Shown here in pieces: positions 1 through 64,000 of a stretch of DNA of 64,000 nucleotides. The notes under the pieces are model-generated. The model ran no database searches. It saw only the letters and a program-made list of their open reading frames with translations, and was not told the origin of the DNA. The position numbers and the translations under genes were made by a program. This DNA comes from Aplysia californica (taxonomy: Eukaryota): contig NW_004797276.1 in the NCBI RefSeq assembly GCF_000002075.1, positions 1,915,972 through 1,979,971 of the forward strand. The letters run 5' to 3'. Every line of letters starts with the position of its first letter. Within the stretch, counting starts at the first letter, position 1.

Positions 1-2059
1 TCTGCGTAATGGGGTCATCTGCTGGCAGTGATCCTGCCTTTCATTTTCTTAAAAAATTGGTCGGTGTGGTCACAGCACAGCAATTTATGATGCATCATGA
101 CATGGGCGGGGAGCTCTGTTAGAGATGGAAAGCAATAAATTTTTGTTGGGAGGGGGGGGGGGGGCATTGCTTGAATCCAACTGGTTCCCACCTGACACAT
201 TGCATGTATTTTTTTTAAAACCCTGCCCCCAAACAAACAAAAATGTGAATAACGACTTCTGAAAAGAACTTAAGTGCCCTGGAGTCACGTCAGTTCATTT
301 TAAAGTAAGGGAAGATCAGGAGATCATTGTACAGATTATGGACCTGACCATGAGTTACTGTGGATTCTTCCCCCTGGCCATTTGGGTAAGATCCCGGTTC
401 GCCTTAGATCCCACATTTTCCTTGCTTCCGAGCACCCGGATCTTTGGCGGAGACTACTGTATATATATATTTTATCAGACTGTGAAGTGAAACAGGTTTA
501 TCCAGTCTGTCATTTCTCATCCGGGAAAAAACTTCTGAACCATTTGCTGTTATGCCTAAGAGTTTTACTTAATTAATGAAAGCATGAAATAGCCTATAGT
601 TATAGCTCTGCTTATGCGCTGCTCGCAAATGTTGTTGCCTGCATTCTGTAATCTGCTTCTCTCTTTAAAATAATTGGGGACTTTTGCTGCCATATTGTTA
701 CTTTTGCTTTTTGCAATAGATTTGCAAGCCATACATCTTACAATAAAGCCTTTTTATTATGATGTCTGCCCTTACAAGTTTTTGATTACTAAATTAACAC
801 AAAATGGTAATCCTACCCCCCTCCTACAAATGTTTTAGCAAGTAGGCCTATTTATGCTATTGACATAAAATGTTGATCCATGCATTTTGTCAGTGGAAAA
901 CATTGTATTCAATAACGCAGTATTTTTAATCAATGAACTTCATGGGTTTGGGGTTTTTTTTAAGATATTGTTTGTCCTTGTCTTTCATTTTAATTTGTTT
1001 GTGTGTTCCTTTTCTGTGTTTTTTCTTTCTTTTTATCTGGAGATGAGAGATGTGTCTGTGCCCATGCTAGGGAAAATTAGGTAAGCCTATAAACTTTTTG
1101 TATTCATATATATATGATCCAGCTCCGTATATATATGAAAACGTTTTAACGTTAAAATTTATTAATGCCTTTTCCGAGTGCCGACACCCATGAACATTTT
1201 CAAACCCATTGTAACTTTGTAGCCTTGCAGAATATAGAGATATGGGGTTTCTATATATATTTTATGCAATAAAGAAAGGGTGTATTACGTCATCTCTGTG
1301 TTTGTTATGTTTTTTCTTAATGGTGTGAAATCACTTTGTGCTCACTGAGGCTCTAGCAGAGGTGAGGTCAATTCCAGTCCATGAAAGCAAGAATGGTGAA
1401 AATGTATATATATATATATGCAATATATATTAAACAATTCTGTGGGTTCTTGGTTTTTTCTGTTCAACTCAATGACTCAATATAGTTACTCATACACACA
1501 CGAAAGGTTGAATTTTTGGTTGTTTGTTTTGTTCTCTTTTGGTGTGTGGATGGTTAGCAGGCGCACTGGTGTCGTTTACTCTTTCTTTCCTATCAAGCAT
1601 CTATTGTCTTTATCTATCTTCATAGGTCAGAGGTCTTCACTTTGGAGCGTAAAAAGAACTGCATGGAATGTATGGTGGTTATTTCTGATCACAGAGCTAG
1701 CAAACTGATGGAGTTTGTAGTAGATTGATTCTGTTCAGCCTATATTTCAAAGAGACATGTATAATTTTGATGTCAAATTTAAAGCAAGTAGAATATATAT
1801 ATATATATATAAGATCCTACAAATGTATCTTGTTGGAACCCTCTAGTTGTTGGGTGTCACATATAAACCCAATTTTTGTGACTGTTTGATTGCACAAGAG
1901 AAGCATGGGATTCTGGTTTTCAAAGATAGTTCGTTGGTGGTTGGCCTGTGCTCAAGTGTGGTTTCCTTCTTCTTTCCTATCAAATATCTATGGTCCTTAA
2001 CTCCCCTTCTTCTTTTTTATGTTTGTTGCTCTCTTGTAACACCTCTAATCTTCTGACAC

Positions 2060-2120
2060 TCATATATGACCTTTTGCAGTTGCGAGTGCCGTAATACCCC
2101 TACTAAAACTAAAACTAAGG
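2060..2120 (+). mobile_element. 3' tail fragment of the same SINE family
   Basis: atatgaccttttgcagttgcgagtgccgtaa matches ~26878-26910. Confidence 0.55.
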
Positions 2121-2769
2121 ATAGTTTATAATTTATTTATATGGCAACCTGTGTAATCATTTATGGATAGAGTTTATTTCTCCACACTGATAATTAAAGG
2201 AAAAACTGTTCAAGGTAATTCATATATTTTTATTGTCAGTATTGGGGGCTCTTTAGTGATTTTGATTGTTTCAGAATTTAAGTGTCTTCTTTTTAAGGAC
2301 AATATGGCATCTACAGATCATAGGGTCAAATTATAGTCAAACCCTTGCTCATTTTGATAGCAGTTGATGAACTCAGCTAAAACCTAATACACTCACTAGG
2401 CCCACATACTCAGTCTCACTCTACCTATCTAGCAGCATATGACGCACAAAATGAGGGCAGTACATGTATTTCAATTGTTACTATGATATCACAATGAAAC
2501 AATTACAATTTTGATAGGTTACCTACGCAGCCCTTATCTTGAGATGGAGGGTAAAGTGCACTTTATTTCTCTTCTCCACTATTGTTGTAACAGTAACGCA
2601 TTAGGTCCCAGGTTCGAACCGAAATCAAGACGAGGAATAAAAACCCACCTTAGTCTCTATATCGTGAAGTCACACGTGAGTGACATGGGCCTGACCAGAC
2701 TGGCTTATATTCGGAGTTACTACAAAAATCGGGAAGTTCTGCCACACCCACCACTCCATCTGGTCCTTT

Positions 2770-2869
2770 CCTCCTTCAAATTATCACTCTTCGGACTCTT
2801 TTTCGAATAATCAGTCAGGACAAAGCTTCGTACAGACGAAGATCTCACTGAAGAAGTGAAAGTTAATTG

Positions 2870-2924
<55 letters not shown>

Positions 2925-3590
2925 ATTCCTTGAGGAGGGGTAAATACAATGTATTAATATTATATTTCCCTAAGCTCCGATGGCAAAAATGCATGGAACT
3001 TCACAAGGATTACATTGAGAAGTAGATAATAGAGTAATTGCTCTAAGCTGGAATTTCATTGTAACTCAATAAGAATTTTCTAAGATATAGCCATTTTCAC
3101 ATAAACTTTGGGGACAACCCTCCACATAGGCCTACAAATAAATGTAGGCTTAATACATTCAACAGTTCAACATGTCGAAGATTCTCTCTTAATGGCGCTG
3201 GCGGAGGCCGAAATAGTCAACTTAGGAGCCTGTTCCAATTTGACTTTAAATAGACTTATTTTCCCTGGACATTTCTAATTTCCTTCCAGATTTAATTTTT
3301 AAAACTGAGCGTACATTATATCAATACTAACGGTTATGTTCTAGGAGCACACTTTTTTAAAGTAATAGAAATAAATAAAATAGATTACTTTCCCAGATCT
3401 AAGAAAACAGAGGTTGCCATATATATGAAGTACTTTTACCCTTTATGTTCTTATTTTCTGCCGACCTGCCCTAAATTTTCACCACATGATCTCTGGACTA
3501 TGCAGATAATGAAAGTGGAAAGAACCCAAGGATCAATTCCTCAATTCTTTTTTAAAAAGCAAAAAAAACAACAAAAAACGTAGCGCCAAG
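2770..3590 (+). repeat. Upstream segment of the tandem duplication, paralogous to 37275-38452
   Basis: Shared blocks such as aatcagtcaggacaaagcttc, ccgatggcaaaaa, agccattttcacataaactttggggaca, cgtagcgccaag. Confidence 0.9.
2873..2922. repeat. (CT)n microsatellite
   Basis: Direct. Confidence 0.95.
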
Positions 3591-3639
3591 TGTTATCCAT
3601 CACAAACTACTGTAACGTATGTGTGTGCCTGGGTGCGTG

Positions 3640-3642
<3 letters not shown>

Positions 3643-3693
<51 letters not shown>
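3643..3693. repeat. (CT)n microsatellite
   Basis: Direct. Confidence 0.95.
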
Positions 3694-3694
<1 letters not shown>

Positions 3695-6644
3695 ACGTGG
3701 AAAGTGTTTGTCTGAGGCTGTACCGTGGCCCTGTCCAAGAGACAAGGGAGGAAAGAATAGGACCACTGTATCCGTACCGCGCCAAAGGTCGGTAGGGCAA
3801 AGGGTTAGCAGCCCTTTTCAGTAAAACAAAAAGCAGCTACAAAAACATCAACAGCAAAAACAACACGAGCGCCAGTTCTGGAAGATGGAAGACTTTCATC
3901 CCCGAGGAGAGGAGAGAATAGGGAGTGTAGAATGACGCAGGGTGGTGAAAGCCGAAATGAAACCACCAAGCCGAAAAACCTCATGTCGACCAGAAGAACC
4001 ACCAGACTTGGCACCTGGAATGTTCGTACAATATACGAGGCAGGAAGGCACTGCTGGTTGCAAGAGAGATGGAGGCCTACCAACTGGACATATTGGGTAT
4101 CTGTGAGACGAGATGGACGAATGCAGGGGAGTGCCAACTTGCTTCAGGGGAAACAATTCTCTACTCTGGACATTTGGAAGCAAACTCGCCACATACCGAA
4201 GGAGTGGGTATTCTGTTATCATCACACGCCAAGTGAGCTTTGATAGAATAGAAAGCAGAGGGTCCGCGACTAACATCAGCCGAATTCCGTTCACAGAAGA
4301 AAGACATCAACCTTCATGTTATCCATGGATATGCCCCCACCAAGGATAAGGAACAGGATGGGAAAGAGACCTTCTACAAAATGCTACAAAACACTAGTGA
4401 TCGGGTTAGCAGGAAGGACATCTTGATTGTAATGGGAGACTTCAACGCTAAGAACACTAGGCGAGGATAGCAGCGTGAAAGAGACATGGGAAACAATAAA
4501 AGAAGGCGGGACCACTGTGTGTCAAGCGGTACTGGGGAAACGGAAACGTGAGCACAAGCCTTGGATATCTGCCACCACTCTGTGAAAGAGGACAGGAAGA
4601 AAAAAGATCAGGTAGACAGGAGCAAGACAAGAGTAGCCAAAGCAAAGGCCCAAGAAGAATACATCAAAGCAATGAAGGATGTAAAAGTCAACATACGGAA
4701 AGATAAAATAAACCATGTAGATGACCTAGCGCGCGAGGCAGAGGAAACAGCAGCGGCAGGAAATGCATGTATGAGAGGACTGTATGAAACCACCAAGAAA
4801 CTTGCAGGCAGATACAAGAACGCAGATGTGCCGGTGGAGGATAAAGAGGGAAAGCTTCTCACAAATCCAGACTAACAGAAAGAACGGTGGAAAGAGCATT
4901 TCAAAGAGCTACTGAACAGACCAAGGCCAGAAAAACAGTTTGGCATTCCACCATCAGAGATTGATCTGGAGGTGAGTGAAAAAAAGCCCAGTTTAGAGGA
5001 GATCAAAGAGGTGATAAGACACCAGAAAGCAGACAAGGCGGCCGGCCAAGATGGAATTGCCACAGAAGTTCTCAAGGCGGATATCGACACTGCGGCAGGG
5101 ATTCTTCATGGAATTATTGGCAAGATATGGGACAGCGAAGAATTTCCACAGGATTGGAGAGAGGGATTACTTGTGAAACTACCCAAGAAAGGAGACCTGT
5201 ATGAGTGTAAAAACTATAGAGGCATCATGCTCCTGTCCATTCCGGGGAAGATTTTAAGTCGTACAAAACTTGAAAGACTGAAGGAAGCCGTGGATGTAAA
5301 ACTAAGAGAGGAGCAGGCAGGATTTCGTAAAAAGAGATCATGCACAGATCAGATTGCAACTTTGAGGATAATAGTGGAGCAGTCCACAGAGTGGAACTCT
5401 TCCCTGTACGTTAAATTTGTTGACTACGAGAACGCTTTTGACAGCCTAGATAGGGACTCAATGTGGAAGCTCATGCGCCACTACACTAAGATGCATGAGG
5501 GAATGAGCTGCAGTGTCTTATTGGGAGGGCTGCGGACAGACTCGTTTGAAGTGAAAACAGGAGTGAGACAGGGATGCCTGCTATCGCCTTTTCTCTTTTT
5601 ATTAGCTGTGGATTGGATAATGAGACAGACAACATCGGTACAACACGGTGGCATACAGTGGACCCTTTTCATTCAGTTGGAAGACTTGGACTTTGCCGAC
5701 GACTTGACACTTCTTTCTCACAGTCGAGCCCAGATGCAACAGAAGACAGATCTCCCCAGGACCTTCTCCCGTAGTGTTGGACTCCATATTCACACGGTTA
5801 AAACGAATGTTCTTCAAATGGATGCAGCCGACCTTCCTATCATACTGCAAGGGGCACCATTGGCGGGTGTTGAATCCTTCACCTACCTGGGAAGTGTCAA
5901 CAACAAGGCAGGGGGAACAGACGAAGACATCAAGGTCAGAATCCAAAAGGCAAGAGCAGCATTCATCACCCTCAGGAATATATGGATGTCTAAGGAACTG
6001 GGATAGAACACCAAGCTGAGGATCTTCAAAACAAACGTGAAGACTGTTCTACTGTATGGTTCAGAGATATTGATGCTCACAGCATCAGCAGCAAGGAAAC
6101 TGCAGAGCTTCATAAACGAATGCCTAAGAAGGATAGAGAAGCTAGTGGGGATCAAGTGGTACGATCGAGTCACAAATGCTCAACTGTGGGAAAGAACAAG
6201 TGAAAGGCCAGTAAAGGAAGACATACAGGTGAAGAAATGGAAATGGATTGGACACACCCCGAGACCTCCGACAAGCATCATCAGACAGGCTTTGACGTGG
6301 AATCCACAAGGAAAACGTAAGAAATGAAGACCAAAAATGACATGGAGGCGAGCGGTACAAGCGGAAATGGGAAAGGCGGCGACATCATGGAAACAGCTAG
6401 AAAAGGATGCATGGGACAGGCTTCGCTGGAGAGATGTTATTGATGGCCTATACTCNNNNNNNNNNNNNNNNNNNNNNNNNNNNNNNNNNNNNNNNNNNNN
6501 NNNNNNNNNNNNNNNNNNNNNNNNNNNNNNNNNNNNNNNNNNNNNNNNNNNNNNNNNNNNNNNNNNNNNNNNNNNNNNNNNNNNNNNNNNNNNNNNNNNN
6601 NNNNNNNNNNNNNNNNNNNGTGAGAAAGGCAATGATGATGATGA
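3695..6644 (+). mobile_element. RTE-clade LINE, degenerate (internal deletion, stops)
   Basis: APE motifs RLGTWNVRT, GYAPT, IVMGDFNA; RT motifs NYRGIMLLS, EQAGFR, GVRQGCLLSP, LDFADD; C-terminal WNPQGKRK; (TGA)n tail near 6632-6643. Confidence 0.92.
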
Positions 6645-6779
6645 ACAAAAATAATAAATTGTACAAGATCATTATATACCAAAACAAGCTAGCTACTGTG
6701 TTCTATTTGAAAGAGAACTATCTACGGTACACCTTTTGAAGTAAACACTGGTGTTAGGTACTTTTAAAAATTGTGATCG

Positions 6780-7228
6780 ATTTTGTAAGGAGACAGAGCA
6801 GACATTGAAACAGGCATTGGATGGGAAAATGGCACGTATTTAGGAGATTTAGATTTTGCGGATGACATCTGCCTATTAAACACCACAGTACATGAAATAC
6901 AATCAGTTTAAATTTAAACAAACGAACCAGCAAAAGCTTTTGAAAAGGTTGGCCTTATAATAAATGTATCTAACATAAGTACTACGACTATCATCAGAAA
7001 CTATGTCCAACACTATTTGTGGAGAACCCCTCGCAGAAATTAATAAATGCAATTGCCATAGAAGCATTATATCCAAAACTGCAGACTGCCTTGACGACGT
7101 CCACCAAAGACTTAAAAATGCCTTTTGGTGAAATTAAAAACTATATTTTATATTATAGTCCAAGATCACTTCATTGAAGACGAAATTAGAAATATATAAT
7201 AGCAATATTTTGGCCGTATTGACGTACT
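6780..7228 (+). mobile_element. Older RTE-like RT remnant
   Basis: DLDFADDICLL near 6846 and LKTKLEIYNSNILAVLTY near 7174, with frameshifts. Confidence 0.7.
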
Positions 7229-7244
7229 CTAAGGTATCAAACTA

Positions 7245-7395
7245 AAAAAAAAAGATGACAGAACTTTGCTAGAGAGCAGGAAAGGAGGTGAAAGTAGACA
7301 ATTTTAGAGAAGAAAATTTTTCAGTTGCTTCCTGGATTCAAACCGAGACCTTTGAATGAGAGGCAACACCTTAACCTCTAGGCCACGAGAGCCAC
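7245..7395 (-). mobile_element. tRNA-derived SINE, head fragment
   Basis: Reverse complement matches the head of the 26399 and 41072 SINE copies (A/B boxes, ttttcttctctaaaattgt). Confidence 0.8.
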
Positions 7396-7479
7396 TGATC
7401 CACTGGAGTGGTCACAGTGGTGTGGGGCTGGTTCATTATCTTGCAATTTATGTAGCCCCACCTCTGTAAATCTGAACTT

Positions 7480-8945
7480 GAACAATGTCAACATGACTTA
7501 ATTTGGTCACTGTATTAGAAGAGCCTTACTTGAAATGGTGTAGTGATGGAAATTGTATTACTTGAGCGTGTAATTCCAATGCAGGACAAATGAAGTTGAC
7601 TGCAAATAAATGTTTCTCTATAAACAAAGTGACACTAAGGCAGTGAAAAATTAGGTCCTCACCATCGCAATGATATCGAAATAATAAAACCAACAAAAAG
7701 GCCAAAGGTGCAGTCGTGTGTTTAATAAGAATCTTTTTGAAACAGTGGAGTGGCTTTCAGTCATCGTTAGCAAACACTCATTGTACTGTTTGTATTGACT
7801 GCTTCAAGAGCTCTAGTAGACACAGCCAGCACAGATAGACGTTGGTCATTGCATTGCAAGGTCTCACTCTATAACGAACGGGTGAGAAAGAACAGGTATG
7901 TATTGTGTAAGGTATGGAGTGTATTTTGTTCTGTGGAACTTACGAACTTGCCCTACATGGTCATGAAAAAGGCGATTTCTCGGGGAACAGAGGTATCTTT
8001 CTTGATTTACTTTTTACTGCACAGAGACGCTAACACTGACAGGATACTGTTTGATCATCTGCAAAGCTCTACAGTTGCAAAATATACTTCCAAAATTATA
8101 ATACAAACGAACTGTTTGACTGTATTTTCAAATATACCATGAAGAACTGAATTAAGACATACACTCTGCCAACTTTTCTTTCTATTCAGGCTAATGAAGC
8201 AACTGATGCTGGTCATTTGTCACAGTTTGTGATCAATTTGAGGCATATTAAGGATGGAAAACCGGTAGAGCAGTTTCTAATGTTATTCAAATCCAAAGAC
8301 AGAACTTGTCAGAGTTTGTTTCAACCCTAAAAGATGCTTTAGAACCATTCAGTGTCGAGAAGAAGCCTATCGCCAAACCTGTAATGGGGCAGCTGTAATG
8401 AGCGGGAGAGTTTCTGGTTTACAGAATCAGATGCGCCAATTTTCCCTAACGCTGTCTTTGTTCATTGCTATGCTTATCAGCTGAATCTTGTGTTAAAGCC
8501 CACTTGTTCTGGCATATATCAGACTCCTGGATATTTTTCGCCAACGCTGCACGCTTTTTAACATTTTTTGCCCACTCTACAAAACGCATTGACATTCTCA
8601 TTCTCAGTTGCCTTTGTCACCGTAATATTCCATGGCCATCTGAAACAAGGTGGAATTTTAGTGTCGACTTAATTAGATTATTAGCATAGTCTTCACTTGG
8701 AAAGGAGAGATCCAGTTCTGTCTTCAAGAAATTCAGTCTGAGCACTGGGATGATAATACCACCTTCAAAGCGTGTGGTCCCTTGAATGTACCAAAAAACG
8801 ATACATTTCTATTCTTTTTGCACTTTTTTTTTACAGTGTTCACGCATGCATAGGATGCTCCAATACAGAAGTATAACACCCATAGTAGCCCAACAAGCTC
8901 TAGACACATTTAAAGCAGCCATTGAGGAAATTGAAATAGTGTAAG
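7480..8945 (+). mobile_element. hAT (Tip100/ZMYM1-like) transposase remnant
   Basis: Frame-broken motifs FSSIQANEATD..SQFVINLRHI, GAAVMSG, FVHCYAYQLNLVL, ETRWN; boundaries approximate. Confidence 0.8.
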
Positions 8946-8956
8946 TATTCCACCAA

Positions 8957-9111
8957 CAAGTTAGATCAAATACCCCAACTAGCCTACTTACTATCTCACC
9001 ATTGTGATAAGTCTCGGCGGTCGAGTGCTTGCTATCTTCATTTTTGACCTTCTATGTACCACAGCTTGCTGCACACTTCCCAGTTTGAATGTTGTAAACC
9101 TTGAAGAGTTG

Positions 9112-9178
<67 letters not shown>

Positions 9179-9282
9179 TATAAGTCTCGACCGAAAACGT
9201 TGATGGGATTTGATGCGATCAGTATCAGGCCAGGAGACTGCAGTGTCACTGGCTAACAACAGACCTGGCAGTGATCCTCCAT
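8957..9282 (+). other. Putative non-coding first exon of GALC copy 1
   Basis: Conserved with 39308-39644 and ends at a consensus donor CAT|gtaagt; the next acceptor lies 29 nt upstream of the ATG. TSS unknown. Confidence 0.55.
9113..9174. repeat. (TA)n microsatellite inside the putative 5' exon of copy 1
   Basis: Direct; only TATAAA at the paralogous site near 39515. Confidence 0.95.
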
Positions 9283-9462
9283 GTAAGTTCTGATGTAGTA
9301 ATGTGAACGATTGTTCTAGTGTTGCAGCTTTATCATATTTATTGTCTGTTATTTTATCGGGATACTCTAGCGCATGCTAATTTTAATGCCAATTATATGA
9401 GGGGTTCTTATTTCAAGATCTCTGAACTCGACTTTGACAATAAGAATTTAAATGCATTGATT

Positions 9463-9512
<50 letters not shown>

Positions 9513-10090
9513 TGTACTTGTATTTAGATTTCTGTTCTGGAGTCAAAACAGTCGCTCATGATCTCATCTATTCAGCTGTATTTTTGTCAGCATTTTGCAA
9601 AAACTAAGTAAGCATGATTTGGCCACTCGAGACTAGTCTTATCAATGTGCTTCTTGATTACATCACAAGTGAATAATTTATTACCTGTAATATCATCTTA
9701 AATCTTGTTCATTTATCTTGCTTTTGGTGAAAAAAAAATACATTATCATTATCTTGAATAGAAGTTGAGATATACGGGAGGTGGTTTGCCTGGTTTTAGA
9801 GGTAGAATTAGCGAGAAAATGTCCACAAAGTCAGTGACTTCCAAAGCGGTTTTCTTGGAAACTACGTAACTTTAAACCTAAAGATGATGTTCAGATGATG
9901 ACAGATGCAATCCACACTACAGCGAGCCATGAACTGAACAGGGTTAAGAGGACATCATGCAATGGGTTGCTTTTGAATTGATAACACATACCCGAATCAG
10001 TTACATTTAAGTTGAAATGTTCCCAATGTTTATATCCTCTTTTTAATTTTTTTTTTAACAGAAAGGACTGGCTATATTCTCACCATAGCA

Positions 10091-10219
10091 ATGCACTTCA
10101 CAACCCTGGTTGCTGCGGTGTGTGCTACAGTCTGTGGAGCCTATTCACAGTCCATCGTGTTTGATGACACTCCTGGAATGGGGCGCCAGTTTGATGGAAT
10201 AGGGGGTCTAAGCGCAGGT
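10091..10219 (+). CDS. GALC: GALC copy 1 coding exon 1 (signal peptide, [10 protein letters not shown])
   Basis: Acceptor ttaacag ends at 10061, ATG at 10091, donor GGT|gtacgt. Confidence 0.9.
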
Positions 10220-13200
10220 GTACGTATTTGTATAGTCATCAATGCTAGTCTGGTAGACCTAATGGTTTTTAAGAGGAGAGGAGAAGTTATTTATGTAGTC
10301 TATGTCTCAAATCTTCATCGCTATTATTATGTGTTTCTGTGGAAACACTGGGACAGCAATTTTTTGGGAAATTGTTGACTTAGACATGCTCTCTATTACC
10401 CTTTCCCTGAGTCTTTTGTGTGAACAATGTCAAAATCATTTGGTGCCTAATCTATTTTATTTGCTAGTTTTGTTTATTGGCTATTGACGCAATCACGAAA
10501 AGCTGAGATAATATGGTCATATCATTGCCTTTGAGATAAGACCAGCTAACCCACACAATGTTCCTTCTCTTGACAAATCGGTAGCAAATTATCAATTTCA
10601 TATGCTCAGTCAAAGTCTTGTCTGAATTTTTATTAGAAATACTTCTAAAATATTACAAATAAAGCCAAACAGCCTGCTGGTTGGCAGGTTGCTGCGTGAT
10701 GAAACCAAACAAGTTTTTTGCTTCTCTTGTAAAATTTGCTCCTCTGGGGTTAGCCATTCTTATCATAAGGGCAACGATTTATATATTATTCAGAAAAAAA
10801 GTAAAGTTCCTTTTTTGATAATATATATCTTTTAGAAATATGTGCATCTAAGCTTTATTATATTAGTAAAGTGTCACGCATGTTTTATTTTGTGAGAATA
10901 AGCAACTACTTAATGATCAAGGGATTTTACTAACACTTGTGTCTCTCTTTTTTTTCTACTTTTTAGGCTTCATCTAAGCTACTTGTCAACTATCCACAAG
11001 AACAACGTGACCAGATTCTTGATTATCTATTCAAGGTATTTTTACTAGTGTTACTTCCTGCAGCTGTTGCTGAAGCAAAGAGATAAATAATAGTCAAATA
11101 GCATCCCTGTACTGTTACACAAGAAAGTCTTGAAGAAAGTAAGTCTCTAAGCCTGTAGGTTTGATAAACCTATTGCGAACAGATTGCATTGTCCAACCTT
11201 GTTTGCTTTTTCTCGTATTATTGTAGCTTTTTCTCATTGGAAAAATATCACTTATATGAATGTATTATCCGTTTTAATTGTATAATGATTTGGGTGGTCC
11301 AGCATTATTTCTTCCTTTATATCAGTGTACTGTTCATACAGATGAATATGATAGTTATTGTGCCTACTCACCATGAAATTAGCTTTGTTTCTTCACCTCA
11401 TTACTCTGATTCCTTTTCTTTTCTTTACTTTATGAATCCATCTGTTACTTTGTGCCTCTCCCAATAGAGTGCCAGACAGGCAGGATTCGAAACATGCCTT
11501 TAACAGGAGATCTTACACAATAACTAATAACTTGCAAAAGACACACTCATATATATATATTATATATATTATTATATGCCTTCTATGAGTTTCACCTTCT
11601 CAGGAGAATATATTGAGAGGTTAGTACTGTCCCAGAAACTCTGTTTTCAACACTGTATTTACATCTAAAAGTACATGATCTTGAAATCTACAGCCAAATT
11701 TTGGAGCTTCTCTTCACATTCTTAAAGTAGAAATTGGAGGAGATGTCCAGAGTACTGGTAAGCTCATCATAAATATCATCTTAGTTGTTTATCATTCGGA
11801 AAAAAATATGATTTAAAAAATCATTCATGTACATGAATTTGTGTTAGACTGGCATGTGTAAAATATGTGGTCTTACTTTCATGCTCCAAAAACTATTTCT
11901 TATGTAACTCACAAGTGCACCTTCAAACAATGTTAAATTCACATTTAGTGATCTTAATCTGCCCTCTGGATGTACTGTATATCTAATTCTGTTTTTAATC
12001 ATGAACGCTTGTGTCCATGTTCTTCTGTCTCTGATATTTGTTTTACTGATGATTTTTTTTATTGACATGGGAAAAAAATGTTTATTTTTTTAAAACAAGG
12101 TTTAGCATCTCTCATCCTTTAGTTTGTTCAGTGATTGTTCATCTTCTATCTTCTCATAATTCAGATCAAAATCAGTACAGAGACCATTATCTTTCTGTTA
12201 TGACAATGATTGTTTTGACACATTTATTTTATGTTGCATGGTCAGATGGCACCGAGGCATCCCATATGCACAACAGTTGGGAGGAAAATTACCAGAGAGG
12301 CTATGAATGGTGGCTCATGAAAGAAGCCAAAAAGGTTTGTATATTTGATAATTAAAACAAAGCTCTCAAAATTGTTTTGAGTTTGAGTTAATTTGAAATA
12401 AAAAAGTAGATGAATGTTTACTTTACAGAAGCTGCTTTGATGTATGGCTGCAAGAATAAACATATTAAAGTCTCTGTCATTGTCAGCTATGTGCAATTTG
12501 AGCTGCTAAGCTTCTATTCCTTGATCTCTGGATCATGACAAAAATGCCAAGTGTCGAAAACATTTACGTGGTTCATGGACAGGAACTGTTGTACCAAAGT
12601 TATATTTGTAGTACTTTTTAAATGTTTGCAAGTGTCTGAAAGTTTTGGTTTTTGAACATGTTTCATCAATGTTTCAGAGAAATCCCAACATTAAACTCTA
12701 TGGCTTACCTTGGGGTTTTCCGGGCTGGATTGGACAAGGTACCCAATCCCCGTATGTCAACATCAGTATGACAGCCGACTACATTGTCAGGTGGATCAAT
12801 GGTGCTAAAGTGTACCATAATTTAACCATTGATTACGTCGGGGTGAGTTTACTTTAATCACATTAGGTTTTGAGTACGCTGTATTGAATAACATACCTTG
12901 AGAACAAGTTAACGAGAGATACACCAGCTTCTAGCAGCATGAGGAAGTGGGTAATCTTAGTTTGATTATATATTTATTACAAAAAGGGAAATATGTGGTA
13001 GTGTAACATTTTACCGAAGTGATTCACTTATGTACAGACGCTCTATTTGTATTATATTGGTCACTAACTATTATGGAAACATAGATTTCTTGCAATAAAT
13101 GATTGAAAAGACTGTCCGTAAATGGTGAAGTTTTGACTGCATATATTTGGGTTTTATGACTCTGGGTTTTTTTTTATGCCAGTGCTTGTTATCTGCACTG

Positions 13201-16200
13201 AAATGTTTTAGCATTTGTGGGCTTAATTGTATTATGTTTTGTTTTTTTCTTTTTCCTTCCAGATCTGGAACGAACGGACATATGATATCGGTTACATAAA
13301 GGTAAATGATTAAGTTTTTATCCTTTGATAATTTGTGTTCAATTGTCTGTTTCATCCAAATAAGCTGAAGTAAGTGATTTCTATCCTTTGATGTAGTTGT
13401 CTTATAATTGATAAAAATGTAATAATATTTTCACCATTTGTAGTTGGAACTCACGAAGCAGTGCTTGGTGTATTTATCTGTTGTAATACTTTCTACAGGC
13501 ACTACGCGCGACCTTGGATTCACGAGGATTCCAAAACACACTTGTTATTGCTGCTGATGAAAAGTGGGAGATTGCAAGTGACATTCAGGCAGATCCTGCA
13601 CTGGCCAAAATAGTACATGCTATTGGGTATGTAGAATGCAAATAGGCATTTCCCTTGTACTCTTTGAAAGAGGCATGAAAGTGAAAAGAACGTCAAAGGT
13701 GTCTTTCTGTTACTCATCGTTCACAGAATTTATAATTACTTAAAATCTTTTTGTGTTTTGTCAAACTATCTTTCCTACTCCATTTTGTTTTTACTATATA
13801 ATATTTGTTTTATACCAGAGTGGCATTTATGATCCTCCATGCTACTTGTAAGTAATATAAGTGAGCTGCCTGTTAAAAGAATTAAACATTTTTCATTGCT
13901 AGCCATTTTGAATTCAAAGTCATCTCTGTCATTATGAAAATTCTGCGTGGTTTCTTGACAGGTGTCACTACCCAGGCACTCTTTCTGATCCGGATGCTGT
14001 AAACACAGGGAAACAATTGTGGGCCTCGGAAGATTATAGCTCTTTCAATGATGACGTTGGAGGAGGATGCTGGGCGCGGGTAACTGTTTTGTTCGTCATA
14101 GCTTAGATGTTTTCACGTGTTTTGTGTGTTGCTGTTTTCTTGGTGACGATAGAAAAGAGCATGATTCTTTAAATGGCAGGTACTGGCACTTGATTGTGGT
14201 TGGAGGTTTGGAGGAGGGTACTATATGCACTCACGTGTACTGAACAAGTGGACTCACATCTGAGCATTGATTGTTTCACATGTCTCATGCTTTCTTATGA
14301 TCAATGCAAATGTCTAGCCCCCTCCGGAAAGAAGTAAATAAAAGCAGTATAAAGACATACTGAATGTCTTCAACCCAGCATAACAATGGCAAACAGGTTA
14401 CATCAGACATTTTTTTGTATTTGTAAGTCGCACCTCATGTTTGTTACCAAATTGCGACGATCTCTAATCTTCTTTACCCTTGATTTCTGTTTCTTCCAAC
14501 TAGACAGAATAATTTTTTGTTAAAGGATTTGTTATGCAGCTATGAAAGCTGACTTGTAATGTCCTTTAAGTTTTTTCCTTGTGCTGATAGAGCTGTTCAA
14601 TCCTTTTCTTTTGAAACTTGAAAGTCAAGTTTCTATATGTATGCATAGTCAATGAAAGGGGAGGGGCTGATTTGTTTGTTGATAGCCTTACTATTTTATT
14701 GCAACTTATTTTATTCCCGTACTTGATAAACAGCTATTCACGTATTTATCTAAGTGATATGCATCATTACTTTTTGCTCTTCAGCTCAGTTGTAGGCTGT
14801 TCCTGTCATTGTCGTTAAGTCTTGGGTACAAATAGTTATATAGCATCAGTTTTTTGCTATTTCTCTCTACAAGTGACAGATAATAGAATGAGACTTTGAA
14901 CCTGTGTCCTTACATTCCTATAGTCTGGGCAACACCAAAAGGACAACTTATCGACCTCATTACACAAAATGTAATATGCGGTTCCCATAGGGGGATCAGG
15001 TCGAGTCAGGTCAGTTTGCTAGTCAGATTGAGGGCGCAAAGTGATTACCATGGCACAAGTCGAGTGTGCCCAACTCATCGCCTCAAAAACAAAAGCGTGT
15101 GTTCTCAGGTGACGATTCGGCCCGACCCGACTCGACCGGATCCCATCTGCAATGGGCTCCCGGTATAAGTGGCGAGTTGCTCTGATTTTTTGCATGTGCC
15201 CCTAAAAATCTCGATTTTCGTGCCAATGCGTCAAACATAAAGATGTCTTTTTTATAATTATAATCATTAGTATTTAATTGCAGTCGGGGGGCGGGGGGTG
15301 TCTTTGATTAAAACAAGAAAGGTAGTTCAGCGTTAGTTGGTTTTTTTATTTTTTATTTATCTTATTTTCTTCTTTTGAATTGACTGTGTTTTGCAGCAAG
15401 ACTGAGTAGTTGTCAGTCCAGTGGTTAGTATGGTGACAGTGTGTTTATTTAGATTGACTAATTGCAATATATATGCTATGTGGGAAATTTTTTGCATATC
15501 CTCACAGTCTTTTGCTGTCGCTTTTCTCATTAATCAGCGTGGTTAGATTAATTAATTTACAAACCCTAAAACTACTAAACTATTTCTACAAAGAAGGCGA
15601 TCAAGGTCGTCTCTTTTATTCTATTTAAAAATTCAGAAAAAAAGACAAGACATGCATTAGAACTATCCAGGACTATGCTGCTCGGATGGATCCAAGAAGA
15701 TGAAAATCCAGAAGAAAAATAACTAATACAAAGACGCATAACAATTCCAGTTATACTTCTTTCATATTCAGGTGGCTTGAAAATGTATGTGTAAAGGGGG
15801 GAGGCACCCTCTGCCTATGAACCTGCACTTGGGGATGGGCAGTGACATGCCCATTAGTGCTCTGCAAATTTCTGACTAACCCCTGCAACGACACCCTGTA
15901 TTGTTATGGTTTTAGAATGGTACTGTGCGTGCTATAAAAAGTGTGCGGAGTTGAGTATAATTAGACATCAATTAATAATGATCATAGACAATATCTCTTT
16001 ATATTTGTCGCATATGATCATAGACAATATCTCTTTATATTTGTCGCATATGCACAGGAATCAGGATTATTTAGGTCTTTTAAAATTCATAGGTGCATAC
16101 AAAAAATTAGAGCAAATTGCAACTTAGGTTCTGTGTAATGAGGTCGATAAGTTGTCCATTTGGTGCTGCCCAGATTATAGTAGCTGCTTTTTAAAAAATT

Positions 16201-16560
16201 TATCAGTCATGCTCCTTCATGATAACTGGTTATATCATAAAGTGGCTGTCTTCTTGCACTACATATTTTGGAGTGAGATATACTGAATAAGCTGTTTGTC
16301 AATCATATTTTAAAAATATTTCTGAGTTTTGATTGACGCCTGTACTACTTAAATGTTGCTGTAAAAGAAAAGTAAGACAACGTTTTGCTTGATAAAATTC
16401 AATATCCATTGTCAGTCACCAGAGAAAGAAGAATAAAAAATGATATGATTCTTACCTTGCAAGCTTAAGAAGAATAAAGAATGATATGATTCTTACCTTG
16501 CAAGCTTAAGTACTTCTAGAAGATGTGAATCAATTCTTGGCATCTGTAATAGATGTCTTT

Positions 16561-16624
<64 letters not shown>

Positions 16625-19600
16625 TTCAACGTTGAGAAGCTGTTATTGATCCAGCAACCTTGAGAATAAATAAAATGGATGGAATGGCAAAAATTCACCC
16701 CTATCTGTCAAGGGGATGAATCTTGTGGGACGGATACTTTTTCTGTACCTTTTCATCCTGTTCAGTTACATGTATCTATTGTTTTTACTCTTTTACATTA
16801 TAGACTTCCAAAATTGGTGGCTTTCTTTTTTCTGTAAACATTCTATTGATAGGTGTCACACCCACCCCCCTCTCCTTCCACAAGGACCAGCAAAATCAAT
16901 AAATCCAGCAAAAATCTTTTGCTTTTCCCTGTGCCCTTTCATCTGCATGAAAACAGTATTGTGATCTCGATTTTCTTAAAGTCACCTTTATGATTTTGAC
17001 AATTGTAAAGTAGAAGTCAAAGGTAGAATACTTCTTTAGAAAAAGGAAAGTATGTTTGTTTTTATCAGCTGTTTGCAGAACATGCTGAAAAGTCTGAAAG
17101 TGGTATTGATGATGGTTTTACAGATCTATTTACATCTGTGCCTTTCCTCTTATACCCTGTGCAGACCTGGATCATCTGTTTCATGTTTACTCTCTTCATT
17201 ATCGATTTCCTCGTGCCCTCAGCATTTACCGTAGACTCAAGCTGCATTCTATTAGCGTTATATTATGTATTTAGTTGATTTCCTGATTTTATTTAATGAC
17301 ATCGTGATTTTTATTCCTCAGATTCTAAATCAGAATTATGTCAATGGCTTGATGACAGCGTAAGTAATTTCTTTTTCCTGGTACAGTGGAACTTGGATTC
17401 AACGAAGTCGTCGGGCCTGGCCTTAAATTTTGTTGAATCTAAGTGTTCGTTATAGAAAATACGAGGTTTTGTGTAGATAATTACAGACATTGAGCAAGTA
17501 GTGCATAATGTCGACTTTCTACATAAAAAATATGTTGGTTTCAAATGAGAGGCATTTTCGTTTCTTGATATTTAAACAAATGCGAGAAAATTCCAGAAAA
17601 ATACAACGAACTATACCAAACATACACCGTGCAAAAGGGTCGATTAGTTCAAATGCATGCCTGTGTGATCTATCGTCTACAGCATATTGTTTTCCGAGCA
17701 AGTTATGTTGCTGTGTAGAGCGTAGCATATGGCAGCATGTAATCCCACAGTCCAGCGCACAAGACATCACATAGATCTATGTCAAGACTAACTTATCATT
17801 GTAATATTGATCAGCCAGGGAAAATAATAATGTAACGCGTTTGCATCTCTTCTGATGTTCCACGCCCTTACCACTTCTACTCCCTCACCCAGCTCACACA
17901 CACATACACAGTCGCACGTCACATGTGTGCTTGTCTCTTGGCCGCCTGTCCGACCCCGACACATGCTAAGACATGTGTGCATGCTAACAACGTGTGTGTT
18001 GGTACGAAAGAAGGGCGCTGATTAGTCACATAAGGCAGTTCACCTTGCAAGAGACTTCGTTGAATCTGAGCTTGCTCATTGATGTGTTCTGTGAATCCAA
18101 GTTATTTTTATTGAGTTTTATTAATTAAAAAAAACACACCAGGGGAATCCAACTCTTTTCGTTGAATCCTAATTTTCGTTGAATCCGAGTTCGTTATATG
18201 TGTACTGGAAGCAACTGAAATTGTAATTTTATTCTGTTTCTTTGGAAGTCATGACTCTGTATATTTGTCTTGTACTCTTCCTTCAGGCTTGGTTTTTATA
18301 TGTGATTTGACATGTCCAATATCAGAACAGTCAGAGCCATTTCATAAAATAATTCATCTGTGGACAGCACCATTTCATGGAGCTTGATAGCCAGCTACTA
18401 CGACAACTTGCCGTTCTATGGGGATGGTTTGATGACAGCTGTTGAACCATGGTCAGGCAACTATGTCGTGGAGACACCCATCTGGGTTTCAGGTGAGAAA
18501 CCATTGGACAGTATCTGAATGGTCTATAAGATTTTTTACATGAATTCAGGAGATATATATTGATATGGATACAGATACAATGATTATTGTTTCCTTTCAT
18601 TTTTTATTGCTAATTTCTTGGCAGCTTTCCTTTTATTCTGATCAATTATAAAGAATCTTTAGATAGATAATCTATCTTGATGTAGATGTAAATATCAATG
18701 AAACTGTCCCAATGTCTATTTTTTAAAACATTAAATTGGACTTTGCATCCGGCTCATAAATGATTAGGTTCTCTTCTAGCGTTTTGTTCTGTGCTTTCAA
18801 GAAGTGTTTTTATTTTATTTACACGTGTACTCTGTGATATTTATGGATTTCTGTTTTGCTTTTCAGCCAAGCTACTGTTAATTACAAACAGGGAATCGAT
18901 ATGAATAGTCATTCTATAATGAAAAATATGGAGAGTTTTATGTGTACTTCCTTTTCATTTAGTGAGGAACTTAAATAATAACTATCTTTGTTTATAAATA
19001 TCATTTTGCTGAAATATTCAATTGAACACAAAGTGTTTCTATTTGATTTACACCAGAATCTTTAGAGATGATTTTTTTTTCATTTTTGCAGCACATACAA
19101 CCCAGTTTGCTTTTATTGGCTGGAACTATCTCAAGCATGACTCCGGAGTTGGGAAACTGCCAAAGGGAGGTTCTTACGTGGGTCTTGTCAATCCAACAGG
19201 GACAGAACTTACCATTGTCATTGAAACTATGGTAAATAACCTAGCTCATGTAAATTATATAGTTAGTTTCTTTATGCTGAGCTTAAGAGTGCTTATATGT
19301 GTAAGCTTTGTCTTTGTTCTTGAGGTTTAAGATTTCATAACAATAGGAATTTGTTTGCAAACATAAAAGTTATTATTTTGTCCTGGATGTCAATGAAAAC
19401 AGCACTTGTCTTGGAAAATCTTAAACTTTCTCCTACACATGTGTAAGGTCATGGATTTGTGAACACTGAAACTACAGTCAAACCTGCCCTGACGGCCACC
19501 TCTATAGGACGGCCACCTGTACAAACGGCCACTTTCCATTTCCCCCCTTGCGTTTTTTCTCTATAATTTAACTGTGTAAAACGGGCACCTGTCCAACGCG

Positions 19601-22600
19601 GCCGCGGCCACCATATTTTAACACAAAACCCCTATTACACTAAGCAATAACACCTGTCTTAGACGCCACCTTAGTGACTCCGACCCATGTGTTTGTTTTA
19701 ACATGGCACTCGGTCTTCCTCGTCTCATACATTTAGTTTTATTGTCACTCTTGCGCAAAATCAGCAACAAAATAAAAATAACAAACAAAATACAAACCAA
19801 CAACAACAAAAACAAGAAATGCGGCTATTTTCGATTGAGACTTCAGAAGGGAATGGTTTGTTTTCTTCCTCTTGATCAGTCCTGCCTAAGATGGCCACCT
19901 GTCTTCTACGGCCACTTTTCTCCTCGACAATGGGTGGCCGTCTTACACAGGTTTGACTGTACTTTCCAGTAGAAGTATGAAGTATTACAAAGTAAAATGG
20001 AAAAATGACTCGAGACGTATTGTTCTAGTTCATTATTGTGTAATAGCAGCTTGGGTTTTTTTTCCCCCGAAAGTCTCAGAATCTGTTTCTGTGCTGTTTC
20101 AATTTATTCCTTTTTTTTTACAGAAAATGCATTTTCCTGTTAAATTTTTGTTCATTTTGCTATCTTATTTTTCACTTGATGACTTTAACTTTGCATTATG
20201 CCTTTTTTCGGGATGATTGTTCTGGGTGTTTTTGCGCAACAATTTCCACTTTGTGTCTTTGCTTTTTCTTGTGTGAAAATCGTCTTCACTTAATTCGTTT
20301 TTCAAATTTCCGGAAAACTGAATTCTTTAGCAACAATGTTAAAGGTAAAAATATTGTGATTTTTAAATAATTTATAATCGTTAAAATAGTCAAAATATCA
20401 TTGTAATAATTTTAGTATTAATAATAATCAATAATCATCGTAGTAATAATAATATAGTGACAATAAATAATTTACTTATAAAAATGATGTTTATATGAGT
20501 CGTAGTAGCAATGATATTGGTAATGCTTAAACTATGTCTGTTTTATGGAGCACCGTGATAATTTTATGTTAATGAGGTTTTTTAAAACTCATTTTTATTA
20601 AAGAGTATGTCAAGGGCTATCTTACTGTTCAAGGTTTTGCTGCTTGTTTGTCTTTGACAGACCCATAATCATTCACTGTGTGTTCGACCACCACTGCCAG
20701 CCTACAACGTTGAACCCCAGGTTGTTACTGTTTCATTGGCAGGAAAATTCGTAAGTGTTTTTTAGAATAAGACATAGTATAAGTTGTGCTCACCTTGGAA
20801 AGTATGTTAGGGCAACCAACTATTGTTAAATTGTTTGCTTGGTATGTGAATAACAAACAGGGCATGGTGCCTCTTAATGTACTGATATATCGTCGTGATC
20901 ATGATACGATCAGATCTACAAAACTTTCGATTTTGGTTTTTTTCACGAAATCTCTTCTACAAGACATGTTTCGACATATTAAGACATATTAAGCTAATTA
21001 AAAATGTGTATTCAAATAAGCAACCAAAAGTGGACTTATAAAATTCTATAACAATCAAATTTATAATTCTGCCGTCCTTTTAAAAAATCAGTTTTTATCC
21101 TTTTCCTGTAAAATTTACCTGATGTCACTTATTTGACATCACAACGGTGACAATATGTTGAATGAAGCAAGTACGTGCTTTTTGTGAAATAAGTATGTTA
21201 TAAAACTTTTGTTAATTCAGTACAAGTTTCGTTTTGTTGTGGTACCTTCCTTAGTTTTAGCAGCAAAGTTCTGAGATTTGAAAAGTTCTTGATAAGCCCA
21301 TATGCAGTACAGACATGTTTCATGCTTTTTTTTATATTCATTACGGTGGTACATTTCTTTTCAGTAATGCAATTATTCTAATTTCCCCCCACAGTCCAGC
21401 ATCACCGAAATGAATGTTTGGTACAGCAAACTCAGATTTGATGGTGCCAAGGACACCTTGTTTGAGAAAAGGGACCCAATTAAAGTAAGCGTTTTGTTCT
21501 TTGGAATATATGAGTGTGGTGAATGACAGAAGATGTTAATGGAGCAGTCATTGTAGATTTGTTGGAATTCTTTTCAGTGAGAAAGGGACATTGTTGTTGG
21601 ATATTGTTCCAAAGTGCATGCATATTCATGCACATGTTTTAGGTAGATCTACACGTTTTCTTGCCATGTTTCAAAATGTCATCATACTTCTTTTTTTTTT
21701 TTTCTTTTAAGGTCATATATGTTTATTTGAGAATGCTTGCCAATACCTTCATTATGAAACAGAGTTGTTCATGAGCCGATTCATCGGTACAGACTTTGAT
21801 GTGTTTTTGTTAAGAAGACTGTACGCTTGTCTGACTGGTCAGGTCTACGTGTTTATGTCAAGCCAGGAGAGGAAACTGATCAATGCCAACATTATATCTA
21901 TCAGAATAGCACGAAGTTCAGTAAAAAAAATAATTTTACCTTTGATGCTGTAGATATGCCTCTTTTTATCATGCCATTGGGCATTCATCATCTCCTCAAT
22001 GCTTTGTATACCTTCCCTCACAATGGCAGGTAATAGAAGTGGAAGGTTGTTATGTTTAACATCATGCTCCTTCCTCAGAAGAAATAAAAATTAAAGTGTT
22101 TGAAGAGTCCCATTCACATAATTTTATTATTTAAGACTAAAGAAACCACTCCCAACCATCCTGTGCTCAAAATTTTTATGTAGAGTATTTCAGGTGAGCG
22201 ACACTGAGTAGAGGGAGAGAACCGCGCTACTTAAACTTAAACCTTAAAAAAACCAACTTATTTATTGTCAAAATATCAGGTCAGACACAGTCGAACTGGC
22301 CCCAGTTTAGAAAAACTTCAATTGCCCCCAAACAAAGTCTACAAATCCTGAGGTGTGCCCCCTTCATGACTTTAATCATGGTAGTCATTTAGGAGTTGAT
22401 CTGGCTTCAATATTAGTAGAAATTGACAAGACAGTTTGTCTCGGAGCTTTAGAAAAGTACGCTTATTATTTTTATTATTGCTCTGTATCCGACCTGCCTC
22501 ATTACAAGACACCCAAATTTAACAAGACAAGTCTAACCTAACAATGGATACCTTGTATTTATCATCATTGTCATATTTTTTTCAGTTTGTCAATGGCAAG

Positions 22601-25600
22601 GCACAACTGAGCCTGGGCTTGGATGAGGTCATCACGCTCACGACTATGACCACTGGTCAGAAGGGTGCTTATCCTGAGCCTCCTCCTTCTCAGCCCTTCC
22701 CCCTCCCTTACACAGAGGACTTTGAAAGTAAGGATCATTTGCTCATTTTTCCTTGTGTCGCTGCTTCAACAAAAATGGATCGACTTTTTTATTGGGCTTT
22801 ACTCAGCTCCCAGCTGTGGTTTGGTTGTTTTTGTGGTTGGCTGTTGTTTTTATCCAATTACTAACACTTGTCTGACAGGCAGTATATGGTTCCATCACTT
22901 CCTATCCAAATTCAGATCTTGGTCCACATTGANNNNNNNNNNNNNNNNNNNNNNNNNNNNNNNNNNNNNNNNNNNNNNNNNNNNNNNNNNNNNNNNNNNN
23001 NNNNNNNNNNNNNNNNNNNNNNNNNNNNNNNNNNNNNNNNNNNNNNNNNNNNNNNNNNNNNNNNNNNNNNNNNNNNNNNNNNNNNAATTTCTTAGAGCAT
23101 CAAAATTATTTTTATGCCTGTTTTACCTTACCATTTGAAATCTTTATATAGCATCATATTCTGGCATTATTAACCAAGAAAACCTGGCTAATGCTTTCAT
23201 TACTCCAAAGTTGCAATGAAGCAGAATAGTCATCAAATTTGTGGGCATGTGCAAGCTAAATGTGTTTCATAACAGTTTGGTGAATTTTTACTAAAATTTA
23301 AGTACTTTTTGTCTTTTGAAATAATCTAAAATCTAGCAATGGCAGCCATGTAATGTACATAAGTAAACAAGTATATAACCAGATGTCAGAGAGATAAAAG
23401 ATTATGCCTAGATAAGGATTTGATGATATATTTGAGAAAAGGTTTAAGCCTTGAGTTTGAGGTCAGATAGGCTTTTCTGGGCACTGTGTTGTGCAAACCA
23501 TGTAGCATTTGATTTTTACGTACAATTAGTTCTAGCATGAAAACACAAATAACTACTCCCAACCCAAATTTTGGAGTCTTTTTGATTTGGTACAGAGTAA
23601 AACAAGGACTTACTAATGCTATTCCTTCTAATGCTTTCTCTACCTTATGAAAAGAAAGAAGAAACAAAAAAAAGTGCCAGAGATTTGCAGTTATTGATGA
23701 CCCAGGAGAAATTACTGATTGCAAGGGACGAACAGTCTTTCTTTTTTTGTGTTGACTTTGCACAATATTATTTCATTTAAATATAACTTATTCTTTAGTA
23801 TAAGAATGTAAAAAGAATTGGAAATTATCAAATACTATTGTCATCCATTTCCACATGGAAGGTTACAAACCACCACAGGAACCCCCCAATTTGGCTCAGT
23901 AGTTTGGTGTATATGAAGTGACTGAATTGCCTGGGCCACATAGTCATGTCAATAGCGAAAAAGTCATTTTCGAAAATAAGAATGAACTACTAATGCATAG
24001 AAACAGATGACTCTGGATGACTCATCAAATTCCAAAAGTTCTCAAAAAAGAACGAAATGGGTAAAAAGTGAGAAAAAAAAGAGCTCGCATAGAAGACCTG
24101 GTGTACAGTAAACCTAGTTATCTATACATAATCTGTGCATGCATACCTTTCTGACTGATTTGATACAGCTAATCAGGTTGGCAGCATATTCATAAAAATG
24201 TTTTAAAAGTGTGGATTCTTTTGCGTTCATCTGGAAACATCAAGAAAATGTGAGACTAATTAATTTGAGACGATAGAATTTCAGCTCTTGGAATTAAAGT
24301 TTGTTTCTTTTACTCCTTCCGAAATGTGAAACTTGACTGGAGGGCTAAATGATGATTTTTTCCCCTCCTGGAACAGGAAAATATACTTACATGCTTTAAA
24401 TAAGCTTTTCTGAATTGTAAATGTTCATACTAAGTTGTATTCATGTTCACTCTTTGGACAAGTTAAACCTCTTTACAAGTTGGTTATTATAATGTTTCTC
24501 AGCTACTTGGAGACTAGTCATCTTTTAACAGATTGCAGCAGTAATCCTCATCTAGGTGAAAGGAGTAAAACTTGTCTAGAAATATATGTTTTTCTTTCTT
24601 GATGAAATCAAAAAAGGTATGAGGTAATACCTGCTGATGGGTGTTGGTTTTCAAAAGTTGTTTGTTTAGAATAAATCAATATGTTTTTCACGTCTCTTTC
24701 TGTTGATGTAATAGGGGACAATACTCTTCGCTGTCTTCCCATCATATCTGCAACACACTTTCAGCAATACCAAAGCTTCATGAATACAATCTTATTGATC
24801 ATAGGCTTCTCACTGTATGAAGAACCCTTCAATCTTGCCCAACAAAGTGGAGCATATGAAATCCTTTCTACAAATAACAACAAGTTCGCCCGGCAAATGA
24901 CAATAATGGAGCCAATTCTCTGGAGCAAATTCGGGGGAGTCTGTAAAACTGTCAATGTCATTGGCAGTACTGACTGGTAAGATGCTGCCAGGCTCAGGCC
25001 AGTGTTCTGTTCACCTTCCAACATATGTATGCTTGTGTGCGCCATGACCCAGGCTTGAAAAAAATTAGAAACAGATGCTAACATGTTGCTAATCAGCTTC
25101 AGTTTGTTTTTTAACTTCTGCTCATAGGGGTTTACCAATAGTAGCTTGAGACTTATTACATCAGTTTAGTTGAGAGAGAAAACCTTGAACATAGTCTTTG
25201 GATCGTTTGGGGCGTTTTTTATTCTTAAAATCTCATGGAATTTTTCAGGAAAATCTGACCATACTAATTTTGTTCGATTGAAAGTAATCCAAATTTGAAT
25301 GACTACTTTGGTCTCTAAGAGTTTGGGTTTTTTTGTTTGTTTGTTTTTTCAATTATCTTTCTCTTTGATACATATGTACTTTAAAAACTGCCCTAATGTT
25401 GAAGCAATAGAAGGCCTACAGTAATACAATTGGACAGCATAAATGAATGATTTGCACTAAGTCTAATGAACAGAAAATTATAAACTGCTCACAGAAATGC
25501 ATTTATAAATGTCTCACTCACTCTTTGAAAAAGGGAATCTAAAAAAACCGTTTGCTTGAGACCTGCCACTATCTAGATGACAGAAATAGTGAGGCAACAG

Positions 25601-28600
25601 TTTAGAACATGAGTTGTGTTTGCTTTGCCAAAGATCAGCCTTCCCTTTTTGCACATTCAAGTTTTTCCTTGTTTATTTCCAAGAAACACAAATGCCACCA
25701 CAGCCATTGATTTCGATTTAAAAAGAGATGTTTTTTTAAAAAGAATCAAATGTGAGCACATTTTGATTAAATCATAGTGCCTCCAACAAAGATACACTTC
25801 TGCTGTTGACAAGTCAAATCTTCTGAAAGGAATGTCGAATTTCAAGTCTCTGTCTTCACCCAGTGGGACTGTTTTTACAGATTTCAATAGACCATTAGGT
25901 GGATTGTTATAGAGAGTTCCAAGAAATCATGTTCTTAAGTGTCTGTGACTGAAGAAGAATTTTCACTGTCGCTAACTCAACTATATCAAACCCCTCCCTT
26001 ACCTTATTTAGGCCATATGTGGCCTAAGTAAGCACTCCCTATATCAAATGCATGACTCATGGAAACATTCGCTACACTTATTGTATGACTTCCTACAGGG
26101 ATATTTGATATAAAATACTTGTTATTTTACCTCGCAGTTGGAGTTGGCATATATCTAATATTTTGCTTTATTTTTTTCCCTTCCTTCAATTTTACTTACT
26201 GTTCAGAATTACTTTTTTCTAATGTTAAATTTTCAGAGACCTGCATCTGCAGCGGATTTTGCTTAAATTGAACAACTAATAGAAAAAAATGTTTCAAGTA
26301 ATATAATATATCTCTTTTTGTATCTCCTTAACTTAATTTGTTTAATAATGTATATATACCCTGTATTGTTGAAAATCAAGTGATTAAAAAGATGATTTGG
26401 GGGTTCTCGTGGTCGAGAGGTTACAGTGTTCGACTCTCATTCAATAGGTCCCGGGTTCGAATTCGGATAGAGACGTAACATTTTCTTCTCTAAAATTGTT
26501 CTCCTTTCACCTTCTTTCCTGCTGTCTAACAATATTTTGTTGTCTGCCTTTGTCTCAACGTCCTGCGCCCACCCCCTCACCTCCTTTGCCCCCTCCTCCA
26601 GGCTCCTAACTCTTTCTGCTGCCTTTCTACTGCTACTCCTTGGCTCCTTCTTACTGCTGTCTTTCAGCCACAACCCTGATCATATGGTAAATTATAAGAT
26701 CTAACACCTACCTGGCCTTCTCGGATAAGGGCGAAAAATCTCAAAGGTAGCGTGTGCAAGTTGCGCATGTTAATGACGCTTGGTGGTCCAAAATCGATAA
26801 GAATAGGTCTCGCCGCCAACCGAACAAAATTTTAACATTTCCTACCAACTGAAAATGTTAATTGTGTCCCACGTGCTCATATGACCTTATGCAGTTGCGA
26901 GCACCAAAAAACACTTACCCAAAAAAAATAAAAAATTTCTGTTTACTTTTGTATCTTTTGTTTTTGTAGCACTGATATTATATTAGACTAGATGAACTAT
27001 ATTTCTATGACAGAGGATATATTCACCTGTCATTTGAGCTTACAATTTTGTTTTGAAGAAAGGTCTCGAAAAAAAAGGTATATTCTATTTTGGTGGTGTC
27101 AGACGATGTAAGTGCCTAATGATGTATATATCTTGAAGAATACGAGAAAAATAGCTCTAGTTCTTTATTATTTGCTCCATCTATTCTTGGCACTAGTACC
27201 TTTCAGATTCATTTTTTTCCTTAAGTCGATTTATTCCTATCACCAGGACTGACATCTATGTGGCAGTAGACTTCCAACTGCCTGTTATAAACGGGTCACT
27301 CGGTGCCTTTGTGGCTGCACGGGTGGACCGGGGAGGTGTTGAGGCCTTTGCAGCTCATGGAATCTTCTTGTTTGTCTTCCCGGATAGGTACATTGTGACT
27401 AACGACTTTGGTAAGATTGACAACTATCCACCCTTTTCTTATTAAGAGATTATTGTTGTTTATGGTCAGGTGTAAAAAGAAAAATCCTCTTTTGCATTAT
27501 TCGACAATGCATGCCAACACTTGTTCTGGTTGTAAACCACATTGAGCATAGAGTAGAATGTGGGTATACGCTGTCTAAATACAACCATTATTATTATTAT
27601 TGTTATCATCCTTTTTATAATTATTATTATCACGTATTAACAAAGCTATTAAGCCAAGTATTGCGTAGATACAAGATTCCTTTTGCACTCGTTTTGTTTA
27701 AATGGGCTTCATTTTTACTTGTGTTTGTTGAAGAAACATGTCTCCCATTTCTAACAAGATATGAACTTTGGATTTTTGATAGCAGTGGTAGGAAATGGGG
27801 GAGAGAGGAGGTGTTTTTGCCAAAGTTGTTGGTAAACTTTTTTTTATTTCACCTCTTTGATAACTTTATAGCTCATTTAAGATGTGAAATGTTTAACAAC
27901 AAAAAGCCTTTTCTAATTTTTTTTAGCCCGTACAAAAACCCTCAAGAACGGGTCTCTGGTCTTCGAGACAGGAGAGTGGCACAGACTGGGTCTGCTGGTT
28001 CAGGTAAACCAATTTTTAGCTATACTGTGCGGGCTTCCAGTCAAAATCATAGTATTGGACCATTATAATTTTATGGGTATCTGAACAGAGAAGTTATCTG
28101 TGGAAGTTGAAATAGATGTCAAAATGGTTTGATATGACTGTAGGCCTATACATGCATGTACATTTTTATAAAGGGATGTGATATTTTAATATGAGGAGAT
28201 GTCGAGCCAACAGACTGAGCATAAGAGGGTGCTAATGTATACTGCAACATAACAATTTATTCAACCTTAAAAATCATCTTGCCAGTTTGTTTCTTTCTTT
28301 TCCATGTGGCCAGGGGATAAGACAAAGTGCATCATTATATCCAAAATTATCCCATCTGGGTCAATTAAAAACAAACTTCATTTTATTTTTGTCTTTGAAC
28401 TTGTTTTTCTCTCTGTGCTCAAACATTTGCTTGATTATTTCTCTCATCAGGATGGCAACGTTCAGGGAAGCTTTGATAAGAAAATTCTGTTCAACATGCC
28501 TGTCCCAGCTCTGCCCGTGAGTGGTTTTGCCGCTATCGGCACAGACACATTTGGACTGGCAGATTTCGATAACCTACAGCTGACTGGACCTTCCGAAGGG

Positions 28601-28663
28601 AGCAAGATAATGTCGAAGCATTTACACTCCAAGTCTTTGTACTTTGAGAAAGAACATCACTAA
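10091..28663 (+). CDS. GALC: Galactocerebrosidase-like (GH59) copy 1, complete, 18 coding exons, 2052 nt / 683 aa
   Basis: Join 10091-10219,10967-11035,11694-11757,12246-12334,12678-12842,13263-13301,13499-13626,13962-14079,17322-17359,18368-18492,19092-19231,20661-20750,21395-21484,22586-22727,24805-24976,27247-27410,27927-28003,28451-28663. All introns are GT-AG and the frame stays open. Signal peptide plus GALC motifs [61 protein letters not shown] (acid/base Glu), WASED (nucleophile Glu), GCWARILNQNY, EPWSG, CVRP, GFAAIGT..FDN. Confidence 0.95.
10967..11035 (+). CDS. GALC: GALC copy 1 exon 2 ([23 protein letters not shown])
   Basis: TACTAAC branch point, pyrimidine tract, AG; donor AAG|gtattt; 69 nt. 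Confidence 0.95.
11694..11757 (+). CDS. GALC: GALC copy 1 exon 3 ([21 protein letters not shown])
   Basis: cag| ... G|gtaagc; 64 nt. Confidence 0.95.
12246..12334 (+). CDS. GALC: GALC copy 1 exon 4 ([30 protein letters not shown])
   Basis: cag| ... AAG|gtttgt; 89 nt. Confidence 0.95.
12678..12842 (+). CDS. GALC: GALC copy 1 exon 5 ([17 protein letters not shown]...IDYVG)
   Basis: tttcag| ... GGG|gtgagt; 165 nt. Confidence 0.95.
13263..13301 (+). CDS. GALC: GALC copy 1 exon 6 ([13 protein letters not shown], catalytic acid/base Glu)
   Basis: Pyrimidine tract + cag| ... AAG|gtaaat; 39 nt. Confidence 0.95.
13499..13626 (+). CDS. GALC: GALC copy 1 exon 7 ([10 protein letters not shown]...IVHAIG)
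   Basis: tacag| ... GG|gtatgt; 128 nt. Confidence 0.93.
13962..14079 (+). CDS. GALC: GALC copy 1 exon 8 (CHYPGT...[21 protein letters not shown], nucleophile Glu)
   Basis: gacag| ... CGG|gtaact; 118 nt. Confidence 0.95.
14921..16177. mobile_element. Non-autonomous DNA transposon in copy 1 intron 8
   Basis: ~50 bp TIRs (tagtctgggcaacaccaaaaggacaacttatcgacctcattacaca / tgtgtaatgaggtcgataagttgtccatttggtgctgcccagatta), TA duplication; empty site ccTAgt near 50309 in copy 2. Confidence 0.88.
15978..16049 (+). repeat. 36-bp tandem duplication (2 copies)
   Basis: atgatcatagacaatatctctttatatttgtcgcat x2. Confidence 0.9.
16430..16510 (+). repeat. ~41-bp tandem duplication (2 copies)
   Basis: agaataaa(a/g)aatgatatgattcttaccttgcaagcttaag x2; single copy in paralog near 50624. 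Confidence 0.85.
16564..16621. repeat. (TA)n microsatellite
   Basis: Direct. Confidence 0.95.
17322..17359 (+). CDS. GALC: GALC copy 1 exon 9 ([13 protein letters not shown])
   Basis: cctcag| ... GC|gtaagt; 38 nt. Confidence 0.93.
17384..18204. mobile_element. Tc1/pogo-type MITE in copy 1 intron 9
   Basis: ta|cagtggaacttggattcaacgaa left end; repeated ttcgttgaatcc subterminal motifs at the decayed right end; absent from copy 2. Confidence 0.7.
18368..18492 (+). CDS. GALC: GALC copy 1 exon 10 ([11 protein letters not shown]...[16 protein letters not shown])
   Basis: gacag| ... G|gtgaga; 125 nt. Confidence 0.95.
19092..19231 (+). CDS. GALC: GALC copy 1 exon 11 (AHTTQF...GGSYV...LTIVIETM)
   Basis: tgcag| ... 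ATG|gtaaat; 140 nt. Confidence 0.95.
19475..19959. mobile_element. Tc1/mariner-type MITE (GGCCAC subterminal repeats) in copy 1 intron 11
   Basis: TA|CAGTCAAACCTG ... CAGGTTTGACTG|TA; absent at the paralogous site near 54118. Confidence 0.92.
20661..20750 (+). CDS. GALC: GALC copy 1 exon 12 ([13 protein letters not shown]...GKF)
   Basis: gacag| ... TTC|gtaagt; 90 nt. Confidence 0.95.
21395..21484 (+). CDS. GALC: GALC copy 1 exon 13 ([13 protein letters not shown]...DPIK)
   Basis: cacag| ... AAA|gtaagc; 90 nt. Confidence 0.93.
22586..22727 (+). CDS. GALC: GALC copy 1 exon 14 (FVNG...[22 protein letters not shown])
   Basis: ttcag| ... A|gtaagg (phase 1); 142 nt. Confidence 0.95.
23862..23954 (+). 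pseudogene. Dead remnant of alternative exon 15a in GALC copy 1
   Basis: Near-identical to the 5' half of 58192-58381, but with CAG>TAG at 23900-23902. The 3' half and the donor are deleted; homology jumps to ~58735 of copy 2. Confidence 0.9.
24805..24976 (+). CDS. GALC: GALC copy 1 exon 15b, the only surviving variant ([18 protein letters not shown]...[22 protein letters not shown])
   Basis: catag| ... TG|gtaaga; 172 nt, phase 1-2. Confidence 0.93.
26399..26935 (+). mobile_element. Full-length tRNA-derived SINE
   Basis: A box GTGGTCGAGAGG, B box GGTTCGAATTC, body, tail tatgaccttatgcagttgcgagc, A-rich end; family members at 7245, 39808 and 2060. Confidence 0.88.
27247..27410 (+). CDS. GALC: GALC copy 1 exon 16 (TDIYVAVDF...[10 protein letters not shown]...GIFLFVF)
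   Basis: accag| ... G|gtaaga; 164 nt. Confidence 0.93.
27927..28003 (+). CDS. GALC: GALC copy 1 exon 17 (ARTKTLKNG...[11 protein letters not shown])
   Basis: ctaat branch point, poly-T, tag| ... CAG|gtaaac; 77 nt. Confidence 0.9.
28451..28663 (+). CDS. GALC: GALC copy 1 terminal exon 18 (DGNVQG...[18 protein letters not shown]...EKEHH*)
   Basis: atcag| ... TAA at 28661-28663. Confidence 0.93.
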   Translation, partial: DGNVQGSFDKKILFNMPVPALPVSGFAAIGTDTFGLADFDNLQLTGPSEGSKIMSKHLHSKSLYFEKEHH

Positions 28664-29829
28664 TGGATTTCAGTAACCACATCCTGAGACCTACTTCCTA
28701 TAGTGCACTTCCATACTACCAGCTATAACTTTGTTTTTACGGACATGCAGNNNNNNNNNNNNNNNNNNNNNNNNNNNNNNNNNNNNNNNNNNNNNNNNNN
28801 NNNNNNNNNNNNNNNNNNNNNNNNNNNNNNNNNNNNNNNNNNNNNNNNNNNNNNNNNNNNNNNNNNNNNNNNNNNNNNNNNNNNNAAAATTCTTATTTTG
28901 CCCCCAAGCTCTAAACCTTTTACTCAACAACAGCGTTGAACTAGAAGCAGGCAGCATAGCTCAAGCTGCAACATTACTGACCCATTTACAACAAAAATAC
29001 ACTCAAATGAGAAATGCAGGGGAGAAAATGCATGATTCAGAGGACTTGGCGAATGGGAGCCAAAATAGAATTTAGGTATGAAAATGTTTCACAGGAAATT
29101 TCTTTTATTATTCTCAAAATATGCTTTTGAAAATACCTTTTTTGGAACCAATCTGTGCATTTTGAGATGGAAAGTAGACGCCGTAATCTCAAAACCAACC
29201 AGTGTCTTTCTTTACAGTACAGGGGGATAATCTCCCTCAGTCTCATTTTTATACCACAGTTGAACACATCATGAAACCTCTCTTTCAACCTTTCAACTAT
29301 CAAATCCTGAAAAAGGGTAGTCTTCATCATGTGCGGTTAATCTTTCTGGGCAAAGAAAATACTCTCGCTTTAGATCCTGGGAGGTTTGAAATCCAGTCTC
29401 TCTCTCTCTTTGAGCGCTAGTCTTTGCATTATTGAACTTGTTTGGTTACGCCTCTGAAAGGACATGCTATTAAAAGAAATGGATTTTTTTTTTTAAACTT
29501 TTGTGATTTTTTCTCTAATTACAAATCCAAGGCCAAAATGAGGATTAGTAGATCTATGTGATGGCATTGGCATGGAACTTAGTGATTTTTTTCTTGCAAG
29601 AGTGCCATTATATAGTAGTAGTGGATACTGGTTTTGTATAATATTCTATTCCAGACTGTGATTCACTGAGTATTATAAATTATAACTAAAGCAGATGGAT
29701 GTTGCTCCCTGCACCAATTCATTATCTCTTTCCTGATCTCTCACCCTATATGTGGACATTTATGAGGAGAGAGGTTCTCCTAATTCACTACTGTACTAGA
29801 TGTTGTTGTTGTTAGCGATCCAGTAGCAT

Positions 29830-30050
29830 CTGAGCGTTAACTCTTCTGCATGATACCATTCTGTAATACACACATGTAGCTGCATGTCTGTTCTAATTGT
29901 TGTCTTGAGGAGTAGAGGCAATTAGATGTGTGGGGTAGCTTGGGAAGAAAACATCGCCTTAAAGCAGTTAATTTTCTACAGGAGAACAGATGATGTTCCA
30001 CTGTCTCTGAGGGGTAGTCACATAGTGGGCAGGCAGCAGAATTCACTACT
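29830..30050 (-). mobile_element. LINE 3' fragment with CCHC knuckle (I-group-like)
   Basis: CPLCDYPSETVEHHLFSC. Confidence 0.75.
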
Positions 30051-30369
30051 ACTAGTAGTATTAGAGGAATGTAACATTTTCATAGAGCTTCCTGTTGATA
30101 AAGTGGGAACATCCTTCAGTTTTCTTCAAATACTATGACCGTGTGAAACTTCGCCAAGTTAGTATACTGTCAAAATTATTTTTTAAATAAAAATTTACAA
30201 AACAGCTTTTTGTGCCTCTTTTTTGCCACAGAGTGAGTTTGAAAGAGAATGATTGCCAATTTTTTAAAATGTTAGTAATCAATTCTTTTTTTGCTGCCAT
30301 TTCATACTTATAATTTTTTGTTGGTGGAATTGTACACTTATTCAATCCCACATTTATTCAACAATTGTA

Positions 30370-30826
30370 CTCTTGGAATTACTTGAATCCAGAGCTAGAA
30401 TCATACTATAGCAAGAGGCACATGTCCATAGCTGCTCATCTCTCCTTTCCAGCGTCCACCTCAGGGTCTTCCTGCTAATTGTCTCCATGAGGAACCGGTT
30501 TGAGACACACCTGACCACTCCTCGCAGCAAACTTTTTTTCCTGTACCCCGCACACACTTTTCTTTTATTGTGCTGGGTGTGTGGGAGTCTGTCTCCTCTT
30601 AATCATGGGGGCTCTCCTTGCATCTGGCGATCACCATTGGTGGGTCAAGCATGATTTGGCCATTGGGTGCTGCTTTGCCGGCAAGTTCATCAGCACTCTC
30701 ATTTCCGTGCACCCCGGCATGACCAGGGCAGAACACCCATGTAATCTTTAGGAGGAAGCTATTTGCAATGGAAGCTCTCCAGTCGCTGTAGAGCCACCCA
30801 CTCCTGATTTTTTCTAGGGTGCTCAT
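30370..30826 (-). mobile_element. RNase H-bearing LINE fragment
   Basis: ITWVFCPGHAGVHGNESADELA RNase H motif. Confidence 0.8.
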
Positions 30827-32984
30827 AATTGTACTCTGCTAAATGCAATTCTAAGAAATGATTTGATGATCCGGGAAATATTTTTTACAACTTTTTCTTT
30901 GAAGCACTTTCGTATTGAATACCTTTTTAGTTATGTAAGCGTGCTTTTTTGTGTGGGAGTAATGTCTCTGCTTCGAAAGTACCGATAGTTTTTTAACAAC
31001 TTATTGATATATGCCTGTAGAACCAGGTCACATCACAGGTATGTGTCAGCTTACAGCTGATGTGCTACCTGAAAGTGCATTGCAGACACATAACAGCTAC
31101 ATGTACTCAATCTTATATCAGAACAAAATACTTTTTGACATTTTTGGAGCATGATTCATGAGAAAGAATTTTAAAAATTTCAATTTTTAATTTCCCAGCA
31201 TTTTTATTATTAGTTATTTGTACTGTTTACAGGTTCTGTCTTATTGTGCGGGTGTTTCCTGTCGTGGGTCCAGAGTACTTAGCATTGTTTTATGAAGATG
31301 AATTGCTCTGCTGTTTTCCTCTATGCACACTGTTATCAACATATCTGATGCAGAGATTCCTCTTGTTTTTCCTCATATAAAGTGTAATGCTACCTGTAGA
31401 AGATAAATGCAGGCAATACACAGTTTCTTGATTCTTGTTTGTGGAGTAAACATCATGAGAGGTCGAAATATGGAGGCCTGCTTGGTTCCCATACTGACGA
31501 CAGTATTTTTTGCTCTTGCAATCGGACTTTTCTTTGGAGTAGATGAATACATGTGTATATGTGTACATTTACTTTATATTGTACATTACTTGGTGAAATG
31601 AAATTTCCATCTTTTGAAGATTGATTTTTGATGCAATGGTTCTGCAAGCGAGTGTGAGAGGCATGTTACATTCCATTTTAAATTGTATTGATAGTTCTAA
31701 AACAAAACACGGTAAAAATGTGAGTGCAATGCAACAAGGAGGAACTACTAAAAACAATGTTCTTTTCCGTTCTTCTTCAACATCACTGGACTTGCAGTGA
31801 AAGCCATTTTGCAGAGAGTAATGGCAGCCATATCAATGCATCTTTAATTACAATAAGATGCATACAAAGGCAAAGTCTGAAACATTCATACTAATATTAT
31901 TGCATTAAACTCTAGACTGGTACTGGTTTCAGTTCACAATTTAAATTTTGTTTTCGTTTTTATTGACTTTATTTTTAATACTAGACATAATGCAAATTTC
32001 TTACAAAGATTTGGTCAGGATAATGTTTTGTATGAAGTGCTCAAGTCTGAAAGGAGCAAGTTTGTTTCGTGTGTTCAGAGATGATAAAAATTAATCAGTG
32101 CTTACGTAAGACTTTTTTTGTTCAAATTATTTCAAAGCACCAACCATGCCTTTGTGAAAATCTGATAAATGCATTTTGAAGTTAAAACTTTCGAGTTCTT
32201 AATTGACTGTCCAAGTTGAATCAAGATTCTGTGAAGATAACGCATTTCATACATGATCATTGCTAGTCTGGACTCTTTACCTTAAAGTAGCCAGAGTTGG
32301 TGTAGGACACATGGACCATCAAATGGTTTACCAAAAACAAACTGATATTAGTGATATTGCAGAAATTTGAGTCCCATAAAACATTTACTCAAACTAAGAC
32401 ATACTCCATAAATGAAAGTTTCACATTTTATTCTATGATGTGTAACACACATGAAAGGGCAGTCAACAGATCTCCATTTCATATTTCAATTATGAGATGT
32501 CACTGGTAAGCGTTTGCTTTGTGTTTAGGCAAGAACTTGAAAGAAGGAGGCACAGAACCAAGCTGCATTTCCCTGTAAAACAAAAACAAATGTCAGTGTG
32601 GTTTCCTTGATGGTTTACCATGTTGTTTTTGTTTTACTCGACAGTTAGCACTGGACATATAAGAGTCTCCAGGGCATTCGTAATAATATGAGGTCTTTTA
32701 TTGAAGCATATGGAAGCAGCTCTTGAACTCCCCGCATAGGAATATCATATCTGCACACTAAAAAGTTTACACCCTACTTAAGATCATAAATGAAACAAAC
32801 AAACAAGACATTCTATACTGCTACTAAACTGTATTGGTCATACAGGAGGAATAGCACACTTTTTGGCTTATGCTTATGTTTAACTGACACAATCACCGCT
32901 GCTGCCATTCGCTGTAAGCATAATAATATATTGTTGTATTATGCTTCATACACGGTCTTTGATTTAACAAATTATTGGTCTGTT

Positions 32985-34000
32985 GACGGTGACTGTGGGT
33001 CCGGAGATCGATTGATTAGACCTATCCGGGCTCAGAGGGTTCGCCCATAGTGTGGGCACAGGTGTTGGACTTCTTGTGGTAGAGGTAGGTCTGGATTTGT
33101 GTACGTTGCATTTTCGTTTGGCTTAGGGGATGCGCTTGGCTTCTGCTGCTTTGGCTCCCTTAGTTTGCAGCACCAGGCTGGACGAGCTACGGCCAGTGTT
33201 CCAGTGTTTCCCAGGAGTCGTTCGTGATTACTAGTTCTTTTAGTGAGACTTTGAGGCAGTTCTTGAAACGTTTTATTTTTCTGCCCTCTGACTGAGCGCT
33301 TGCCATGAAACAGCTCTCCACACATCAGCTGTTTAGGAAACCAGCTGTTCGCCATTCTGACCACGTGGCCAGCCCATCTGGAGGGGTGTGTAGATGCTGG
33401 GAATTCTGGCCCGCTCTTATCCCTATCCAAACGCTCTGGGGTCATTTTGTATCCCCAGTGTTGTATTCTCCACATTTTAGAATACTTCTTGTGAAAGATC
33501 TCTGTGAAACTTTCAGTTTTTCTCAAAAAAATCATTTTGACAGACTGCTATGTAAAGCGTACGGATCGGATTAACGAGTAAATTTCTTCTTTGGAAAGTG
33601 GTTGCACAGAGTTCCCACGTCGTTTGGATACGATAGCAAAACACGACGCACGGATAGAGTTAAACATCCTTGTCTGGGGCTTTGTCCTGTCATCGGATGC
33701 GGAAGATTTTACGGAAACAGCTCAGGTGGAGTCGATTGAGCTGCTTGGCTTGTCTGCTGTAGACAGTCCAGGTCTCGCTGGTGTAAAGAAGGATGATAAA
33801 AACCACTACCCGGTAGAGCGTTGTGGAGAGGCTGAGTCCTCTGCGCTCCCAGACATTCTTGCGAGCCTCCTAAAGGCGGCGCTGGCCTTAGCAGCTCTGT
33901 TGTTAATTTCAGCTTATGAAATTTACAGTACGTGTCCTGCCCAGGTAGATAAAGTTGTCAGCTGCTTGGAATTTCTGTTCCCCTCACCATGATTTTTGGC
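32985..34000 (-). mobile_element. RTE/BovB-like LINE 3' fragments
   Basis: QLNRLHLSCFRKI (near 33740), RWAGHVVRM...PKQLMCGEL..GKRS, and a CPH.GR...RIGL zinc-finger-like end. Confidence 0.8.
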
Positions 34001-34556
34001 ACATTATTAGGTTGTCCTGTAGCTGGTGTTAACATTTTTTGCTGGATTCGGGTAACACTGTAAAGGGCTAGGCCTACCATAATCCCAACCCTACCCAGCC
34101 CTTTCCCTGACCACACCCTTTACCCTTTTTAAAACCTGAATCCAGCACATGCAAATAAAACATGCAGATCTGTAAGTAATGGGGGATTGCCGCTGCGTCT
34201 AAAATGCCCCCCCCCCCTTTTTTTTTAAATTATTGACATTTGTGCCTGTACCCGCTTGAAGTCTTCTTCCTCTTTATCGTCTCAAGTGACGCACTTCTGT
34301 AGGCTACTTTCCACTTGCACCTCTCTTTCTCAGCCTTTGTTTGAACTTTTCGTTAAACTGAGAGTGATTTATTTATTTTATTGTTTTCTTACAATGTCTT
34401 CCTTGGAAGGTTACATTAAGTGTACATGAACATAATAATATTTTAGTTTAGATCTAGTTGTGACAAATTCGTAATTGTTTATGGTTGTTTATGATTGTTT
34501 ATGAGATAACATCAATTGCTAAACAAGAAAGAAAATTCAAGCTTTTACAGGCAATA

Positions 34557-36412
34557 ANNNNNNNNNNNNNNNNNNNNNNNNNNNNNNNNNNNNNNNNNNN
34601 NNNNNNNNNNNNNNNNNNNNNNNNNNNNNNNNNNNNNNNNNNNNNNNNNNNNNNNNNNNNNNNNNNNNNNNNNNNNNNNNNNNNNNNNNNNNNNNNNNNN
34701 NNNNNNNNNNNNNNNNNNNNNNNNNNNNNNNNNNNNNNAAAAAAACCGCGAATTTTTATGACAACATAATGTTTGGCAAAATGCAACACTAACATAGGTT
34801 TCAAGTTATTTGTTGTGTTTATTAACTGAAACTTTGCACACTTCTTGAGTGATATAGCTGACATGAACTGAGGGTCCAGCACATTCATTTGAGCTCACGT
34901 TGACCTTGACCTTGGTGAACAAACTTAGTAACGCGTGTGGCCTCCACGTGCAGCGATTACAGTGAAGCATCTTCTGTTCATATAGTTAATCGAACGGTTG
35001 ATCTGGCCGTTTTGGATGCCACCGAAGATCTGGGTGATGGCTGCAGTCAACTGGGCTGCTGTTCGAGGCCGTGGCTGCATCTGGTTAAGCTGTCTTTGGA
35101 TCACGTCCCACAAATGTTCAATAGGGTTCAAGTTAAGTGAGCGAGGTGGGTGTGCCCAAAAAATGACATTGTTCTGGGTACCACGTGCGGTATGTGGTCG
35201 TGCGTTGTCTTGTTGATACAGGAAGTTAGGATGCCTCTGTAGAAAGGGCACCACATGAGGTGCCAAGACTTGTGCAATGTAGCGCTGAGCCGTGACGCCG
35301 TTTTCACGTCCTGGACCAATGTTCTGGAAGATGACAGGTCCCACTCTATGATTCAACGCCATGACTTCCCATACCATCACGCTCTAGCCTCCCCAGAGGT
35401 CACGCTCCAGAATGTTGTTGTCGTCGTAGTGAGTCGTGTCTCTACGCCACACACGGATACGGCCATTCGCTGGATGGACTCAGAACCTGCTTTCATCACC
35501 GAAGAGAACTCTCCTCCACTGTGCGTTTTGCCAGTTGACATGCGCCTGCGCCCACTGTAGCCATTGTTGGGGATGCCTTTGTGTTAGGACAGCTCCCTGG
35601 TAAGGACACCTGCAGTGAAGACCAGCAGTCACTAACCTCCGTGACACAGTCCAGCGGCTAAGTTGGCTTCCAGTCGTTCCCGTGGTTGTTCTGGTAGTCT
35701 CTGCAGCCGGCAGAAACTAAACGGATCGCGGCGGTGCCGACGAACGATGACACGATCATTGGCTGGGGTTGTCACCCTTGGTCTTCCGCTTCTTGGTCGA
35801 TCTGCTGTGGTCGCTGTCGCTTGTAGTCGGTTCCGAAGGTTATAAATGCTTGGGTGGACACCAAAAACCTGGGACACCTGTTCCACCGACTCACCGGACG
35901 CCAGTCGTCCGACAGCTCTTTCTCTGTTTTCCTTTGATAACTTTGGCATGTCTGTAGCTCGTCTGTTTCGATATGAATGCAACATTTCGAGACGTGGATT
36001 TTATAGGAATACGCCCAGGACTGAGTGAGCATAAACTCACCACTCACAACAAGTTGCAAGTGTGTCCCAGTGGTGAGTGATGACTCGTGAGTTGTGCATT
36101 GCTTACGCAGCCAATGACATCTTTGCGACGCTCAAAAATGCCCAATCAAGACGCTCAAGACAAGTGTTGAGTGGTATGAGTTCATATGACACAACTATGA
36201 ACTCAGCATTGGGCGATTACAACAACATTAAAACATCGTGTTGTTNNNNNNNNNNNNNNNNNNNNNNNNNNNNNNNNNNNNNNNNNNNNNNNNNNNNNNN
36301 NNNNNNNNNNNNNNNNNNNNNNNNNNNNNNNNNNNNNNNNNNNNNNNNNNNNNNNNNNNNNNNNNNNNNNNNNNNNNNNNNNNNNNNNNNNNNNNNNNNN
36401 NNNNNNNNNNNN
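34557..36412 (-). mobile_element. Tc1 DNA transposon with a dead transposase at 35949-34925; both ends fall in N-gaps
   Basis: MPKLSKENRERAVG..HTH, DRPRSGRPRVTT, WRRVLFGDESRF*, QQDNARPH, LNPIEHLW, GGHTRY; frameshifts and a stop. Confidence 0.9.
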
Positions 36413-38835
36413 GAATTATGTCCCTCCATTTCTTTTCTTCTTATGTGATCTCAATAAAAAGCTCTCCAGAAAATTCAAGATTTTACAGGTAACGTGCATT
36501 CATTTTCTCCTCCGAAATGGGAGTTATACCCCTGTTACGTTTCTTTTTTTTATGTATATGGTCTCAATATTAGCTCTCAGTGTTAGTTCATAATTTGTAC
36601 ATGTAGGCCTACTGATAAAGGAGTCTGTGTTCAGCAGCTCTTCCTTATTTCACCACAGTCTGTGCCCAAGTCTGGTTGTTCTGCCTTCGTTGAAACTGTC
36701 TGTGCAAAGTTGAGTGGGCAGATTGTATATTTACATACAACATGTAAAAATTAGCCTGTGGATTCATGTGAGCTCTGAGCTGAGTCTGCGGTGTCCTGTT
36801 CTTTCTGTAAACTGTAACTGACCCTGTATGTCAGGGATGAAGACGACGTCCTCTGACTTTGGTTTCTGTTCATGTATCCATCTTTCCTCCTGTGTCTATT
36901 TTTCCAAAATTACTGTTTAGTCTTATTGAGGGTTTGGGTGCTCTACATTTTAAAAAAAATATTTTAAAATCAAATTTTAATTCTTAACATTTTTTGTCTT
37001 TACCTTTTCTCCTGCATTAGAAATGGACAGTCGTTATTTTCCCCTGATTGTATTACTATAATTATTATCTCCTTTCCTTTGCTCTTTTCATTTCAGTTGC
37101 TAATGCCCAGCTCCTAGGTCTGTGGGGATCTGAGGGCCGGGCTTTACTGCAGTTCCTTCATTTCACTTTCACATTTGCTTTGGGCGGAATGCTGACACAT
37201 TTGTATACAGAGCCATTCCTTGCGGGAAAAGATGTTTCAGATGATTACACTACAGATTCCCAGCTTAAAATTGCTCCTCCAGATTGTCACTTGTTCGGAC
37301 TCCTTTTGAGAAATCAGTCAGGACAAAGCTTCATATTACGTAGATTTCACTGAAGAAGTGGAAATTGGTTGCATTTTCTCTCGAGCATTTCCTGTGGAAG
37401 GGTTACCGAAGACAGTTGCAAAGTTTCTAATTGTAATTGCGAGTGAATGCACACCTGACAATTGTTTCATCAGACCCGAGATCAAAAACAAGCTTCAATG
37501 GAAACGTTCATGTTCTTAGCATTGAGATGTCTATAATATGGGTCAAAATGACATGACCCTGTACAAGCATAGTGACATCTTTACTCGTCATTTTTTTAAA
37601 CTTGGTTTTGTTTGAAACATGTCAAATTGTGATAGTATTTGTATAAATGATTGACAAAACCATAACTGAAAGAACAGTGGTTTATGCTTTTCGTTTTAAT
37701 GATACTGTAAATAATACAGGGGGTTGGGTCATTTTGACCCGACGTTGTTAAGGTTAAGCGCCGATGGCAAAAAAAATGCATCGAACTTCATAGGAATGAC
37801 ATTGAAAAGTAGATAAATAGTGTGATTTCTTTTTGCTGGCTTTTCATTGTAATTGAAGTAAAATTTTCCAAGGTATAGATCTAGCCATTTTCACATAAAC
37901 TTTGGGGACAGCCCTCATACATAGGCCTACAAATAAATGTAGGCTTAATTAATACGTCCAACAGTTCAAAATGTCGTAGATCCTCCATGGCGCTGGAGTC
38001 TGAAATAGCAAACCTAGGAGCCTGTTCTAATTTCCTCCCAGATTTTATTACAATATTTAAAACTGAGCGTATTAAATCAATACAAATTGNNNNNNNNNNN
38101 NNNNNNNNNNNNNNNNNNNNNNNNNNNNNNNNNNNNNNNNNNNNNNNNNNNNNNNNNNNNNNNNNNNNNNNNNNNNNNNNNNNNNNNNNNNNNNNNNNNN
38201 NNNNNNNNNNNNNNNNNNNNNNNNNNNNNNNNNNNNNNNNNNNNNNNNTTAGAAAGCGCAACAGGATGCTACATTGAAGCAACTTTTAGCCTAAAATGTA
38301 CTTTCCTTTTTTAGCCAACCTGCCCTAAATTTTCACAACGTAGTTCTATTCGCTAGACTATCCAGATAATGAACATGGAAAGAACTCAATTCTCCAATTC
38401 CTCAATTCTTTTTTTATAAGCAAAAAACTTTTTGAAAACACGTAGCGCCAAGGTCACGTGCCTCAACATAACCTGCGACCGCAATAGTAATATTGTGTAG
38501 TTTGTGTGTTCGTGNNNNNNNNNNNNNNNNNNNNNNNNNNNNNNNNNNNNNNNNNNNNNNNNNNNNNNNNNNNNNNNNNNNNNNNNNNNNNNNNNNNNNN
38601 NNNNNNNNNNNNNNNNNNNNNNNNNNNNNNNNNNNNNNNNNNNNNNNNNNNNNNNNNNNNNNNNNNNNNNNNATCTGTCCATCTTTATCTCTAATTATCT
38701 GCGCGTGTGTGTATATATATAGATCTATATATATATAATTTCTCTCTCTCTCTCTGTCTGTCTGTCTGTCTGTCTGTCTGTCACCCGGGATCATAGATCT
38801 AAATCTTGATTTTTTCCCCCTTATTTTTCTTCTTT

Positions 38836-38889
<54 letters not shown>

Positions 38890-39094
38890 GGGGGGGGGGG
38901 GGGGGGGGGGGGCTCGGGGACCGTTTCAGAACAGTTACAAGACAAGACAGGCTATTGTCATAATATTATTATTGTCATCTCAGGCCATAATATTAAATAT
39001 ACACTTGTAATATTCATTCGGAGTATATTAACAGTACATGCCTATAGCCTACTATTATCTCAATCTCGTTTTTCAAGATGCCTTTTCTAGAAGT

Positions 39095-39264
39095 TGCGCA
39101 ATTCAGCAGAAGCGCGGTGTGGAAAAATAACTGGGTAGTAGATCTAGATCTGAGAAAGTCATTGAGGGGTCGCAAATGCACGTCTTCATCTCGCGAATAG
39201 CGAACACCCGCACTCCCTCTGCTCGGTGACAGCTGATAATATCACGTGACGCAAAATCACATGA
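39095..39264 (+). promoter_or_regulatory. Putative GALC copy 2 promoter with CLEAR/M-box-like sites
   Basis: Local CpG enrichment; ATCACGTGAC (39241-39250) and TCACATGA (39257-39264), the E-box types bound by TFEB/MITF at lysosomal genes. Confidence 0.6.
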
Positions 39265-39307
39265 TTTTATCTGCCTCTTTCAGCCTTTGTTGTGATCTAG
39301 ATCTAGT

Positions 39308-39644
39308 CAAGTTTACGTCTAGTCAAAACCCCTACTACTACCAGAGAGTATATTTTAGTGTCTCTGCTACTACTAGCCTACTTACTGTCTTGCCATCGTG
39401 ATAAGTCTCGACGGTCGAGTGCTTGTTATCTTCATCTCTGACCTAAGCTGCTACAACGTATCACAGTTTGCTGCACGCATCCCAGTTTTAATGTTGTTAA
39501 CCTTGAAAAGTTGCTATAAAGGTGTATTTGAAAGTCTCGACCGAAAACGTTGATCTGATTTGATGCGATCAGTATCAGGCCAGGAGACTTGCAGTGTCAC
39601 TGGCAAACACTACGTCCCCCTCAGACCTCGCAGTGATCCTCCAT
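39308..39644 (+). other. Putative non-coding first exon of GALC copy 2
   Basis: Follows a CpG-rich E-box region; donor CAT|gtaagt at 39645. TSS unknown. Confidence 0.6.
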
Positions 39645-39807
39645 GTAAGTTCTGATGTAGTAATGTGAACGATTGGTCCAGTGTTGCAGCTTTATTATTA
39701 TATTTATTGTCAGTGATTAAATTGGGGTACTCGAACGCATATATATGCTAAGGAATGCTAATTTTAATGCCAATTATGTGAGGTGTTCTTAATATTTATT
39801 TCTAGAT

Positions 39808-40441
39808 TTTAAAAAAATAAATTTTGTAAGTGTTTTACGGCGCTCGCAACTGCATAAGATCATATTATTATATGAGCGCGCAGGATATATTTAACATTTT
39901 CGTTTGGTAGGGCATTTTCTATTCGAAGTGGCTATTTCTCCGAACGTTCGGGAAAATAAACTTGAATTGAACTCTATTTCTCCTAACGGTTTCCGTTCTC
40001 GAGATTTTTTTGTTATTTGCGAGATTTAGGCATCATCTTTCTTTCTGCCATTCTGCGAGGACTGAGAAGCATTTTTTGCATCGAATTCAATTTCTAGAGC
40101 TAGAGATTTTTAAATGTCTGAATATTCAGATACTTAGTAGTGGTTGGGGCAACTTTCCCGGACTTCATTTGAAAATACCTTCAAAAGGTTCTGCGAGAAA
40201 ACAAGACTGATCGACCTTGGCAGCTAATAACCTATTTTGCATTTAGTCAACCAGCAAAAATTAAAATCCTTCAAGTGAAAANNNNNNNNNNNNNNNNNNN
40301 NNNNNNNNNNNNNNNNNNNNNNNNNNNNNNNNNNNNNNNNNNNNNNNNNNNNNNNNNNNNNNNNNNNNNNNNNNNNNNNNNNNNNNNNNNNNNNNNNNNN
40401 NNNNNNNNNNNNNNNNNNNNNACACACACACAATACACATT

Positions 40442-40499
<58 letters not shown>

Positions 40500-41072
40500 A
40501 GCACATACACACGCACATGGGCCACTCCATTCGCAATTATTAGATCTGTCAACAATTCTCGAGAACGGAAACCGTTCGGAGAAATAGAATTCAAGTTTAT
40601 TTTCCCGAACGTTCAGAGAAATAGAGCCAGCCTTTTCAATTTTGCCCTAGTGGTGGCCAAAGTCTAATCTTATCGATTTTAGACCACAAGGAATCTTTAA
40701 CGTGGGCAACTTGCACACGGGACCTCCGAGATTTTTCGCCCTTATCCGAGAAGGCTAGCGTACATGTAGATCTTTCCTACCAGAAGATCAAGGGCTGTGT
40801 GGCTGAAAGACAGCAGTAAGAAGGAGCCAAGGAGAAGCAGTAGAAAGGCTGCAGAAATAGTCAAGAGCACAGAGTAGTGGGCAAAAGAGGTCATGAGGCG
40901 GTGGGGGAAGAAAGTGGAGACGAAACCAGACGACAGAACATTGCTAAAGAGCTGGAAAGAAGGTGAAAGGAGACAATTTTAGAGAAGAAAAATTTTCAGT
41001 CGCTACCAGGATTCGAACCTTGGACCTTAGAATGAGAGGCAAACACCTTAACCTCTAGCCACGACAGCCTCC
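39808..41072 (-). mobile_element. tRNA-derived SINE in copy 2 intron 1, interrupted by a MITE
   Basis: Head at 41072, tail near 39830; imperfect TSD TTC(T/A)AGAT at 39800 and 41073; empty site near 9411 in copy 1. Confidence 0.88.
39908..40649. mobile_element. MITE nested in the SINE, with internal (CA)n
   Basis: Termini tagggca...tgcccta; long inverted repeat gaacgttcgggaaaataaacttgaatt / aattcaagtttattttcccgaacgttc. Confidence 0.85.
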
Positions 41073-41706
41073 TTCAAGATCTCTGAACTCGACTCTTAAC
41101 AATTAAGATTTAACTGCAATGATTTGTGGTTGTGTTTTTAAATTTCAGTTCTGGAGTCAAAATAGTTACTCATGATCTCATCTATTCAGCGGTATTAATT
41201 GTCAGATTCTTGCAAAAACTAAGAAAGCATGATATCCACTTGAGACTAGTCTTAACTTTCTGATTACATCACAAGTGAATGACTTATTTCCTGTAATATC
41301 ATCTTAAATCTTGTTCATTTATCTTGCTTTTGATGAAAAAAAAACCGTTATCATTATCTTGAATAGAAGTTGAGATATTTGCAATTGAGGGAAGTGGTTT
41401 GCCTGGTTTTAGAGGTAAAATTAGCAAGAAAATGGCCACGAAGTCTGTGACTTCCAGAGCGGTGTCCTTGGAAACTACTTTAAACCAAAAGATGATGTTC
41501 AGGTGATGACAGATGCAATGATAAGTACAGCAAGCCCTGAATAAAAGAGTGTTACTAAGAGGACATCATGTAATGGGTTGCCTTTCAATTAATAATATAG
41601 GCTACATCCCAAATCAGTTAAATTCAAGTTGAAACGTTCTGAATTTGTATGTTCCCTTTTTAATTAATTTTTTTTTAAAACAGAAAGGACTGGTTATATT
41701 CTCATC

Positions 41707-41844
41707 ATGGCAATGCACTTCACAACTCTGGTTGCTGTGGTGTGTGCTACAGTCTGTGGAGCCTATTCACAGTCCATTGTGTTTGATGACGCTCCTGGAA
41801 TGGGGCGCCAGTTTGATGGAATAGGAGGTCTAAGTGGCGGAGGT
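41707..41844 (+). CDS. GALC: GALC copy 2 coding exon 1 (MAMHF...[11 protein letters not shown])
   Basis: Acceptor ends at 41683; donor GGT|gtaagt. Confidence 0.93.
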
Positions 41845-42408
41845 GTAAGTATTTTTATAGTCTTCAATGCTAGTCTGATAGACCTAATGGTTTTTAAGAG
41901 GAGAGGAGAAGTTATTTATGTAGCCTATATCTCAAATCTTCCTAGCTATTAATGTTTTTGTGGAAACACTGGGACAGCAATTTTTAGGAAATGTGTGACT
42001 TAGACATGCTCTCAATGGGAGTCAATGATCCTATGCCTGAGTCTATATTCTGTAGTGTAAACAATGTCAAAATCATTTGGCACATAATCTTTTTTATTTA
42101 CTAGTACTATTTATTGGCTATTGCTGCAATCAGGAAAAGCTGAGAGAATATGGTCATATCATTGCCTTTGAAGTAAGACGGCTTACCCACACAATGTCAT
42201 TTCTTTTTGATTTGACAAATCATTTGGAAATTATCTATATGCTTAGTCAAAGTCTTATCTGACTTTTGATTAGAAATACTTCTAAAATATTACAAATACA
42301 GCCAAACAACCTACTGGTCGTCAGGTTGCTGCGTGATGAAACCGTAAAAGTTTTTTGCTTCTGTAGAATTTACTCCGATGGGGCTAGCCATTCTTATCAC
42401 AAGGGCAA

Positions 42409-42493
<85 letters not shown>

Positions 42494-45400
42494 GAGAAAA
42501 AAAGTAAAGGACCATTTTTGATAAAATGTATCTTTTAGAAAACTGTGTATCTAAGCTTTATTATATTAGTAAAGTGTCACTCATCTTGTTTTTTGTGAGA
42601 ATAAGCAACTATTTAACAGTCAAGTGATTTTATTAACCTTTGCATCTTTCTCTTTTTTTTTCTTCTCCTTTTTAGGCTACATCAAAGCTACTTGTCAACT
42701 ACCCACAAGAACAACGTGACCAGATTCTTGATTATCTGTTCAAGGTATTTTTAAAACTATTGCTACTTCCTGTATTGTCCCCATGGAACAAATTGACATT
42801 TTACAACTATTGCTGGAGCAAAATGATAAATAAGAGTCAAATGGTATTCCTATACTGTTACACATGTAAGTCTTTAAGAAAGTAAGTCTCTAAGCCTGTA
42901 GGTTTGATAAAACTTGTTGCCAACAAACCAGATTCCATTGTCTAATCTTTTTTTGCCTTTACTTGTGGCATTGAAGCCTTGAGATACACCCACTTGAATC
43001 CCCCCTCCCTCCCCCCCATGTCTTTATCTATAATTCTCTACAGAGCTTTTTCTCTTTGAAAAAAAGTCACTGATATAAATGTATATTATATATATATCCA
43101 TTGTTTTACAAATGATTTAGGTGGTCCAGCATTATTTCCTCCTTTTTATCAGTCTACTGTTCATATAGATGAATATATCAGTTATCGTGCCTACTCAGCA
43201 TTAAATCAACTTTGTTTCTTCACCTCATCATTCTAATTTGATTAGTTTTCTATCATTTTTAAATCCACCTGTTACTTTGTGCCTCTCCTTGTAGTGTCAG
43301 GCAGACGAGAGTCAAAACATTCCTTTAACAGAAGATCTTACACGCTAACTCACCAAAGACCGCTTTGCGTATTGATATTAATTGATATATATATATATAT
43401 ACACCTATATTCTCAGGAGAATATATTGAGAGGTTAGTACTGTTACTGAAATTCTGTTATCAGCCCTGTATTTACTTTGATTGTATCATTTGTGACAAAA
43501 AGTACATTATTTTGAACTCTACAGCCAAATTTTGGAGCTTCTCTTCACATTCTTAAAGTAGAAATTGGAGGAGATGTCCAGAGTACTGGTAAGCTCATCA
43601 TAAATGTTATCTTAGTTGCTTATCATTCAGATATAAAGATGATTTTTTTTTTATTGATGTGGTTGAATTTGTGTTAGATTGGCATGTGTAAAATATATGG
43701 TAATACTTACATGTTACATACACTGCTTATTATTTAAGATACAAATGAACCTTCAAACACAGTCTTAAATTCACAGTTACCTATCTTTAGCTGCCTTTCG
43801 AATGTACAGTCGAACCTAGTGTGTAAAACAGCCTCCCATTGTCAAAGAAAAAAGTGGCCGTTTAACACAGGTGGCTGTCTTAGGGAGGACTGATCAAAAT
43901 GATGAAAGACACCGTTTCCTTCTGAGGTCTAAGCCGGGGCTGATCTTAGGCTTAGGACTGCCGTAAGGCTAATTCCAAAGGGCTATTATTGTTTTCTTTT
44001 GAAAAAAAAAAAGGGGGGGGGGAGGTGTAAAAAAGGGGGGAGAGGTGTTGTTGTTATTTTTTGGTTTGTTTTTTTGGTTAGCTTCTGTTTTTGTTGCTGA
44101 TTTTGTGTAAGTTAAAAATAAACGAAAAAAGCCGATGAAGACTGAGTGAAGACCGGACCGGGTGTCATGGTAAAACAAACACTGGATTGCCACCACTCTG
44201 AGAACGAGCGACACTTCTGTCGCATGTTCACGTAAACATCCATTGTTACTTTGTTACAGATAAGGTAAACAAAACAGTGATCACATAGGATTTGTGTATG
44301 AGTTGTGGGTGGGGCTTCAAGGATATGACGGATCCCACGCTTCGCTCACCAGCATTTGAAAATTTATCGTTACCCATCCATTGGTCAACTTTGGTAAACT
44401 TTCATTGGAGGGACTAACAATAACGACAGGTGAATGGATTATCATAACAAAACGGCCTGTGTGCCGTATTATCATCAGAAGGACTGTCAGACTGGTTCCC
44501 CATCAGGTCTGGGGTAAGACAAGGGTGTGTTCTTTCTCCGCTTCTCTTCATCGCTTACATGGATAAAATCACGAAAGCAGCAAATGACAACATCACTGAA
44601 CTGAACAAGCTTCTATTTGCTGATGACCAGAGTATATTAGGTACAGATGAAGAGGAATTACAAAAACACACCCCAAAACTAAATGAGGAATGTAAACACC
44701 TAAACATGAAAATCTCCATCTCAAAAACAGAGTCATGTCAGCAGAAACCCAGGGAAACTCAACATTCTTATTGATGGAACACAACTCCAACAAGTAGAGG
44801 AATTTAAATATTTGGAAAGGATCTTCACACAAGATGGGCATATAGGGTCTAGGCCTACTGCATCCTTGTGATCCGTCACCCACTGGCTGCGCCAGTGAAG
44901 AGACAGACGGCGAGGATGGTTTATGCTCATTGCACCGCTTGCGGTTGTGTCTCCTTGGAGCAAGCAGGATCTTTGCACCAAAGTTATCTTTGTCACTGTA
45001 GAGAAATCAAGGCATCGTTCTTACCGCACAAGAAGAAAGGTGCATGAAACTGCTCTTCGCAGCACCAATTTGGTGCAAGCTAAAAATTTGATCCAAGTTT
45101 CCGCGAACCTATCTACTACACTAGTAGAGTCTACGGTAACTCAATGAAGAATGGGTATCGAAACTGTTGTCTCCCTCTATTGTGTAGCACGTCCTGGTGC
45201 TGCTCGAAGTACTTAAAAATCTTTAAATCTTCTCAGATTGTAGCATAGTGAGTTGTTAGTATTGTTTCACTTTATTGCAGCTTTTATGCGGTTTCATCTA
45301 GAAACAGTTGTAAATACATGTATCGATATATGAAGATTACGGGATATCCTGCAGATTCTAGTTGACTTTCTCTAGAAATCTTAAAATAGTAGCTACTAAG

Positions 45401-48400
45401 CCTATTGCCCATTTACTCACTTTCCAATTATGCACCACCTTGTCTACAACCCATGCAATGCCACTGAGCATATGGACTAAGAAATAGAAACAAGAACTAT
45501 GATGGCAATTGCAGTGACCTACCAGCTAGCACCCCTGCTCAGTCACAAGAATATCCCAACTGAAGTGAAATCCCTGCTCATAAATAGTATCTTCATACCA
45601 ACATTAGCATACCAGTGTCAAAAATGGTCTCTAAACAGGGCACAAAAAAAGAAAAATCAATGCATCCGAAATGAGGTGTCTCCTCAAAACCATCAATGTC
45701 ATCAGAAGAGACCGCATAAGAAACAAAACCATACGTCTACGAACCGGAATACCACCAGTAATACAATTCATAGAGTGTCAAAGAGTCAAATGGTTTGGGC
45801 ATCTAACCAGAATGCCCCAGAAACAACTAGCATTGTAGAGCTTACTACCAGAGAATCCGGCTTCAAATCAAGAGGAAGACCAAGAGAAAGACCTGGCTGG
45901 GTGGGGTTAAAAGGTCCTGGAACCACATAACATATCTATCACAGACACTACACACCTAGCACAGGACCGAAACCTGCACCTCCCTTCGACATCCTAAGGA
46001 TACCAGAGGAAGGAAAAAGTAAAAAGTAAGTAAGAATGGAATATGACGGCCCATCCACAGCGTCAGGGTCCTCTTAAAATTTATGACAAAGCACTGAGCA
46101 ATGGGAGACCAAACTGGGCTTTCTAAGGCAGGTAAATTTGGCTGTGGGTTGATAAAATAAGGTGGCCGCGGCCAAGTTGGACAAGTGACCAGTTATTTAT
46201 GTCGACAAAATGCAAGGGGGGAATTAAAAAGTGGCCATTTGTACAGGTGGCCGTATTATACCGGTGGCCGTCATGGCAGGTTCGACTGTATATATCTAAT
46301 TCTGTTTTTAACCATGAACACTTATGTCCAAGTGCTTCTGTCTCAAATGTTTGTTTTGTTGAATATTTTTTATTGACACGGAAAAAAATGTTTATTCTTT
46401 GAAACAGGGTTTGGCATCTCTCTTTGTCCTATGATTGTTCACTTTCCGTCATCTTATAATCTAGATCAAAATCAGTACAGAGACCATTATCTTTCTGTTA
46501 TGACAATGATTGTTTTGACACATTTATTTTATGTTGCATTGTCAGATGGCACTGAGGCATCCCATATGCACAACAGCTGGGAGGAAAATTACCAGAGAGG
46601 CTATGAATGGTGGCTCATGAAAGAAGCCAAAAAGGTTTGTTTGTTTAGCAATTAAAAGAAGCTCTCAGAATTGTTGTTGCGGCTATGAAAATGAACATGG
46701 TAAAGGGTCTATTATTTATTTATGAAAGAGAGTTAGATCTATATATTGTGTTGTTGCAAAGAAAGACTTTGAAATGTGACACATGCAGCTGATTCCACAA
46801 ACTTTACAAAGCATGCTTTGGTGATGGTTGTTTTTTTGGAGATACAATAGTCATTTCTCCACTCATTGCTTAGGACAGCACGGCTGTGAGTTTGAGTTAA
46901 TTTTAAATAAAAAGTAGATGAATGTTTACTTTACAGGAGCTGCTTTGATGTATGGCTGCAGGAATAAAAGTATTAAAATCTCTGTTCATGTCAGCTGTGT
47001 GCAAATTGAACTGCTATGCTACTATTCTTCATCTCTGGATCATGACAAAGATGCCAAGTGTCGAAAACATTTACATAATTCATAGAGTGGAACTGTTGTA
47101 CCTAAGTCATGTTTGTAGTGCTTTTTATTTGTTTGCAAGTGTCTGAAAGTTTTGGTTTTGAACATGTTTCATCAATGTTTCAGAGGAATCCCAACATTAA
47201 ACTCTACGGCTTACCTTGGGGTTTTCCGGGCTGGATTGGACAAGGTACCCGATCCCCATATGTCAATGTCAGTATGACAGCCGACTACATTGTCAGGTGG
47301 ATCAATGGTGCTAAAGTGTACCATAATTTAACCATTGACTACGTCGGGGTGAGTTACTTTGATTATATTAAGTTTTGAGTATGCTGTATTGGTTAATATA
47401 CCTTGTGAACAAGTTAACGAGAGTTACACCAGTTTCAAACAGCTACGAGAAGTAGGTAATCTTAGTTTAATTAAACATTTATTACAAAAAGTGAAATATG
47501 TAGTTGTGTAACATTTTATCAAAGTGATTCACTCTTGTACAGATGCTCTATTTGTATTGTATTTGTCACTATGTCTATGGAAACATAGATTTCGTGCATT
47601 AAATGCTTGAAAAGAATGTATCTTAGTTAGATGATTTTTTTATCTGCCCAGCCCTTCTCCCCCTCCGTAAATGGTCAAGCTTTGAATGTATGACATGGTG
47701 TTGGTGTAAGCGCACCTGAAGAATAGGACATTTAGTGTGAACGCACCTTTATAGTAGTTATTGTGACATAGGCCTAAAGGACATATCACGTGACTGACAC
47801 CTCATGTGATTTCGTGCAAGCCGCGGGTAATCTAAGTGTCACTCACTCACTCACTGAAGCTGAAACGAGTAACATCGGCTAACCAAGAACTACCAGAAGA
47901 CCAGTGGTGGGGCCCCACCAACTTCAATTACCATCTAAATCTACTACTGCAAGACTCAAGTAAGTCGTAACATAACAATATCTTTGGATTTTATGGCTGT
48001 TATTTGATGCCAGTGCTTGATTTCTGCTCTAAAGTGTTCTAACATTTGAGGGCTCAATTGTATAATGGTTTTGATGTTTTTTTTTCCATTCCAGATCTGG
48101 AACGAACGGCCATATGATATCAGTTACATAAAGGTAAAGGATTAATTTTTTATCCTTGATAATTACTGTTCAATTGTCAGTTTTATTCATATAAGCTGAA
48201 GTAAGTGATTTCCATCTTTTGATGTTGTTTTTTTTTAAAATTAATGAAAATGTAATAGTATTTTAATTTTTAGCTGGAACATATGAAGCAGTGCTCTGTG
48301 TTTTTATTTGTTGTAATACTTTCTACAGGCACTGCGTGCGACCTTGGATGCACGAGGATTCCAAAACACGCTTGTTATTGCTGCTGATGAAAAATGGGAG

Positions 48401-60400: not shown

Positions 60401-63400
60401 TGTGTATAGATATTTCAAACAAAGCTATCAAAGTGGGTTTTTTTAGCAATTATATGGTGAAATGACACCCCATTGTAACATGTATACCTGTTTCAGGGAT
60501 CGGCATGCTTGCACAGAATGAGTTATAACTTTCCAGTTTATGTTTTGACATTAATTTTAATCAGTTGCTAGTGATAGAATTGTTAGTATCTTCTAAGTGT
60601 AATTCTATTTATCTATCTTTTTTATTTTATTTTAGGGGAGTTTTAAACCAAACATGGTTACACCAAAAACAGACACTGATATTTTTTTCTTTCTTTGTCT
60701 TTTTAAGAAAACTAGACAAGCCGAAATGCTCACATGTCTAATCAGAAAAGAATTTCGAGGTTATGTCGACTAAATCATCACTAGCAACACTCACATAACA
60801 CAATTAAAATTATCAAGGCCCCGAGTTTCAAGATAGCAAAGAGAAGAAAGAGATATGAGAATGCAAGTGTCAGTTGCAGGCCGGAGAGTAGCGTGGCCAG
60901 TTTACTGTGTGCCTACATTTATCACACACACTTTAATGGGTGTCAGCGTTCTCAATGTAACAGTGAAGTTGATTTGTGGGAGAAGTGCTGAAAAGCAGTA
61001 ACTGTACATTACCTTTTAAAAACTTACATGGTTTTGTTGAAATTGAGGAACTGTTTTCACATTTGAGTAGAGTTGTACATTATTCGAGACCGGGCCCAGA
61101 TGTACTCTGGACGAGGCCACAAGAGGTTGCCGCTTACCTGTCTGCCTGCGGCTGACTGTCGCCCTCCTAACGGAGGCCAGCCAGAAGTAGAAGAAGAAGA
61201 AGGTGTACATTATTTTCAGTTTCCTTTTCAGTGTCAGTCCCATGATTAAAAGAAGAAACATCCAAGAACTACCAGGGAAAGCCCTAAATTTCTATAATAA
61301 TGTGTTTTCTCAGCTTACCAAGCAGCTCAGGAGCCAAATTTATTGGCTCCTCAAATTGGGTCTTTTGAGGTAGTGAAATCCCAGAATGCCTCTCATAACA
61401 TGACTGCTCGTCAAACTGTTCAAGTTCCGCCTCTAAAGTGGTGCCCCTTCACTTTGAGCTTCCCATATGCTGTTATAGGTTCTAATTGGTAAGCAGTCTG
61501 TGATTACATATTTTTCTACTCTGATTTGAAGATCTGGCATAAAGATCAGGTAATATCCATAAGATAAGTTGTTAAAAGCAAAAAATTATTGTTGTTAAAG
61601 GCAAATGATTCTAACTTTTGTTTCTTGAGGAGTGCTGTCAAGTGCACACCTAAGGTCATACTTTTTCAAGGAAATTGTTTCACATGGAGCTGGCTGGCAG
61701 AAGTCTGTTATAAATCTTTTATTAAAAATCTTCTGAAATCAAAACAAAAATGGAAAAGGGAAAAGAAGATATTTCTTGTCATTGCATTGAGTAAGTGGCA
61801 GAATAAGACAAGATTTTTTTTAAAACTGTTCTATCATGTATGAGACTGGACAGATTCTAAACCAGGCCTTCAGATATTCCTTCAGATTTGTTTGCTTTTC
61901 CTTTCCATTTACATGCGCAACCCAAGACCATCATTTTTTTCCTGTTCTCTACTCTTCTGTTGATACTTATATCTATAAAAAAGAATAAAAATGTGTAATG
62001 CAAATTTTGTTTGACCAACAAATGGAGCAGACTGAACACCACACTCAATGAACCCAGAGTACCATGCTGTGGACCATTTGTTCATCCCTTCAAGTCATTT
62101 TTACAAGGACATAATAACATAGTATATTGTATATTTACTTGACTTGCCAGTTTTGGGCCAGTGTGCTGATGTCTTTGGTACTGGCTGCTTGTTGCTCTCA
62201 TTATGTCTACTGGTCCCATGCTCGGCTGATAAATCTGACAGTTCATCCGCTCTCCTCAAAGTTGTTGTTTTTTGTGTGGTAATCTCCAAGAAAAGCAGAT
62301 CCTAAATCACACGCTTTCTCATCTAAGTAAGTGCAAACTGCACTTGCTCATTTACTTGAAGATGTTTTAGAATATGAAGCTAAAGTTGGTATTGGGTTTT
62401 TTTTGTTGATGTTTTTTAAAAAAAAATGAAATAGACATGTTCTGACTATTGTAAGGTGATTAGCGATTTATGTTTATCAAAATTGTGCTGCAGAAGTTAT
62501 GAATGCCCAATGTCATAAAAATGTGTAGATCAATGAAATTAGTCTCAGCTAATATCCGACCTTTTAGGGGATCTAGTGAGAAGAGAAAAGCAGAGTAAAT
62601 GATATCTCCTCCGCACACCATCCACGACTTTTAAAAACTTTTCTCTTGTCCAGCAGTCTTCCTTCAACCAGTATTATTGTCCCTGCACTTTACAGTTGGT
62701 TTCTTGTGTTCTGTTCTTAATGAAAATAATGACTGACTGAGTGGAGGGAAACTTCTTATATTTGCCTTACTTTAAGAAAGTTTTATGGTTTGATACCAAT
62801 TCAACTCATGTTTGGATAAATTGAATGAGCCAAACTATTTGACTAAGGCTGGACATTCTTTCATATGTTTTCTACTTAATGCTTTATGTTTGTACTTCCG
62901 AACTCCCCCTCTCAGACATGTCTGGGGTATTACATATGACTAGGGTCTCCTAGTTTCATCCTGTATGTTCTTGACATTTTTATATGATCTTTCTGTCTTT
63001 TTCATTTTATATCTTTTAACTTAAATTCACAATTTTTACTTCACTGTTTGTACACTTTAGACTTTCTATTTTTCAAATCTTCATATTTTTCTCTTTAGAG
63101 AAAGTGGAGCTTGCTAATGAATCTTGTGTAGAATGATGTTTTCGATACATGTACCACAATACCACACAGTAGCTCTATTTTATTTAATTATTTTTGTCAC
63201 TGGTAAGTAAGTTGTTGATTTTCTTTTCCCTCACCACCCCCCCCCTCTTTTTTGTTTTTAGATTGCCTATTTATTCAAGAAAATTATTAATGCTCATGAA
63301 GAGTAATGGTGAATCATTATTGCCATGTGAATCTTTGTCCTCCAGAATTTTGATAGTATTCATTCGTTTTTCTCACAATATTTGCACACTGTTTTCAATG

Positions 63401-63517
63401 TAAGAATATGGACTGCTGATTGCAAAAAGGACCTGATTTTAGTCAGAAATAAAATCGAACATGTGCGGGGCTACTTTGGTCTCTAGGAGCTTTTTTTTTC
63501 CATTATCTTTCTCTTTG

Positions 63518-63603
<86 letters not shown>

Positions 63604-64000
63604 TTTAAAATGCCCTAATATTGAAGCAATACAGTAATGCAATTAGACAATATAGAGGACTGATTTGCATTAAGTCTTATAAAAAGAAAAATGTAAACTG
63701 CACACAGATACATAATGCCTTTATAAATGTCTCACTCACTCTGTGAAAAAAAAGAATCAAGAAAAAAATGTTTGCTTGAAATCTGTGACTATCTAGATAA
63801 CAAACATGGTGAGGCAACAGTTTAGAACTTGAGTTGTGTTTTGTTTTGCCGTAGATCAGCATTACCCTTTGGCACATTCTAGTTTTTTCTTGTTTATTTC
63901 CAAGAAATGCTTATGCCACCACAGCCATTAATTTGGAGTTGGCATATTTAATATTTTGCTTTACTTTTTCCCCTTCCTTCACTTTTACTTACTGTTGAGA
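41707..64000 (+). CDS. GALC: Galactocerebrosidase-like (GH59) copy 2, 3'-incomplete (coding exons 16-18 lie beyond the window), with three alternative exon-15 variants
   Basis: Exons 41707-41844,42676-42744,43525-43588,46546-46634,47184-47348,48095-48133,48329-48456,48770-48887,51397-51434,52992-53116,53735-53874,55016-55105,55717-55806,56892-57033, then one of 58192-58381 / 59422-59593 / 61314-61488. Exon lengths and phases match copy 1 except exon 1 (138 vs 129 nt). Confidence 0.95.
42411..42490. repeat. (TA)n microsatellite
   Basis: Direct. Confidence 0.95.
42676..42744 (+). CDS. GALC: GALC copy 2 exon 2 ([10 protein letters not shown]...)
   Basis: 69 nt, GT-AG. Confidence 0.95.
43525..43588 (+). 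CDS. GALC: GALC copy 2 exon 3
   Basis: 64 nt, matches copy 1. Confidence 0.95.
43807..46288. mobile_element. MITE of the 19475 family (inverted) carrying nested insertions, copy 2 intron 3
   Basis: TA|CAGTCGAACCT ... AGGTTCGACTG|TA, with GTGGCC repeats. Confidence 0.88.
44470..46033 (+). mobile_element. 5'-truncated RTE-like LINE nested in the MITE, itself interrupted at ~44844-45466
   Basis: [43 protein letters not shown]; (AAGT)n tail. Confidence 0.82.
46546..46634 (+). CDS. GALC: GALC copy 2 exon 4
   Basis: 89 nt, DGTEASHMH...KEAKK. Confidence 0.95.
47184..47348 (+). CDS. GALC: GALC copy 2 exon 5
   Basis: 165 nt, LPWGFPGW. Confidence 0.95.
48095..48133 (+). CDS. GALC: GALC copy 2 exon 6 ([13 protein letters not shown])
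   Basis: 39 nt, GT-AG. Confidence 0.95.
48329..48456 (+). CDS. GALC: GALC copy 2 exon 7
   Basis: 128 nt, GT-AG. Confidence 0.93.
48770..48887 (+). CDS. GALC: GALC copy 2 exon 8 (WASEDYST)
   Basis: 118 nt, GT-AG. Confidence 0.95.
49844..49922. repeat. (CA)n/(CACG)n microsatellite
   Basis: Direct. Confidence 0.9.
51397..51434 (+). CDS. GALC: GALC copy 2 exon 9
   Basis: 38 nt, [13 protein letters not shown]. Confidence 0.93.
52992..53116 (+). CDS. GALC: GALC copy 2 exon 10 ([11 protein letters not shown])
   Basis: 125 nt, GT-AG. Confidence 0.95.
53735..53874 (+). CDS. GALC: GALC copy 2 exon 11
   Basis: 140 nt, GT-AG. Confidence 0.95.
54573..54796. mobile_element. Small MITE in copy 2 intron 11
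   Basis: Inverted ends gaggtgtgctg/gagttgcttctcg vs cgagaagtaactc/cagcacgcccc; absent from copy 1. Confidence 0.65.
55016..55105 (+). CDS. GALC: GALC copy 2 exon 12
   Basis: 90 nt, CVRPPLP. Confidence 0.95.
55717..55806 (+). CDS. GALC: GALC copy 2 exon 13
   Basis: 90 nt, GT-AG. Confidence 0.93.
56892..57033 (+). CDS. GALC: GALC copy 2 exon 14
   Basis: 142 nt, ends phase 1. Confidence 0.95.
57260..57497. repeat. (CT)n-(CA)n compound microsatellite spanning an N-gap
   Basis: Direct. Confidence 0.9.
58192..58381 (+). CDS. GALC: GALC copy 2 alternative exon 15a ([64 protein letters not shown])
   Basis: Weak aag| acceptor, TG|gtgaga donor; 190 nt, phase 1-2, open; homologous to 15b and 15c. 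Confidence 0.88.
59422..59593 (+). CDS. GALC: GALC copy 2 alternative exon 15b ([58 protein letters not shown])
   Basis: catag| ... TG|gtaaga; 172 nt, phase 1-2. Confidence 0.92.
61085..61203 (+). mobile_element. Short 5'-truncated retroelement with (AGA)n tail
   Basis: Perfect 11-bp TSD TGTACATTATT at 61074-61084 and 61204-61214. Confidence 0.8.
61314..61488 (+). CDS. GALC: GALC copy 2 alternative exon 15c ([59 protein letters not shown]); absent from the ORF track
   Basis: gtgttttctcag| ... TG|gtaagc; 175 nt, phase 1-2, open; shares Y..EP, LA.Q.G..EV, RQ, P..WC, IGS.W with 15a and 15b. Confidence 0.9.
63522..63602. repeat. (TA)n microsatellite
   Basis: Direct. Confidence 0.95.

Follow-up and report, generated by a model that had tools for sequence, protein, structure and literature searches.

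Galactocerebrosidase of vertebrates (GALC, EC 3.2.1.46), which cleaves galactosylceramide in lysosomes, is the closest described relative of the genes analysed here, and GH59 knowledge in the literature found is that of vertebrate GALC. The background on the pocket and on sea-hare sugars is taken from PMC4445328, PMC13187500 and PMC6994554. Gly48 is named as one of the residues binding the hydroxyls of the sugar (PMC4445328). Trp291, located near C4, sets the specificity for galactose, and in simulations the Ser that closes the loop is hydrogen-bonded to the Asn following Trp291 (PMC13187500). 3-O-methyl or pyruvylated galactose has been reported from sea-hare glycolipids. In the literature covered, with subscription papers outside the coverage, neither a characterised GH59 enzyme with a short loop nor a named subfamily of this kind was found, nor any report on the Aplysia genes or the short-loop state described below.

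Tandem GH59 genes of Aplysia californica

Three galactocerebrosidase (GH59) genes stand in tandem here. Two of them fall in the window, i.e. the whole stretch of 64,000 nucleotides that was analysed, and match RefSeq proteins of Aplysia californica:

10091..28663, + strand: copy 1, GH59/GALC-like gene with 18 coding exons, 683 amino acids and an intact open reading frame
41707..64000, + strand: copy 2, the sister gene with the ancestral pocket; exons 1-15 inside the window, exons 16-18 just past its end

The gene model of copy 1 (XP_012936313.2) is identical to RefSeq protein P0118, all of its introns are of the GT-AG type and its N-terminus resembles a signal peptide. The GH59 TIM barrel, the central domain and the C-terminal lectin domain were detected by Pfam with 405, 148 and 145 bits, above the curated cut-offs. 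The best fold matches of the predicted model (pLDDT 91) are mouse GALC structures 3zr5, 5nxb and 4ccc; the three-domain fold is common to them and the model, at an rmsd of 1.6-1.7 and 50% identity (Foldseek). Copies 2 (XP_005089503/4) and 3 (XP_005089505) have 95% and 92% identity to copy 1 and the same 18-exon layout; the order of duplication is ((1,2),3), and copies 1 and 2 are separated by a dS of 0.12. Six such loci were found in the genome, where copy 1 belongs to a set of paralogous genes numbering at least five. Among these six loci no further short-loop paralogue was present, and thus no donor for gene conversion was seen. In this assembly, exons 2-13 of the paralogue C20 occur twice, nearly identically, on either side of a gap.

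The copies also differ in the forms of exon 15 that they have kept:

23862..23955, + strand: copy 1, dead relic of alternative exon 15a, with an in-frame stop and the 3' half deleted
58192..58381, + strand: alternative exon 15a of copy 2 (RefSeq isoform X1)
59422..59593, + strand: alternative exon 15b of copy 2 (RefSeq isoform X2), orthologous to the sole exon 15 that is intact in copies 1 and 3
61314..61488, + strand: third alternative exon 15c of copy 2, with open frame, AG/GT ends and the same phase

Exon 15c is absent from the two copy 2 RefSeq isoforms found. It is gone from copy 1, and copy 3 has likewise lost 15a and 15c while its ancestral pocket is kept.

Changes at the sugar pocket of copy 1

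Both catalytic Glu residues of vertebrate GALC (E182/E258 in mouse) are intact in copy 1 (13272 and 14029), as the preliminary description had stated. After mapping of the contact residues by a constant offset via the platypus row, the equivalents of Thr93, Trp135, Asn181, Ser261, Trp291, Arg380 and Trp524 were found to be retained. Compared with human GALC, 9 of the 12 pocket residues are identical, in addition to a Phe for Tyr319 that is common to copy 2. The departures from GALC are a Gly48 loop that is one residue shorter and carries Ala (SAG in place of SGGG), Ser for Asn after Trp291 and Ser for Thr262; the two rim Cys discussed below are missing from both copy 1 and vertebrates. The altered sites are the following:

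10208..10219, + strand: last part of exon 1, deletion of one codon plus Gly>Ala, SGGG loop shortened to SAG
10970..10972, + strand: exon 2, Thr>Ser, completing SAGASS
13272..13280, + strand: acid/base Glu intact (13272-13274), Pro>Thr (13278-13280) at a variable column
14029..14043, + strand: nucleophile Glu intact (14029-14031), Ser261 equivalent kept, Thr>Ser (14041-14043)
18378..18383, + strand: Trp291 equivalent kept; directly after it Asn>Ser at the equivalent of Asn308, the second half of a family-wide signature
24805..24976, + strand: exon 15b of copy 1; Trp524 equivalent kept (24921), adjoining Cys>Ser (24924), new Cys (24942)
27338..27340, + strand: exon 16, Cys>Val by two base changes, in the pocket where the human enzyme has Ile586

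All five motif differences between copies 1 and 2 were located where they had first been placed: LSAG-ASS versus LSGGG-ATS across the junction of exons 1 and 2 (10208-10219 and 10967-10975 in copy 1), at the equivalent of pocket residue Gly48 of mouse and Gly64 of human; WNERT versus WNERP at 13278; SEDYSS versus SEDYST at 14041, the equivalent of Thr262/Thr278; SWSL versus SWNL at 18381; and a fifth at 24912-24944 (22 protein letters not shown). Likewise, exons 3, 4, 9 and 12 are free of amino-acid differences between the two copies. The original list was selective, comprising 9 of the 23 substitutions of exons 1-15 plus the one-codon gap; the other 14 are split into 7 on the side of copy 2 and 7 on the side of copy 1 away from the pocket. 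The exon 16 change lies beyond the range it covered.

The ancestral state had been assigned to copy 2, and this holds: at G44, G45, T48, T258 and N288 its residues recur in copy 3 and in 115-128 of 138 homologues, and copies 2 and 3 keep SGGGATS, Trp-Asn and both Cys where copy 1 is changed. P181T, V516I, F517L and S525C fall at highly variable columns; several of the listed changes are conservative or so placed, and these four say little. P181T was dropped as evidence, Pro being present in merely 50 of 138 homologues.

Branch counts were obtained by parsimony from the three copies only, with 6 codons ambiguous; at codons 143, 245, 564 and 667 no two copies are alike. Copy 1 has accumulated 27 nonsynonymous and 25 synonymous changes versus 8 and 22 in copy 2 (Fisher p 0.037). 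With equal synonymous rates, the 27 versus 8 amino-acid events give a binomial p of 0.002, and overall dN/dS is 0.31 versus 0.11. In the pocket of copy 1 dN/dS is 1.2-1.65, with no significant excess over 1 (P 0.14-0.31); outside the pocket it is 0.21-0.24.

Clustering was measured as sequence distance, not 3D distance, to 12 published pocket residues. Of the 25 copy 1 changes in the mature protein (residues 21-659), seven fall on these positions or directly beside them, where 1.33 are expected under uniformity (p 2e-4), and when neighbouring changes are merged into single events 5 of 18 do so (p 0.005). In copies 2 and 3 together only 2 of 37 changes are pocket-adjacent (p 0.024 against copy 1), without excess in either. 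Among changes of copy 1 at conserved columns, 6 of 8 are no more than one residue away from the pocket, a zone that contains only 27 of the 298 conserved columns (p 8e-6). The preliminary claim that substitutions cluster at the pocket is thus borne out on this measure.

The rim of the pocket is altered as well. The exon 15b Cys at 24924 and the exon 16 Cys (C519 and C567) are both lost in copy 1, and they are likely disulfide partners; both are kept in 123 of 134 rows and both absent in 9, mostly vertebrates. C567 aligns with pocket residue Ile586 of human. Additionally, one glycosylation sequon is lost and one is gained in copy 1.

Recurrence of the short loop across GH59

The short loop is found in 10 of 139 animal-type rows and in about half (66/136) of the distant GH59 domains, which were aligned by HMM after 57 of 193 rows had been dropped as incomplete. 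In 45 of these 66 it reads exactly SAGASS, as in the 10-residue loop of copy 1. Among the distant domains, Trp291 is followed by Ser or Ala in 52 of the 66 with a short loop and in 6 of the 69 with a long one; among the animal-type rows, a small residue follows it in 5 of 8 with a short and 6 of 128 with a long loop, related sequences being counted as separate rows in both tables; three of the 8 retain Asn. Of the 313 columns ranked by association with the short loop (uncorrected), only position 72 comes ahead of 288. In phylogenetically independent pairs the coupling of loop and Asn is in the same direction in 3-4 of 6 and opposite in none, which is not significant (p 0.125).

On a maximum-likelihood tree of 35 rows the short loop needs 8 changes, 6 of them forced by strong branches; a single origin occurs in 0 of 200 bootstrap trees, and the one-clade topology is rejected (AU p 6e-48). 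By this sequence tree the short loop arose 6-8 times among the sampled animal-type homologues. For 6 of the 8 other short-loop rows a long-loop paralogue was sampled from the same species (one pair presumed to be of the same source); Batillaria and Haliotis each offer a further independent pair. The short form recurs in relatives ranging from sponges to bacteria: in bacteria, protists and invertebrates other than Aplysia, GH59 proteins with the short loop carry a two-part signature identical to that of copy 1. Copy 1 has a long-loop ancestor, gained the state recently and keeps Ser261/Arg380. At the O6 site, by contrast, many of the bacterial enzymes with a short loop are EDGPW-like, and these need not share the substrate of copy 1.

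Of 186 open reading frames neighbouring bacterial SAG genes, 77 picked by hand were scanned. Five of these, in 4 loci, are GH29 fucosidase-like; nine, in 8 loci, have GH2/35/42 domains, and three are sulfatases. The loci were selected for SAG and had no long-loop control, and the neighbours were rejected as a sign of the sugar.

Origin and possible function of the copy 1 pocket

The most telling evidence is C567V in exon 16 together with the recurrent SAG/Trp-Ser state across GH59, both outside the initial list. With moderate confidence, copy 1 is regarded as a young, intact GH59 duplicate whose pocket was rebuilt to the recurrent short form, with a likely shift in acceptance at the C3/C4 edge. 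The shift would have been selected after the split from copy 2, and copy 1 would still be a retaining beta-glycosidase that reads axial O4 and O6. Its most likely new substrate would be a galactoside modified at O3/O4, e.g. 3-O-methyl or pyruvylated galactose; looser discrimination between galactose and glucose at C4 would be the second choice. With the predicted Cys-Cys link of the rim gone and exon 15b the only form left, the aglycone side would be retuned. Copy 2 has retained the ancestral pocket and all three exon 15 forms. Of the proposal that copy 1 is neofunctionalising, the clustering and the polarity stand; proof of a new function does not follow, with pocket dN/dS not significantly above 1.

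The main rival is compensatory repacking with unchanged specificity, which is possible though rather unlikely. In this view the Gly-rich loop lost one codon by chance, the Gly tract at the exon end being an easy target for deletion; a spare copy could bear the loss, and packing was then restored by G>A, T>S and N>S. The enzyme would still be a beta-galactosidase with nearly the specificity it had before, and recurrence would reflect the only repair that works. Since the loop Ser contacts the Asn in the simulations (PMC13187500), the two halves of the signature touch, and their coupling may be mere compensation; coupled compensation without a change of substrate could also produce the recurrence. 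Ten of 12 pocket positions of copy 1 match copy 2, and a Pomacea gene with a SAGAT loop keeps the Asn, which are further points for repacking. However, it leaves the Thr258 change, the two rim Cys changes and the threefold amino-acid excess of copy 1 unexplained, and the long-loop form is usually kept beside the short one, as if the two differed.

A less probable alternative is that the sugar is the same and the aglycone or working environment differs, the rim changes (loss of both Cys and of exons 15a/15c, and the exchange of sequons) tuning the enzyme between lipid and soluble or dietary galactosides. The joint retention or absence of C519/C567, the position of C567 and the sequon changes favour it, but according to the literature found the loop and Asn changes are on the sugar side and not at the rim.

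Relaxed selection, which had been raised as an alternative from the outset, fits poorly as a blanket explanation, and a redundant, drifting gene or early pseudogene is improbable. The overall dN/dS of copy 1, the loss of exons 15a and 15c and a pocket dN/dS compatible with 1 would agree with it, as would two polyA RNA runs of one study, which had no exon reads on exons 1-8 of copy 1 and only poly-T intron reads. No RNA run was among those listed as containing the copy 1 stretch; a third run had two intron pieces, and four more gave intron-spanning contigs with no splice joints among those listed. Against this, all 18 exons are intact at a dS of 0.12 from the sister gene, neither the frame nor a splice site of the coding path is broken, dN/dS outside the pocket is far from the value near 1 of a pseudogene, catalytic and most contact residues are untouched, and copy 3 lost the same exons yet keeps the ancestral pocket. 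Blanket relaxation is moreover unlikely because the short SAGASS loop with Trp-Ser, which the changes of copy 1 reproduce, recurs as a specific family-wide state. An assembly artefact or uncollapsed allele, as the C20 duplication might suggest, is very improbable, given that of 14 introns compared between copies 1 and 2, 13 diverge by 11-15% and one by 20%, with different insertions, that the copy 1 stretch is contained in DNA runs of at least two studies, and that one run, probably DNA, had no alternative letters in exon 1 among the pieces listed.

For the family as a whole, the selected shift in copy 1 may be one instance of a two-state specificity switch, SGGGATS with Trp-Asn versus SAGASS with Trp-Ser, flipped repeatedly in duplicated animal genes. 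In this tentative generalisation, for which the chances are put somewhat below even, the short state would represent an undescribed glycosidase activity, e.g. towards galactose that is methylated at O3 or altered in another way at C3/C4, and the flip of Aplysia copy 1 would have taken place within about 5% synonymous divergence. Copies 1 and 2 lie on opposite sides of the loop divide, and because they are nearly identical, a recombinant pair with four point swaps can reveal the role of the short state. Knowing this function would annotate hundreds of microbial enzymes. It would also make a clean example of convergence that was repeated, took several steps and involved an indel, and it may explain mollusc turnover of methylated or pyruvylated glycans or digestion of algal galactosides. 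It is relevant, too, to the contact between loop and Asn, which Krabbe variants affect.

The tandem GH59 genes and their age

Two tandem GH59 genes lie on the plus strand of the window (G000:C6:1915972-1979971), with a third past its edge, and the corresponding records are all named Aplysia californica galactocerebrosidase: P0118 agrees with the copy 1 gene model at every residue, P0002 represents copy 2 with exon 15b and P0117 copy 2 with exon 15a, and P0119 is copy 3.

Window 10091-28663, plus strand: copy 1
Window 41707-64000, plus strand: copy 2, exons 16-18 past the edge
Window 58192-58381, plus strand: copy 2 exon 15a
Window 59422-59593, plus strand: copy 2 exon 15b, same phase
Window 61314-61488, plus strand: copy 2 exon 15c, same phase
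G000:C6 about 1992654-2020964 (L008-L011): third tandem copy (P0119), ancestral pocket, exon 15b only

The copy 1 gene is split into 18 exons, its introns are of the GT-AG type and its reading frame is unbroken. The upstream ATG of the copy 2 and 3 models is gone (window 10085-10093 vs 41707-41715), the start being two codons later, and in the lectin domain one N-glycosylation sequon was gained and one lost. Since their introns are mostly 11-15% divergent and dS is 0.122, copies 1 and 2 are paralogues and not alleles. The order ((1,2),3) follows from copy 3 standing apart in two comparisons: synonymous sites gave 50 for copy 3 against 25 and 22 for the other two copies, and intron ends gave 416 against 185 and 151 in 3300 columns kept after poorly aligning ends were left out. 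Runs X11, X13 and X14 each contain a contig about 2.5% off copy 1 over window 12135-13958, with a depth three- to sixfold that of adjoining pieces, which is a divergent allele or an additional partial copy in some individuals.

Two further paralogues are located on contigs C20 and C41. In the former (L012-L015, G000:C20 2337700-2362100) exons 2-13 are present twice, near-identical and flanking a gap of 100 N, which probably reflects an artificial duplication in the assembly; the latter (L017-L019, G000:C41 about 818700-835600), the fifth paralogue, has another pocket variant, the loop SGGS-ATS, resembling Biomphalaria P0055 and Bradybaena P0176. Mobile-element remains comprise a reverse-transcriptase ORF fragment (Pfam RVT_1; window 4876-6003, plus strand) and a DDE transposase fragment below the cut-off (window 34928-35383, minus strand). 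Moreover, a high-copy interspersed repeat matching thousands of contigs lies in copy 1 intron 15 (window 26400-26920) and recurs at window 7253-7393 and 40664-41072. The accessible part of PMC8195618 gives, among the matches listed, two GALC transcripts in sensory-neuron modules with other accessions; judged by accession offset, one of them seems to correspond to the C20 gene, with nothing firm for copy 1.

Exon 15 codes for the Trp524 loop, and its alternatives swap a lectin-domain loop carrying this pocket Trp. Any two of the copy 2 versions together shift the frame, three together would not, and the versions are likely mutually exclusive; 15c was absent from both copy 2 RefSeq isoforms returned. 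As b- and c-like versions occur in the C20 paralogue and this exon also varies between Pomacea isoforms, the arrangement is, by these comparisons, old; c-like sequences also occur in pulmonate proteins. Copies 1 and 3 lost a and c by separate deletions and kept b, so 15b had rightly been proposed as the copy 2 comparator.

Pocket changes in copy 1

The five motif differences between copies 1 and 2 listed in the preliminary description are all real, and the four exons held to be unchanged are so. Because the listed differences account for the gap and 9 of the 23 substitutions in exons 1-15, a biased choice of examples needed to be ruled out, and an independent pocket list was used, taken from the available part of PMC13187500 (Gly64, Thr109, Trp151, Asn197, Glu198, Glu274, Ser277, Trp307, Tyr319, Arg396, Trp540 and Ile586; human numbering, 16 above mouse) and mapped via the platypus row, where 12 of 12 positions fit a single constant offset. 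Two positions are hit directly: at Gly64 the residue is now Ala and the adjoining codon is missing, and at Ile586, which lies in exon 16 and outside the range first described, Cys has become Val. Copy 1 is also altered beside Ser277, Trp307 and Trp540. Seven of its 25 changes fall within one residue, in sequence, of a pocket position (1.33 expected, p 2e-4), vs 0 of 8 in copy 2 and 2 of 29 in copy 3. On conserved columns the fraction is 6/8 (p 8e-6), and when neighbouring changes were merged to 18 events, five stayed pocket-adjacent (p 0.005). The proposed clustering at the active site was thereby upheld, except that P181T, V516I, F517L and S525C, on variable columns, add little.

Nonsynonymous to synonymous changes were 27/25 in copy 1 and 8/22 in copy 2 (p 0.037). 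Outside the pocket, where copy 1 is still constrained, dN/dS was 0.21-0.24, 0.10-0.11 and 0.19-0.20 for copies 1, 2 and 3, respectively. The pocket-window value of 1.2-1.65 in copy 1 is not distinguishable from 1 (P 0.14-0.31), and positive selection and local release are inseparable by rates alone.

Recurrence of the two-part state in GH59

The short SAG loop of copy 1, vs SGGGATS in copies 2 and 3, was found in 10 of the 139 animal-type rows that have the loop: copy 1, two Pomacea isoforms, Batillaria, Haliotis rufescens, Patella vulgata, Lottia, Bradybaena, the sponge Corticium and P0062. In an ML tree of 35 rows, hand-picked from at most 141 (short-loop rows and near relatives) with the tested columns excluded, the loop state requires 8 changes, 6 of them forced by strong branches; a single clade of short-loop rows was rejected in a tree test. 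The second part of the state is the residue after Trp291 (mouse numbering): Ser, Ala or Cys in 5/8 other short-loop rows vs 6/128 long-loop rows of animal type, the coupling by independent pairs being 3-4 to 0 of 6 (p 0.125). The distant GH59 domains gave 193 aligned rows, of which the 136 complete ones comprised 66 short loops, 69 long loops and 1 other; Ser or Ala follows the Trp in 52/66 short-loop vs 6/69 long-loop rows, and 45 short loops are SAGASS exactly, these rows being related and not independent. On both sets of counts, copy 1 has thus arrived at a two-part state that is widespread in the family, by one deletion and three substitutions spread over three exons. Further copy 1 features recur in short-loop proteins, namely ILWS at the Trp524 loop (P0062), loss of both rim Cys (Haliotis P0059) and Thr258 to Ser (Patella P0076).

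P0062 and P0170, one short-loop and one long-loop, are GH59 proteins of animal-like type, each about 530 aa long, on metagenome contigs; as these are equal in size, the two genes probably lie side by side and intronless. In a sacoglossan-rich clade (P0013, P0020, P0028, P0029, P0172) the pocket is remodelled otherwise, showing SEDYCQK and WD, with CVWD replacing Arg380. Searches of the openly accessible literature turned up no description of these genes or of a two-state pattern, and the accessible parts of PMC5031207, PMC12008523, PMC6556953, PMC13712309, PMC7889515 and PMC12316802 add no short-loop GH59 substrate.

Possible consequences for substrate recognition

According to the available part of PMC4445328, the 3-, 4- and 6-OH are bound by W135, G48, T93, S261 and R380, and galactose specificity is credited to W291, near C4; in that of PMC13187500, the loop-closing Ser68 hydrogen-bonds to Ser62 and Asn308. 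Taken together, these sources place the two parts of the signature in contact with each other and along the C3/C4 side, the assignment of Gly48 to O3/O4 being our own reading of the PMC4445328 list. Thr93, Ser261 and Arg380 are kept in copy 1, so a galacto-configured sugar with O6 would still be read, and the change would concern tolerance at O3/O4. Of 134 rows, 123 have both of the rim Cys, 9 have neither and 2 have one alone, which suggests that the two form a disulfide.

Compensation with the substrate unchanged is the serious rival, in favour of which speaks the contact between the two signature sites. From sequence comparison, a specificity shift of copy 1 is likely. The accessible part of PMC6994554 describes pyruvate and aminoethylphosphonate on sea-hare glycolipids, and the title of a reference cited there names 3-O-methylgalactose in A. 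kurodai glycolipids. If specificity has shifted, pyruvylated, aminoethylphosphonate or 3-O-methylgalactose glycolipids would be candidate substrates. Algal galactosides, e.g. MGDG, are presumably further candidates. Copy 1 is an intact young duplicate with a real, polarised and pocket-centred change that matches a recurrent family-wide state.

What the first reader, a model, noticed from the sequence alone, without database searches (positions are those of the whole stretch)
23862..25290. After gene duplication, copy 1 lost two of the three alternative exons and is locked on 15b
Seen: copy 1 exon 15a has CAG>TAG (23900) and a ~450 bp deletion removing its 3' half and donor (missing the equivalent of ~58285-58735). 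At ~25300 copy 1 reads aatttgaatga|ctactttggtctcta, whereas copy 2 has ~3.55 kb between these anchors (59915-63467), including exon 15c. Inference: 15c is far more diverged from 15a/15b than the paralogs are from each other, so it predates the duplication and copy 1 deleted it. This converts a splice isoform into a dedicated gene (subfunctionalisation by loss of alternative splicing).
Basis: partly seen in the sequence, partly recalled or inferred. Interest (0 to 1): 0.82.

Follow-up and report, generated by a model that had tools for sequence, protein, structure and literature searches.

The report
GALC duplicate that lost two alternative exons
One of three tandem copies of a galactocerebrosidase gene has lost two of its three interchangeable versions of one exon, so it can only make one protein form; this is a clean example of an evolutionary pattern that is already known, and nothing yet shows that the copy is expressed.

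Summary
Copy 1 (window ~10085-28609) and copy 2 (~41707-67402) are tandem paralogues of a GH59 galactocerebrosidase.

- **Copy 2:** it has three homologous, same-phase exon-15 variants, 15a, 15b and 15c.
- **Copy 1:** it keeps an intact 15b. Its 15a has a TAG at 23900 and lacks about 0.45 kb, including the donor. A clean 3,554-bp deletion at 25302|25303 removed 15c.

These are losses in copy 1, not gains in copy 2. A third tandem copy, just outside the window and the outgroup by intron identity, still carries sequence from both ends of the 3.55-kb block. An older paralogue on contig C20 has orthologous 15b and 15c.

The rest of copy 1's reading frame is open and under purifying selection (pN/pS 0.26).

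"Subfunctionalisation" is only partly supported:
- Copy 2 still has 15b, so the loss is one-sided.
- Copy 3 independently lost 15a and 15c too.
- Copy 1 shows relaxed features: the first ATG is lost, one codon is deleted in a conserved glycine motif, two conserved cysteines are lost, and its lectin exons evolve almost neutrally.
- No RNA read or contig showed copy 1's 15b.

Isoform separation after gene duplication is a known kind.

The parts
22583..22727 (+). Copy 1 exon 14 (coding block; donor GT at 22728)
   Evidence: 98% aa identity to copy 2 exon 14. The donor is identical in both copies. The joints seen in RNA contigs start at 22727.
23862..23955 (+). Copy 1 remnant of exon 15a. The acceptor is kept, there is a TAG at 23900-23902, and the 3' half and donor are missing.
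   Evidence: It differs from copy 2's 15a at 7 of 94 nt.
23956..23986 (.). Scar of the ~0.45-kb deletion. Copy 2 58286-58761 has no counterpart here.
   Evidence: blastn block ends; sequences read.
24805..24976 (+). Copy 1 exon 15b, the only usable exon 15 left. It has 8 copy-1-specific substitutions, 5 of them amino-acid changes, including the loss of the conserved W-C cysteine.
   Evidence: Pfam PF21708 positions 1-46.
25302..25303 (.). Junction of the clean 3,554-bp deletion that removed exon 15c
   Evidence: Three-way alignment with copy 2 and copy 3; blastn.
27247..27385 (+). Copy 1 exon 16 (coding block of the lectin domain). It has 4 nonsynonymous and 0 synonymous copy-1-specific changes, including GGC to GGV.
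   Evidence: Pfam PF21708 positions 49-92, 34.9 bits.
10085..10219 (+). Copy 1 exon 1 (the end coordinate is approximate, inferred from copy 2's 138-nt exon 1 minus the 3-nt deletion). The first ATG is changed to ATA, with a second in-frame ATG two codons later. One codon is deleted in the GGLSGGG motif. The donor GTAAGT is changed to GTACGT.
   Evidence: Alignments.
58192..58381 (+). Copy 2 exon 15a, intact
   Evidence: A 14-to-15a joint seen in X4 contigs is attributable to copy 2.
59422..59593 (+). Copy 2 exon 15b, intact
59917..63470 (.). The block present in copy 2 and absent from copy 1. Its outer parts, 59917-60477 and 62041-63469, are also present in copy 3.
61314..61488 (+). Copy 2 exon 15c, intact. 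It is orthologous to the C20 paralogue's second exon-15 variant.

Best explanation
The window holds two of three tandem paralogues of a GH59 galactocerebrosidase-like gene.

The ancestral gene of this cluster carried a cassette of homologous, same-phase alternative versions of exon 15. This exon encodes the first ~46 positions of the C-terminal lectin domain.

After the latest duplication, copy 2 kept 15a, 15b and 15c. Copy 1 lost 15a through a nonsense change and a ~0.45-kb deletion that removed the donor. It lost 15c through one clean 3,554-bp deletion. That leaves 15b as a constitutive exon.

Shown:
- the lesions themselves;
- their polarity, which is loss in copy 1;
- the open reading frame of the rest of copy 1, with purifying selection on its branch.

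Inferred: copy 1 still works as a 15b-only enzyme gene. The loss is one-sided, because copy 2 still encodes 15b. It is therefore better described as fixation of one isoform in a redundant duplicate, with relaxed or changed constraint on its lectin domain, than as completed subfunctionalisation.

The older tandem copy 3 reached the same 15b-only state through different deletions.
For: - **Duplication and lesions:**
- **Outgroup order:** intron identity is 83-86% for c1-c2, 75-80% for c2-c3 and 73-78% for c1-c3.
- **Copy 3 and the block:** copy 3 shares the sequence just inside both breakpoints of the 3.55-kb block but lacks the central 60477-62041.
- **C20 paralogue:** its 15b-like exon is 60% aa identical and its 15c-like exon 69%, about 3.3 kb apart. 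Nucleotide similarity is confined to the exons.
- **Exon tree:** 15c groups with C20_15c at 97/88.
- **Genome-wide search:** a-type exons occur only in copy 2 and, broken, in copy 1. c-type exons occur only in copy 2 and C20.
- **Copy 1 integrity:** exons e1 to e17 have no stops or frameshifts, and AG/GT sites are kept.
- **Selection:** the copy 1 branch has 22 synonymous and 20 nonsynonymous changes, pN/pS 0.26, p = 2e-5 against neutrality.
- **Family:** Pfam PF02057 and PF21708 hits.
Against: - **No transcription evidence for copy 1.** Two poly(A) raw-read runs gave no reads on exons 14, 15b or 16. In the X4 contigs, exon 14 carries copy 2's three diagnostic letters, and no contig covers copy 1's 15b. 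Contigs drop rare variants, so this is not proof of silence.
- **Exon 1 changes.** Copy 1 lost its first ATG, one codon of the conserved GGLSGGG motif, and the +4 A of the exon-1 donor.
- **Lectin exons.** Exons 15b and 16 show 3 synonymous and 9 nonsynonymous changes, pN/pS 0.87. Both otherwise conserved cysteines are lost.
- **Excess nonsynonymous change.** Copy 1 has 20 nonsynonymous changes against 8 in copy 2 (p = 0.036).
- **Exon skipping.** An exon-15-skipping joint, 22727 to 27247, exists in X4. It is out of frame and cannot be assigned to a copy.
Confidence: 0.6

Rival explanations
1. Copy 1 is a redundant duplicate on its way to becoming a pseudogene. On this reading the exon losses are two of several degenerative lesions, and copy 1 makes little or no functional enzyme.
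For: - The first ATG is changed to ATA, one codon is deleted in a conserved glycine motif, and the exon-1 donor is weaker.
- Two conserved cysteines are lost.
- The lectin exons have pN/pS 0.87, and copy 1 has 20 nonsynonymous changes against 8 in copy 2.
- No RNA signal was seen on copy 1's 15b in four runs.
- About 5.4 kb (3590-8957) upstream of the gene has no counterpart at that place in copy 2.
Against: - All 17 tested coding blocks are open and keep their splice sites.
- Overall pN/pS is 0.26, significantly below neutral.
- A second in-frame ATG lies two codons downstream.
- About 570 bp directly upstream of the ATG is still collinear with copy 2.
- The RNA runs sampled barely express any GALC copy, so their silence says little.
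Confidence: 0.27
2. After being limited to 15b, copy 1's lectin domain has been evolving under positive selection towards a new specificity or partner. This would be neofunctionalisation rather than isoform partitioning.
For: - All 8 substitutions in 15b since the c1/c2 split are on the copy 1 branch, and 5 are nonsynonymous.
- Exon 16 has 4 nonsynonymous and 0 synonymous changes.
- Two cysteines that are conserved in every other variant and species fragment are lost together, and a new cysteine appears nearby.
Against: A pN/pS of 0.87 on 12 changes cannot be told apart from relaxed constraint. There is no structural or functional test.
Confidence: 0.1
3. The difference is a gain in copy 2, by insertion of a 3.55-kb block carrying a new exon, or an assembly artefact, rather than a loss in copy 1.
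For: The pairwise comparison alone cannot tell an insertion from a deletion.
Against: - Copy 3 shares both ends of the block.
- C20 has an orthologous 15c whose divergence (76% nt) is similar to that of 15b (71% nt).
- Both junctions lie in contiguous sequence without N runs and with ~15% divergent flanks.
Confidence: 0.03

Closest known systems
Splice isoform separation after gene duplication, for mutually exclusive homologous exons (Abascal, Tress and Valencia 2015, PMC4494069; Lambert et al. 2015, PMC4417111)
   Same: An ancestral gene had tandem homologous alternative exons. After duplication, a paralogue keeps only one of them, so an isoform becomes a gene.
   Different: - In the published cases each paralogue keeps a different exon. 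Here the loss is one-sided: copy 2 keeps all three, and copies 1 and 3 both keep the same one, 15b.
- It is a three-exon cassette in a recent tandem array of an invertebrate lysosomal hydrolase, not a product of vertebrate whole-genome duplication.
- The lesions are still readable, because a pseudo-exon remains.
Vertebrate galactocerebrosidase GALC (GH59; mouse structure described in PMC5764952 and PMC5031207)
   Same: - Pfam GH59 catalytic and C-terminal lectin domains are present.
- The WNER and SED motifs that hold the two catalytic glutamates are present in copy 1. Placing the glutamates in these motifs is from memory.
   Different: - As far as I recall, vertebrate GALC is a single gene with one exon for this segment.
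- Here there are at least five loci in one genome, and up to three alternative versions of the first lectin-domain exon.
- The substrate is unknown. The animal is probably a mollusc, which has no myelin.

Membership tests
GH59 galactocerebrosidase family | Pfam PF02057 (GH59 catalytic region) matches above the curated cut-off | tested here: met
   Whole-genome six-frame scan: copy 1 exons score 60.9 and 45.8 bits. Copy 1 exon 5 alone scores 63.6 bits against a cut-off of 27.
GH59 galactocerebrosidase family | C-terminal lectin domain PF21708 | tested here: met
   Copy 1 exon 16 scores 34.9 bits against a cut-off of 27. The exon-15 variants score 21-28 bits, all on profile positions 1-46.
GH59 galactocerebrosidase family | Both catalytic glutamates present | tested here: met
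   IWNER and LWASEDY motifs are intact in copy 1. Assigning the glutamates to these motifs rests on my recall of the mouse GALC structure, not on a tool.
GH59 galactocerebrosidase family | Beta-galactosidase activity on galactolipids | not testable with these tools
   This needs an enzyme assay.
Mutually exclusive homologous exon cassette | Tandem homologous exons with the same phase and canonical splice sites, where none or two together shift the frame | tested here: met
   The exons are 190, 172 and 175 nt, all 1 mod 3, with AG/GT sites and 35-39% pairwise aa identity. Skipping gives a stop after 7 codons.
Mutually exclusive homologous exon cassette | RNA shows each variant joined to exons 14 and 16, one at a time | tested here: inconclusive
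   Only a 14-to-15a joint, attributable to copy 2, and a 14-to-16 skip were seen in X4 contigs laid on copy 1.
Subfunctionalisation of splice forms after duplication | The ancestor had the alternative exons before the duplication | tested here: met
   Copy 3 keeps the block flanks. C20 has 15b and 15c orthologues. For 15a this is only inferred, from its 35-40% identity to every other variant.
Subfunctionalisation of splice forms after duplication | Complementary retention: each paralogue keeps a different exon, so both are needed | tested here: not met
   Copy 2 keeps 15a, 15b and 15c intact. Copies 1 and 3 both keep 15b.
Subfunctionalisation of splice forms after duplication | The reduced paralogue is expressed and functional | tested here: inconclusive
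   The frame is open and pN/pS is 0.26, but no copy-1-specific exon reads were seen.

The most novel reading that the evidence does not exclude
Two tandem duplicates, copy 1 and copy 3, independently threw away 15a and 15c and kept the same exon 15b, while the middle copy keeps the full three-exon cassette. On this reading the cluster uses gene duplication to raise or separately regulate the dose of one isoform. Copy 1 then remodelled its lectin domain, with paired loss of two conserved cysteines, towards a new partner or substrate.
Probability: 0.2. Interest if true: 0.55.

Novelty: new member of a known kind. Interest (0 to 1): 0.38.

Why it matters
[quoted passage not shown] Here a recent tandem array still shows each step: a pseudo-exon with its nonsense codon, two clean deletion junctions, an outgroup copy that sets the polarity, and a second, independent reduction to the same exon. 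That makes it a good teaching and test case. Copy-specific expression and enzyme assays of the 15a, 15b and 15c forms could show whether isoform fixation came before, or merely accompanies, relaxed constraint. It does not reveal a new mechanism.

Tried and rejected
- **Representative-library search with exon 15c.** It returned only 22 short exon-sized fragments, at most 50% identical. There was no full-length relative and no close outgroup.
- **Word search with copy 1's 15b peptide, hoping for spliced transcript fragments.** It found no candidate. This is uninformative because of the length window.
- **Search of a full-length spliced protein model.** As a result I could not retrieve the annotated isoforms of this locus.
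- **A 530-aa open frame reported around copy 1 exon 4.** I checked it as a possible long query; the real ORF is 97 aa.
- **PDB sequence search with 15c.** No hit.
- **Remnants of 15c in copy 1, of 15a and 15c in copy 3, and of 15a in C20.** None was found.
- **RNA test.** The poly(A) runs do not express these genes detectably, and the contig run is dominated by copy 2.
- **Insertion in copy 2 and assembly artefact.** Both were considered and rejected; see the rival explanations.

Full report
**What is in the window.**
- blastn of the first against the second half of the window gives one collinear series of matches, 2768-25719 against 37271-63940, at 77-90% identity. This is a tandem duplication of a whole gene.
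- A six-frame scan of the whole assembly with Pfam PF02057 (GH59) finds three tandem copies on this contig. Copy 1 and copy 2 are in the window. Copy 3 starts about 13 kb beyond its end.
- The same scan finds a pair on contig C20 and one on C41.
- The C20 pair is 99.5% identical over 12 kb on either side of an assembly gap, so I treat it as one gene.
- The assembly size and contig number (927,310,431 bases, 4,332 pieces) match my memory of the Aplysia californica reference. That identification is recalled, not tested.

**The cassette in copy 2.**
- Three exons follow exon 14 (coding block 56889-57032, donor after 57033): 15a at 58192-58381 (190 nt), 15b at 59422-59593 (172 nt) and 15c at 61314-61488 (175 nt).
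- Each has an AG acceptor and a GT donor, each length is 1 mod 3, and each is open in the same phase.
- They are 35-39% identical to one another as protein.
- All three match positions 1-46 of Pfam PF21708, the C-terminal lectin domain of galactocerebrosidase.
- Skipping exon 15 altogether gives a stop after seven codons.

**The observation in copy 1.** It is correct in every particular.
- The 15a homologue begins at 23862 with its acceptor intact. It reads TAG at 23900-23902 where copy 2 has CAG.
- It loses homology at 23955. Homology resumes at 23987, corresponding to copy 2 58762. About 0.45 kb containing the 3' half of the exon and its donor is therefore gone.
- Exon 15b (24805-24976) is intact.
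- At 25302|25303 copy 1 reads ...TTTGAATGA|CTACTTTGG. In copy 2 the same anchors end at 59916 and begin at 63471, so 3,554 bp including 15c are absent.
- No N run touches either junction.
- I left the N runs in intron 14 of both copies (22933-23085 and 57290-57424) as they are.

**Polarity: loss, not gain.**
- I fetched 40 kb downstream of the window plus the C20 and C41 loci.
- Intron identity is 83-86% for copy 1 against copy 2, 75-80% for copy 2 against copy 3, and 73-78% for copy 1 against copy 3. Copy 3 is therefore the outgroup.
- Copy 3 continues to align with copy 2 beyond both of copy 1's breakpoints. The aligned parts are copy 2 59917-60477 and 62041-63469. The block is therefore ancestral, and copy 1 has a clean deletion.
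- The C20 paralogue is 76.5% aa identical to copy 2 over the shared exons. It carries a 15b-like exon (60% identical) and, 3.3 kb further on, a 15c-like exon (69% identical).
- At the DNA level only these two exons still align, at 71% and 76%. That fits vertical descent of both.
- An exon tree groups 15c with C20's 15c (97/88), and the 15b exons with C20's 15b (95/78).
- Genome-wide, c-type exons exist only in copy 2 and C20. a-type exons exist only in copy 2 and, broken, in copy 1.

**The origin of 15a is less certain.**
- Copy 3 lacks about 0.9 kb around it.
- In the tree 15a sits on a long branch beside the b clade.
- Its 35-40% identity to every other variant makes an origin after the copy 3 split implausible. 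Loss in copy 3 is therefore inferred, not shown.

**A second, independent reduction.** Copy 3 lacks the central 60477-62041 of the block, which holds 15c, and the 15a segment. Its breakpoints differ from copy 1's, and it keeps a 15b that is 98% identical to copy 2's. The cluster therefore consists of one full-cassette gene flanked by two 15b-only genes.

**Is copy 1 still a gene?**
- Seventeen coding blocks from exon 1 to exon 17 are open, 85-100% identical to copy 2 (95.7% overall), with AG/GT sites preserved.
- I polarised the changes with copy 3, counted exon by exon and summed. The copy 1 branch has 22 synonymous and 20 nonsynonymous changes: pN/pS 0.26, p = 2e-5 against neutrality. Copy 2 has 17 and 8: pN/pS 0.14. 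Copy 1 has therefore been under purifying selection for most of its history.

There are also marks of relaxation in copy 1:
- The first ATG is ATA, with a second in-frame ATG two codons on.
- One codon is deleted in the conserved GGLSGGG motif.
- The exon-1 donor changed from GTAAGT to GTACGT.
- All eight substitutions in 15b since the split are on copy 1's branch.
- Exons 15b and 16 together have 3 synonymous and 9 nonsynonymous changes, pN/pS 0.87. This differs from the rest of the gene at Fisher p = 0.04.
- The two cysteines found in every other variant, paralogue and foreign fragment, W-C in exon 15 and GGC in exon 16, are both replaced in copy 1.

**RNA.**
- Two poly(A) raw-read runs gave no read on exons 14, 15b or 16. 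They hit only a repeat at 25840-27008.
- In the contig run X4, the exon-14 contig carries exactly the three letters that distinguish copy 2 (22651, 22668, 22681; compare).
- A 22727-to-23862 joint (14 to 15a) is laid for only about 30 nt, so I attribute it to copy 2.
- A 22727-to-27247 joint (exon 15 skipped, out of frame) also exists. It cannot be assigned to a copy, because the flanking letters are shared.
- No run showed copy 1's 15b.
- Contigs drop rare variants, so this is absence of evidence. The claim that copy 1 is an expressed, dedicated 15b gene remains untested.

**Other species.**
- Fragments found with exon 15c led to two foreign contigs.
- One (L022) has a single exon 15 between exons 14 and 16, and it is closest to the c type.
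- The other (L023) has two tandem exon-15 variants about 200 bp apart.
- Duplication of this exon is therefore not unique to this genome. No close outgroup was available.

**Comparison with what is known.**
- Retention of one of several mutually exclusive homologous exons by a paralogue after duplication is documented. Abascal et al. 2015 (PMC4494069) describe 11 events of isoform separation in vertebrates. Lambert et al. 2015 (PMC4417111) report widespread subfunctionalisation of splice forms.
- The defining feature of those cases is complementary retention. It is not met here, because copy 2 keeps everything. The locus works like the first half of that process: one isoform is fixed in a redundant copy.
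- The lectin domain, together with the TIM barrel and the beta-sandwich, contacts the saposin A dimer that sits over the GALC active site (PMC5764952). Swapping or fixing its first segment could therefore matter for function. I did not test this here.

- For that reason I could not retrieve annotated full-length isoforms of this locus.

**Verdict.** "Subfunctionalisation" is only partly supported. This is a new member of a known kind, made more interesting by the parallel reduction in copy 3 and by the paired cysteine loss in copy 1.

Noticed in passing
L012-L014 (window-equivalent coordinates ~76683-101700; G000:C6:1992654-2017670): A third tandem GALC copy lies just beyond the window. It independently lacks 15a (a ~0.9-kb gap) and 15c (a ~1.56-kb gap; copy 2 60477-62041 corresponds to only 35 nt in copy 3). 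It keeps a 15b that is 98% identical to copy 2's. Its exon 17 was not found in the 40 kb fetched.
   Followed up: partly
window 24924-24926 (15b) and 27338-27339 (exon 16): Copy 1 replaces both cysteines (W-C to W-S, GGC to GGV). These are conserved in all other paralogues, in all three exon-15 variants and in the foreign fragments P0001-P0022. A new cysteine appears six residues after the lost one. This may be the paired loss of a lectin-domain disulfide; no structure was modelled.
   Followed up: partly
window 10085-10230: In copy 1 exon 1 the first ATG is changed to ATA, one codon is deleted in the GGLSGGG motif, and the donor GTAAGT is changed to GTACGT. About 570 bp directly upstream of the ATG is still collinear with copy 2, so the proximal promoter has not been replaced.
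   Followed up: partly
window 22727 to 27247 (joint in run X4): RNA-like contigs contain an exon 14 to exon 16 junction that skips every exon 15. It shifts the frame and gives a stop after 7 codons. Its depth (54.8) is comparable to that of the exon-14 contig (81). Which copy it comes from cannot be told.
   Followed up: partly
window 25840-27008: A repeat in copy 1's intron 15 reaches very high depth in RNA-like runs, up to ~280,000 in X4, and is also present in a second organism's runs. Part of it (26399-26806) matches copy 2's upstream region 40664-41072 in inverted orientation at 80%. It is probably a transcribed transposable element.
   Followed up: no
L015-L018 (G000:C20:2333000-2372999): Two GALC copies on C20 are 99.5% identical over 12 kb and are separated by a 100-N gap. 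This is probably assembly redundancy rather than two genes. The complete one has 15b-like and 15c-like exons at local 33522-33689 and 36887-37057.
   Followed up: partly
L023:642-1141 and L022:10088-10258: In two other, unidentified species, one GALC gene has two tandem exon-15 variants only ~200 bp apart and another has a single, c-like exon 15.
   Followed up: partly
window 22933-23085 and 57290-57424: Masked N runs sit at homologous places in intron 14 of both copies.
   Followed up: no
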